64,000 bases of DNA from contig CAZYTA010000011.1 of NCBI GenBank assembly GCA_964650465.1, positions 562-64,561 of the forward strand. The letters are read 5' to 3'. The stretch comes from an uncultured Oscillospiraceae bacterium. Lineage in GTDB: Bacteria; Bacillota; Clostridia; Oscillospirales; SIG627. Below, piece by piece: positions 1-64,000 of the stretch. Below the pieces are notes generated by a model. The model did not search any database. It was not told the origin of the DNA and was given only the letters and a program-made list of their open reading frames with translations. Position numbers and translations under genes: made by a program. Position 1 is the stretch's first letter; every line of letters begins with the position of its first letter.

Positions 1-492
1 GCAAATGCTCTTGAGCTTGTAAATGCGCTTGACGCATATACAAAATATGCGGACAGCTACTTTGGAGCAGGGGAAGCGCTTGACAGTGTAACAGCCGATA
101 CAGAGGCAATCAATGCAATAGCGTTGCCCACAAAGTCGGGTACACTTGCGGGCATTGAGCACATGTACACCTCTCTTATTCTTGAAGGCAAGACAACTAT
201 CCGCCATTACTTCAAGGTAACAAACAGCGATACGGAATATGTATTCGAGCTTGGCGGCAAGACTCTTGAAGCCATTGACCTTGGCGAGGGTATTTACTGT
301 GTTGATATAGCGGATATTGCGGCAAATGACCTTGACGAGGCTTATACATTGACTGTCAATGACACGCTCAATATCAGCTACAGTGCGCTGAACTACATAA
401 AGCAGACAGTGAATTCCGATGACACAGCAATCGCAAATCTTGTAAAGGCTCTTTACAACTATTGGTATCAAGCCGAGCAATATGTTAAATAA
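1..492 (+). CDS. 3' end of a larger ORF entering from upstream (C-terminal fragment of an uncharacterised, probably surface/secreted protein)
   Basis: Frame 1 is open from base 1 (ANALELVNALDAYTKYADSYFG...). It runs through the listed 124..492 ORF to TAA at 490-492. A long hairpin follows. No catalytic motif recognised. Confidence 0.6.
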   Translation, partial: ANALELVNALDAYTKYADSYFGAGEALDSVTADTEAINAIALPTKSGTLAGIEHMYTSLILEGKTTIRHYFKVTNSDTEYVFELGGKTLEAIDLGEGIYCVDIADIAANDLDEAYTLTVNDTLNISYSALNYIKQTVNSDDTAIANLVKALYNYWYQAEQYVK

Positions 493-513
493 AGTGGTTA
501 TCTACCTTTTATG

Positions 514-548
514 CGAGGGAGTGCTTTTTAGCAAAAAGCACTCCCTCG
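514..548 (+). terminator. Stem-loop (16-bp arms) downstream of the partial ORF
   Basis: cgagggagtgcttttt-agc-aaaaagcactccctcg is a perfect inverted repeat. The A/T tracts are part of the arms. Confidence 0.6.
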
Positions 549-582
549 AAAAGCATTTTTGAAATTTATTCACAACATGTTA

Positions 583-611
583 TTGACATTTTTTGTCTCA
601 TCTGTTATCAT
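583..611 (+). promoter_or_regulatory. Sigma-A type promoter for paralogue A
   Basis: TTGACA, a 17-nt spacer ending in TGt, then TATCAT, about 35 nt upstream of the ATG at 648. Confidence 0.5.
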
Positions 612-647
612 GAAATTACCAAATTTCCGAATAGGGAGAAATAGATT

Positions 648-2783
648 ATGAGTATTATTATTGAAAACAAAGAGCTGTGTCTCACGCTCGGCGAGGACTG
701 TATCGCAAAAAGCCTTGTATGCAAGGCTACAGGTGAGGAATGTCTCATGCAGGGCGAGAACATGGCACTGTTCTCACTGACAGAGGACAGACCCTATAAC
801 AACGAAATAAAGCTTGCTCACCCCAATAAGCGCACTACCTTTCAGGCAAACAGAGTAAGGAGAGAAGGCAACCGTCTCATAGTTGGCTTTGAGCTTGTTA
901 CTTTTGAGGCAGTGGTTGAGGTTAAAGAGGCTGATAAATACATATCCTTCGACCTCGTTGATTTCCTCATTAAGCCCGAGGACTTTGGAGGTCTTGCAAT
1001 GACTCCTCCTCCTGTAGCCGAGTTCCGTCTCATTCAGCTTCCTGTAAAGAACAGGGAAAAGTTCGGCGAATGGCTCAACGTTTCATGGGACGATAAGGCT
1101 GCTGTCAATGTTCTTGCAAACACACGTTGGCCTATAATTGATTCCGAAAGAAGAAACGGTTACAGAGTTATGTATGCCGATGCCCGCAGAGATGTGAAGC
1201 TCAAGGGCTGTTCTGCTTCTCTTATCGTAACCCCCGGCGACAAGCTGATGGATGCTATAGAACAGCTTGAAATAGACTACGACCTTCCCAACGGTGTTGA
1301 AAGCAGAAAGGGAGACAAGATAAATGCTTCGGCATATTGGGCATCAAACGTAAATCCCACCACAGTTGACGAGCATATCGCATATGCAAAGCAGGGCGGC
1401 TTCCGCATGATGCTGATGTACTATACTTCCTTCCTCAAGGAGACTATGGGATACAGCCTTTGCGGCGATTATGATTTTAACGATCATTTTCCTAACGGTT
1501 ACGAGGACCTCAAGGTAATGATCAAAAAGATCAAGGATGCGGGAATCACTCCCGGTATCCACTTCCTCCAGACTCATATAGGACACCTCAGCCGCTACGT
1601 AACACCCGTTGCTGATCACAGACTCAATCTTACTCGTTATTTCACTCTTGCAAAGGAGCTTGGAACAGACGATACAACTATATATGTAGAGCAGAATCCC
1701 GAAGGCACTACAATGCACCCCAAGACACGTGTGCTTCAGTTTAACGGTGAGCTTATCCACTATGAAAGCTATACAACAGAATGGCCTTATATGTTCACAG
1801 GATGCGAGAGAGGTCACTGGAATACCAACGTAACTCCTCATCAGCTCGGTACTATCGGTGGTATCCTCGACGTCAGCGAATTCGGTGGCTATAGTGTATA
1901 CGCAGACCAGAGAACAAGCCTTCAGGACGAGGTTGCTTGGAAACTTGCAAAGGTCTACGATTGTGGCTTTGAATTCATCTATTACGATGGTTCAGAGGGC
2001 ACAGCCGTTCCCTTTGAAATTCACGTTCCCAATGCACAGTACAAGGTATGGGAGAAGATTGCCACCAAAAAACCTATTTACTGCGAAGGTGCGGCAAAGG
2101 CTCATTTCAGCTGGCACTTCCTTGCAGGCGGTAATGCCTTCGACGTATTCCCAATGCCTATTTTCAAGAAGATGATAGCAAGATTCCCTCTTGAAGAAGC
2201 TCCCCGCATGGCAAATGACTTCACCCGTGTAAACTTCGGTTGGTGGTGCTACAAAGACGATACAATGCCCGACATCTACGAATACGGTACATCAAAGGCG
2301 GCATCTTGGGATTGCCCCGTAACACTTCAGGTTAACACTAATCTGTTTAAGACCAACCCCAGAACCCCTGATACCTTCGAGGTTATGAAGCGCTGGGAGG
2401 ATGTAAGAGCACAGAATTGGCTCACCCAGGAGCAGAAGGAAATGCTTCGTGACCCCGATAAGGAATTTATTCTCCTCGTAGATGAAAAGGGAGAATTTGA
2501 GCTTACCGAATATACAAGAATAAAGCTTCCCGAGGCAATAGATGCCGATGTGACAGCATATGTGTTTGAGAGAGCAAACGGCGCATATGTGGTTACATGG
2601 AGCACAAAGGGCGAGGCAAGCCTCAAGCTCGACCTCGCAGGCAATATCAAGTATGAGGTACAGCTCGGCGGCGAAACAGTACCCTTTGAAAACGGCATTC
2701 TTCCTCTTGCAGGCAGACGCTATCTCAGCGGTGCATCTAAGGAAGAACTTGTCAAGGCATTTGAAAACGCAACACTCGCATAA
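648..2783 (+). CDS. Uncharacterised cytoplasmic enzyme, paralogue A (probable TIM-barrel glycoside-hydrolase-like fold; family not recognised)
   Basis: 711-aa ORF with RBS gggag before the ATG and no signal peptide. Highly similar to the 4559..6694 ORF. Motifs GITPGIHFLQTHIG, GFEFIYYDGSEGT and CEGAAKAHFSWH suggest a beta/alpha-barrel hydrolase, but this is inference only. Confidence 0.8.
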   Translation: MSIIIENKELCLTLGEDCIAKSLVCKATGEECLMQGENMALFSLTEDRPYNNEIKLAHPNKRTTFQANRVRREGNRLIVGFELVTFEAVVEVKEADKYISFDLVDFLIKPEDFGGLAMTPPPVAEFRLIQLPVKNREKFGEWLNVSWDDKAAVNVLANTRWPIIDSERRNGYRVMYADARRDVKLKGCSASLIVTPGDKLMDAIEQLEIDYDLPNGVESRKGDKINASAYWASNVNPTTVDEHIAYAKQGGFRMMLMYYTSFLKETMGYSLCGDYDFNDHFPNGYEDLKVMIKKIKDAGITPGIHFLQTHIGHLSRYVTPVADHRLNLTRYFTLAKELGTDDTTIYVEQNPEGTTMHPKTRVLQFNGELIHYESYTTEWPYMFTGCERGHWNTNVTPHQLGTIGGILDVSEFGGYSVYADQRTSLQDEVAWKLAKVYDCGFEFIYYDGSEGTAVPFEIHVPNAQYKVWEKIATKKPIYCEGAAKAHFSWHFLAGGNAFDVFPMPIFKKMIARFPLEEAPRMANDFTRVNFGWWCYKDDTMPDIYEYGTSKAASWDCPVTLQVNTNLFKTNPRTPDTFEVMKRWEDVRAQNWLTQEQKEMLRDPDKEFILLVDEKGEFELTEYTRIKLPEAIDADVTAYVFERANGAYVVTWSTKGEASLKLDLAGNIKYEVQLGGETVPFENGILPLAGRRYLSGASKEELVKAFENATLA

Positions 2784-2790
2784 ATAACCG

Positions 2791-2829
2791 GGGCTGTAAA
2801 AAAACTCTGTTTGAGTTTTTTTACAGCCC
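2791..2829 (+). terminator. Long hairpin terminator, member of the GGGCTGT..AAAACTC/GAGTTTT..ACAGCCC hairpin family
   Basis: gggctgtaaaaaaactc-tgttt-gagtttttttacagccc has 17-bp arms and starts 8 nt after the stop codon. Confidence 0.7.
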
Positions 2830-2844
2830 TCGATTTATAGGGGA

Positions 2845-2925
2845 TAGGAAAAAATGCTTCAGAATGGACAAACCGAAGCCCGTCAGCATACGATTGTATG
2901 GTAGTGGCGAGGTTTGTTCATAGCC
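2845..2925 (+). repeat. Degenerate relic of the ATAGG/terminator intergenic repeat (variant core)
   Basis: gataggaaaaaatgcttcaga ... ccgaagcccgtcagcat ... ggtagtggcgaggtttgttcatagcc resembles the variant unit at 14131-14225 (taggaaattgctccgacccaagccgcatgg...gataggcgagaattgtcagcgg). Confidence 0.3.
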
Positions 2926-3069
2926 AAAAACATATATTTTTTTCGAGAAAGCTTGATTTTTAAGTTTTTACTTTGAAAATTTGGACTTTCAAACTGTTAA
3001 AGAGATCTTATTTGCCTCTTTTTTCTTGTCGTTTTTGGCGGTCTGGACTTTTTTTACATCCCTTTTGCT

Positions 3070-3813
3070 TTACAATATTCTGATTTTCCCCCAATTAGCT
3101 TGACAATTCTCTGGCATACCGTTCATCACGATACAGTGAAGCTCGTCGGTTGAGCATACCCTGAAAACCGAGCTTTTTCCAACCTTACTGTCATCACACA
3201 GAAAAACCGCTCTGTCTGTATTCTGCATTGCCGCCTGTCTTACAGCAGTCTCGGGCTCGTTGAGGTCTGTTATAATGCCGTTGCTGTCAATTGCCCGTGC
3301 AGAGAAAAACATAATATCTGTATGTATTTTTCGGCAGGTTTCCTCTGCAATGGATCCCGATGCAACATACTCGTCATATAGTCGGACATTGCCACCGGTA
3401 GCGTATATTTTTACACCGTTATTACGAAACAGAGATGCAAGTCTTAGGCTGTTAGTAAGTACAGTAATATCCTTTTTTTCTTCAATTAGCTCGGGCAAAA
3501 ACAGACAGGTAGTTGAACCGTCGATAAATACCACATCTCCGTCATTTACAAGCTCGGCGGCTTTCTTACATATTATTCTCTTTTTCTCACTGTTTTCGTG
3601 CATTCTCAGTGAATAAGGTGTAAGAGCGTTTCCTGTTTCAATTTCAGATACACCGCCGTGTGTTCTCTTTACAAGCCCGCGTGATTCCATTACAGCAAGG
3701 TCACGCCGTATACTTGACGGACTTATATGCAGTGCCTCTGCTAAAAAATTTACAGTAACATAATGGTATCTCTCGAGTATTTCAAGTATCTCATCTTTTC
3801 TTTCTGTAATCAT
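3070..3813 (-). CDS. DeoR/GlpR-family transcriptional regulator
   Basis: N-terminal HTH (ILERYHYVTVNFLAEALHISPSSIRRDLAVMESRGLVKRTHGG) plus a DeoR C-terminal sugar-phosphate sensor domain. I prefer the ATG at 3813 because it is preceded by aaggagag. The listed ORF starts 30 nt further upstream. Confidence 0.9.
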   Translation of the reverse strand: MITERKDEILEILERYHYVTVNFLAEALHISPSSIRRDLAVMESRGLVKRTHGGVSEIETGNALTPYSLRMHENSEKKRIICKKAAELVNDGDVVFIDGSTTCLFLPELIEEKKDITVLTNSLRLASLFRNNGVKIYATGGNVRLYDEYVASGSIAEETCRKIHTDIMFFSARAIDSNGIITDLNEPETAVRQAAMQNTDRAVFLCDDSKVGKSSVFRVCSTDELHCIVMNGMPENCQANWGKIRIL

Positions 3814-3936
3814 TTTCTCTCCTTGCGCACACAAAATGCTCATTTTTCAATCGTTTCGCCATATATTGCGCACTTTATTTGGCTGTGTTAATATATTATC
3901 ACATAAAAACCAATCAGTCAACTAAAGGAGTATAAT

Positions 3937-4506
3937 ATGGAAAAAATAATAAAGGATTACCAAAATAACCTTATTCAGTGCATAAGCTCTCTTGATACCG
4001 ATGCGGTGATAAAGTTTATTCACCTTCTTGAAAAAACACGTGACGAGGATAAGCAGATAATCATTATGGGCAACGGAGGAAGCGGAGCCACTGCTTCACA
4101 CTTTGCAGGCGATTTCAATAAGGGCTTAAGCCTCGGAAAGCCTCGTGAAATGAGATACCGTGTTATCAGCCTTGTAGATAACTCGCCCACAGTGTTGAGC
4201 CTTGCAAACGACCTGTCCTACGATGATATTTTTGTGGAGCAGATGAAGAATTTCCTGTGCGACGGCGACCTTGTTGTGGCAATCTCGGGAAGCGGAAATT
4301 CCGAAAATGTAATGCGTGCAGTAGACTACGCAAAGGCAAATAACGCTACTGTTGTAGGACTTACAGGCTATGACGGAGGAAAGCTGAAAAAAGCCTCGGA
4401 TGTAAGTATTCACATTCCAATTGATAACATGCAGATAACCGAGGACCTGCACATGATACTGACACATCTCATATTTTACACCCTTAATTCGGTCACCGAT
4501 AATTGA
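3937..4506 (+). CDS. SIS-domain protein (GmhA/DiaA-like sugar-phosphate isomerase or binding protein)
   Basis: MGNGGSGATASHFAGDFNKG and AISGSGNSENV motifs are typical of the SIS/GmhA family. RBS aaggag. Divergent from the DeoR gene. Confidence 0.85.
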   Translation: MEKIIKDYQNNLIQCISSLDTDAVIKFIHLLEKTRDEDKQIIIMGNGGSGATASHFAGDFNKGLSLGKPREMRYRVISLVDNSPTVLSLANDLSYDDIFVEQMKNFLCDGDLVVAISGSGNSENVMRAVDYAKANNATVVGLTGYDGGKLKKASDVSIHIPIDNMQITEDLHMILTHLIFYTLNSVTDN

Positions 4507-4558
4507 CTTTTAGCCCTTTATGTGCTATCATACCGATATCAACAATAAGGAGAAAAAC

Positions 4559-6694
4559 ATGAGCATTATCATAGAAAACAAAGAGCTGTGTCTCAACCTC
4601 GGCGAGGACTGTGTCGCAAAAAGCCTTGTATGCAAATCTACAGGTGAGGAATGTCTTGTCCAAGGCGAGAATATGCCTTTTTTCTCGCTGACAGAGGACA
4701 GACCCTATAACAACGAAATAAAGCTTGCTCACCCCAATAAGCGCACCACCTTTCAGGCAAACCGCGTGCGCCGTGAGGGCAACCGCCTTATCGTAGGCTT
4801 TGAGCTTGTTACCTTTGAGGCTGTTGTTGAGGTTAAAGAAGCGGATAAATACATATCTTTTGACCTCGTTGACTTTCTCATAAAGCCCGAGGACTTCGCA
4901 GGTCTTGCAATGACTCCTCCTCCCGTGTCCGAGTTCCGCCTCATTCAGCTTCCGGTAAAGCAGAGAGAAAAATTCGGCGAATGGCTCAATGTATCATGGG
5001 ACAGTAACACAGCCGTTTGTGTACTTGCAAATTCTCCGCTGTCGAGAATTGACTCCGAAAACAGAAAGAACTGCAGACTCATGTATGCCGATGCAATAAG
5101 AGAAATAAAGTTCAAGGGTTGCTCTGCATCGCTTATCGTTACCGACACTCAGAGCTTGATGGATGCCGTTGCCGATTTGGAAAACGATTACTGTCTCCCC
5201 AGGGGAGTGGAAAGCCGTCGCGGTGACAAAATAAATGCATCTGTATATTGGGCTGAGAATATCAATCCCTCAACTATCGACGAGCATATTCGTTTCATAA
5301 AACAAGCAGGCTTTCCGCTTATGCTTATAAGCTACCGCTCTTTCTTTATTGAGGAGGGCGGATACAAATACTGCGGTGATTACGATTTCAACAGCCATTA
5401 TCCAAACGGCGAGGCTGACCTCAGAGAAATGCTTGAAAAAATCAAGGCGGCAGGCATCACCCCGGGTATGCACATGCTTCAGACACATATCGGAACATTG
5501 AGCCGCTATGTGACACCGAGGGCTGACCACAGACTCAATCATACCCGACGTTTTACTTTAGCAAAGCCCCTTGACACAACCGATACAACAGTCTGCGTCG
5601 AGCAGAATCCCGAGGGCTCTGTAATGCATGAAAAATGCCGAATTCTCCAATTCAACGGCGAGCTTATCCGATACGAAAGCTATACAACACAGCCTCCGTA
5701 TATGTTTAAAGGCTGTGAAAGAGGATACTTCAATACCGACATCACCCCTCATCAGCTCGGTACTATAGGCGGTATTCTCGACGTCAGTGAATTTGGTGCT
5801 ACAAGTGTCTACCTCGACCAGACTACAAGCCTTCAGGACGAGGTAGCCGAAAAGCTTGCCCGTGCCTATAACTGCGGCTTTGAATTTGTATACTTCGACG
5901 GCTCCGAGGGTACTAATCCTCCCTTTGAGATATACATACCCTACGCACAGTACAGAGTTTATAAAAGGCTGAACAATAAGCCGCTGTTCTGTGAGGGTGC
6001 GGCAAAGGCGCATTTCAGCTGGCATATGCTGAGCGGAGGGAACGCCTTTGATGTATTTCCAATGCCCATCTTCAAGAGTATGATTGCAAAGTATCCCCTT
6101 GAGGAAGCACCCCGCATGGCAAATGATTTTACCCGTGTAAACTTCGGCTGGTGGCGCTATGCCGATGATACCATGCCCGATATCTATGAGTACGGCACAA
6201 GCAAGGCGGCGTCATACGATTGCCCCGTAACAGTCCGCCCTCATTCTCTTGATACCCTTAAAACCAATCCCAGAACAGCTGATACCCTTGAGGTACTGAA
6301 TCGCTGGGAACAGGTAAGAGCGCAGAAATGGCTTTCACGGGAGCAGAAGGAAATGCTGCGTGACCACGATAAGGAATTTATTCTCCTCGTAGATGAAAAG
6401 GGAGAATTTGAGCTTACCGAATATACAAGAATCAAGCTCCCCGAAGCAATAGATGCCGATGTGACAGCATATGTGCTTGAGAGAGCAAACGGTGCATATG
6501 TGGTTACATGGAGCACAAAGGGCGAAGCTGATTTGAAGCTTGACCTTAAGGGAGACCTCAAATACGAGGCACAGCTCGGCGGTGAAACAGTACCGTTTGA
6601 AAACGGTATACTTCCTCTTGCAGGCAGACGATATCTCAGCGGTGCATCAAAGGAAGCGCTTGTCAAGGCGTTTGAAAACGCAATACTTGCATAA
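4559..6694 (+). CDS. Uncharacterised cytoplasmic enzyme, paralogue B
   Basis: MSIIIENKELCL... start at 4559, preceded by aaggag. The listed ORF begins 39 nt earlier. Collinear with 648..2783 over the full length. Probably co-transcribed with the SIS gene (52-nt gap). Confidence 0.85.
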   Translation: MSIIIENKELCLNLGEDCVAKSLVCKSTGEECLVQGENMPFFSLTEDRPYNNEIKLAHPNKRTTFQANRVRREGNRLIVGFELVTFEAVVEVKEADKYISFDLVDFLIKPEDFAGLAMTPPPVSEFRLIQLPVKQREKFGEWLNVSWDSNTAVCVLANSPLSRIDSENRKNCRLMYADAIREIKFKGCSASLIVTDTQSLMDAVADLENDYCLPRGVESRRGDKINASVYWAENINPSTIDEHIRFIKQAGFPLMLISYRSFFIEEGGYKYCGDYDFNSHYPNGEADLREMLEKIKAAGITPGMHMLQTHIGTLSRYVTPRADHRLNHTRRFTLAKPLDTTDTTVCVEQNPEGSVMHEKCRILQFNGELIRYESYTTQPPYMFKGCERGYFNTDITPHQLGTIGGILDVSEFGATSVYLDQTTSLQDEVAEKLARAYNCGFEFVYFDGSEGTNPPFEIYIPYAQYRVYKRLNNKPLFCEGAAKAHFSWHMLSGGNAFDVFPMPIFKSMIAKYPLEEAPRMANDFTRVNFGWWRYADDTMPDIYEYGTSKAASYDCPVTVRPHSLDTLKTNPRTADTLEVLNRWEQVRAQKWLSREQKEMLRDHDKEFILLVDEKGEFELTEYTRIKLPEAIDADVTAYVLERANGAYVVTWSTKGEADLKLDLKGDLKYEAQLGGETVPFENGILPLAGRRYLSGASKEALVKAFENAILA

Positions 6695-6785
6695 ATATCA
6701 GGAGGCTGACAAAATCTGTCAACCTCTTGACTTTTTATGCGTCGGGACGTATAATTATGTCAAATTGCAAGAAAAGAGAACGAAA

Positions 6786-7358
6786 ATGATAAACACGCAC
6801 ATAGAACATCTTGTAAGACAGATGCCGACCCTTGAAACACATCGTCTTATATTGCGAAAGCTCAAGGTGCAGGATGCACAGGATATGTACGAATATTGTT
6901 CCGACACCGATACGCCGAAGTTCTTGACCTGGGAGCCTCACGAAAGTCTGAAATACACAAAAGAGTATATACGCTTTGTAATAAAAAAGTATAGGACGGG
7001 AGAATATCTTGACTGGGGAATTATCCTAAAATCCAGCGGAAAGCTTATAGGCACATGCGGATTTACTTCAATTGAGCCGGAGAATGCCAAGGGTGAAATA
7101 GGATATGTCTTGAACGGTGCATACCGTAATAACGGCTACGGGAGCGAAGCGGTAAACAGATTGCTTGAATATTCTTTTTACGAGCTTGAGCTTAATAGGA
7201 TAGAGGCAAGAGTGATTGAAAATAACCATCCGTCTGTTGCACTGTTGAAAAAGTGCGGATTTGAATACGAGGGAACATTTCGTCAGGAAATGTATTTGAA
7301 GGGCGAATTCAAAAATATTTTGCATTATGCTCTTTGTAAAGATAGATACGGCTTGTAA
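6786..7358 (+). CDS. GNAT-family N-acetyltransferase (RimJ/RimL-like)
   Basis: THRLILRKLKVQDAQDMYEY...GYVLNGAYRNNGYGSEAVNRLLEYSF...NRIEARVIENNHPSVALLKKCGFEYEG is a typical Acetyltransf_3 pattern. The upstream part of the listed ORF 6540.. overlaps paralogue B and is not credible. Confidence 0.85.
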   Translation: MINTHIEHLVRQMPTLETHRLILRKLKVQDAQDMYEYCSDTDTPKFLTWEPHESLKYTKEYIRFVIKKYRTGEYLDWGIILKSSGKLIGTCGFTSIEPENAKGEIGYVLNGAYRNNGYGSEAVNRLLEYSFYELELNRIEARVIENNHPSVALLKKCGFEYEGTFRQEMYLKGEFKNILHYALCKDRYGL

Positions 7359-9469
7359 TGAAGCGGTTATTTTGCGGCTTTGCAATTGTATTTGTTGTTT
7401 TATCTTTTTTGAATCTTTTATTTGGAAAGACTTTTGGCTTGATTATTCTTTCGGTTCTTGCATTTGCTTTGTTGGTGTTTGGCTTTTTAAGAATCAAGTT
7501 CAAAAACTCTGCTTTTACAAACATTATTGTTGCGACTTTATTTGCCGTATGCGCTGTTGCATCGGTTACTTTCGTTTTTCTTCCAAGGCTTGAAGAAGCA
7601 AGAAGCCTTGATTCTGCTTATGTTACTGCAGAAGGAAAAATTATATCTGAAGCACCTGCAGGAAATTACACAGCATTTACTGTAAAATGCAAAGAAATAG
7701 GCGATGTTAAAAGAACACAGAATGTCACTGTTATGATACTAAAACCAAGTGATGATGCAGAAGTAGGAAAACGCATTTCTTTTTCGGGCAGGCTTGGATT
7801 TGAGGATTCAGTGTATAATAAGGGCAGAGAATCCTTTCTGACTGTTTTTACAGGAGATTATGAAGTTCTTAAGGATACCGATATTCTTGGACAATTTGTT
7901 TACACACTCAGAACAAGGATAAAAGGCATCACCGAGCAAATGAAGCATACAGGTCTTGTAAATGCTTTGATAATCGGAGATAAAAGCGGTCTTGACAGCG
8001 AAACAAGTGAGAGTTTTAGAGCAATAGGAACATCGCATCTTCTTGCAATTTCAGGCTTGCATTTGTCAATGATTGTTATGTCATTTTATTCGTTATCCGT
8101 GCGTGTCGGTATACCGCATGTGTTTTCGTCCGTGCTGTCATCCCTTTTGTCTTTGGTCTATATGCTGATAACCGGTTGTTCTCTTTCTCTTATGAGAGCG
8201 GCTCAAATGATGTTTTTGTTCTTTTTCTCACGTACCGTCAGACGTCGGAAGGACGGAATAACATCACTGGCATTTGCAGGCGTTGTAATTGTGGCTATAA
8301 GCCCGTGGTCGTTGTTCAACGTAGGCTTTTTACTGTCATTTTTTGCTACCTTTGGTATTGTTGTATTTGCTCCGACCATCACAGGAGGTTACAGGAAATA
8401 TCTTCTTGATAAGCAGGAGAAGGGGGCGGTATATTCCCGTACACAGCTTTTGACTCAAAGAATTATTGCTTTGCTGCTGGGCTCTGTTACCACTACACTG
8501 TCGGCAACCGTGATGACTATCCCCGCCGTTTTATATTTCTTCAATGAAATTTCTGTATTCACCGTTGTGGGGAATATTTTTACAATATTCATAGCAAAGT
8601 ATTTTTTGTTAATGGCTTTTGCTTCTGTTGCCCTTCAATGTATGGGGCTTACGTTTTTTGCTTATCCGTTTACTGCGCTGTCAAATCTTTTTGGAAGTAT
8701 ACTGATTTACTTGACCCGGCTGTTAGGCGATATATCTCCTGACTTGATATCTGTAAACACGGCTTTTATATCAGTTGGTATAGTAATTGCAATTTTGCTG
8801 GTTGCCGTGTTTGTTGTATTTTCTAAAAGAATATGGGCTCTTCCTTGCCTGGTAATATCGCTTTCTGTGTTTGTTTTGGCATTCAATGTTATCAGTGCAG
8901 GTATACTGTACCCGTATGCGTTAATTGATTCGATATCAAAAAACGGTGCAAATACTACCTTGGTAAGATGGAGAAATAATACTTATTTACTGGATCAGAC
9001 TGCATCTAATTCACAGAAAATGTATTCTCTCGACGATACTGCGGAATATAACGGAGTAACAGAAATAGACTGTGCTGTGTTTGTAACGCCGTCTGAAATT
9101 CCAAAGGACAGAATAATTGCTTTTTTATCACTTTTTGATATAAGCAAATTGGTTTTGGTGACCGAAGATTTTATTTCGGATGAGATTACGGAAGTAATTA
9201 ACGAATGCAGAAAAAACGAAACGGAAGTACAGCTTGTGAATACGCAAAGCTATGCTGAGATTCCCGGAATAACCGCTTATTGTATTCGGGGACTTTGTAC
9301 TGCATTTGTTGTTGATAATAACGGCAACACCTTTTGCACATATCGCTCGTATACAGAGGATGGCTTTTACCGCGATGCGGTAGATTCGGACATACTTGTA
9401 TTTTACGGAAAAGAATGCATTCTACCAAAAGAACCTGTTCCTGAAGGAAGGTTTGTTTTACATAACTGA
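7358..9469 (+). CDS. comEC: ComEC/Rec2-family DNA internalisation channel protein (C-terminal domain lacks a recognisable metallo-beta-lactamase motif)
   Basis: Competence-domain signature ALIIGDKSGLDSETSESFRAIGTSHLLAISGLHLSMIV and a polytopic membrane core. The start ATG overlaps the GNAT stop (TAATG). Confidence 0.8.
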   Translation: MKRLFCGFAIVFVVLSFLNLLFGKTFGLIILSVLAFALLVFGFLRIKFKNSAFTNIIVATLFAVCAVASVTFVFLPRLEEARSLDSAYVTAEGKIISEAPAGNYTAFTVKCKEIGDVKRTQNVTVMILKPSDDAEVGKRISFSGRLGFEDSVYNKGRESFLTVFTGDYEVLKDTDILGQFVYTLRTRIKGITEQMKHTGLVNALIIGDKSGLDSETSESFRAIGTSHLLAISGLHLSMIVMSFYSLSVRVGIPHVFSSVLSSLLSLVYMLITGCSLSLMRAAQMMFLFFFSRTVRRRKDGITSLAFAGVVIVAISPWSLFNVGFLLSFFATFGIVVFAPTITGGYRKYLLDKQEKGAVYSRTQLLTQRIIALLLGSVTTTLSATVMTIPAVLYFFNEISVFTVVGNIFTIFIAKYFLLMAFASVALQCMGLTFFAYPFTALSNLFGSILIYLTRLLGDISPDLISVNTAFISVGIVIAILLVAVFVVFSKRIWALPCLVISLSVFVLAFNVISAGILYPYALIDSISKNGANTTLVRWRNNTYLLDQTASNSQKMYSLDDTAEYNGVTEIDCAVFVTPSEIPKDRIIAFLSLFDISKLVLVTEDFISDEITEVINECRKNETEVQLVNTQSYAEIPGITAYCIRGLCTAFVVDNNGNTFCTYRSYTEDGFYRDAVDSDILVFYGKECILPKEPVPEGRFVLHN

Positions 9470-9506
9470 AAAACCTCCGGGCATACTATGTTCGGAGGTT
9501 TTTGCC

Positions 9507-10916
9507 ATGAATGTAAATAAAAGTATAAAGGTAAATATTGACAGACTCAGAAGTTCATTTCCCGAAAAGCTAAGTGCGGATTTTGTTCTTGATGAATTTC
9601 TTGTTGCAGGCAGACAGTCATGTCTGTGCTTTTTTAACGGGTCAACAAATTCGGATTTGTTGTTGAAGGTACACAGAAGTATTCTGACATCGGACAGTCT
9701 CCCCGACACAATGGAAGAATTTTCTAAAACAACCGTGCCTCTTACCGATAAAAAGCTTGAATGTAAATTTGATGTAATAATAACTGCATTGCTGTCTTCT
9801 ATGTCTGTTTTGTTTATAGACGGATATGACAGTGCAATAATACTGGACACGAAGGAATATCCTTCACGCTCAATTGAGGAGCCTGAAAAGAATAAAACAA
9901 TGAGAGGTCCCAGAGACGGCTTTTGTGAAAGTATATTTGTAAATACCGCACTTATACGCAGACGTATAAAGACCGACGCTCTTGCTTTTGAGGGGTTTTC
10001 TGTAGGAAGAGAAACCAAAACAAAAGTTGTTCTTGCATATGTAAAGGGGAAATGCAATCAGCGCCTTGTGGATGAAGTCAGACGGCGATTGACTTCTCTT
10101 GATGTTCCGTCATTAACCCTAAGCCAGCAAACCTTATGCGAGTGTATTTTTGACAGACATTTGACAGATAAGCTAAACCCATTTCCCAAAGTCAGGTATG
10201 TAGAGAGACCCGATACTGCCGCATCTATGCTTATAGAAGGGAAGGTGGCACTGCTTTGCGATACAAGCCCCAGCGTTATATTTTTTCCTGTTACTCTTTA
10301 TGATATGGTAGAGGAGACAGACGATTATTATTTTCCGCCTTTAACGGCTACTTATTTGCGAACTCTTCGTGTTGGTATGCTGTTTGTTTCTGTTTTTCTT
10401 TCTCCGCTGTGGCTTCTGGCTTTGGAATATGGTGAAAGCTTGCCTGAATATCTCAAATTTCTCCTTGTTGATTCAAAGGCATATATACCCGTATGGCTGC
10501 AGCTGATTACAGTGGAATTAATGATGGATGCATTGAAAATAGCATCACTTAACACTCCAAATACAATCTCAAACTCTCTCAGCGTAGTAAGCGGATTACT
10601 GCTGAGTGATTTTGCCATAACAGCAGGATGGCTTGTGCCCCAGACTATATTGTACTCGGCAATATCATCAATTGCAAATTTTATTCCGACCAATTATGAG
10701 CTTGGATATGCATTTAAGTTCTGGAGAATGACACTGATTGCTTTCACGGCTTTGTTCAAGCTTTGGGGATTTATTGCGGGAGTTGTGGGCTTTGCGATTA
10801 TAATGATTCTTAACCGCTCAAAGACCAACAGGGAATTCCTTTATCCGCTGTCTCCCGCAGACTTAAAGGGCTTTATTAAGATTTTTATCCGCACGGGTGA
10901 GGGAAAAGAAAAATAG
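9507..10916 (+). CDS. GerA-family spore germination protein A-subunit / SpoVAF-like
   Basis: RGPRDGFCESIFVNTALIRRRIK, PFPKVRYVERPDTAASMLIEGKVALLCDTSPSVIFFP and C-terminal TM helices are typical of GerAA/SpoVAF. ATG at 9507 is preceded by ggaggt. No adjacent GerAB or GerAC genes. Confidence 0.8.
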   Translation: MNVNKSIKVNIDRLRSSFPEKLSADFVLDEFLVAGRQSCLCFFNGSTNSDLLLKVHRSILTSDSLPDTMEEFSKTTVPLTDKKLECKFDVIITALLSSMSVLFIDGYDSAIILDTKEYPSRSIEEPEKNKTMRGPRDGFCESIFVNTALIRRRIKTDALAFEGFSVGRETKTKVVLAYVKGKCNQRLVDEVRRRLTSLDVPSLTLSQQTLCECIFDRHLTDKLNPFPKVRYVERPDTAASMLIEGKVALLCDTSPSVIFFPVTLYDMVEETDDYYFPPLTATYLRTLRVGMLFVSVFLSPLWLLALEYGESLPEYLKFLLVDSKAYIPVWLQLITVELMMDALKIASLNTPNTISNSLSVVSGLLLSDFAITAGWLVPQTILYSAISSIANFIPTNYELGYAFKFWRMTLIAFTALFKLWGFIAGVVGFAIIMILNRSKTNREFLYPLSPADLKGFIKIFIRTGEGKEK

Positions 10917-10919
10917 GTA

Positions 10920-10948
10920 TTGACAAATCTTTAACAATCTGATATAAT
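10920..10948 (+). promoter_or_regulatory. Consensus sigma-A promoter upstream of the Crp/Fnr-family gene
   Basis: TTGACA, a 17-nt spacer ending in TGa, then TATAAT. Confidence 0.55.
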
Positions 10949-10986
10949 CAAAGTGTCTCAAATGATACACTTTGGTAGGTGAAAAT

Positions 10987-11610
10987 ATGACAGCAAAAGA
11001 GATAGCGGATAAGCTTCGTTCTACAGCGCTTTTTGCCGAAATCAACGGTTTGGAGGAGCTTGCGGAGGAATATCCTCCCGTTCTTTTACAGCTATTACCG
11101 GGAGATAAGTATGAGATTAAAAACTCTCTTGCTCTTTTCCTTGAAGGCAGGGCGGAAATTGTAAAGGAATCTGAAAGCAAAACTGCCTTTATGAAGTCGG
11201 TCTCAGACTTGACATTGTTGGGGTTGGCAACACTGTTTTCTGCAAAAGAGGAATATATTTCCACTCTGATATCAAAAACAGAGGTGAAGATGTTAGTGTT
11301 TTCAGAGGACTTTGTAAAGTCGCTTATTTCGTGCAATTCCGATTTTTCTCTGAGACTGGTCAGTCTCCTGTGCCAAAAGGTGAGATATCTTAACCGCAGA
11401 ATTGATTTTTACACCTGTTCGGATGCGGAAGAAAAGCTTCGCGAGTTTATTGTGCGCTCAAGCGGAGCTGACGGCAAGATAGTTATGTCCATGTCAAAGC
11501 TTTCCGAAACCTTGGATATCGGAAGGGCATCGCTGTACAGAGCTATAACCGCATTGGAAGAAAAAGGATATATAATCAAGGATGGGAAAACAATTCAATT
11601 ATTAAAGTGA
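10987..11610 (+). CDS. Crp/Fnr-family transcriptional regulator
   Basis: cNMP-binding-like N-terminal domain and C-terminal HTH (MSKLSETLDIGRASLYRAITALEEKGYI). ATG at 10987 follows ggtaggtg. The listed ORF starts at TTG 10972. Confidence 0.75.
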   Translation: MTAKEIADKLRSTALFAEINGLEELAEEYPPVLLQLLPGDKYEIKNSLALFLEGRAEIVKESESKTAFMKSVSDLTLLGLATLFSAKEEYISTLISKTEVKMLVFSEDFVKSLISCNSDFSLRLVSLLCQKVRYLNRRIDFYTCSDAEEKLREFIVRSSGADGKIVMSMSKLSETLDIGRASLYRAITALEEKGYIIKDGKTIQLLK

Positions 11611-11620
11611 GGAAACGAAT

Positions 11621-12664
11621 ATGAAAAAAACACTGACACTTTTACTTGCACTGACACTTTCTCTTTTTGTGTTTGTCGGATGTACGAACAACACCACTGA
11701 CCCTATTGAAGTACCAAAGGATAACGAAATTTCCACTCCCTCCGATGTAACCGAAAACGAACCTGAAGAAGAGCTCAAAGTAGCTGAAACAACAAGAGTT
11801 GTTGCACTCAAGGGTCCTACAGGCATGGGTATGGCAAAGATGATAAGCGATGCCGACCCCAAGTATACATTCTCACTTACATCTATGCCCGATGATGTAA
11901 CTTCATCAATAATTTCAAAAAACGTTGATATTGCCGCTGTTCCCACCAACCTTGCTTCTGTTCTTTACAATAAGACAGAGGGCGAAGTGGAAGTAATAGC
12001 TCTCAACACTCTTGGAGTTCTCTATGTAATCAATTCCGACGGGACCGTTAATACACTTCAAGACCTGAAGGGTAAAACAATAGGTGCTACAGGTCAGGCT
12101 TCTACTCCCGAATATGTTTTGGACTATGTTCTTAAAATGAATGGAATTGACCCCGATAAAGATGTAACAATTGAGTATTATACAGACCATTCGGAGCTGG
12201 CAACAAGAATGATTAGCGGTGATGTTACAATAGGTATGCTTCCCGAGCCTCAGGTAAGCACGGTTCTTATGAAAAATGCTGATTGCAAAACCGTGATTAA
12301 TATGACAGACGAGTGGAATAAGGTATCTCCCGAGTCTGCACTTGTTCAGGGCTGTATAGTTGTAAGACGTGAATTTGCTGAAGCTTATCCCGACTCTGTA
12401 AAGAATTTCCTTGCTGAATATAAGCAGTCTGTTGAATTTGCAAATACATCCGCCGATGCTCCTGAAACTATTTCCGGACTGGGAATTGTAGGAAGCGCAG
12501 AGATAGCTGCCCGAGCAATACCCAATTGTAATATAGTGTATGTTGATTCCAACGACGGAATGAAAGAAAAGCTCTCGGGCTTCTTGCAGGTGCTCTTTGA
12601 TGCAAATCCCAAGTCGGTTGGCGGAAAGCTTCCCGATGACAGCTTCTATTTTGAGAATAAATGA
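11621..12664 (+). CDS. ABC transporter substrate-binding lipoprotein (NMT1/THI5-like, nitrate/sulfonate/HMP-type family)
   Basis: Lipobox LFVFVGC. Periplasmic-binding fold pattern (VALKGPTGMGMAKM..., GMLPEPQ). Sits at the head of a translationally coupled SBP-permease-ATPase operon. Confidence 0.75.
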   Translation: MKKTLTLLLALTLSLFVFVGCTNNTTDPIEVPKDNEISTPSDVTENEPEEELKVAETTRVVALKGPTGMGMAKMISDADPKYTFSLTSMPDDVTSSIISKNVDIAAVPTNLASVLYNKTEGEVEVIALNTLGVLYVINSDGTVNTLQDLKGKTIGATGQASTPEYVLDYVLKMNGIDPDKDVTIEYYTDHSELATRMISGDVTIGMLPEPQVSTVLMKNADCKTVINMTDEWNKVSPESALVQGCIVVRREFAEAYPDSVKNFLAEYKQSVEFANTSADAPETISGLGIVGSAEIAARAIPNCNIVYVDSNDGMKEKLSGFLQVLFDANPKSVGGKLPDDSFYFENK

Positions 12665-13410
12665 AGATAAGAAAAAAATTTTATGCCATGGCTGCTATCC
12701 TGTTTTGGATAGCAGTATGGCACTTTGCAGCTCTGTATATAGGGAAGCAGATTTTGCTTCCGTCACCTGCCGTTACGGTTAAAGTACTGTTTTCACTTGC
12801 TTCTGAAGCATCGTTTTGGAAAATTTGTTTTATTTCTGTCAGAAACATTTTTTCGGGAGTGCTTGCGGGAGTTGCGGTAGGAATTATACTTGCAGGCGCA
12901 TCGTACATAAGCTCTGCAGTAAAGTATTTGTTTTCGCCGTTGATTTCTTTGGTAAAAGCCGTACCGATTGCTTCGGTTATCATCCTGTTTTTGATTTGGA
13001 TAGGGAAGAATGATATACCGTTTTATATATCGATGATGATGGTTACACCTATCGTTGCATCAAATGTTCTTGAAGGCTTGGAAAACATTGACAAGTCACT
13101 GTGGGAGGTAACAAAAGTATACGGCTTTGGCTTTTTTAAAAGCTGGAAATTGCTCTATCGGCACAGTCTTCTTCCGTATATCAGCTCTTCATTAAAGAGC
13201 GGTATTGCTCTTGCATGGAAAGCAGGAATTGCAGCTGAGGTTCTTTGTACACCGGATAATACAGTGGGCGAGATGTTGTATGAATCAAAGCTGTACATGG
13301 AAACTCCTACATTGTTTGCGTGGACGCTTGCGGTTATTATCATAAGCTTTATTCTTGAAAAAGCTGTTGTGGGAGTGTCGCACCGCATCCTTGGAGGTGA
13401 CAGAAAATGA
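12661..13410 (+). CDS. ABC transporter permease (SsuC/TauC-type)
   Basis: Six predicted TM helices and a BPD_transp_1-like EAA region (SLKSGIALAWKAGIAAEVL). ATGA overlap with the upstream stop. Confidence 0.85.
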   Translation: MKIRKKFYAMAAILFWIAVWHFAALYIGKQILLPSPAVTVKVLFSLASEASFWKICFISVRNIFSGVLAGVAVGIILAGASYISSAVKYLFSPLISLVKAVPIASVIILFLIWIGKNDIPFYISMMMVTPIVASNVLEGLENIDKSLWEVTKVYGFGFFKSWKLLYRHSLLPYISSSLKSGIALAWKAGIAAEVLCTPDNTVGEMLYESKLYMETPTLFAWTLAVIIISFILEKAVVGVSHRILGGDRK

Positions 13411-13997
13411 GTATTGTCTTAAAGAATATAACAAAAAAATTTGGCAGAAAAACAGTGATTGAAAATTTTTCTCTTGAGCTTGAAAAAGGCTCAAGAATAG
13501 CTTTGATAGCCGCATCGGGAAGCGGAAAAACCACCTTGTTCAGAATTATAGCAGGGCTTGAAAAAAGGTTTGAAGGTGAGCGCAGGATTGACGGCAAGGT
13601 AGCGCTGATGTTTCAGGAGGACAGGCTTTTTGAACACGCTACAGTTCTTGAAAATGTAATGGCTGTTTCGGACAATAACGCCGACGGTGCTGTGCACCTT
13701 TTGAATAGCCTTGGCTTGTCCGATGCTTTTGAACTATATCCTTCAGCACTTTCGGGAGGTATGAAAAGACGTGTCGCGTTGGCAAGAGCACTGCTTTATG
13801 ACGGGGATACAGTGCTTCTCGATGAGTGCTTTACGGGGCTTGACCCTGAAACCCGACATCAAACTGCGAGTGTTATAAACAAGGAGACCGAGGGAAAAAC
13901 TCTCGTTCTTATTACCCATGATATCGAAGAGGCAAAACTGCTTGGCTGTAAACCGTTGGTGCTTGAAAACGGATTTATATCACAAAATCAGCTGTAA
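13407..13997 (+). CDS. ABC transporter ATP-binding protein (short, 196 aa)
   Basis: Walker A AASGSGKTT, Q-loop MFQED, signature LSGGMKRR, Walker B VLLDE, H-loop ITHD. ATGA overlap with the permease stop. Confidence 0.9.
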   Translation: MSIVLKNITKKFGRKTVIENFSLELEKGSRIALIAASGSGKTTLFRIIAGLEKRFEGERRIDGKVALMFQEDRLFEHATVLENVMAVSDNNADGAVHLLNSLGLSDAFELYPSALSGGMKRRVALARALLYDGDTVLLDECFTGLDPETRHQTASVINKETEGKTLVLITHDIEEAKLLGCKPLVLENGFISQNQL

Positions 13998-14025
13998 AAA
14001 CTAACAGTTTTTACAGCTGATTTTG
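13983..14025 (+). terminator. 20-bp-stem hairpin terminator that includes the ATPase stop codon
   Basis: caaaatcagctgtaaaaact-aac-agtttttacagctgattttg is a perfect inverted repeat, followed by tttgtttg. Confidence 0.8.
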
Positions 14026-14030
14026 TTTGT

Positions 14031-14321
14031 TGTATACGAAACCAACCTCGCCGTTTTGCCTTGTTTGGTTATATTCATAGGTTACGATAGGCGAGAATTG
14101 TCAGCGGCGGCTTGCCTCTCTTTTACTATTTAGGAAATTGCTCCGACCCAAGCCGCATGGCTTTGTTGAAAGAGTACGGCATAATGATAGGCGAGAATTG
14201 TCAGCGGTCACTGACCGCTTTTTTATTACATAGGAAATTGCATCGCAATTGCTTGTAACAAACAAAGTCTACCTCTGAAATTGTGAGCGTTAGCGAACAT
14301 CAGTTGCCGAAGGCGACTTTT
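14031..14321 (+). repeat. Array of about 3 units (100-nt period) of the ATAGG/terminator intergenic repeat, with two variant cores
   Basis: gataggcgagaattgtcagcgg occurs at 14087 and 14187, and taggaaattgc at 14131 and 14231. Unit 1 carries aaccaacctcgccgttttgcc. Units 2 and 3 have different cores. Units end in hairpins agcggtca/tgaccgct+T6 and gttgcc/ggcgac+T6. Confidence 0.75.
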
Positions 14322-15800
14322 TTATAATATTATGCATATAAGACCGTTACTGCCCTCGTTGACAATCTTTTGCAAGGTCAGACCGATTTTTTCTCTTGCA
14401 TCCTGAGGCATGTGGTCAAGCTTTGAATTCAGCCCCTCATTTACAAGACAGTAAAGAGATTTTCCAAACATATTAGATTCCCAAAGCTCCCGAGGATTTT
14501 CTTCAAATTCGTTTAAAAGAAACTTTACCATTTCTTCCGATTGTTTTTCGCTTCCAACTATGGGGTTTATTTCTGTTTTTATCTTTGCTTTTATCATATG
14601 TATGGAATCAGCGCAAGCTTTTAGCTTGACTCCGTATCCGCTTGACTGCTTGATAATTTCAGGTTCTTCAAGAATCAGGTCATCAACCTGCGGAACTACT
14701 ATACCGTAGCCTGTTGTTTCTGCTGCATCCAAAGCTTCACGGATTTTTTCAAAGCGATGTTTTGTTTCTCCCAGTGTGCAAATTGCTTCAAAGAGAGCTT
14801 TTTCATCTGTTATATCAATTCCGCATCTTTCACTTAGTGCCTTGTAAAACAGGCTGTCATCCAGCTTGATTTCTACCTTGCTTTTTCCTGTCCCCAGCTC
14901 GGTGCTTACTATTCCTGCCCATTTTATACCTTCCTTTTTTCCAAGCTCTTCAATGCTTCTGTGAACTGATGCTACAGAGTCTATACTTTCGGCGGTTTCT
15001 CTCATTGCCGTTTCCAATTCTGTACGCAGATAGTTTTTTCTGTCCAGAGAATTTATCCATGACGGTATTGTTACGGCAAGCTCTGTAACAGGGAATTCGT
15101 ATAGACAGAGTTCGATTATGTGACCGATATCTTCTGCTTCCATTTTTGCACAGTTGATAAGAGCAACAGGCACCGAATGCCTTCCTTCCAATTCCAGTGC
15201 TGTCTGTATAGCTGTATCTGAGTCAGGATCGGAAGAGTTGAGAACGATAACAAACGGTTTGCCGCACGCCTTCATATCGGCTATGACTCTGTTTTCACAT
15301 TCCTCGTAGGCATATCTTGGAAGCTCGCCGAAGCTGCCGTCGGTTGTGATTACTATTCCTATGGTGGAATGCTCGTCGATAACCTTTTTCGTTCCCATTT
15401 CAGCTGCAGCTTCAAAAGGGAGAGGTTTTTGTGACCAAGGAGTCATTACCATTCTGTCACTGCCGTTTTCCGTCAACCCTTCAGCACCGCTTACGATATA
15501 ACCTACGCAGTCAATCATTTTTACATTGAGACCCACGTTTCCCTGTAGAGCAATTTTTACTGCTTTCTCCGGAACAAATTTAGGTTCTGTTGTCATTACG
15601 GTTTTTCCGGCAGCACTTTGCGGCATTTCGTCACGTGCTCTGGATTTTTCTGATTCATTTTCAATTTCGGGTAAAACCAGAGTCTCCATAAATTTTTTTA
15701 TAAATGTTGATTTTCCTGACCTTACGGGTCCGACTACTCCGATATATACATCTCCGTTGGTACGTGTTGCAATGTCCGAGTATATTTTTGCATTGTTCAT
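14322..15800 (-). CDS. spoIVA: Stage IV sporulation protein A (spore coat morphogenetic ATPase)
   Basis: MNNAKIYSDIATRTNGDVYIGVVGPVRSGKSTFIKKFME... (Walker A) and collinear over the full length with SpoIVA, 492 aa. ATG at 15800 is preceded by ggaggaag. The listed ORF starts 45 nt upstream. Confidence 0.95.
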   Translation of the reverse strand: MNNAKIYSDIATRTNGDVYIGVVGPVRSGKSTFIKKFMETLVLPEIENESEKSRARDEMPQSAAGKTVMTTEPKFVPEKAVKIALQGNVGLNVKMIDCVGYIVSGAEGLTENGSDRMVMTPWSQKPLPFEAAAEMGTKKVIDEHSTIGIVITTDGSFGELPRYAYEECENRVIADMKACGKPFVIVLNSSDPDSDTAIQTALELEGRHSVPVALINCAKMEAEDIGHIIELCLYEFPVTELAVTIPSWINSLDRKNYLRTELETAMRETAESIDSVASVHRSIEELGKKEGIKWAGIVSTELGTGKSKVEIKLDDSLFYKALSERCGIDITDEKALFEAICTLGETKHRFEKIREALDAAETTGYGIVVPQVDDLILEEPEIIKQSSGYGVKLKACADSIHMIKAKIKTEINPIVGSEKQSEEMVKFLLNEFEENPRELWESNMFGKSLYCLVNEGLNSKLDHMPQDAREKIGLTLQKIVNEGSNGLICIIL

Positions 15801-15828
15801 TTCTCTTCCTCCGCATTGTTTTTGTAAA

Positions 15829-15857
15829 TTAATATGCGGCGGCACAAAAAAATATAC
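15829..15857 (-). promoter_or_regulatory. Candidate SigE-type promoter for spoIVA
   Basis: The minus strand reads GTATATT, 14 nt, CATATTAA. My recollection of the SigE consensus is kmATAtt-14-CATAcanT. spoIVA is SigE-dependent in Bacillus. The match is only partial. Confidence 0.3.
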
Positions 15858-15987
15858 CGAAAAATGAAACGGGAAAAAATTTTACAAAAAATAACGACGA
15901 TTTTTGAAAAACTATCTTTTCAAATCGCAAAATATATGATATACTGTCTATGTGTTACACATAGACATCTGTTAAGAGGTGATAATT

Positions 15988-16446
15988 ATGAAATGTCCCG
16001 CATGCGGATTTGTTGAAAGTAAAGTGCTTGATTCCCGTCCTACCGACGAGGGAGAGGCTATAAGGCGAAGAAGAGAGTGTCTTTCCTGCCAGAAAAGATT
16101 TACTACATATGAGAGACTTGAGGTAATGCCGATTATAGTGGTAAAGAAGGACAAGTCAAGAGAGGCATTCGACCGCAACAAGATTCTCAACGGTATGATA
16201 AGGGCTTGTGAAAAAAGACCTGTATCTTTGGCTGTTATAGAACGTGCCGTGGCAGATATTGAATCTAATCTTAACAATTCTCTTCAGTCTGAGGTCAGCA
16301 GTACCGTGATAGGCGAGTTGGTTATGGAAGCGCTGAAGGGAATAGATGAGGTTGCTTATGTGCGCTTCGCTTCGGTATACCGTCAATTCAAGGATATCAA
16401 CACCTTCATGGACGAGCTGAAGCTCCTTTTGAAAAAACAGGATTAA
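15988..16446 (+). CDS. nrdR: Transcriptional repressor NrdR
   Basis: [42 protein letters not shown] (zinc ribbon) plus an ATP-cone. ATG at 15988 is preceded by agaggtg. Confidence 0.95.
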
Positions 16447-16460
16447 GGAAAGGAACAGTA

Positions 16461-17453
16461 ATGAAATCTTCATCTCAGATAAAAGTCTCTGCAATAAGCT
16501 TTATGATTGCACTGCTTGTGTCGCTTGCAGTTTTCGGAATAATAGCTTATTTTGCAATATCGGGATTTATGTCACCCGAGGAAACCAAAACACCCGAACA
16601 GGGCGTCGATGCCCCTGTTGATGACCTTAACAGCGAGCAACCACCCCTTGCACCCGAAGAGGTCGAAAAAATTCATGGTGAAAGCTTTACAGTACTGATA
16701 GCCGGTTATGACCTTCAGGAGCTTGGCTTTGATGCAATGGCTGTTGTTGATGTTGACAAAGAGAACCAAAAGGTTACGGTATCTCCTCTTAATGTGGATA
16801 CTAAGGTCTATGTGGGTCACGGCGACTCATATTCATTGAATATCAGGACAGGCGACCTTATAAAGTATAAGGATATGCAGTATGTTGTGGATAAGATAAA
16901 TGCTACTACAGGTCTCAAAATAGAATATTATGTTACCTTTACGGCAGAGGGATTTATCGAAGCCTTTGACGCATTCAACAAAAACAAGGATTATACATAT
17001 AAGGTTCCCAAGGACATGGAGCATGTTTACGTTGAAATTCCGGAAACAGACCCCGAAAAGGAGCTAACAGCGGAAGAGACCGCCGAATTGGAAGCATTAA
17101 AGGCATACGAAAAGTATAACATATCCTTCAAGAAGGGGGATTCTTTGACCGACGGAATAGATGTTTACAATATGCTCAGGTATAAGGGAGATTCCTCAAC
17201 AGACCGCATGACAAGACAAGCAACCTTTATAAAGGATGTTGTTTCAAAAATAATTCCGGCGCGCTTCAAGGAAGGTAATTTGACTGCTATAGTTGATACA
17301 GCGAAGGCTCTTATCAAGCTTACTTCGTCTATAAGTACAAACATAAGTGCGGAAACATTTATTACAGAGACATTTGACCTTATTTCAGCTATGCCCGGCT
17401 TCTCCTACGGCACAGTCACAAAGTATACCTCGGGAATAGCAAACTTCAAATAA
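16461..17453 (+). CDS. Membrane-anchored LytR/CpsA/Psr (LCP)-like protein, apparently degenerate
   Basis: N-terminal TM helix. FTVLIAGYDLQELGFDAMAVVDVDKENQKVTVSPLNVDTKVY and IEYYVTFTAEGFIEAFDAF parallel LCP motifs (xxLLxGxDxR..RxDsixxxxxxP....xxxSiPRDtyv; idyyvxvnxxgfxxxvDalGG). The conserved Arg/Asp positions are replaced. Confidence 0.45.
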   Translation: MKSSSQIKVSAISFMIALLVSLAVFGIIAYFAISGFMSPEETKTPEQGVDAPVDDLNSEQPPLAPEEVEKIHGESFTVLIAGYDLQELGFDAMAVVDVDKENQKVTVSPLNVDTKVYVGHGDSYSLNIRTGDLIKYKDMQYVVDKINATTGLKIEYYVTFTAEGFIEAFDAFNKNKDYTYKVPKDMEHVYVEIPETDPEKELTAEETAELEALKAYEKYNISFKKGDSLTDGIDVYNMLRYKGDSSTDRMTRQATFIKDVVSKIIPARFKEGNLTAIVDTAKALIKLTSSISTNISAETFITETFDLISAMPGFSYGTVTKYTSGIANFK

Positions 17454-17454
17454 A

Positions 17455-17553
17455 AAATCGTCGAGCCGTATATGGCAAATCTTGCCTACAGTGACTTATG
17501 TATATCAAAACAAAGTACAACGGCGAGGTCGGTTTAGTGAAATTTCTATGATA
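17455..17553 (-). repeat. Degenerate reverse-orientation copy of the ATAGG/terminator repeat
   Basis: The reverse complement reads atcatagaaatttcactaaaccgacctcgccgttgtactttg...cactgtaggcaagatttgcc. Boxes 1, 2 and 4 are recognisable and the terminator arm has decayed. Confidence 0.4.
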
Positions 17554-17571
17554 TAAAAACAGAGGATACAC

Positions 17572-18210
17572 ATGAAAAAAATGAATTTTAAAATCAAAAC
17601 TGCAGTAATAATACTGTCACTTGTTATTGCTGTCATTACTGCTACCGTAGCTTTCGGTGCGGATAATGACCCGTTGGTGACACTTAGCTACATAAATGAA
17701 ACAGTTATTCCCAAGATTACAGAGGATGTAAAAAATGCAGTTCTCGCCATTATTGACCAACGTGAAGACCAGAGCTCTGATACATCCAAAGTACCCGAGG
17801 AGCAGCCTTCCGATACTGTAGACGGCTCCGAGGAGAAACCCGCAGATACCGACCCCAAAGACGGGGAGCAGCCTGCAGAGCCTTCTGTTCCCGTAGTTAC
17901 TCCAAATGATTTGTCAAGCCTTAAGTATAAGGTTGTGTATCTTGTAAAAGGGCAGAAGCTTTATGCTACAGGTGAAAGCAATGAGTCTACAGAGGTAATT
18001 CTCCGTTCCGGCTCGGTTCTTTGTATTTCACCTTTCGGTGATCAGGGAATTGCCGATCTTACAGCATCAAAGGAGCTGTACAATAATGACCCCCTTGTAA
18101 AAAACAATTACTGTTTGATTCCCCGAGGGGGAGACGGAAGAGGCATCTACGCTGTCAGCAGCGATGCATATATTTTGGTGAGAGGAGAATACGAAATTGT
18201 ACAAGAATAA
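17572..18210 (+). CDS. Hypothetical membrane-anchored or secreted protein with an acidic Pro/Glu-rich linker
   Basis: N-terminal TM/signal segment (AVIILSLVIAVITATVAFGA), a PEEQPSDTVDGSEEKPADTDPKDGEQPAEPS linker and a C-terminal ~100-aa domain. RBS agagga. No family recognised. Confidence 0.6.
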   Translation: MKKMNFKIKTAVIILSLVIAVITATVAFGADNDPLVTLSYINETVIPKITEDVKNAVLAIIDQREDQSSDTSKVPEEQPSDTVDGSEEKPADTDPKDGEQPAEPSVPVVTPNDLSSLKYKVVYLVKGQKLYATGESNESTEVILRSGSVLCISPFGDQGIADLTASKELYNNDPLVKNNYCLIPRGGDGRGIYAVSSDAYILVRGEYEIVQE

Positions 18211-20335
18211 GAAGGCTATCAGAGTTATTGCCTTGATACTTGCAGTACTTATGGTCCTTGGACTTTTGGTTGTTGCAATCGAAGCAATAGCGGCAGATAT
18301 ACCTACAGCTATTGAGACAATCGAACAGACTACAGGCGGAGATGAGCTCTCCGCCGTAGCTCTCACTTCTCAGGAAACTTCACCCGAATTGCCATCGGGT
18401 TATTTTTATCTCACAGACCCATCAAAGACATCACGTGACATTTCCGGACTTATTCCTCACCTTGATAAGGTCACACAGCCTATCAGAGTTGGTGTATACT
18501 ATATCTACGGCTCAAACAATTGTCTTGCATTCAGTCATAACATTTCGTCAACCAAGGGCGGACTTGTGATGTATTCAACCTTCGGAGACGAATATACGTT
18601 TTACCGTACCTCCGATACAGGTATCACGGTAATGCGAGACTTTTCCGCAAAGCAAAATTCAAGCGGACTTTATTATCATACAACAACAGGGAATACACAC
18701 ATAATATATCACTGCATAACCGAACACCCTGTTGCATTGGAGGATGTTGACAAAACCATCGATGAATATAAAACCATTCTCGGAAATGATGCGACTGTTT
18801 TTCCCCTTTATATGGACGGTCAGGCATACATAGGTGTTGGAACGTATTCGAATAAGGATGCTTCTGCTGCCGATTGCGAAAATATGAAGTCGAAATTAGG
18901 AGCAAGCTTTGTTCCGAGAACACCCAACAATACTTCTTTGAGTGTTGTTGAAACCTCGACAGGAAAAATTCTTTTTAAGATTGATACCGAAAATCAGGCA
19001 CTTTATGTCAGACCTGTGCAGTCCTATGAAAACGAAAATTACATAAAAAGTGCTGTAGGAAATCTTTTTGACGGAACATTTGAATATAAAACAACAATTA
19101 ATGGTATGTACCTTGTAAATATCCTTGATATTGAGGATTATATAAAGAGCGTTTTGCCTTATGAAATATCCGCATCATGGCCTGATGAATGCCTTAAGGC
19201 TTTCTCGATTGTAGTGCGTTCTTACACTTTGTCTATGCTTGGCAAGTCACACAAGCAACAGGACTTTGATATGTGTGACGAAACACACTGTCAGGCGTAT
19301 CGCGGCAGACTTCGTTCCACAGACAGAACCGATGCTGCCGTTGATGCAACAAAAAATATAGTTCTTGCGTATAACTCAAAGGTTTGTGAGGCTTTTTATC
19401 ATGCCATTTCTGGAGGGGTTACAGAATCGTGTGAATACGTGTGGGGCGGTACAGGATATCCTTATCTCGTCTCACAGCCTGTACCGGACGAAAAGTATTG
19501 GAATTATACCAACGGTGTGTGGAAGTTTGAAGTGTCGGAGCAAGAGCTTTTCAGTTACATACAAAGCAATTCAACAGTGTCTCGTTATGTAAAACACCCT
19601 ATTACATCGATAAGAATATCAAAGTACACCGATGCAGGATATGCTTATGAGATGGAAATAACCGATTCCAGCGGTACTGTTTCTACATTTACGAAATGCG
19701 ATAACATAAGATCAATACTTACAAAATACGCAAAAAGCTCCCGTCTTACCATCGGAAAAAGCAGTACTGTAACAGTAAACGACGGACAAACTGTTACAAT
19801 AGACCCTTACAACATAGTTCAGACAGACAAAGACGGCAAGCCTGTTATCAGTACTACTGCGGCAGGAAGTGATGTAAAAAAACAGGTTATAAGCGGAACA
19901 GGGGAAATAACTACTCTTTCATCCGAGAGCTCATCCAATTATATAATTTCAGGCACAGGCTGGGGACATGGAGTCGGTCTGAGTCAGTACGGTGCAAGAG
20001 ATATGGCAAATAACGGATATCTTTGGCACGAAATAGCATTGTATTTCTTCCCGGGTGCATATCTTGCATTGCTCTCCGATATGTCTACGGATATACTGGC
20101 TGCACCTGATGAGCCCGATATCTCGGAAGAGCCCGATTCACCTACGGAACCGGAGACACCCGAGGTGCCTGAGAACTCGGAAGAAACGGATACCCCCGAG
20201 GAGCCTGCAGAAGGTACTGATAATTCTGATGAAACAACAGAAGAAGATACCGAAAATGACCCTTCTGAAGACGATGACGAGCTTGACGATTATTATGAGA
20301 ATTATAAGCCCGGAACTCCGATAAGAGTGGTATAG
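18197..20335 (+). CDS. SpoIID/LytB-domain protein (712 aa) with N-terminal TM anchor and acidic low-complexity tail
   Basis: SpoIID-domain motifs EDYIKSVLPYEISASWPDECLKAFSIVVRSYT, CDETHCQAYRG, AFYHAISGGVTES and GWGHGVGLSQYGA. TTG start at 18197 after agaggag, overlapping the upstream stop by 14 nt. Confidence 0.85.
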   Translation: MYKNKKAIRVIALILAVLMVLGLLVVAIEAIAADIPTAIETIEQTTGGDELSAVALTSQETSPELPSGYFYLTDPSKTSRDISGLIPHLDKVTQPIRVGVYYIYGSNNCLAFSHNISSTKGGLVMYSTFGDEYTFYRTSDTGITVMRDFSAKQNSSGLYYHTTTGNTHIIYHCITEHPVALEDVDKTIDEYKTILGNDATVFPLYMDGQAYIGVGTYSNKDASAADCENMKSKLGASFVPRTPNNTSLSVVETSTGKILFKIDTENQALYVRPVQSYENENYIKSAVGNLFDGTFEYKTTINGMYLVNILDIEDYIKSVLPYEISASWPDECLKAFSIVVRSYTLSMLGKSHKQQDFDMCDETHCQAYRGRLRSTDRTDAAVDATKNIVLAYNSKVCEAFYHAISGGVTESCEYVWGGTGYPYLVSQPVPDEKYWNYTNGVWKFEVSEQELFSYIQSNSTVSRYVKHPITSIRISKYTDAGYAYEMEITDSSGTVSTFTKCDNIRSILTKYAKSSRLTIGKSSTVTVNDGQTVTIDPYNIVQTDKDGKPVISTTAAGSDVKKQVISGTGEITTLSSESSSNYIISGTGWGHGVGLSQYGARDMANNGYLWHEIALYFFPGAYLALLSDMSTDILAAPDEPDISEEPDSPTEPETPEVPENSEETDTPEEPAEGTDNSDETTEEDTENDPSEDDDELDDYYENYKPGTPIRVV

Positions 20336-20388
20336 TAGAACTTTTGTTGGTTTCAAGGATTATTTTTGCAGATAAATATTCCTGCAAA

Positions 20389-20534
20389 ATAAAAAGCGGC
20401 GAGTCGCCGCTGACAATGCTCGCCTATTGTAGCCTATATATGCATCCAAATAAAGTAAAACGGCGAGGTTGATTCAATGCAATTTCCTTGTAGATAAAAA
20501 AAGCGGCGAGTTGCCGCTTGCAAATCTACCTATC
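20389..20534 (-). repeat. About 1.3 units of the ATAGG/terminator repeat (reverse orientation)
   Basis: The reverse complement reads gataggtagatttgcaagcggcaactcgccgcttttttt / atctacaaggaaattgcattgaatcaacctcgccgttttac...atataggctacaataggcgagcattgtcagcggcgactcgccgctttt. Confidence 0.8.
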
Positions 20535-20605
20535 CGTATTTTGACTGTGTTCAAACAGCGCAAAAGGGTTTTACCGATTTTGCGAAATATTATATGATAC
20601 AATAT

Positions 20606-20644
20606 GGGCTGTTTAAATACTCGAATAGAGTTTTTAAACAGCCC
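20606..20644 (+). terminator. Long hairpin, nearly identical to the one at 50425-50463
   Basis: gggctgtttaaatactc-gaata-gagtttttaaacagccc followed by gtttttt. Lies 10 nt beyond the eda stop. Confidence 0.65.
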
Positions 20645-20653
20645 GTTTTTTGC

Positions 20654-21283
20654 TTATAAATCCTTTACAAGAGCTACAGCATCGGCAACCAGCTTGGTGA
20701 TTGCGTCAAAGTCGCCTGCATCTATCTTGTCATTGGGAGTCATCCAACTGCCGCCGCAACAGATAACAGCCTTACATGCAAGATAGCTTGCGATATTTTC
20801 AGGGGAAACACCGCCGGTAGGCATAATGCTTATCACATTATAAGGAGCGGTGAGTGCCTTTATCATTTTTACTCCGCCTGCTGCTTCTGCAGGGAAGAAC
20901 TTAAGACATTTGAGACCTATGGAAAGTGCCGCTTCGATTTCGGTAGGTGTGCATACACCGGGAATCATGGGAACACCCTTAGCGAAGCAGTGCTGAACTA
21001 CTTCCTTGTTGAAGCCGGGAGCAACGATGAATTTTGCACCTGCCTCAATGGCACGGTCTGCCTGTTCAACTGTAAGGACAGTGCCTGCTCCTACAAACAT
21101 ATCAGGATATGCCTTGGTGATAGCGGCAATACATTCTGCAGCGCCTTCTGTTCTGAAGGTAACCTCTGCACAGGGAAGACCTCCGTCAACGAGAGCCTTT
21201 GCGAGAGGGACTGCTTTATCAAGAGATTTTATTGTAACTACAGGGACAACTTTAAATTCTTTGAGCTTTGCGATTACGTCCAT
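20654..21283 (-). CDS. eda: 2-dehydro-3-deoxyphosphogluconate / 4-hydroxy-2-oxoglutarate aldolase
   Basis: VVPVVTIKSLDKAVPLAKALVDGGLPCAEVTFRT...FKFFPAEAAGG is a typical KDPG aldolase pattern. The second ATG (21283) has the better spacing to aaggag. Confidence 0.9.
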   Translation of the reverse strand: MDVIAKLKEFKVVPVVTIKSLDKAVPLAKALVDGGLPCAEVTFRTEGAAECIAAITKAYPDMFVGAGTVLTVEQADRAIEAGAKFIVAPGFNKEVVQHCFAKGVPMIPGVCTPTEIEAALSIGLKCLKFFPAEAAGGVKMIKALTAPYNVISIMPTGGVSPENIASYLACKAVICCGGSWMTPNDKIDAGDFDAITKLVADAVALVKDL

Positions 21284-21294
21284 TTTCATTCTCC

Positions 21295-22317
21295 TTATCT
21301 TACAACTCTGCCCGAACCGTCGCCGCCTGCAAGCTGCATAACTTCGGGAACGGTTACCATGTTGAAGTCACCCTCGATGCTGTGCTTGAGACAGCTTGCG
21401 GCAACTGCAAATTCAATTGTTTCCTGGCTGGACATTTCTGAGAGAGTTGCATAAATGAGACCTGCTCCGAAGCTGTCACCGCCGCCAACTCTGTCGACAA
21501 TGTGCATAAGATATGATTTTGAGAAGAAATATTCGCCGTTCTCGTAGAGCATAGCCGCCCACTTGTTATCGTTTGCGCTGATTGAGGAACGGAGTGTAAT
21601 AGCAACCTTTTTAAAACCGAAACGGTCAGCAAGCTGCTTTGCAACATCCTTGTAGCCTTCTTCGTTTATCTTACCGCCTGTTATATCTGTGTGAGCCGCC
21701 TTGATACCAAATACGTCTCCCGCATCCTCTTCATTTGCAATGCACACATCAACGAAGGGCATAAGAGTGCCCATAACCTGACCTGCTTTTTCTCTTGACC
21801 AGAGCTTTTTACGGTAGTTGAGGTCGCATGAAACCTGAAGTCCCTGCTTCTTTGCTTCTTTACAAGCCTCAAGGCAGATAGCTGCTACATCGTCGCCAAG
21901 AGCAGGTGTAATACCTGTAAAGTGGAACCAATCTGCGCCTTTGAATATATCTACCCAGTCGAAATCCTCAGGCTTAGCCATAGCTATTGAGGAATATGCT
22001 CTGTCATAGATAACTTTTGAGGGTCTCTGGCTTGCGCCTTTTTCAAGGAAGTAAATGCCTACTCTGTCGCCACCTCTTGTTATTTTTGAAGTATCAACAC
22101 CGTAACGTCTGAGCGAGTTTACCGCAGCCTGTCCGATGTCATGAGCGGGGAGCTTTGTTACAAATGCCGCATCCATACCGTAATTGGCAAGTGATACTGC
22201 AACATTTGCCTCACCGCCGCCGAAGGTTGCACCTAAAGTATCTGCCTGAAGGAATCTGTAGTATCCTTCGGGAGCGAGACGAAGCATTATTTCTCCGAAA
22301 GTAATAATTCTTTTCAT
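21295..22317 (-). CDS. kdgK: 2-dehydro-3-deoxygluconokinase (PfkB family)
   Basis: ITFGEIMLRLAPEGYYRFLQADTLGATFGGGEANVAVSLANYG and VDRVGGGDSFGAG motifs. Operon with eda. RBS aaaggag. Confidence 0.9.
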   Translation of the reverse strand: MKRIITFGEIMLRLAPEGYYRFLQADTLGATFGGGEANVAVSLANYGMDAAFVTKLPAHDIGQAAVNSLRRYGVDTSKITRGGDRVGIYFLEKGASQRPSKVIYDRAYSSIAMAKPEDFDWVDIFKGADWFHFTGITPALGDDVAAICLEACKEAKKQGLQVSCDLNYRKKLWSREKAGQVMGTLMPFVDVCIANEEDAGDVFGIKAAHTDITGGKINEEGYKDVAKQLADRFGFKKVAITLRSSISANDNKWAAMLYENGEYFFSKSYLMHIVDRVGGGDSFGAGLIYATLSEMSSQETIEFAVAASCLKHSIEGDFNMVTVPEVMQLAGGDGSGRVVR

Positions 22318-22349
22318 ATTGTTCTCCTTTTCGTTTTATTATCGTATTG

Positions 22350-22378
22350 ATTATAGTACCAAAAACCGAAAATGTCAA
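22350..22378 (-). promoter_or_regulatory. Consensus sigma-A promoter for kdgK-eda
   Basis: The minus strand reads TTGACA, 17 nt, TATAAT. Confidence 0.55.
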
Positions 22379-22439
22379 CAGTTATAATGCCTTTTTACCA
22401 AATTTTGTAAACGTTTTCAATACGCTGTTTATTTTGGGG

Positions 22440-22467
22440 TTGATTTTTCTGAGATTTATGGTACAAT
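22440..22467 (+). promoter_or_regulatory. Sigma-A promoter (extended -10) for the DMT transporter gene
   Basis: TTGATT, a 16-nt spacer ending in TGg, then TACAAT. Confidence 0.5.
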
Positions 22468-22500
22468 ATATAAGTATTTTTAACCAAGAGGTAACATTTT

Positions 22501-23361
22501 ATGAAAAACGCAAAAGGAAGCCTTATACTTTTGCTCACTGCCTTTATATGGGGTACTGCATTTGTGGCACAATCTGTGGGCATGGATCACATACAGCCTT
22601 TTACTTTTAACTGTATCAGAAATTTCGTAGGAGCGGCGGCGCTTTTACCCGTCATATTCATAATGGAAAAAATCAGCCCCGATAAAGAAAAAGAGGATAC
22701 AAAAACTCTTATTATCGGAGGTGTGTGCTGCGGTATTGCATTGGCTGTTGCATCGACACTTCAGCAGATCGGTATCCAATACACAACCTCGGGAAAAGCT
22801 GGATTTATCACGGCTTTGTACATAATCTTTGTTCCTTTGTTTTCTCTTTTTACAAAGAAAAAACCAAAGCCTACGATATGGCTTTCGGTTGCTCTTGCGG
22901 TAGTGGGAATGTATTTGCTGTGTGTTAAGGAAAGTGTTTCGATAAATAAAGGTGACTTTTTCATATTTCTTTGTGCAATCGTCTTTACCTTCCACATTAT
23001 GATAATAGACCGCTTTTCTCCAAAGGTAAACGGCGTTAAAATGTCTTGTATACAGTTCCTTGTATGCGGTAGTATTTGCTTGGTGTGTACGCTGTTGTTT
23101 GATACTCCCACTGCTGCAGGGATAAAACTGGCGGCTGTACCTATTCTTTATACAGGTATTATGTCCTCAGGTGTAGCTTATACTCTTCAGATAGTAGGAC
23201 AAAAATTTACATCTCCCACTCTTGCAACTCTGATTATGAGCCTTGAATCTGTTTTTGCGGCTCTTGCGGGATGGGTGCTTTTGAATCAGGGAATGTCAAT
23301 TACAGAGATTTTCGGCTCACTTTTAATGTTTGTCGGAATTTTGATTGCACAATTTGTATAA
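22501..23361 (+). CDS. DMT-superfamily (EamA) transporter
   Basis: Ten predicted TM helices arranged as two EamA repeats (LLLTAFIWGTAFVAQ...; SLESVFAALAGWVLL). Confidence 0.85.
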   Translation: MKNAKGSLILLLTAFIWGTAFVAQSVGMDHIQPFTFNCIRNFVGAAALLPVIFIMEKISPDKEKEDTKTLIIGGVCCGIALAVASTLQQIGIQYTTSGKAGFITALYIIFVPLFSLFTKKKPKPTIWLSVALAVVGMYLLCVKESVSINKGDFFIFLCAIVFTFHIMIIDRFSPKVNGVKMSCIQFLVCGSICLVCTLLFDTPTAAGIKLAAVPILYTGIMSSGVAYTLQIVGQKFTSPTLATLIMSLESVFAALAGWVLLNQGMSITEIFGSLLMFVGILIAQFV

Positions 23362-23442
23362 TTCATAAATTATCTATTGCTTTTTTTGATTTGTTAATGT
23401 ATAATGGAAAAAACTTATTTAGAAAACTTTGGAGGTACAACA

Positions 23443-23850
23443 ATGTTAACTTATCTTACAGCTGCCGCTGAACAGACAGCAAATCCTGCAGGCGGCGGAT
23501 TATCAATGCTTATAATGATGGTGGTTCTTTTCGTGGTAATGTATTTCTTTATGATAAGACCCCAGAAAAAGCAGGAAAGAGAAATTGCACAGATGCGCAA
23601 CAGCATCATGGTAGGCGATGAGATTTGCACAAACGGCGGAATAATCGGCAGAGTTTGTTCGATAAAAAATGATATTCTCACCCTTGAAATAAATAAGGAC
23701 AGAACTCACATGAAGGTATACCGTTGGGCAGTCAGAGAGGTTGTTAATCCCGTTCCCCGTCCTGATGCACCTGTTGAAGCTGAAAAGGCTGATGACAAGA
23801 AGGACAAGAAGGATAAGAAGGAAGAAAACGATCCTGAGCTCAAGGACTGA
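23443..23850 (+). CDS. yajC: Preprotein translocase subunit YajC (with Lys/Asp-rich C-terminal extension)
   Basis: MLIMMVVLFVVMYFFMIRPQKKQEREIAQMRNSIMVGDEICTNGGIIGRV is the YajC signature. ATG at 23443 follows ggaggt. Confidence 0.9.
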   Translation: MLTYLTAAAEQTANPAGGGLSMLIMMVVLFVVMYFFMIRPQKKQEREIAQMRNSIMVGDEICTNGGIIGRVCSIKNDILTLEINKDRTHMKVYRWAVREVVNPVPRPDAPVEAEKADDKKDKKDKKEENDPELKD

Positions 23851-23874
23851 TTTATTACTCTTAACAAAAATAGG

Positions 23875-23911
23875 CTACCGTAAACAAGCGCGCTTGTTTA
23901 CGGTAGTTTTT
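23875..23911. terminator. Bidirectional hairpin terminator between yajC and the sigma-factor fragment
   Basis: ctaccgtaaacaagcg/cgcttgtttacggtag (16-bp arms), flanked by aaaaa upstream and ttttt downstream. Confidence 0.8.
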
Positions 23912-23937
23912 GTCTTGCAGGAAGCAGTCTGCATCTT

Positions 23938-24495
23938 TTATATATTCTTTTTTATCGTAGCGAGAGCACCCTTTTCAAGTCTTGACACTTGTGCTTGGCT
24001 TATACCTACCTCTGATGCGACCTCCATTTGAGTTTTGCCCATAAAAAATCGCATATTGATTATAGTATTTTCGCGGGCGGAAAGCTTTTTGAGTGCTTCG
24101 CTGATTGCAATACTTTCTGTCCATATGGCATCATTATTTTTGTTGTCACACAGCTGATCCATTATATATATTGAGTCTCCGTTATCGGAGTACACAGGCT
24201 CATACAGCGATACGGGAGCAACAACTGCATCAAGTGCATCTGATACCATTTTTACAGTGTATCTTATAGGCTCTATCCATACGCCTGTAGTACGTTTCTT
24301 TTCCTCTGCATCCTCTGCTGCTCTTTTGTTGACTTCTTCGGTTAATTCTTCTATAGTGGGGTCACGTGAAAGCTTTAATGAAAGCTTTTCGCGTGCAGAT
24401 AGTGCTTTGTACGCCGTATCCCTCACCGAACGGCTGACTCTTATCATATTGTTGTCTCTTAGATAGCGTCTTATTTCACCGATTATCATTGGCAT
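23938..24495 (-). pseudogene. 5'-truncated SigG/SigF-type sporulation sigma factor (end of region 2.4 through region 4.2 only)
   Basis: Starts MPMIIGEIRRYLRDNNMIRVSRSVRD. I recall B. subtilis SigG as ...YAVPMIIGEIRRYLRDNNPIRVSRSLRD. Ends with the region 4.2 HTH KTQMEVASEVGISQAQVSRLEKGAL. An in-frame TAG lies two codons upstream of the ATG. No SD sequence. Only 66 nt separate it from a divergent gene. Confidence 0.7.
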
Positions 24496-24516
24496 GAATG
24501 TCTATAGTCGAAAAGG

Positions 24517-24545
24517 TTGACAGAATCAAAAAAAAATGATATCAT
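24517..24545 (+). promoter_or_regulatory. Sigma-A promoter (extended -10) for the flippase gene
   Basis: TTGACA, a 17-nt spacer ending in TGa, then TATCAT. Confidence 0.5.
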
Positions 24546-24561
24546 TTAAAAATGAGGTGAA

Positions 24562-26184
24562 ATGATGGAAAAGAGAAGAAATTCGCTTATTATCCAGGGC
24601 TCAATTCTTGCTCTTGCGGGAATTGTTACGAAGATAATTGGTTTTATATACAGAATTCCAATGGCAAATATGCTTGGTGAGCAGGGGAATGGAATCTATT
24701 CGGTATCCTTTGGCATTTACAATGTAGCTTTGACTTTGTCATCTTACAGCTTGCCCTTGGCGGTATCAAAATTAGTGTCGGCAAGGCTGGCAAAAAATGA
24801 GCCTAAAAACGCTTTTGTGCTTTTCAGACGCGCTTTGCTTTTTGCTGTTATTGCAGGACTTTGTGCTTTTTCTGTTTTGTTTTTCGGTGCGGAATGGCTG
24901 GAGGCTCTTTACAGCAGGGTGGGCTTGGCTCATCCGCTGAGAGTACTTGCCCCCACAGCGTTTACGGTTGCTCTTCTCGGAGTTTTCAGAGGATATTTTC
25001 AAGGACATTCAAATATGGTGCCCACGGCTTTGTCCCAGATATTTGAGCAGATTATTAATGCGGTAGTAAGTATAATAGCAACTTACTTTTTTATTAAGGC
25101 TTATGCAGGTTCGCCGGATGTGGCATCAAGAGGTGCTGCCGGCGCCACAGCCGGTACTCTTGCCGGTGCTTTCGGTGCCCTTGTGATGATGGTATTGTTT
25201 TTTGCTTCCAAGTATAGAAGCATACAAAATGATGTTAAAGCAGATACAAGCGTGCAAGAGGGAAGAAAGACAGCTTATATCAGCATAATTACTACTATGA
25301 TTCCCATTGTATTGAGTCAGTCAATTTACCAGATAGGCTTTACGGTAGACGATTTGATTTTTGGAAATATAATGGCAAATAAAGGAGTAGATGATGCTGT
25401 TGTAAGCTCTGTTCAAGGTGTTTTTAATACCCAGTACACTCAGCTCATAAATCTTCCTATAGCAATTGCCACAGCGCTTGCGGCATCGGCGTTGCCGAGT
25501 ATAGTAAACCTTTTTACGCAAGGGAGGCACGAAGAAAAAAACAGCAAAATTGCAGGTGTCATTAAGCTGACAGCGGCAATTTCCATACCGTCTGCAGTAG
25601 GACTTGCGGTTCTTGCAAGACCTATAATTACATTACTGTTTCCAAACCTTGTTGACTACAGGGAAATAGCCATAAAGCTTTTACAGTTTGGTTCTTCGGC
25701 GTGCGTTTTCTATTCGCTTGCAACGATTACGACCTCTGTTCTGCAGGGGAATAACAGAATGCGAACCCCCGTTGTAAACTCCTTCATATCTTTTTTGCTT
25801 CATATTGCAATTATTTATCCTTTGTTGCGCTTTACCGACCTTTCTGTATATGCACTGCTGATTGGCGATATCACTTTTCCTCTTGTGATTGTGTTCCTTA
25901 ATATTAGGTCACTGAAAAAAACAGGTTATACATTGGAAGTGAAAAAAACTTTATTGCGTCCTTTTGCTGTTTCTTTGATAATGGGAGTGGCTGCATGGCT
26001 TGTCAGCTTTGTATGTGTAAAGCTTGGAGTTCACAGTGTAATCTCTTTGGGTGGTACATTAATCGTTGCTGTTTGTATTTATGCGGCTTTTGTTCTTAAG
26101 ATGCAGGTATTTACAGACGAGGAAATATTGGATCTTCCTATGGGCGGCAGAATACTAAGACTAAAGCAGAAAATTTGTAAATAA
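24562..26184 (+). CDS. MOP-superfamily flippase (SpoVB / MurJ-like polysaccharide or lipid II flippase)
   Basis: About 14 TM helices. The N-terminus (GSILALAGIVTKIIGFIYRIPMANMLGEQGNGIYSVSF...LPLAVSKLVS...RGYFQGHSNMVPTALSQIFEQ) parallels SpoVB/MurJ. The start may be the second ATG at 24565. Confidence 0.8.
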   Translation: MMEKRRNSLIIQGSILALAGIVTKIIGFIYRIPMANMLGEQGNGIYSVSFGIYNVALTLSSYSLPLAVSKLVSARLAKNEPKNAFVLFRRALLFAVIAGLCAFSVLFFGAEWLEALYSRVGLAHPLRVLAPTAFTVALLGVFRGYFQGHSNMVPTALSQIFEQIINAVVSIIATYFFIKAYAGSPDVASRGAAGATAGTLAGAFGALVMMVLFFASKYRSIQNDVKADTSVQEGRKTAYISIITTMIPIVLSQSIYQIGFTVDDLIFGNIMANKGVDDAVVSSVQGVFNTQYTQLINLPIAIATALAASALPSIVNLFTQGRHEEKNSKIAGVIKLTAAISIPSAVGLAVLARPIITLLFPNLVDYREIAIKLLQFGSSACVFYSLATITTSVLQGNNRMRTPVVNSFISFLLHIAIIYPLLRFTDLSVYALLIGDITFPLVIVFLNIRSLKKTGYTLEVKKTLLRPFAVSLIMGVAAWLVSFVCVKLGVHSVISLGGTLIVAVCIYAAFVLKMQVFTDEEILDLPMGGRILRLKQKICK

Positions 26185-26330
26185 CAGAATTTTGACCTCA
26201 AATAACATAAGAAGTTTTAAAATACGAAATATTATGCACAATATCGACAATTTTTTTGCCTGAAATATATTTGTTTTGTAAAAAATAACAACTATTGTTA
26301 AACAAATGTGAATTTTATTCAAAAAAATAC

Positions 26331-26358
26331 TTGACATATATTAAAAAAATGTTATAAT
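26331..26358 (+). promoter_or_regulatory. Consensus sigma-A promoter (extended -10) for the SigH-like gene
   Basis: TTGACA, a 16-nt spacer ending in TGt, then TATAAT. Confidence 0.55.
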
Positions 26359-26415
26359 CTAATTAATAGGTTTTTTAGACTCAGCATACTGAACGGGTCG
26401 GTGGAGTATATACTT

Positions 26416-38434: not shown

Positions 38435-39286
38435 ATGAAAATAGGAGTATCAAGCTACAGCTTCAGCAAGCATATAACTGCAACTGGCTGTGACATTTTT
38501 GCCGTAATCGACAAGGCGTGTGAGATAGGCTTTCAGGGAATCGAGTTTCTTGATCTGAAGCACTACACCAACGATGAAGACAAGATAGCTTATGCCGAGA
38601 GAATAAAGGAATACTGTGCGGAGAAGGGCATTGAGATTCCCGCTTACACAGTTACCTCAAACCTTATTGCCGATAATGTTGAAGAGGTAGTTGAAGGATT
38701 GTTTTACAACATTGACATAGCGGAAGCACTCGGCGCTCCCCTTATGCGTCACGATGTGACCTTTGCGCTCCGTAAAGAACCGCTTTATACCTACAAGACC
38801 GCAATCAAGGATATGGTGCCTCACATAAGAAGGGTTGCCGATTATGCAAAATCAAAGGGTATCAAAACCTGTATGGAAAATCACGGCCGTGTTTTCCAGA
38901 ATCCCAGGATAGTAGAAGAGCTTATCATTGCGGTCAACCATGAAAACTTCGGTTGGCTTGTTGACATGGGCAACTTTGTGGGTGTTGATGTTGACCCCTC
39001 GGATGCATTTGCCATTGCCGCACCCTATGCCTTCCATGTACATGCAAAGGACATCCTTTGGAAGAAGGGTACAGAGATACAGCCTGAAGGATTTTCTGTC
39101 ACCAACGGCGGTAACTACAATACAGGCACGGTATTGGGCTACGGAATGGTTCCCATCCGGAGCTGTATAAATGCACTTAAGCGAGTTGGATATGACGGAT
39201 ATGTGTCTCTTGAATTCGAGGGCATGGAGGAATGTATCCCCGCAGTCAAGGCAGGCTACAGCTATCTCAAAAAGGTTATAGTATAA
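38435..39286 (+). CDS. Xylose-isomerase-like TIM-barrel protein 2
   Basis: GFQGIEFL, CMENHG, LVDMGNF, HVHAKD and VSLEFEG motifs. RBS aaggag. Confidence 0.85.
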   Translation: MKIGVSSYSFSKHITATGCDIFAVIDKACEIGFQGIEFLDLKHYTNDEDKIAYAERIKEYCAEKGIEIPAYTVTSNLIADNVEEVVEGLFYNIDIAEALGAPLMRHDVTFALRKEPLYTYKTAIKDMVPHIRRVADYAKSKGIKTCMENHGRVFQNPRIVEELIIAVNHENFGWLVDMGNFVGVDVDPSDAFAIAAPYAFHVHAKDILWKKGTEIQPEGFSVTNGGNYNTGTVLGYGMVPIRSCINALKRVGYDGYVSLEFEGMEECIPAVKAGYSYLKKVIV

Positions 39287-39480
39287 ATTTTGACAAGTCC
39301 CCTCATCTTATAGATCCCCCTAAAGAAAGCACCGTACACAAGCTGTCGCTTGGTACGGTGATTTCTTTATTATAGCCGAAGGGAGTCTAACCCTTGTCGG
39401 TTTCAGAGGGGAATTTTCGCCCCTGCCGTCGTTACATTCCCTTGTAAGCTGTAATGGTTATTTTATCAAAAATAAGTGAT

Positions 39481-40380
39481 TTAAAGTGTTCCGTCTACAA
39501 ATCTGCGGAGATATTTTCCAAAATAATATATGGTATCCTCAAGCATATTGCCGTACGGAGAAAGGGATATCTCGAAATTGTAAAAGCCCTTGTACTCAAT
39601 ATCGTCAAGTGCTTTCATAACCTCTCTCCAATTAAGTCCCGACTCACTTCCTGCCAAAAGCGGAGGAAGGTGCTGGTCAGAGTGACCGTTATTGTCATTG
39701 AGGTGAAGCAGTGTGATATCCTTTCCCAAATAATAGATAGCTTCTACGGTATCGGTAATACCGTATTTTGCGCAATGATGGGAATGACCCGTATCCATAC
39801 ACAGAGCCTTATTTTTGGTGTTAAGCATATGATATTGCTTCTTTAATTCATAAACATCTCCGAAGAACTCACACGCTCTCACGCCGTTGGGGCAGGTATC
39901 GCCAAAGGTTTCAAGTGCAACCGATGTACCGTACTCCTCGGCATAAGGGATAAGAGCATCAAAGAATTCCTTGTTCTTTGTGTGCATAAACTCGGGGGCT
40001 TGCTTTCCCCAATGCAACTGCATAATGCTATGAATAACACACGCAGGCGCACCCAAGGCAGCGGTTGCGAGAAGGTCGCGCCGAGACGACTGATGCACCC
40101 ATTCGTTATATTCATCGTTATCAGGGATGCAGACTTTACATCTTCCGTGAGTCTGTCCTATAGCGATTCCCAGCTCATCGGCACGCTTTTTGATATCCTT
40201 GAAGTATTCAACTATCTCCTCGTCACTTTTTTTGTATATCAAATCTTTTTCAAGTCCGAAGGATTCAAGGTTAAAATCAACTGCGTCAAATCCCGCCCTT
40301 GCGCAAATCTCCAAAGCTTCTTTTATTCCGCGGCGGTTTTGAAGAACACCAAAGCTGATGCTTATTTTTTTCTCTGACAT
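39481..40380 (-). CDS. Xylose-isomerase-like TIM-barrel protein 3
   Basis: GFDAVDFN, ALETFGD, CMDTGH, LHLNDN and FNFEISL motifs. RBS aggag. Confidence 0.85.
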   Translation of the reverse strand: MSEKKISISFGVLQNRRGIKEALEICARAGFDAVDFNLESFGLEKDLIYKKSDEEIVEYFKDIKKRADELGIAIGQTHGRCKVCIPDNDEYNEWVHQSSRRDLLATAALGAPACVIHSIMQLHWGKQAPEFMHTKNKEFFDALIPYAEEYGTSVALETFGDTCPNGVRACEFFGDVYELKKQYHMLNTKNKALCMDTGHSHHCAKYGITDTVEAIYYLGKDITLLHLNDNNGHSDQHLPPLLAGSESGLNWREVMKALDDIEYKGFYNFEISLSPYGNMLEDTIYYFGKYLRRFVDGTL

Positions 40381-40417
40381 AAAATATTCTCCTGCATACA
40401 GAGTTGATGCTGTTGTT

Positions 40418-41494
40418 TTATATCAGCTTATTTATCTTTGCCTCTACTGCCTTTGCCTCGGCATCTGTGATGAAGCCTACTTCCATGTAGAATTCAAGAG
40501 ATTCAAAGCCGTCAAGATACTTGATATAGCCCTTCTTCTTTGAATACTCATAGCCGAGATGCTCTGAGGTTGCGGGAAGAATCATGCCCATAGCGTCCTC
40601 TGTGGGAGTCCTTGAAATCCAACGTACAGGGTGGGGAAGTGCGTCAACAGGGTGGCTCACATAGCAAGCACCCTCGCCTTTAATATACTGCATTGTGTGA
40701 CCTCTGCCGTCCTCATCGGGAACATAGGTCATCTTAAAGCAAATCTCGGGAATATAGCACTCATCGTCATTTCCGACATTATCCATTACAGAAAGGTCGC
40801 CCTCAAGCTTCTCCATATATCCGGAAAGCTTCTTCTGAGCCTCCTCCGGAAGCGTATCGGGAACTATCTTGTGAATCATAATGTGGTCAAGGTCACGGGG
40901 TACGCTGTAAACAAGTCTTGCACCATTGAAGGGCTTGAAGTTGATATGGCAGAGGTACATATATTCCATAGGCTCTGCTCTCTTATTTTCAAGCTTAACA
41001 TTAATCTTAACCTTGTTTGCGCCTGCATAGAGACGGCACTCAGGTGAAAAGTCGTACTTCTTTACAAATGCAACATCGTAAGCATATGTGCCGCCAACTG
41101 CAAAGTAAGTACCGTTTTCATCACTTCCTGTTTCAAGGTAAGCATATCTGTACTCAACATTGGGTATTTCACCGTGCTGAGGATGCTCTGCATCGGGAGC
41201 TCCGAAGGAGTTAATACCGCAGTGATAGAGGAAGCCTCCGTAGGTCATAAGATACTTGACACCGGGAACTGGCTCTTTAACAGTTGTCTGCATTTTGAGG
41301 TCCTTGCCTCCGAAGTTGAAGTCCCAGAGCTGCTGTCCCATAAATGGAAGAATTACAAAGTAGCCCTGTTCGTTTTCTATTTTGAGCGCCTCAACACCTG
41401 TGGAGAAACGGAAAGCAGTAGCCTTGAGGACACCGTCCTCGGCAATTACAGTTTCTTTGTCGGTGAAGAAGTACTTTTGAAGATTAATTTTCAT
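40418..41494 (-). CDS. Galactose-mutarotase-like (aldose-1-epimerase superfamily, DUF4432-like) protein
   Basis: 358-aa ORF that looks all-beta from composition. HGE (AEHPQHGEIPN) and later conserved His/Asp resemble mutarotase-fold proteins. The family assignment is from memory and weak. Confidence 0.45.
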   Translation of the reverse strand: MKINLQKYFFTDKETVIAEDGVLKATAFRFSTGVEALKIENEQGYFVILPFMGQQLWDFNFGGKDLKMQTTVKEPVPGVKYLMTYGGFLYHCGINSFGAPDAEHPQHGEIPNVEYRYAYLETGSDENGTYFAVGGTYAYDVAFVKKYDFSPECRLYAGANKVKINVKLENKRAEPMEYMYLCHINFKPFNGARLVYSVPRDLDHIMIHKIVPDTLPEEAQKKLSGYMEKLEGDLSVMDNVGNDDECYIPEICFKMTYVPDEDGRGHTMQYIKGEGACYVSHPVDALPHPVRWISRTPTEDAMGMILPATSEHLGYEYSKKKGYIKYLDGFESLEFYMEVGFITDAEAKAVEAKINKLI

Positions 41495-41559
41495 AATATT
41501 CTCCTTTTTTGGAAAAAGACGGCAACAAGTGCCGTCTTTTAACGTCGATTAAGCGATTA

Positions 41560-42744
41560 TTAGAAATCAAGCTCAATAAGACCCTTTTCAAGAATGTTGG
41601 TCATTGACTTGCAGCCGTCCTTAGTGATAACAACACCCTTCTCCCATCTTGTACCGAAGGTAGGAGCTGAAATGAAGGTATCAACCTGGAATGTCATGTT
41701 TTCTTCAAGAATCCAGTCGGATGAGGTCTCCATCCAAGGAGCTTCAACCTCGATCATACCTGTACCGTGGCAGGGACCGTAAACATAGTTCTTCTCAAAG
41801 CCTCTGTCCTTGAACATCTGAAGGAACTCAAGGGGAACCTTGTTTGAAGGAATGCCTGCCTTGAGGTTCTGGCATGTCCAGTTGTGCATCTCGTAGCAGA
41901 AGTCTATGTACTTTCTTCTCTCTGCATCAAGCTTGCCCATGATAACGGGAAGACCTGTAGCGGGAGAATAACCGTCGATCTTAGCTGAAAGGTTAAGCTG
42001 AACAACGTCACCCTTCTCGATTACTCTGTAGCTGGGACGGGAGATAGCATGGCTGGTTGACTTTTCGCTGAATACGTACATGGGAAGACCCTCGTACTCT
42101 GCGCCGTTTTCATAAATAACTCTCTGAGCAACACCAACCATAGCAAGCTCTGTTACACCGGGACGAAGATTCTTGATAACTTCTTCTGTAGCAAGGTCAA
42201 CGATTCTGAAGCCTTCCTGAATACAAGCAAGCTCGTTTTCGCTCTTGATCTTTCTGAGCTCAACCATGATATCGTTGCAAACAGAAATTTCAGCCTTGGG
42301 GAAGTTGTCACGAAGACCGTCGAGGATGGGAAGTGTGCACTCAACATAGCTTCCGAGACCGATCTTGATGTTCTCGCCTGTTACACCGATAGCCTTGAAT
42401 GCTTCGGGGAATGTGTTGGGAACAAGCTCGGGGTAGGAGGGGTCAGCTGACTCACGGAATTCCTTGAGAACGAAGATCTTTTCAATCTTGCTGGAGTTAG
42501 CTGCAACGTCTCTTGCGAAGATGGGAGACTCGGGACCAACGAGAAGACAAGCATCACCGCTTGCTGAAATAGCTACACCTGCTCTCTCGAAAAGGGGCCA
42601 GAAGCCGCTGAAGTATCTTGCGTTAGCGTAGTCAGACTCTGTGCTGACAACGAGCATAACGTCAAGTCCTCTGTCTCTTACCATTTTTGCCGCTTTGGCA
42701 ATTCTTTCTTTGTACTCATAATCGGGGATACAAATTCTTGACAT
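41560..42744 (-). CDS. M24-fold (creatinase/prolidase-like) hydrolase, metal ligands partly substituted
   Basis: Creatinase_N-like N-domain plus a pita-bread C-domain (KGDVVQLNLSAKIDGYSPATG; CHGTGMIEVEAP; MTFQVDTF; RWEKGVVIT). Strong RBS aaaggag. Confidence 0.75.
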   Translation of the reverse strand: MSRICIPDYEYKERIAKAAKMVRDRGLDVMLVVSTESDYANARYFSGFWPLFERAGVAISASGDACLLVGPESPIFARDVAANSSKIEKIFVLKEFRESADPSYPELVPNTFPEAFKAIGVTGENIKIGLGSYVECTLPILDGLRDNFPKAEISVCNDIMVELRKIKSENELACIQEGFRIVDLATEEVIKNLRPGVTELAMVGVAQRVIYENGAEYEGLPMYVFSEKSTSHAISRPSYRVIEKGDVVQLNLSAKIDGYSPATGLPVIMGKLDAERRKYIDFCYEMHNWTCQNLKAGIPSNKVPLEFLQMFKDRGFEKNYVYGPCHGTGMIEVEAPWMETSSDWILEENMTFQVDTFISAPTFGTRWEKGVVITKDGCKSMTNILEKGLIELDF

Positions 42745-42933
42745 AATTAAATCTCCTTTTTTTATTTTTTGTTGAAACGCACCAAAATGCGTTTTTACTC
42801 ATACATATTAATTATACATAATACATCTATATTTGTATTTAGAATATTTTAAGTTATTTTTGCACAATATTAAATACTTTTAATATTGCATAAACAAATA
42901 AAGTATGTTATAATACCGCTGAGGTGAGTTCGT

Positions 42934-43806
42934 TTGGAATATAAGCTTAAACGATTTGAAAGGGTTATTGAGATTAACAGGATAGCCAATATACATTATT
43001 TTGAATTTACAAGAGAATTCCATACAATGAAGGACCGACACGAGTTTCGTGAGCTTATTTATGTGGACAGCGGATATATTGAGGTAGAGGCTGAGGACTA
43101 TGTAGGAATAGTAAATGAGGGCGAATTGATAGTGCACAGGGAAAATGAAACTCATTCCATTTCGTGTCCTCTTGATGATGCTCCCAATGTTATCATTATA
43201 GGGTTTGAATGTCACAGCAGAGAGCTTGATGTTTTTGCAAAGCAGCCTACATTGCTTACAGCGGAATTGCAGAGACTTTTGACCGATATTATAAAAGAGG
43301 GACGAAATGTGTTTTTGCCGCCTTATGATGTGCCAAACCTCCGTGACATGAAAAAGAGGTTGGACTATCCCTTCGGTGCAGACCAATTGATACAGATAAA
43401 GCTTGAGGCTTTCTTTATTGAGCTTGTGAGAAGCCGTGAGACCGGTGCCAGTGTCAGTGATGTATCCTCGGGCGATGTAAAAATGCAGGAGGTACTTCGT
43501 TATATTGAGGAAAACTTCAGAGAGAGAATAAGCCTGGACGAGCTGTGTTTCCTCTACGGCACAAACAAAACCTCACTGTGCAACGGCTTTAAGGACACCT
43601 ACGGCTCAACCATTATAAATTACATAAACGTACTGAAAATAAAAGAAGCCAAAAGACTTCTCCGAGAAGGGAAATACAACCTTACGCAAATATCCTCAAT
43701 GGTGGGCTTTTCGTCAATCCACTATTTTTCAAGGATATTCAAGCAATACGAAAATCAGTCACCGTCTGCGTATATCAAGTCAATTAAATCGAAGCTGATG
43801 ATGTAA
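42934..43806 (+). CDS. AraC-family transcriptional regulator
   Basis: Cupin-like N-terminus and a C-terminal HTH pair (QISSMVGFSSIHYFSRIFKQYENQSPSAY). TTG start after gaggtga. Confidence 0.8.
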   Translation: MEYKLKRFERVIEINRIANIHYFEFTREFHTMKDRHEFRELIYVDSGYIEVEAEDYVGIVNEGELIVHRENETHSISCPLDDAPNVIIIGFECHSRELDVFAKQPTLLTAELQRLLTDIIKEGRNVFLPPYDVPNLRDMKKRLDYPFGADQLIQIKLEAFFIELVRSRETGASVSDVSSGDVKMQEVLRYIEENFRERISLDELCFLYGTNKTSLCNGFKDTYGSTIINYINVLKIKEAKRLLREGKYNLTQISSMVGFSSIHYFSRIFKQYENQSPSAYIKSIKSKLMM

Positions 43807-43949
43807 GTTGTTTTATATGAAATGGGGTATTTTATCAAATAGGTAAATAAACACAGCAAATTTTTGCAAAAAAATTATTGTAATATAAATTTGTTTGTGA
43901 TATAATTAACATAGATTTAACATGTACACTTACGAAAGGAATCTGAACA

Positions 43950-45098
43950 GTGAATCATTTTGACATAAAAACGCACATATATTTTGGTGAGAAATCTCTT
44001 GACCGTATCTCTGAGCTTCCATATAAGAACGCACTTATCATTTCCGACCCTTACGTTGTAAAAAGCGGTATGATACATCTCATAACCTCACGTTTGCAGG
44101 AAGCTAAGATAGAATGGCAGGTTTTTGATGATGTAATTCCTGACCCGCCCATAGAAAAGATTTCTGCAGGCGTTGAAGCTGTTCTTTCTGCTAAGGCAGA
44201 TGTTTTGATTGCGATTGGCGGAGGCTCTGCAATCGATTCCGCAAAAGCGATCCGTGAAGTTGCATCACAGGCTGATACTTCCTATTCCCGTCCTGCTCTT
44301 ATTGCAATTCCCACAACAAGCGGTACCGGCAGTGAAGTTACATCCTTCTCCGTTATCAGTGACACAGCAAATCACAGAAAGATTCCTCTTGCAGATGATT
44401 CTCTGCTTCCCGATGAGGCGATACTTGATGCAGAGCTTGTTAAAAGTGTGCCGCCGGCAATCACAGCGGACACTGGTATGGACGTATTCACACATGCACT
44501 GGAGTCATATGTAAGCACCAATAACAACGAATTTTCCGCAGCGCTTGCAGAAAAGGCAATAGAAATCACGGGCTCGTTTTTGCTTCGTTCGTTCCTTGAC
44601 AATAACGACACGCATGCCCGACAGAAAATGCATATTGCATCGTGTCTGGCAGGTCTTGCTTTCAATACTGCATCTCTCGGTATCAATCACAGTATGGCGC
44701 ATCAGCTCGGAGCGGCATTCCATATTCCCCACGGCAGAGCAAATGCAATGCTTCTTCCGCACATTATTGAATATAACAGTGATATTGACAAGTATTCCCG
44801 ACTTAAGACAGATTACCCCAAGCATGTTAGAAAATATGCTACCGTTGCGAGAACACTGGGACTCCAGAACTTTAACATTGTAACTACTGTAAGAGCACTT
44901 TCAAACTGGTGTCAGTTTATGATGAAAGAGATGGATATGCCCCTCTCAATTTCCGAAACAGGGGTATGTACAGAATCTGAGTATTTTGCTCAAATTCCTG
45001 CTATGGCTGAAGCTGCAATGGCAGACAAATGCACAGCTACAAATCCTAAGGTTCCCACTGTAAAAGACCTTGAAATGATATATGCACAGCTGTGGTGA
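43950..45098 (+). CDS. Iron-containing (group III) alcohol dehydrogenase
   Basis: GGGSAIDSAK, PTTSGTGSEVT and HSMAHQLGAAFHIPHGRANA motifs. GTG start. Confidence 0.9.
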   Translation: MNHFDIKTHIYFGEKSLDRISELPYKNALIISDPYVVKSGMIHLITSRLQEAKIEWQVFDDVIPDPPIEKISAGVEAVLSAKADVLIAIGGGSAIDSAKAIREVASQADTSYSRPALIAIPTTSGTGSEVTSFSVISDTANHRKIPLADDSLLPDEAILDAELVKSVPPAITADTGMDVFTHALESYVSTNNNEFSAALAEKAIEITGSFLLRSFLDNNDTHARQKMHIASCLAGLAFNTASLGINHSMAHQLGAAFHIPHGRANAMLLPHIIEYNSDIDKYSRLKTDYPKHVRKYATVARTLGLQNFNIVTTVRALSNWCQFMMKEMDMPLSISETGVCTESEYFAQIPAMAEAAMADKCTATNPKVPTVKDLEMIYAQLW

Positions 45099-45160
45099 TT
45101 TGTTAATACGTTTTGTTATAAAACTCAAATAATTCAATATTCCAACTCAAAAAATATTTT

Positions 45161-45184
45161 GCCCGACGTTGAAAAACGTCGGGC
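45161..45184 (+). terminator. Hairpin downstream of the alcohol dehydrogenase gene
   Basis: gcccgacgtt-gaaa-aacgtcgggc. There is no clean T-tract. The repeat array begins immediately after it. Confidence 0.5.
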
Positions 45185-45444
45185 TATGTTTATATAGGCG
45201 AGCATTGGCAGCGGAGGCTCTCCGCTTTTTTTATGTTATAGGGAATTGTATTAAATCAACCTCGCCGTTTTACCTTGTCTGGGGATATCTATAGGTTATG
45301 ATAGGCGAGCATTGGCAGCGGAGGCTCTCCGCTTTTTTTATGTTATAGGGAATTGTATTAAATCAACCTCGCCGTTTTACCTTGTCTGGGGATATCTATA
45401 GGTTATGATAGGCGAGCATTGGCGGCGGAGGCTCTCCGCTTTTA
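45185..45444 (+). repeat. Near-perfect tandem array (about 2.4 copies, 107-nt period) of the ATAGG/terminator repeat; type locus
   Basis: ataggcgagcattgg starts at 45194, 45301 and 45408. The two full units are identical by eye. The third terminator differs from them (ggcGgcgg, interrupted T-tract). The last T-tract overlaps the stop codon (45442-45444) of the convergent gene. Confidence 0.9.
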
Positions 45445-47466
45445 TTCTACGAAAAATATCTTATATCCGTATGACTTAATGTCAAAGGTAAAGTCAGCGG
45501 CTTCAAGTGTTTCTGCATTGGTGACAGTTGATACATCTTCATTCAGTTTCATGCTTACGTTTGCTATATCATTTGAGGAAATATTGACAACAAAAGCAAG
45601 AAGCTGAGCCTTACCTGTGATTGAGGTATACTTGTAATAACTTACTTTGACCTTATCGTTTGTTACCTCGGCGTTATTTTTCCAATATGGCAGCCACAGT
45701 GATTTTGTAACGGGGAAACTGTCAATTATTTTCCACACTCCGCTCATTAATTCCAAAGGATATTCTATGTCATTTGGTCTTGGCAGTATGCCGTGGAGAA
45801 TGGAGCATGAAAGAGCTTGCTCAAAGGTCCATAGCGGACGGTTTTCATAGGCTATAAATTCTACCGGTACACCCATGTTTCTGCCGCTGTATTCAGCGCG
45901 GAAATAGTCGATGTTAACATCTGCCGTAGTGCCTTGATTCAATTCAAACTGCAGGTTTTCACCCATCCATGACTGGTCAATGTAAGGAAGAACGGTAAAG
46001 TTGTTGTATCCAAAGCTGTGAACATTAATTTCTCCGCCTCTGGATTTAACAACTCTGTAGAGTCTTTCGAAAAGATTTCTTGTGGCTTTTACAGTATAGC
46101 CTCCGCAAAGGTTTCCGTCATAGTCATACCAACCGCAGCCGTGCAATGTATTTGTACAGCAATTAGGTCTTGAAGTACCGTCAAGATATACGCCGTCAAT
46201 ATTGTATTTGTCCATAAGCGCTTCAATACCGTTGATGAAAAGGTCTGCATATTCGCTGTTATAGCATACCCTGTAGTCTCTCTGGAAGGGGACTCTCCAC
46301 CATCCGCCGAAGTTTCCGAGATTTTCGTGAAGTAATACCTTGTCCTTCAAGTCGCTCCATATGGGTGACATAGTTGAAATTTCGTAACCGAAATACGGTA
46401 AAACCTTAATTCCTCTTTTGTGACATTCATCAACAATAAATGTTAGCTGTTCAGCAGTAAATTCCGAAAGCTCATACCAATTTTGTGACTTGTTCCATTT
46501 TTCATGAAGTATCAGTGTGTCAACACCTTTTTCGACAAGTCTGTCAAATCTGTTTTCAGAGGACATAAAGTCCTTATAATTGCCTTTTATCTTTATTCCG
46601 CAATCAAGATGCAATGCCTTGTGTATGTAAGGGTTATCAGGGAATTTCTTAACGGGAGTTGCCGCAAATCCAAATTGAAAATCAATGGGGTCGTAAAGAG
46701 CATTTCCCTTTGCCATATCTCCGTTCCACGGAATCGGATGTGAGTCGAGAAGGTGTATTCTCAATACAACCTTATCCTCTTCGTGTATTATCTCCATTGC
46801 CTTGTTTTTGTCATTGCACTGCCAGTGACGGTCCGATTCTGCAAACCAGCCAAGTCCCATTTCGTCATTTCCCAGCCACATAAGCGCCTTGAAGGGGAAT
46901 GAAGAATCAAGCTTGGGTATCATCCCGCTTGAGGTAGTTTCAGCTTCTTTTATTACGCTTCCGTCGGACAGAAAAATATCACTGTTTTTGAAAATGTGAT
47001 ACATCCTTGCAATCTCAGGCTTCAATGGGATTTCCAGCCATAGCTTGTCAAGCTTGTAGCGGAATTCCTTGGAGGTAGCAAGACCGAACAACTCCGCTAC
47101 TGTTTTTCCTCTTGTCATCAGCTTAAAATCAATGTCAATGTTTCCGTCATATCTCACGGTATTGCAAAAGTCAATCAGAAATCTGTCCGATTGCATGCAT
47201 CCGCATATAACAGCCTCTTCATCACTACGCCTTTGGATAAAGCTTTCGCTTTCGTTTTCGGGATAGCTGTAATCAAATTTTGCAGGCTGTCCATCCTCTG
47301 TCAGTACAAGTCTCATCGGTTCTGCCAAAAGCTCCTGACCGCAGGAAACGATTGACTTGATCATACCGTCTGCACCGAATGTATAGCTTCGGTTTGCAAC
47401 GGATATCTTGTGACAAAGGTTATCACTTTGAACTCTCACAGGCAAAAACGGATCTGTAATTCTCAT
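45442..47466 (-). CDS. Uncharacterised cytoplasmic protein, probable TIM-barrel glycoside-hydrolase-like (possibly GH123/DUF4091-like; not verified)
   Basis: 674-aa ORF with strong RBS aaaggag and no signal peptide. The central region (GVDTLILHEKWNKSQNWYE...CHKRGIKVLPYFGYE...IDGVYLDGT) looks like a beta/alpha barrel. Confidence 0.5.
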   Translation of the reverse strand: MRITDPFLPVRVQSDNLCHKISVANRSYTFGADGMIKSIVSCGQELLAEPMRLVLTEDGQPAKFDYSYPENESESFIQRRSDEEAVICGCMQSDRFLIDFCNTVRYDGNIDIDFKLMTRGKTVAELFGLATSKEFRYKLDKLWLEIPLKPEIARMYHIFKNSDIFLSDGSVIKEAETTSSGMIPKLDSSFPFKALMWLGNDEMGLGWFAESDRHWQCNDKNKAMEIIHEEDKVVLRIHLLDSHPIPWNGDMAKGNALYDPIDFQFGFAATPVKKFPDNPYIHKALHLDCGIKIKGNYKDFMSSENRFDRLVEKGVDTLILHEKWNKSQNWYELSEFTAEQLTFIVDECHKRGIKVLPYFGYEISTMSPIWSDLKDKVLLHENLGNFGGWWRVPFQRDYRVCYNSEYADLFINGIEALMDKYNIDGVYLDGTSRPNCCTNTLHGCGWYDYDGNLCGGYTVKATRNLFERLYRVVKSRGGEINVHSFGYNNFTVLPYIDQSWMGENLQFELNQGTTADVNIDYFRAEYSGRNMGVPVEFIAYENRPLWTFEQALSCSILHGILPRPNDIEYPLELMSGVWKIIDSFPVTKSLWLPYWKNNAEVTNDKVKVSYYKYTSITGKAQLLAFVVNISSNDIANVSMKLNEDVSTVTNAETLEAADFTFDIKSYGYKIFFVE

Positions 47467-47478
47467 GTTAGTTCTCCT

Positions 47479-49461
47479 TTAATCGTGCATTCTGAAATCA
47501 AGCTTTTTGGGAAGCGGATACTTCCTGTCAGCCTCCGCTATCAAACTTGTGTCATCGGGATTGAATTCAGTACCTTTTTCCTCGGCATAAAGTCTGCGAT
47601 ACAGCTTAAACCATATTTGGGAAACAGATACCTCGCCTTCCTTTATATCGTTCATTACGAAGTCAGAATTAATAATATCGGTAGCTTCAATAAGTCTGCC
47701 GAGATTTATATATGCGATTGCTTTATATAAACGCAACCTTCCGATATATTTAAGCTTATCGCTTAACGTTTCGTATATTTCAAGCCACAATTCGTCGTTT
47801 CCGTCTCCTGTAAGCTGAGATGCAACCTCACAGCAAAGTGTGGGACAGTCCTTTTTCATTTCAAATGCATCTAAGATATATTTTCGTGCAAGGTCACTGT
47901 TTTTGTATTCATTCTTATATAACATGGAAAGATTTCTGAGCGCCCACGGTGAAGAACACATTTTCACCGATTCTTCCCAGGCCTTAAGGGAACCTTCAAT
48001 GTCTCCCAATGCATATCTTATTACACCGATATGCAAAAGACTGTACCAGCTTTGCTTCGGCAAGCCCTCCAGCTTGTTCAACAAATATCTGTCTGCCACA
48101 TAGGAAACAGGTTCTTTATCAACATCGGGTACGGGAAAAGTATTATCGGTTATAAGAGATACCCATTCAGCTGTTTCTACGTTTGCAATATAAGGGAATT
48201 TGCAGACATCACTGATGCTTTCTCCTCTTATCATTTCCTCTACTGCGCCCCATGCAGAGCCTGCATACACTATTTTTGAATCAGCTGTATTTTTTTGTAA
48301 AGGGAAGGTAAGCGTATCGGGATTACCTACGTGCTCCGTAATATAATCTTCAATTTTTTCTACCGCTTCAAAATAATCCCCGTGAGCTGTTTTTGCAGCT
48401 ATGTCAAGAGAAGAATATGTTTCTGTCCACTCCCAAACCTCGTTGCCCTTCATAGGGATGTGCTCGAGCTGTGTGTTGGCAAGTCCTGCCTGTATTTCAA
48501 TGTATGCGGAGCCTTCCTCAGAAAGCCATTCATTCCAGTTTCTTCCGCCCTGTCCCATTCCCCATACAAACAGCTTTCTGCTTATAAGCTCCTTAGTGGA
48601 GCAGTGCAAAAGTCCTTTGCCTTCTTCGTTTGCGGTGGCTATCCACTTGTGACAGTTCTTGGGTATTTTATAGAAAAAGTCTCTTGAAGACGGAATGTTT
48701 CCGGGGTAGGATACATCAATTCCTTCGTTTAACGGAATGGTAGCTTTGTCAAGAATGTAGTGGTCTTCGTTATAAAAGCTCAAAAAAGATTCATCTGTAG
48801 GTACTATTACACGAGTGCCTCTTGTTTCGGGAACAGCAATGTTTGACCACCAATACATATACTTTTCCTTATTCTCTTTGTTTTCGATTTTGTTTTTTAT
48901 ATAAAGAACAGAAGAGCTTTTCGGAAGGTATGCGCTGATGCTGTAAACAACACCTCTTATGCGCTCGAATTCATACAGACGCAACACTTCTTCGCCGTCG
49001 CATTCGTCAACTGCACACCACAGCGGAGAGCAGGTGAGAGGATTATGTCCCTTTATGCCTACATTGAATTCTACACCGCCGCTGAACCATGCATTTCTCA
49101 ATCCAAGATTTCCCGGCTGAAAAACAGGATTTACATACAGAAGCTCTCTTTCGTTCTTTTTGTCATAAAGAGACCAAAGTCTGCCGCCGAATTCAGGGAG
49201 AAAAACCGCTTTTAAATAATCGTTTTCCACAATTGCCGCCTTGAAAATACGATCCTTTTTGTCACGGTCATATCCGTCTTGAATTTTATAAGGAAGCATT
49301 GTGGATATCATACCTTTACCGATGTATCTTTTTTCATCCTCAAGGATTTTATCGGTCATTATATACCCTGCGTGTATATAACTTATGTTTTTTATGTCCG
49401 GCATAGGATTGAGATTTCCCATTGCTGCACCCGGCATAACATAATCTTCGAATTTTACCAT
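47479..49461 (-). CDS. DUF5107-like protein with C-terminal TPR-like repeats
   Basis: The N-terminal region (LPYKIQDGYDRDKKDRIFKAAIVENDYLKAVFLPEFGGRLWSLYDK...NLGLRNAWFSGGVEFN) matches my recollection of DUF5107. The C-terminus has TPR-like helices (ALGDIEGSLKAWEESVKM...). Confidence 0.55.
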   Translation of the reverse strand: MVKFEDYVMPGAAMGNLNPMPDIKNISYIHAGYIMTDKILEDEKRYIGKGMISTMLPYKIQDGYDRDKKDRIFKAAIVENDYLKAVFLPEFGGRLWSLYDKKNERELLYVNPVFQPGNLGLRNAWFSGGVEFNVGIKGHNPLTCSPLWCAVDECDGEEVLRLYEFERIRGVVYSISAYLPKSSSVLYIKNKIENKENKEKYMYWWSNIAVPETRGTRVIVPTDESFLSFYNEDHYILDKATIPLNEGIDVSYPGNIPSSRDFFYKIPKNCHKWIATANEEGKGLLHCSTKELISRKLFVWGMGQGGRNWNEWLSEEGSAYIEIQAGLANTQLEHIPMKGNEVWEWTETYSSLDIAAKTAHGDYFEAVEKIEDYITEHVGNPDTLTFPLQKNTADSKIVYAGSAWGAVEEMIRGESISDVCKFPYIANVETAEWVSLITDNTFPVPDVDKEPVSYVADRYLLNKLEGLPKQSWYSLLHIGVIRYALGDIEGSLKAWEESVKMCSSPWALRNLSMLYKNEYKNSDLARKYILDAFEMKKDCPTLCCEVASQLTGDGNDELWLEIYETLSDKLKYIGRLRLYKAIAYINLGRLIEATDIINSDFVMNDIKEGEVSVSQIWFKLYRRLYAEEKGTEFNPDDTSLIAEADRKYPLPKKLDFRMHD

Positions 49462-49626
49462 TTATATCACCCCTTTACAATTTAATTTTACTACTTAATA
49501 TAGGTATATTCAATGTGTAAATCAACTTATGTTTTGTATAAAACAATTTTAAATTTTTGTAAAAGTATTTGTATATGTTGATTTTTACTTTGTTTTGTTG
49601 TACAATAGTATTAACGGGGTGATGCT

Positions 49627-50382
49627 ATGGATAATATCCTTATACTTGACATATCCGATATACAAATAATTGCACATAAAACAGAGGATACAGACTTCCG
49701 CTTTTTTAACCCGCAAAGACCCTATGACGGTCTTATAATGATAACATCGGGAAACGGATATGCTATAGACGGAAATGGGAAAAAATATGCTGTAACAGTC
49801 GGAGATATAATAATAGCGAACAAGGATGACAGATATTCAATAGAGCTTGATGCCCCTTGTTCATATGTTACAAGCGGTTTTTCTCTTAATACAGACAAAA
49901 GTCTTTTACCGTTTATTTACAAAAGCACCGAGACTCAAAGTAAAAGACTTAAGGATGTATGTAAGATATGGCAATCCAGGTCACGCTACTCGTATGCCTT
50001 TTGCCGTATAGGACTGCTGCAGCTTTATATGGATATAGTTCAAAGTACAAGTATTCTGGAAACGGAAAACAGCTTTATAGATAAGGCGATATCTTACATA
50101 CACAAGAATTTCAAAACCAATTTTTCGGGTGCTGATATTGCCGCATATTGTTCGGTCTCTCTATCTCATTTGCGATCACAATTTTTAAGGCAGACAGGAA
50201 AAACAGTTTTAGAATACCGCAACTCGTTACGCATTTCGGCTGCTAAGGAAATGCTTGAAAGTAAATACTATTCTGTAGCTGAAATAGCAGCTGAGCTGGG
50301 ATACTGTGATGTATATCATTTTTCAAAATCCTTTTCAAGCAGTGTGGGCTGTGCACCTTCCAGATGGAAGAAGGAACAATAA
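49627..50382 (+). CDS. AraC-family transcriptional regulator
   Basis: C-terminal HTH pair (IAAYCSVSLSHLRSQFLRQTGKTVLEY...IAAELGYCDVYHFSKSFSSSVGCAPSRW). Confidence 0.85.
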   Translation: MDNILILDISDIQIIAHKTEDTDFRFFNPQRPYDGLIMITSGNGYAIDGNGKKYAVTVGDIIIANKDDRYSIELDAPCSYVTSGFSLNTDKSLLPFIYKSTETQSKRLKDVCKIWQSRSRYSYAFCRIGLLQLYMDIVQSTSILETENSFIDKAISYIHKNFKTNFSGADIAAYCSVSLSHLRSQFLRQTGKTVLEYRNSLRISAAKEMLESKYYSVAEIAAELGYCDVYHFSKSFSSSVGCAPSRWKKEQ

Positions 50383-50424
50383 AAGCGGCGTTTTTTCGTG
50401 CCATTTCCCAATAAATAAACTAAT

Positions 50425-50463
50425 GGGCTGTTTAAAAACTCCACAAGAGTTTTTAAACAGCCC
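50425..50463 (+). terminator. Long hairpin, nearly identical to the one at 20606-20644
   Basis: gggctgtttaaaaactc-cacaa-gagtttttaaacagccc followed by attttgc. Confidence 0.7.
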
Positions 50464-50490
50464 ATTTTGCATAAATAAAGAATTTAAAAT

Positions 50491-52302
50491 TCAGTATACT
50501 CTTACCTCAAATACTTTTACTGCGCTGTCACCGTTTGTTGAAGCTATGTTAATCTGTACAGTATCACAAAGAACAGAGTCGAAGGGAATGCGTACAAGAC
50601 GTTTGTAGTTGTCATTGATTTCTTTGCTTGCCACGGGCTTGCCGTCAAGAAGCAATATAACCTCGAAATTTTTTACAAGCTCCTTGGGAATTCCGATTGT
50701 CTGCTGGTTCTGTCTTGTAGAGGAAAGTGTTATTTTCTTTTCTGTACAAAAATCCGAGTCGAAGGTTATCTGCACAGTTGATACTGCTGACTTTCCCTTC
50801 AGCTTCAGCTTTAACCATTGAGGAATTCCTGTTTCTGAGCACCACTGATTACTCTTATCTCCGATATTTCTTGTGATACCGTTGATAACATTTTTCGCTT
50901 CATGACCTGTTTTTTCGCTTGATGCGGATACCTCTGCCGTCAATGCCATGTCTTTTTTGTCTGTATTGGTAAGCTCGGGAAGGTAGCAATCGTCCTTTAT
51001 AAGCGTCTGTTGGAGAAGCCGAATGTCAATTTCTCTGATATTTTTGCAACCGTTTTTTATAAGCAGGGCGGCGGCTGTGCCTATTGCCTGACCGCCTACA
51101 GCACATGTGCCCATTACTCGTGAGCTTGACATGGCAAGCTTACTTGCACCCATACATCTTCCTCCGACAAAAAGGTTTTTCATATCCTTTACACAATATG
51201 AGCGGTAAGGAATATCATAAGAGCCTTCAATATCAAAGGCAAAGGAAGGCATTTTATCAAATGCGAACAGTCCTGTGTGGTTGTCAATTGCCCATCCTCC
51301 ATAGGCAACCTTGTCGTTGAAGCGGCGGTTTTCAAGGATATCATTTTCGTTGAGCATATAGTCACATTCTATTCGGCGGCTTTCTCTTACTCCGGGCAGC
51401 ATTCCCACCCATGTGAGCTCGTAATTATCAGCCCCGTGGTCGCCCTCGTTCTTTATATGATTCCATATGCCGTAGATAGCCTTTACAAGCTGATCACGGA
51501 TATCCTCGTATTCCTCAATTATGTTTTCCTTTTCTCCCTGTATCTCTATCCACCAATATCCGTAGTCGGGGCAATATCCGCTGAACATTACATCAAAGCC
51601 TGTGTCCTTTGCCTTGTCAAGAAGCTCCTGCGGAGGCTTTGCGCAATGCTTTCTGAATTTCAGCTGTTCTTCGGTAAAATGCATAACATCCACAGGCGGA
51701 ATGAATTTCACAGGGTGTCCTCTGTCCGCTGCTTTGAACAGCAGAGTGTTTCCCATTCTGTCATTGTTTGCCTTGTCGGGTGCATGCGGCTCATTAAATT
51801 CTTCTTTACCCTCGCTTCCCGTTCTGAAAGATGCATTGACAAAAGCACAGAGTGTTCCGTTTCCGGTACAGTCGGCAAAAAAATCCGCCGAAAGGCTGAA
51901 ACGCTTTTCTGTTGTCATCTGGTAACACTCTATTTCTTTAACCGTTCCATTGTCACAGGTTGCCCCGAACATGGTTGTGTTAAGATAGAGTGTTATGTTT
52001 TCCTCTTTTTTTATCGCCTCAAAGAGTACTGCATCCCATATGGAAAAATTATAGCTGTCATTTACTCGTTTGTTTGACAGCATAAGCTCATGTACTATAC
52101 CGCCTTCGGTCAATTCGGGCTTTTTCATATTGGCATTTGCACCGCAGATATGCATGCGTATTTCACTGCTTGCATTGCCTCCGAGAACGGGACGGTCATG
52201 AACAAGAGCGGTTTTTGCTCCGTTTCGAGCGGCTGCAATGGCGGCACATATGCCTGTCATTCCTCCGCCTGCGATTATGACATCATAGTTTAATTTTGTC
52301 AT
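50491..52302 (-). CDS. FAD-dependent oxidoreductase (FAD_oxidored-type) with C-terminal discoidin/F5-8-type-C-like domain
   Basis: DVIIAGGGMTGICAAIAAARNGAKTALVHDRPVLGGNASSE dinucleotide-binding motif. The C-terminal ~140 aa (AKNVINGITRNIGDKSNQWCS...WLKLKLKGKSAVSTVQITFD) resemble a carbohydrate-binding beta-sandwich. Confidence 0.75.
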   Translation of the reverse strand: MTKLNYDVIIAGGGMTGICAAIAAARNGAKTALVHDRPVLGGNASSEIRMHICGANANMKKPELTEGGIVHELMLSNKRVNDSYNFSIWDAVLFEAIKKEENITLYLNTTMFGATCDNGTVKEIECYQMTTEKRFSLSADFFADCTGNGTLCAFVNASFRTGSEGKEEFNEPHAPDKANNDRMGNTLLFKAADRGHPVKFIPPVDVMHFTEEQLKFRKHCAKPPQELLDKAKDTGFDVMFSGYCPDYGYWWIEIQGEKENIIEEYEDIRDQLVKAIYGIWNHIKNEGDHGADNYELTWVGMLPGVRESRRIECDYMLNENDILENRRFNDKVAYGGWAIDNHTGLFAFDKMPSFAFDIEGSYDIPYRSYCVKDMKNLFVGGRCMGASKLAMSSSRVMGTCAVGGQAIGTAAALLIKNGCKNIREIDIRLLQQTLIKDDCYLPELTNTDKKDMALTAEVSASSEKTGHEAKNVINGITRNIGDKSNQWCSETGIPQWLKLKLKGKSAVSTVQITFDSDFCTEKKITLSSTRQNQQTIGIPKELVKNFEVILLLDGKPVASKEINDNYKRLVRIPFDSVLCDTVQINIASTNGDSAVKVFEVRVY

Positions 52303-52444
52303 GAACTTCTCCTTGTTTGTTTGATTAACGTGTCTATTTTAGCATGTTGAATTACTTTTGTAAAGAGCAATCTGTAAATACATATAATTTGTCATAGAAA
52401 ATATTTATACACATAAAATGTACAAAAACCAAGGAGTGAATTTT

Positions 52445-53644
52445 ATGAGAAAAATATTATCATTGTTTTTGTTACTTGCGTTGCTGATGTCATTTTGCGC
52501 CTCGGCAGATTTATTTGAGGATGAAATACCTGTTTTTTCAGCCGACGATTATCTTATTGAGTCTTTTGATTCAACAGATGTTTTTGCTCTTGAAAATACT
52601 GTTGCCGGAGCAATTCTTATGGAGGCAGACAGTGGTCAGATACTGTTTGAGCAAAATCCCGACGAAAAGCTTCCGATTGCATCAGTTACGAAAATTATGA
52701 CACTTCTCCTTGCGCTTGAAGCTATTGATGAAGGAGTAATAAGTCTTACCGATACTGTCACAGTCAGCGAATATGCCGCTTCAATGGGAGGAAGTCAGGC
52801 TTTTATGGAGGCAGGGGAACAGATGTCAGTGAATGACATGCTCAAAGCGATTGCTGTTTCCAGCTGTAACGATGCGGCTGTAGCAATGGCAGAGCATCTT
52901 GCAGGGAGTGAGAGTGCCTTTGTTGAAAAAATGAATTTGCGTGCCGCAGAGCTTGGAATGACATCAACGGAGTTTGTGAACTGTACGGGTCTTGACGATG
53001 ATGAAATGCATTATTCATCTGCAAGAGACGTGGCAATTATGTCAAGAGAGCTAATAAAGCACCCTGCGGTTTTTGATTATACGACCATATGGATGGATTC
53101 CATCCGTGACGGTAAATTCGGACTTGCAAATACTAATAAGCTTATACGCTTTTATACAGGTGCAAACGGCTTGAAAACAGGCTCTACCTCAAAAGCCCGT
53201 TATTGTTTGAGTGCAACTGTATTGCGTGACGGTATGCAGCTTATTGCGGTTGTATTGGGCTCTCCCACAAGTGCAGAGCGTTTTTCTGCCGCCAAGGCTT
53301 TGCTTGATTACGGCTTTGCCAATTACTCGGTATACCGACCTGAGTCAGGCACCGTTTACAGTGTTAAGGTATGGGGAGGCAAGGAGGACCGTATCAAATG
53401 CAAAACGTCATCTGAAGTACTGCTTCTCAAAAAAGGTGAACAGAACAAAATAGAAGAGGTCACCGAATTGCCTGATTCTCTGGATGCACCGATAAAAAAA
53501 GGCGATATTGTCGGCAAGATTAAATATGTAATCGGTGATACAGTAGTGTCTGAAAATGATATAAAAGCTACGGAAAACGTAGATAAGGCAACTGTTTTTG
53601 ATAGGTTTCTTGACATTTTATCACGTGTTTTTTGCTCAAAATAA
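52445..53644 (+). CDS. D-alanyl-D-alanine carboxypeptidase (peptidase S11, PBP5/DacB/DacF type)
   Basis: Signal peptide, SxxK (ASVTK), SxN (SCND), KTG (LKTGST) and the PBP5 C-terminal domain. ATG at 52445 follows aaggag. Confidence 0.9.
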   Translation: MRKILSLFLLLALLMSFCASADLFEDEIPVFSADDYLIESFDSTDVFALENTVAGAILMEADSGQILFEQNPDEKLPIASVTKIMTLLLALEAIDEGVISLTDTVTVSEYAASMGGSQAFMEAGEQMSVNDMLKAIAVSSCNDAAVAMAEHLAGSESAFVEKMNLRAAELGMTSTEFVNCTGLDDDEMHYSSARDVAIMSRELIKHPAVFDYTTIWMDSIRDGKFGLANTNKLIRFYTGANGLKTGSTSKARYCLSATVLRDGMQLIAVVLGSPTSAERFSAAKALLDYGFANYSVYRPESGTVYSVKVWGGKEDRIKCKTSSEVLLLKKGEQNKIEEVTELPDSLDAPIKKGDIVGKIKYVIGDTVVSENDIKATENVDKATVFDRFLDILSRVFCSK

Positions 53645-53733
53645 ATAGTACTTGCAAAATTCGGAAATATATGCTATAATACTCTAAAATTTTATTAATT
53701 TTTGCATACGTTAAAAAGAGAGGATAATTTCTT

Positions 53734-54747
53734 GTGAATAAAGGTATAGCAGTAGTAGGCAATCTTTTGGTTGACCACGTAAAAATGATTGACAGCTATC
53801 CGTCACCGGGAATGCTGACAAATATAAGGTCGGTATCACGGGCGGTTGACGGATGTGCTTGCAATACAGGCGCGGCTCTTGCTAAAATTGACCCCGAAAT
53901 GAATGTGGTTGTTATCGGTAAGCTTGGTAACGATGCTGACGGTGATTACATAAAGGGGGTTCTTTCCGAGCTTGGTGTTGATATTGAAGGTGTTATAACA
54001 GTTGATGACAAGCCCACATCTTTCTCCGATGTTATGTTAGATATGTCCACCAACGAGAGAACATTTTTTCGGGCAAAAGGTGCAAATTCTGATTTTTCAA
54101 TTGATGATATTGATTTTGATAAGCTTGATGTAGATATCTTCCACATAGGTTGTGCTCTTCTTCTTGATAAATTTGACGAGCCGGACGAAGAATACGGCAC
54201 AGTTATGGCAAGAGCGCTTGACCGTGTTTCAAAGAGGGGCATCAAGACTTCCGTTGATGTTGTAAGTGAGGTAGGAGAGCATTTCAACAAAGTTGTAACA
54301 CCTTGTCTTAAGTATTGCGATTATCTCATTTTCAACGAAGTAGAAGCATCGCACGTTACAGGCATTCCTGTTAGAGACGAAAACGGCAAGATTTCACAAA
54401 GCGGAATAAAGCAGGTAATTAACGAGCTCTTTGAAAAGGGTGTCCGTGAGGTGGTATGTATCCATGCTCCCGAGGGAGGCTGGTATTCAAGAAAGGGAGA
54501 GGGCGTATATTTCCAGCCTTCACTCAATCTTACAAAGGATATGATAAAGGGCAGAGCAGGAGCAGGCAATGCATTCTGTGCAGGTATGCTCTATTCGCTT
54601 TACCGCGAGTTCGACCCTGAATATTCTATCAGAGTAGCAGGCGCCGCAGCGGGATGTAACCTTACCGAAGCCAATTCCATCGACGGACTAAGACCTTTTG
54701 ACAAAATGATGGAATTTGAAAGCGAAATAGGCTACGAAGCAGATTGA
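53734..54747 (+). CDS. PfkB/ribokinase-family carbohydrate kinase homologue (GAGN instead of GAGD)
   Basis: IAVVGNLLVDHV..., GCACNTGAALAKI and the C-terminal IKGRAGAGNAFCAGML. GTG start after gagagga. Confidence 0.75.
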   Translation: MNKGIAVVGNLLVDHVKMIDSYPSPGMLTNIRSVSRAVDGCACNTGAALAKIDPEMNVVVIGKLGNDADGDYIKGVLSELGVDIEGVITVDDKPTSFSDVMLDMSTNERTFFRAKGANSDFSIDDIDFDKLDVDIFHIGCALLLDKFDEPDEEYGTVMARALDRVSKRGIKTSVDVVSEVGEHFNKVVTPCLKYCDYLIFNEVEASHVTGIPVRDENGKISQSGIKQVINELFEKGVREVVCIHAPEGGWYSRKGEGVYFQPSLNLTKDMIKGRAGAGNAFCAGMLYSLYREFDPEYSIRVAGAAAGCNLTEANSIDGLRPFDKMMEFESEIGYEAD

Positions 54748-54804
54748 TAACAAGGGAGTCCGACGGACTCCCTTTGATAATGTTTTTCTCAAAGGAGAAG
54801 TGCT

Positions 54805-55392
54805 ATGAAGATAATGTTCAGTGACGGAGATATAGCTGTTTGCATAAAGCCTGTCGGATATGATTCGGAGAAGCAGGTTCCTGTCTTGCTCAGTGAAAAA
54901 TTGGGTGGTGATTTTTTCACGGTACACCGACTTGATAAAAATGTAGGCGGAGTAATGGTTTATGCACGAAGCTCAAAATCTGCCGCTAAACTGTCCTCTT
55001 CAATACAAAACGGTGAAATGATAAAGGAATACCTTGCCCTTGTCCACGGCTCACCCGACCCAAGCGGTACAATGGAGGATTTTCTGTTCAAAGACTCCTC
55101 GAAAAACAAAGTATTCGTTGTAAAGCGTGAAAGGAAGGGCGTAAAAAAAGCGAAGTTGGAATATGATGTGATAAGGGCAGGGGAGACATCTCTTGTTCAT
55201 ATCAGATTATTTACAGGCAGAAGCCACCAGATTAGAGTGCAGTTTGCCTCCCGTGGATTTCCTCTCCTCGGTGACCGTAAATACGGCGGACATGACGAAT
55301 GCACAGCCCCTATGCTTTTTTCGTCAAAAATCACATTCCCTCATAAAGGCAAAATCCTTTCGTTTGAATCAAAGCCCGAATGGGCGGAATAA
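54805..55392 (+). CDS. RluA-family pseudouridine synthase (short, no S4 domain)
   Basis: HRLDKNVGGVMVYA catalytic motif, KEYLALVHG and GRSHQIRVQFA motifs. RBS aaaggag. Confidence 0.8.
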   Translation: MKIMFSDGDIAVCIKPVGYDSEKQVPVLLSEKLGGDFFTVHRLDKNVGGVMVYARSSKSAAKLSSSIQNGEMIKEYLALVHGSPDPSGTMEDFLFKDSSKNKVFVVKRERKGVKKAKLEYDVIRAGETSLVHIRLFTGRSHQIRVQFASRGFPLLGDRKYGGHDECTAPMLFSSKITFPHKGKILSFESKPEWAE

Positions 55393-55485
55393 AATGTATC
55401 TAAGCAGTTCAGCAAAAAAGAATAAATACCGTCGGAAAATAATTTCCGACGGTATTGTCTTTTAGTATCTATGTAATGTAGACTA

Positions 55486-56403
55486 TTACTTATTAATCGT
55501 TTTCATAACTTCCTTGACGATTGCATCAATGTCAAGGTTTTCTGCCTTAGTGTATTTTTCATATTCCTTGCTTTGAGGTGTTGAGAAGAAGCCTATGAAT
55601 TTAAAGGCATCCTCTTTCATTGCCGCTGTTGCGCACAGTTCGATATCGTGATAGAGCATTTCTTTTTCAAGCTTTGAAACCGCAGCTCCTCCTGCCTTTG
55701 CCATATAGGTATAACAGTTTATCTTTCTGATACCAAGCTTAATGGATTTGAGATAATCTGCGGGATTGACACCGCTACCGCCATGCATTACAAGGGGAAC
55801 AGGTACAAGCTCGCCTATCCTTTTGAGTCTGTCAAAATCAAGCTTAGGAGCTTTGGTGTACAATCCGTGAGCTGTGCCGAAAGCACATGCCAGAGCATCA
55901 ATACCTGTTTTTGTTGCAAAACCCTTGGCATCATCAGGGTCAGTATAAATGCTTTCTCCGCCTGCTCCGCCGCCCTCACGTGCGCCCATCGAGCCGATTT
56001 CTGCCTCTACCGATGCTCCGTATTTCCTTGCGAGTTCTACAATTATAGATGTATTTGCATAGTTTAAATCCTTTTCAAGCTCCGAACCGTCATACATTAC
56101 AGATGTAAATCCGTGGTCAAGTGCTCTTTTTACGTATGCCATATCCGTTCCGTGGTCCAGATGCACACATACGGGCACAGAAGCCTTGTCTGCCATTAAA
56201 AGCATAATTGGTGCAATTTCATCAAGACTTGCTACCTTCATTTCCTCGTGTACCTGAGCGTGCATAATAATAACAGGCATCTTTTGTTCCTCAGCCGCAC
56301 CGATAACCGCTCTCATACTTGCAAGATTAGGTGTATTGAATGAGCCTATGGCACATTTTTTTGCTTCGGCTACTTTTAAAACTTCTTTGAGACTTACTAA
56401 CAT
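55486..56403 (-). CDS. Class II ketose-bisphosphate aldolase family protein
   Basis: CAIGSFNTPN, VHLDHG, GTAHG and VMHGGSG motifs. RBS gggagg. Confidence 0.85.
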   Translation of the reverse strand: MLVSLKEVLKVAEAKKCAIGSFNTPNLASMRAVIGAAEEQKMPVIIMHAQVHEEMKVASLDEIAPIMLLMADKASVPVCVHLDHGTDMAYVKRALDHGFTSVMYDGSELEKDLNYANTSIIVELARKYGASVEAEIGSMGAREGGGAGGESIYTDPDDAKGFATKTGIDALACAFGTAHGLYTKAPKLDFDRLKRIGELVPVPLVMHGGSGVNPADYLKSIKLGIRKINCYTYMAKAGGAAVSKLEKEMLYHDIELCATAAMKEDAFKFIGFFSTPQSKEYEKYTKAENLDIDAIVKEVMKTINK

Positions 56404-56416
56404 GATTTCCTCCCGA

Positions 56417-57880
56417 TTACAATTCTTTTGTTATAGGTCTTATAGTACTGTAAAGCTTTTTGTATGTACTAAAATATTTTTGGTATACTTCGTGTTTCTT
56501 TTGGTCGGGCAAAAATGTACCCTTTTCTCTGACAAAAAATTGTTTCGCTTCATAAAGACTGCTGTAAATTCCCACAGCAACTCCCGTCATCATGCATGTG
56601 CCCGAGGTGCCCGCTTCTTTTGCTTCCAGCGCGGTTATGGGACGTCCGAGTATATCGGCTTTTATCTGAAGCCAGACATCAGAGTATGCACCGCCCCCTG
56701 TGGCGTACAGCTTTCTCGGAATAATTCCAACAGACTCAAGCTCGGAAATGTTTGTCATAATTTCGTAGGTAACGCCTTCCATGAGCGCCTTATAGATATC
56801 CGCATCCGTATGCTCAAGCGTGAGTCCTACAAAAGCCGCCTTTGAAGTGTTGTCCATATAAGGATTTGCCGCCCCTGCAAAATGCGGTAAAACAAGTATT
56901 CCCGTGGGTGAATCCGCCACTGACAAGTCAAGCTCCTTGTATGATTTGTCTCTTGCAAAATTGTCACGGTACCATTTTATGACAGCGCCTCCCGTGAAGG
57001 AAAGTGCGTAATAAACATAGGTCCCGTCTAACACATAAGGTACTACAGAATAGCCCTCGTTATAAACTTTTTCTTCACACGGAATTTTGTCAAATACGGG
57101 AGTCACACATTCAACTGTACCTGTGCCGTCAACCGCTTCACCCGGTGTCAAAATTCCTGCCCCGACTGCCGCGGCAACCTGGTCGTGGGCGCCGTTTACA
57201 ATTAAAACGTCACTTTTTAAACCGATTGTCTTTGCGAGGTTATCCTTTACCTTTCCCGCAACGTGAAAAGCGGGAACCGGCGTTGACATAAGCGATGTGT
57301 CGATATCTGCAGCTGCAAATAACTCTTTACTCCAGCATTTTTCTCTGATATCAAAAGCCATTGTACGTGCCGCAAGGGAATAATCAATGAACGCATTGCC
57401 TGTGAGCTTATACACAATGTAGTCCTGCATAAGCATTATTCTTTTTGCTTTTTTAAAAATATCAGGCTTGTTGTTTTTTATCCACATAATCTTGGGCAAA
57501 GAGTACATTTGATTGGGTTTTACACCCGAAATGTCAGCAATTCGTTTGTCACCGAGAGTACGGCTTAGTTTTTTGCATTCCTCTTCTCCTCTTGGGTCGG
57601 TGTAAAGCATAGAGGGGAGAAGTACATTATCATTTTCGTCGAGAAGTACAAAGGTTTCTCCAAAGGTTGTAATACCGATGGCGGAGATATCTTCCTTTGT
57701 CGAAGTATCCTTTATAACATCGCATACAGCATTGAAAATATCATTTGCATCTACTTCGTGCTGTCCGCTTTTTCTTGAAACATCATATTCCTTGTATGAG
57801 TTATATACAAATTCGCCTTTGTGAGTGTAGGTTGTGAGTTTGCAACCTGTAGTTCCCACATCAAGTCCGCAAATTAACAT
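56417..57880 (-). CDS. FGGY-family sugar (ketose) kinase
   Basis: LICGLDVGTTGCKLT N-terminal motif, GAHDQVAAAVGAG and ATGGGAYSDVWLQIKADILG. Confidence 0.85.
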   Translation of the reverse strand: MLICGLDVGTTGCKLTTYTHKGEFVYNSYKEYDVSRKSGQHEVDANDIFNAVCDVIKDTSTKEDISAIGITTFGETFVLLDENDNVLLPSMLYTDPRGEEECKKLSRTLGDKRIADISGVKPNQMYSLPKIMWIKNNKPDIFKKAKRIMLMQDYIVYKLTGNAFIDYSLAARTMAFDIREKCWSKELFAAADIDTSLMSTPVPAFHVAGKVKDNLAKTIGLKSDVLIVNGAHDQVAAAVGAGILTPGEAVDGTGTVECVTPVFDKIPCEEKVYNEGYSVVPYVLDGTYVYYALSFTGGAVIKWYRDNFARDKSYKELDLSVADSPTGILVLPHFAGAANPYMDNTSKAAFVGLTLEHTDADIYKALMEGVTYEIMTNISELESVGIIPRKLYATGGGAYSDVWLQIKADILGRPITALEAKEAGTSGTCMMTGVAVGIYSSLYEAKQFFVREKGTFLPDQKKHEVYQKYFSTYKKLYSTIRPITKEL

Positions 57881-57883
57881 AAT

Positions 57884-59287
57884 TTACTCCTCAATACTTA
57901 CAACATCGTAACCGAGATAATATTTGAATGCCTCTTCAAGAATTGCCTTTACATGGCCGTTTGAAACGGTGGTATGATGCTTGAAGCCGCCGCGTGCAAG
58001 CTTGATAAGCTTATTCTGAAGATTTTCTATTCTTGCAACTCCTCCGCATCCGAAGAATTCCTTTTCAATTTCATCGGGAGTGAATTCACCTTCGCTGAAG
58101 TAAATTGTTATCTTACCGTTTTCCGTCTTACAGTTGGAATATGTCATGGGGAAAGAGCCGATACGTCCCTCGTTTGTACCCCATCCGCTTCCGGGGTCAC
58201 CCTTGTCAAACATCTTGTGAGATGTAACTGTACCTTTTGCCGCCATCAGCTTTTGCGCAGTTGAGCCGCAATGGAAAAGTATTACCTTATCCGGGTCATC
58301 TCCGTAGTTGTTGTTCCAGTCAAGACAAGCAGAGGGACCTTGTGTTGCAAGAGAAAGTGCACGCATTGTTATTGCCGAGCACATATCTATTTCACAGGAG
58401 GCAGTAATTCCTCTGTCGTTTAACTCCGAAATGAGAACACAGGGACATACTCTGAGATATGTTTCCATTTCATTCCAGCATCTAAGTGATATTGCGTCAA
58501 GGTGATACGCTTCAATGTATTCATCTATGACAACACTTATCTTTGCAAGCATATTCTTCTTGTCATCGGGAACTCTTGAAAAGTCTGTATATGCTTCCAA
58601 AGTCTTTTTCTTTTCGATGACCTTGATATCGCTGTCATCCTTGCTTCTTACAAACTCAATCAGCTCGGAAAGGTCAAAGCTTTCTACATTTATACCGTGT
58701 CTTTGCATTGTAAGCTCGTCAAAGCGGACAGTCTTAAAGGCTGTTGTTCTCGCTCCGATACAGCCTATAGTAAATCTCTTCATTCCGTTTACTACTCTGC
58801 AAATTGATGCAAAATCGTGAAGATTTTGTGTAAAAGCGGGTGAGAGAGGATGTACAACATGGGGCTTCATAACAGTGTAGGGAATTCTGTATTGCTCAAA
58901 TACGTCTGTAACAGAAAATTTTCCGCAGAAGGCATCTCTTCTGTGCTGAAAGTCCATTTTGCCTATCTCATCGGGATATGCTTGCATGAGGATTGGAACC
59001 CCTGCATCCTGAAGGGCTGTAACAGCGCCGTTTTCGTCAACAAATATGGGCATACAAAGAATAACGCCGTCATATTCGCCCTCATGAGATTTAAGCCATT
59101 TTGCATAGGCTCTTCCTTCGTCTCTTGTCTCAACAGCTCCGTAGCGTGTTGCATCCTTGTCCATCATTATGTAATCGTAGCCTGCGTCGGTCACAGCTTT
59201 TACCATATCCTCGCGGGCACCTTCAATAAGCTCTGCGGGCATAAAGCCGCGGTTTCCGAAATATAATGCAAAAGTTTGCTTCTTCAT
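57884..59287 (-). CDS. L-fucose / L-arabinose isomerase-family protein (467 aa)
   Basis: Size, N-terminal pattern (FALYFGNRGFMPAELI...) and operon context with a kinase and an aldolase. The family call is from recollection of FucI-like short isomerases. Confidence 0.7.
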   Translation of the reverse strand: MKKQTFALYFGNRGFMPAELIEGAREDMVKAVTDAGYDYIMMDKDATRYGAVETRDEGRAYAKWLKSHEGEYDGVILCMPIFVDENGAVTALQDAGVPILMQAYPDEIGKMDFQHRRDAFCGKFSVTDVFEQYRIPYTVMKPHVVHPLSPAFTQNLHDFASICRVVNGMKRFTIGCIGARTTAFKTVRFDELTMQRHGINVESFDLSELIEFVRSKDDSDIKVIEKKKTLEAYTDFSRVPDDKKNMLAKISVVIDEYIEAYHLDAISLRCWNEMETYLRVCPCVLISELNDRGITASCEIDMCSAITMRALSLATQGPSACLDWNNNYGDDPDKVILFHCGSTAQKLMAAKGTVTSHKMFDKGDPGSGWGTNEGRIGSFPMTYSNCKTENGKITIYFSEGEFTPDEIEKEFFGCGGVARIENLQNKLIKLARGGFKHHTTVSNGHVKAILEEAFKYYLGYDVVSIEE

Positions 59288-59399
59288 AAATATCCTCCAA
59301 ATTATTTTTTACATCTTGATTATATTTCTTTTTGTGATATAATGATAGTTAAATATGTGTGAAAACTTGTAAATTTGTACAAAAATTTGGGATGATTTT

Positions 59400-60233
59400 A
59401 TGGAACTTAGAATTAATTTTGAAAGGCTTGATGAGATACTTAGGGCATTTTTTTCAATAACCGGTATAAAGATTATTATCTTTGATGAAAAAAGAAATAT
59501 TATAAGCGCGTATCCCCGTCATGACTGCTCCTTTTGTACCAAGATAAAGAGCTTTCCCGCAACAGCGGAAAAATGTCTTTTAAATGATGTTGGGATATTT
59601 AACGAGTGCAAAAAGAAGGGTAAGCTTATTTTGTATACCTGCCATGCAGGACTTGTTGAGGGGTGCGCTCCAATTATTGCCGCCGGAACTGTTGTGGGGT
59701 ATATTATGTTTGGACAGATATCCGATTTGCCGTCAAGAGAGGTTCTTTTACAGAATATTGAGGATGTCTGCCGTTCAAACAGTCTTAGTGTGAGCGAATT
59801 CACCAAGGTGGCAAAATCTATAAAGCTCAAGAGTTATGACACTATCATGGCATCGGCTAAAATATTTGAAGCCTGTGTCAGCTATATCGTTCTCAACGAA
59901 ATGCTTTTGCCAAAGCAGGACAAAACCATGTTGGAATGTGAAAGGTACATTTCGGAAAACCTTGCAACAGTGAGCGTTGATGTACTGTGTGAGCATCTGG
60001 ACATGAGCAGAACGGCACTATATGAGCTGTTTAAGCTAAAGACAGGGCAGGGGGTATCGCATTACATTAGAGGAAAACAGCTTGAGGAAGCAAAAACACT
60101 GCTTACTCAAACCGATATGACGGTTAGTGCAGTCTCGGAAATGTGCGGCTTTTCCGATTACAATTACTTCAGCCGAGTTTTTAAAAAGACATACGGATAT
60201 TCGGCAAGCTCTGTGAGAAAAAATAAAATTTAA
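59400..60233 (+). CDS. AraC-family regulator with N-terminal PocR-like sensor domain
   Basis: The N-terminus has a Cys-rich PocR pattern (HDCSFCTKIK...CLLND...YTCHAGLVEGCAPI...GYIMFGQI). C-terminal HTH pair (VSEMCGFSDYNYFSRVFKKTYGYSAS). Confidence 0.8.
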   Translation: MELRINFERLDEILRAFFSITGIKIIIFDEKRNIISAYPRHDCSFCTKIKSFPATAEKCLLNDVGIFNECKKKGKLILYTCHAGLVEGCAPIIAAGTVVGYIMFGQISDLPSREVLLQNIEDVCRSNSLSVSEFTKVAKSIKLKSYDTIMASAKIFEACVSYIVLNEMLLPKQDKTMLECERYISENLATVSVDVLCEHLDMSRTALYELFKLKTGQGVSHYIRGKQLEEAKTLLTQTDMTVSAVSEMCGFSDYNYFSRVFKKTYGYSASSVRKNKI

Positions 60234-60372
60234 AATTTTTGTGCGTGATTTTTTCGGAATTTTGTGATATAATTATACTACAGCAAACGCTGTCACGGGA
60301 GTGATTTAGCAATATGCATTTCGCTCAAACATCTCTCTGTATAAAAGGCAAATTGCCAAAGGAGGTGTTAGT

Positions 60373-60621
60373 GTGAAAAGAATAAGATCTGCGTGCATTC
60401 TTCAAACATTGGTCTTTTCTCAAAAGCCTGAAATGGGCTATGGCAGAGACTATTCCGAAAAGCTCAATCGTGAAGAATATGAGAATTACAAGGCAAAGCT
60501 CAGTAAGACCCAAACCCGTCATCAGATAATCAGCGAAGCTGTCGAGAATGACGGCTCCATTGTTGTACGCATCAGAAAGCAGTACAATGATTCGGCGGAT
60601 GTGTCGGAGTATTTCGAGTAA
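60373..60621 (+). CDS. Small hypothetical protein (82 aa)
   Basis: GTG start 7 nt after a strong aaggagg. An extended -10 (TGaTATAAT) lies about 100 nt upstream and terminator hairpins follow. No family name recognised. Confidence 0.55.
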   Translation: MKRIRSACILQTLVFSQKPEMGYGRDYSEKLNREEYENYKAKLSKTQTRHQIISEAVENDGSIVVRIRKQYNDSADVSEYFE

Positions 60622-60685
60622 AGAGCGGCAAGCGCCGCAAGAATTACCCTCACGGTGTAATAATTACGCTTACTTGGACTGCATA

Positions 60686-60724
60686 AAAATATTGGCGTAC
60701 CCGAAAAGGTACGCCAATATTTTT
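60686..60724. terminator. Bidirectional hairpin
   Basis: aaaatattggcgtacc-cgaaaa-ggtacgccaatatttt. Confidence 0.75.
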
Positions 60725-60733
60725 GGTATAAGA

Positions 60734-60764
60734 AAACGGTGTCGGCTTTTGACCGACACCGTTT
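60734..60764 (-). terminator. groEL intrinsic terminator
   Basis: The minus strand reads aaacggtgtcgg-tcaaaag-ccgacaccgtttt followed by ctt. Confidence 0.75.
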
Positions 60765-60770
60765 AACTCT

Positions 60771-62405
<1,635 letters not shown>

Positions 62406-62416
62406 TTACCTCCGAA

Positions 62417-62713
<297 letters not shown>

Positions 62714-62747
62714 CTATATTCTGTTAAATATTTTACTTTTAAAAGTT

Positions 62748-62774
62748 TTAGCACTCATTTGGTTTGAGTGCTAA
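62748..62774. promoter_or_regulatory. CIRCE operator (HrcA binding site)
   Basis: TTAGCACTC-atttggttt-GAGTGCTAA is a perfect match to the consensus, 47 nt upstream of the groES start. Confidence 0.95.
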
Positions 62775-62785
62775 CCACAGTTATT

Positions 62786-62813
62786 ATTTTACACATATTG
62801 GAATAAAAATCAA
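62786..62813 (-). promoter_or_regulatory. Candidate sigma-A promoter for groES-groEL
   Basis: The minus strand reads TTGATT, 16 nt, TAAAAT, immediately upstream of CIRCE. Confidence 0.4.
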
Positions 62814-62846
62814 GTGTTTTTATCAATGTTCACACTTAATTAACAT

Positions 62847-64000
<1,154 letters not shown>

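Follow-up and report, generated by a model that had tools for sequence, protein, structure and literature searches.

The tandem array situated at 45185-45447 in the analysed stretch of 64,000 nt (the window) belongs to a family of ~105-113-bp repeats without genes that is previously undescribed, SPRITE and bcr1 having been compared by description only, and it probably represents a selfish, non-autonomous DNA repeat, ~100 bp long without the duplicated T-run, that is moved in trans and has the T-run after terminators as its target. Terminator siting, T-run duplication, an empty site, a burst and turnover favour a mobile DNA repeat over a 3'-UTR RNA. This agrees with the REP/MITE-like element spreading with its terminator that was one of the proposals of the preliminary description, since insertion next to host terminators, duplication of the T-run, an empty site, a near-identical burst in one genome and presence in many genomes were all observed. 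As neither an enzyme, an autonomous partner nor terminal inverted repeats were found, the case for mobility is a purely comparative one.

Analysis with Tandem Repeats Finder delimited the array to 45190-45443 (period 107, 2.4 copies, 98% matches, no indels, score 494) and the exact 107-nt period described earlier was recovered, with ATAGGCGAG at the same starts, 45194, 45301 and 45408. The three terminator hairpins claimed for the array were likewise found, each as a terminator-like hairpin with a T-run (45210-45226, 45317-45333 and 45424-45440), and a terminator scan gave five terminator-like sites in the array stretch versus 0.2 in shuffled sequences. Upstream lies an Fe-alcohol-dehydrogenase gene (43950-45098, Pfam Fe-ADH), whose host terminator hairpin on the plus strand (45161-45184, 10-bp stem GCCCGACG..CGTCGGGC) is terminator-like on both strands, and the array starts immediately 3' of it. 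The first unit (45185-45227, plus strand) is shortened and consists of TATGTTTATATAGG fused to CGAG of box 4, followed by the hairpin 45210-45226 and a T-run. The covariance model placed it at 45162-45227 with 25 bits, covering model positions 34-107, and it is best read as the product of a putative deletion running from the ATAGG in box 1 to that in box 4; similar derivatives occur in the loci L045, L090 and L018. Full unit 1 (45228-45334, covariance model 45228-45340, plus strand, 118.8 bits) shows a T-run plus AT at 45226-45234, box 1 TATAGGGAATTGT at 45237-45249, the helix arm CTCGCC at 45261-45266, a variable middle hairpin region at 45270-45298, ATAGGCGAG at 45301-45309, which includes the arm GGCGAG (45304-45309), and the terminator hairpin at 45317-45333. 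Full unit 2 (45335-45447, covariance model 45341-45447, plus strand) is 99% identical to unit 1, with its terminator hairpin at 45424-45440 and a degenerate T-run overlapping the stop codon of a convergent glycoside-hydrolase gene (45442-47466, minus strand). The array would be a site of the element where one unit was additionally duplicated, locally and recently; the very recent amplification suggested before holds for 45185-45447, with its local duplication and 99% identity, and does not extend to the other copies in the window, which are old (mean identity 67%). No feature marks 45185-45444 as a type locus, as it had been called.

When comparing copies throughout the family, with the ends of the element defined from the empty site and the T-run duplication, units of 105-113 bp were obtained. 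The invariant parts are the boxes TAGGAAATTGC, AACCTCGCCGTTT and GATAGGCGAG together with the GCGG..CCGC base of the hairpin, while box 3 (ATATAGGyTA) and the threefold ATAGG per unit, both listed earlier as shared features, are peculiar to the subfamily of the window and lack conservation family-wide. At the 3' end the element has its own GC-rich hairpin and T-run, with the boundary at the stem plus about 7-8 nt (TTTTTTAT), and this module has the GC-rich 5-10-bp stem, short loop and T-run of a predicted intrinsic terminator. Its stem covaries across 146 distinct copies among the matches listed; each of the six pairs has changed on both sides, and pairing is seen in 97.4% of cells, so that the arms stay complementary as had been noticed, and one-sided changes have a sense-strand wobble bias (23 G.U versus 6 C.A among the matches listed). 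The proposed pairing of CTCGCC in box 2 with GGCGAG in box 4 was borne out with 97.9% of cells paired, and one-sided changes in this helix are without strand bias (12 G.U versus 11 C.A among the matches listed); in the related body named 'family C' the helix is retained as CCGCCGT/ACGGCGG. A hairpin is found in the middle segment of different subfamilies, its sequence differing between them, at least three different bodies have box 1 in common, and the 3-4 nt that separate the T-run from box 1 vary to an unusual degree. Folding of the body is no more favourable than that of shuffled sequences (mean z = -0.8 sense, -0.6 antisense). A long-range pairing of box 1 with the linker in front of the terminator was considered and rejected, as just 60% of cells pair and the covariation is unconvincing.

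No coding capacity was found in the unit, as stated previously, and a small ORF from the ATG/ATC in box 2 was discarded since both frame and start codon vary between subfamilies. In no subfamily is one end an inverted copy of the other (ATCATAGG... and ...GCCGC), which upholds the reported absence of terminal inverted repeats. Terminator and promoter scans together with inspection revealed no conserved -35/-10 upstream of the element, and the sole internal promoter-like match, TTGTCT-16-TATGAT, is peculiar to the units of the window. Candidate -10 hexamers in the T-run/box 1 region lack the conserved T at position 6 in many subfamilies, and a σ54 promoter at box 1 was dismissed for its unsuitable spacing. 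Sigma-H promoters have a spacing of about 14 nt, and box 1 was therefore also rejected as a sigma-H -35 box (AGGAAAT), the GAAT-like motif being situated only 6 nt further on.

Using the covariance model with filters off, eight full copies (E-values 1e-13 to 1e-22) and three degenerate or partial ones, in all 11 units, were called in the window, the weaker units being 14127-14226, 20501-20605 and 45162-45227. The related copies reported near 14031, 20389, 27473, 30942, 31093 and 17455 were thereby recovered, and those at 2845-2925 and 39395-39450 went undetected even at E<=10. By eye, 2845-2925 holds only box1-like and box4-like strings. Directly 3' of a palindromic host terminator (13992-14016) lies a copy without box 1, owing to a small deletion (14024-14126, plus strand, 84.3 bits); it is followed by a hybrid unit with box 1, an unrelated middle, box 4 and terminator (14127-14226, plus strand, 45.9 bits) and by a 'family B' unit with the same box 1 and terminator and a different body (14227-14325, plus strand), of which two further occurrences are found in L028. 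On the minus strand there is a diverged full copy with TTTTTAT on each flank (17450-17559, 81.4 bits), and a full copy at 20388-20500 (118.7 bits) with a degenerate upstream unit arranged head-to-tail with it (20501-20605, 38.1 bits), the latter behind the palindromic host terminator 20609-20645. The full copy at 27464-27575 (plus strand, 76.1 bits) comes directly after the terminator of a zinc-finger gene (27049-27408), and L029 (JAZNRH) has a copy at the same place. A back-to-back pair is formed by the full copies 30939-31051 (minus strand, 102.2 bits) and 31083-31195 (plus strand, 100.9 bits), to the left and right of a central two-way terminator (about 31050-31085) between convergent genes; terminator-like sites are also present at 30962-30946 and 31172-31188.

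A scan of a genome collection revealed the family in at least 97 stretches (8-kb blocks), and in these blocks together with the window nhmmer counted at least 210 copies. At least 12 MAGs from Clostridia of the ruminant and human gut carry the family in abundance, all related genomes being MAGs with uncertain per-genome copy numbers and array lengths. At least 148 arrays were counted among the matches listed, 94 of them single, 46 double and 8 triple. Many copies are decayed or truncated, and among the matches listed nhmmer copies without the 5' part outnumber those without the 3' part by 43 to 10; many of the shortened copies are explained by model-edge effects or by internal deletions running from one ATAGG motif to the other, and there are 5'-only fragments as well. 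Within JAZNRH the copies are 95% identical versus 62-71% between genomes, again among the matches listed. The statement that this is not a named Rfam family could be substantiated, as no Rfam 15 model matched anywhere in the window at the gathering threshold, and a permissive search of 45100-45500 gave chance-level hits only, the best being dinG on the host terminator (22 bits versus a threshold of 46.9). Viral contigs, phage records and plasmid records contained no copies, and nothing points to a phage or plasmid as vehicle. A metagenome scan with the 5' half returned 39 stretches, about 17 with real copies and mostly from one WGS project, with no cargo-bearing version among them. A full-text search of the literature for the box sequences gave chance primer matches only.

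The element sits at T5-7(A/G)(T/A) runs, overwhelmingly the T-run after an ordinary intrinsic terminator hairpin, and its orientation is that of the host terminator. Among the matches listed, the 45 nt upstream of array starts fold at <=-10 kcal/mol in 74% of 109 cases, versus 24% at random positions and 19% at 1607 other TTTTTRW sites, the upstream stem ends at the T-run in most element cases, and the fraction with an upstream hairpin rises to 85-87% where the upstream gene is co-oriented. The observation that copies mostly share orientation with the upstream gene applies to 73% of the arrays among the matches listed, and 45 of 92 arrays (49%) from the same listing are located between convergent ORFs, versus 22% of all adjacent ORF pairs. 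The enrichment at terminators could partly reflect selection against insertions elsewhere and not targeting; a hairpin was found in just one of seven divergent-gene contexts among the matches listed, and none at the window copy 17450-17559. One empty/filled pair and a permutation test point to a target-site duplication comprising the T5-7 run plus at least 1 nt: among the matches listed, 55 of 68 arrays have the same base after the T-run on their 5' side as on their 3' side, where within-genome permutation gives an expectation of 44.5 +/- 2.9 (p about 0.0002), with nine G/G pairs versus seven mixed A/G pairs. The matching T-runs could alternatively be fixed parts of subfamily-specific ends.

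The one clean empty site found is the L047 orthologue of the site 17450-17559, which reads CCTCTG-TTTTTAC-TTGAA as compared to TTTTTAT-element-TTTTTAT in the window. In the region shared with this sister species (about 83% identity), the content differs at all three comparable sites. No further empty sites were found in L088/L005, L080/L057 and L044/L057, where the intergenic DNA is too diverged for alignment, and L069/L032 as an empty/filled pair is suggestive only. Adjacent units have a mean identity of 84%, versus 79% for random pairs from the same genome, and eight of 39 adjacent pairs reach at least 95%, both among the matches listed. As neighbouring units of most arrays resemble each other no more than random copies do, the terminator of the element would itself act as a landing pad. 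Copies at orthologous places (the window and L029; L026 and L063) resemble the copies of their own genome, which could be due to gene conversion and not to re-insertion.

To find what might move the element, the 50 proteins of the window were scanned and, as previously remarked of the neighbourhood, no transposase, integrase or reverse transcriptase was present among them. No related autonomous IS with the same ends was seen in 755 kb (window plus loci), and clustering of the ORFs of at least 150 aa in the loci gave no recurrent mobility protein near the elements; the recurrent families are ABC transporters, AraC regulators, LRR proteins, EF-Tu, MatE and similar, so these neighbours were rejected as an autonomous partner, and 5'-only and 3'-only fragments were never paired around an ORF. 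An enzyme encoded elsewhere in the genome would be expected to move the element in trans, presumably recognising TAGGAAATTGC, AACCTCGCCGTTT, GATAGGCGAG and the GCGG..CCGC hairpin base, conceivably by transposition with staggered cuts, by site-specific recombination at the T-run or via RNA or a single strand. Insertion would leave the host terminator intact and add a second one behind it, making it nearly harmless and possibly reinforcing termination, and as each copy would recreate the preferred target, new copies would land beside old ones and build head-to-tail arrays of fixed period.

The preliminary description had also suggested a 3'-UTR RNA module or small RNA. In a functional RNA family of this kind each unit would be transcribed, with box 1 at or near the 5' end and its own terminator at the 3' end, and act through a binding protein or base-pairing, the copies being gene duplicates. 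The covarying terminator-like hairpin with its sense-strand G.U bias, the well-paired CTCGCC/GGCGAG helix that 'family C' retains with other sequences, the middle hairpin kept with different sequence across subfamilies and the presence of box 1 on several bodies, as expected of a common 5' module, all speak for such a family. We nevertheless regard it as rather unlikely, given that conserved -35/-10 boxes are missing and the bases from the T-run to box 1 vary, that 74% of the arrays among the matches listed stand behind a strong host terminator, that the body is no stabler than shuffles, the box 2/box 4 helix is without strand bias and the box 1-linker helix is only partly paired, and that the copies, with no match in Rfam, are very numerous, freely decaying and different between sister species. 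A host-selected terminator cassette, in which doubled or tripled terminators shield convergent genes from read-through and spread and homogenisation occur by recombination or gene conversion instead of transposition, would fit the many arrays between convergent genes (49% among the matches listed), the maintained terminator hairpin and the copies that persist at the same place across species yet resemble those of their own genome. It leaves unexplained the genome-wide insertion at unrelated terminators with T-run duplication and the co-travelling of about 70 nt of non-terminator sequence with invariant boxes, and decayed and truncated copies are common, so that this too appears improbable.

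A further reading, to which we give little credence, is a terminator-homing element moving via a single-stranded or RNA copy whose 3' end is set by the element's terminator. The U/T-run at this end would pair with the A-run opposite the T-run of another terminator and prime copying into that site. This would explain why inverted ends are missing and the T-run is duplicated, why the 3' boundary coincides with the predicted release point, why the 5' junction varies and how the element nests in itself to give head-to-tail arrays, and if true it would in effect be a bacterial SINE with terminators as both cargo and landing pads. In SINE-like retroposition proper, an RNA ending at the element's terminator would be reverse-transcribed into T-runs, a nicked bottom-strand A-run pairing with the 3' U-run to prime the cDNA and a staggered second nick giving the T-run duplication. 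Group IIC introns, retroelements homing behind terminators, offer a precedent (PMC1702495). The T-rich target duplication despite the lack of terminal inverted repeats, a 3' boundary where intrinsic termination would release the RNA, the unusually variable 3-4 nt before box 1 and the excess of copies without the 5' part among the matches listed are all compatible with this route. We know of no bacterial system of this kind, and retroposition seems unlikely here since no promoter for such an RNA was found, neither the window nor the surroundings of the elements showed a reverse transcriptase, and Rfam searches gave no ribozyme or intron signature; 5' truncation as its sign is weakened by the model-edge effects, by the ATAGG-ATAGG deletions and by the existence of 5'-only fragments. 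That the tandem array is an assembly artefact through repeat expansion or collapse can hardly be credited. Two short-read contigs of SRR14307658 encode the proteins flanking the array exactly and both end within it, so that this independent assembly breaks at both array edges and leaves the internal unit number without independent confirmation; the same contigs reproduce both unique-to-repeat junctions exactly as in the window, including the G variant of the last unit, and head-to-tail pairs or triples of the same period are found in at least 54 other arrays from many assemblies.

Small gene-less repeats without inverted ends, like SPRITE and bcr1, have been known for years while the way they move has not. 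The family in this study is dense, with its 11 units in 64 kb of ordinary chromosome, it occurs across many uncultured gut Clostridia species, and its insertion logic, behind terminator hairpins, with the T-run duplicated and next to itself, is unusually clear. If a mobile repeat moved in trans is the right explanation, genomes with and without young copies would make up a data set for finding the enzyme, and terminators would serve a parasite as a safe harbour, one that it exploits and at the same time multiplies. By adding or stacking terminators at the ends of hundreds of genes, the repeats would then influence how far read-through and antisense transcription reach where genes converge, and in practice they matter because they break short-read assemblies of such genomes.

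The closest analogues, compared by description only, would appear to be the pneumococcal SPRITE and the Bacillus bcr1. SPRITE and this family are both small (about 105 bp) gene-less interspersed repeats with a terminator-like fold, without real terminal inverted repeats or a known mobilising IS, and both are regarded as parasites that may have been co-opted as terminators (PMC3049150). They also share the location between convergent ORFs, seen here for 45/92 arrays among the matches listed. SPRITE, AT-rich at 28% GC, has an 18-bp duplex followed by a long U-rich tail and is confined to pneumococcus and S. mitis, where about 30 copies occur; no target duplication and no empty site could be demonstrated for it (PMC3049150). 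The present family has instead about 40% GC (copies 0.35-0.6), a short GC hairpin of 6-7 bp, as is usual for terminators, and a T-run of 5-7 nt, and thus neither the AT-richness, the 18-bp duplex nor the long U-rich tract; it further differs in its 70-nt body with invariant boxes, T-run duplication, siting directly behind pre-existing terminators, head-to-tail arrays and far higher density. In the accounts that PMC3184786 and PMC6542083 give of Okstad 2004 and Kristoffersen 2011, bcr1 and group A bcr are, like this family, Firmicute intergenic repeats of about 100-155 bp whose distribution varies between related strains and whose stem-loops are kept by compensatory changes. Bcr1 has short T-rich direct repeats as flanks (TTTAT, 5 bp), a T-rich direct repeat ending in TAT being common to both, and a site-specific-recombination-like process tied to TTTAT was proposed for its mobility (PMC3184786, PMC6542083). 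As differences, bcr1 is about 155 bp with a cruciform-like two-stem fold, belongs to the B. cereus group and is reportedly transcribed, and these papers do not describe siting behind terminators or a terminator of its own (PMC3184786, PMC6542083). Group IIC introns (e.g. B.h.I1) are mobile and located just downstream of an inverted repeat and T's (PMC1702495), as is this family, and unlike it are ribozymes of several hundred nt, usually with a reverse-transcriptase ORF and with no target duplication. No signature of group II ribozyme domains (5' GUGYG, domain V) was seen in this family, which has neither an Rfam group II match nor an ORF.

MITEs carry terminal inverted repeats matching a parent IS, and the Correia element is an example of a small repeat affecting transcription. 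MITEs and REP/BIME share with this family that they are small, non-coding, intergenic and multi-copy with potential for secondary structure; of the MITE features a target-site duplication was found here, and terminal inverted repeats were not. REPs are imperfect palindromes of 20-40 nt that carry a conserved GTAG or CGTC tag and go together with a RAYT gene, which REPs flank (PMC3733652). The tag was not seen in the unit, nor was a Y1-transposase-like gene in the window, and unlike REP/BIME the unit is about 105 nt long and built from three separate conserved boxes, not from a simple palindrome.

A single search of species-representative genomes for AACCTCGCCGTT-N24-42-ATAGGCGAG gave at least 97 matching stretches, and the repeat is more widespread than could be known from the window when it was first noted there. 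Among the matches listed, about 12 MAGs from the guts of ruminants and humans carry the labels Clostridia, Eubacteriales, Oscillospiraceae or Lachnospiraceae; one more match, in a Muribaculaceae MAG, is probably due to chance. The MAGs listed do not include the window's own genome; the window is syntenic with JAZSDT (locus L047, ~83% identity) and JAZNRH (locus L029, ~78%). In the listed 8-kb blocks together with the window, nhmmer found at least 210 copies (155 full, 43 without the 5' part and 10 without the 3' part) in at least 148 arrays (94 single, 46 double and 8 triple), and among these the multi-unit arrays are invariably head-to-tail with a period of ~105–113 bp. Fragments consisting of the 5' part only also occur. 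A scan of metagenomes added merely a few contigs, and viral contigs, phage records and plasmid records held no copies. The element is, as had been supposed, without a matching family in Rfam, and a full-text search did not find the box sequences in the searchable literature.

An alignment of 67 copies, pairwise less than 90% identical, revealed a unit of nearly invariant blocks split by variable stretches. It starts with a T-run, TTTTT(A/G)T, and 3–4 variable bases, followed by box 1 (TAGGAAATTGC) with a short A-rich linker, AACCTCGCCGTTT, a variable middle of ~27 nt, GATAGGCGAG with a variable linker and a hairpin with conserved base GCGG..CCGC and variable top, which leads into the next T-run and gives the family its own terminator-like 3' end. 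The middle usually forms a hairpin of subfamily-specific sequence (arms CCGYGC/GCRCGG, TTGT/ACAA, ACCTT/AAGGT or GCTTT/AAAGC). Box 3 and a third ATAGG, earlier taken as family features, are confined to the window's subfamily. Neither an ORF within the unit nor, on inspection of an empty and filled site and of the alignments, terminal inverted repeats were found, in agreement with the preliminary description.

The same description had offered two readings, an RNA module or a mobile element of REP/MITE type. When analysing 146 distinct copies, the proposed pairing of CTCGCC (box 2) with GGCGAG (box 4) was seen in 97.9% of cells with hardly any variation, and the hairpin arms said to vary while staying complementary do so, with two-sided changes at all six terminator pairs. 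In the terminator, one-sided changes favour the sense strand (23 G.U vs 6 C.A); in the inner helix they show no strand preference (12 G.U vs 11 C.A). A further helix, joining box 1 to the linker ahead of the terminator, was rejected, being only 60% paired. The body does not fold more stably than its dinucleotide-shuffled versions (mean z = -0.8 in sense, -0.6 in antisense), and no conserved promoter was found; an internal TTGTCT-16-TATGAT match is subfamily-specific and 30880–31260 contains no promoter match. With neither a promoter nor a stable fold, and with conservation that is strand-specific in the terminator alone, the RNA module is a weak explanation, and the mobile reading is the better of the two.

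Within the window, an HMM and a covariance model derived from family copies detected eight full copies (E 1e-13 to 1e-22 for the covariance model, run with filters off). Two-way terminators carry copies back to back on their two sides, in the window at 30939–31051(-) and 31083–31195(+). Weaker units at 14127–14226, 20501–20605 and 45162–45227 were found with the HMM and covariance model, neither of which detected the previously suggested copies at 2845–2925 and 39395–39450 even at E≤10; box1-like and box4-like strings are visible by eye at 2845–2925. Directly 3' of the copy at 27464–27575 lies a possible decayed second unit (27576–27669; 12 bits, E=2.2, not significant), and element-like remnants likewise follow the orthologous copy in L029.

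The most informative result on the element is its placement directly behind host terminators, whose orientation it shares. At 74% of 109 array starts (mean -15.0), the 45 nt immediately preceding the T-run fold strongly (≤-10 kcal/mol), compared with 24% of random positions and 19% of 1607 TTTTTRW sites elsewhere in this DNA, and the stem, in the cases listed, as a rule stops precisely at the T-run. The terminators used belong to ordinary genes, such as those for ABC transporters, sugar enzymes and sporulation proteins. A co-oriented ORF precedes 73% of the arrays, bearing out that orientation is mostly shared with the upstream gene, and 49% lie between convergent ORFs, an arrangement shown by 22% of all ORF pairs. 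A hairpin precedes the array in 85–87% of co-oriented, 62% of antisense and one of seven divergent contexts. Many of the host terminators themselves belong to another repeat family, whose long palindromic hairpins follow the pattern GGGCTGT(A/T)nAAAAACTC-loop-GAGTTTTT(A/T)nACAGCCC and occur in the window (2794–2826, 13992–14016, 20609–20645 and 50428–50460) and at five compared loci (L001, L047, L061, L078 and L083); a regular expression gave three window matches vs 0.0 in shuffles.

That the element moves is suggested by an empty site in L047, CCTCTG-TTTTTAC-TTGAA, between orthologues of the genes at 16461–17453 and 17572–18210, for which the window has CCTCTG-TTTTTAT-[~100 bp element]-TTTTTAT-TTGAAG. 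The T-run is duplicated on the flanks; its following base is identical on both sides in 55 of 68 arrays, vs 44.5 ± 2.9 after permuting the 3' ends inside each genome (p ~0.0002), and such rare variants as TTTTTG, TTTCTT and TTTTCTA are also found on both sides. In the 8 kb common to the window and L047 all three element sites differ in content, showing polymorphism between related species. Copies are 95% identical within JAZNRH, 81% within JAFTIJ, 77% within JAZSDT and 67% within the window's genome, compared with 61–74% between genomes, demonstrating recent amplification in at least one genome. Since adjacent units are barely more alike (mean 84%) than random pairs from the same genome (79%), and only 8 of 39 adjacent pairs reach 95% identity, most arrays were built by separate insertions beside an existing copy.

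The window array at 45190–45443, the only long-period array that Tandem Repeats Finder reported in the window, has a period of 107 and 2.4 copies (98% matches, no indels, score 494), as first described. The stop of an Fe-alcohol-dehydrogenase gene (43950–45098) marks its left flank and is followed by a 10-bp host terminator hairpin (45161–45184), a shortened unit and two full units with 99% identity between them, and on the right the array is closed by the stop codon at which a glycoside-hydrolase gene ends that runs towards it (45442–47466, minus strand, convergent). Each unit ends in AGCGGAGGCTCTCCGCT and a T-run scored as terminator-like, the consensus scan giving five such sites in this stretch vs 0.2 expected. 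The first unit, like many shortened copies, resembles a deletion from the ATAGG of box 1 to that of box 4. The very recent amplification earlier proposed holds for the 99% pair, which is one of few recent local duplications, but not for most arrays. In SRR14307658, an independent short-read assembly (Logan), both flanking genes are present with identical proteins, and contigs (ends of L098 and L099) break within the array from both sides, so that element arrays fragment short-read assemblies of this organism. Both junctions are reproduced exactly; the array is therefore real and very unlikely to be an assembly artefact; its internal unit number is that of one assembly.

No transposase, integrase or reverse transcriptase was found among the 50 window proteins, as the preliminary description had stated for transposases, and no mobility gene recurs among 836 ORFs near elements. 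The element is probably mobile and non-autonomous, moved in trans by an enzyme reading the invariant boxes. The host terminator would stay functional with at least five T left, and insertions would hence be nearly neutral, adding a back-up terminator; the element's own terminator would be a preferred target, which could explain the head-to-tail arrays. Candidate chemistries include a staggered DNA cut, site-specific recombination at the T-run, a single-strand HUH-type process or an RNA route.

We rate the element among the small terminator-like interspersed repeats. It shows neither the inverted ends that define MITEs nor the short tagged palindrome with RAYT that defines REPs. Its nearest known counterparts, compared by description, are analogues in function and not known relatives. 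Pneumococcal SPRITE is likewise ~105 bp long and resembles a terminator, is enriched where convergent genes end and has no known mobiliser, but it is AT-rich with an 18-bp duplex, and neither target duplication nor an empty site could be shown for it (PMC3049150). The bcr1 repeat of the B. cereus group shares a T-rich TTTAT direct repeat and an unknown mobility mechanism, with site-specific recombination at the T-run proposed, but differs in size, fold and taxon (PMC3184786, PMC6542083). Group IIC introns also lie behind terminators but are ribozymes, usually with an ORF (PMC1702495). Its well-defined target and its self-nesting are not documented for these analogues in the accessible literature. 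For the long-standing problem of how repeats that lack inverted ends move, the family, though its hosts are uncultured, offers a useful starting point.

Other bodies in the same arrays are likewise bounded by box 1 and a 3' terminator. Family B occurs at 14227–14325 in the window and as two minus-strand units at locus L028 (box 1 at 2600 and 2808, reverse-complemented locus), and family C, at L021, L036, L038, L060 and L073, retains the inner helix as CCGCCGT/ACGGCGG in its five sequences. Some arrays close with a lone box 1 (..TTTTTTAT-cATAGGAAATTGC) before unrelated DNA, as at L035 (1512) and L081 (3344), both minus strand in reverse-complemented coordinates, L046 (5791) and L026 (~3910); it either represents a 5' remnant of one more unit or indicates that the true unit boundary is 3' of box 1.

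The window's host is a spore-former, with genes for SpoIVA, a SpoIID-domain protein and a GerA germination protein besides a ComEC-type competence protein (these genes lie at 14322–15845, 18197–20335, 9396–10916 and 7358–9469). Two paralogous genes of ~2.1 kb (648–2783 and 4520–6694; 711 and 724 aa), neither with a Pfam domain, share 68–88% DNA identity at an offset of 3911 bp, and the remaining genes are those of ordinary chromosomal housekeeping and sugar metabolism.
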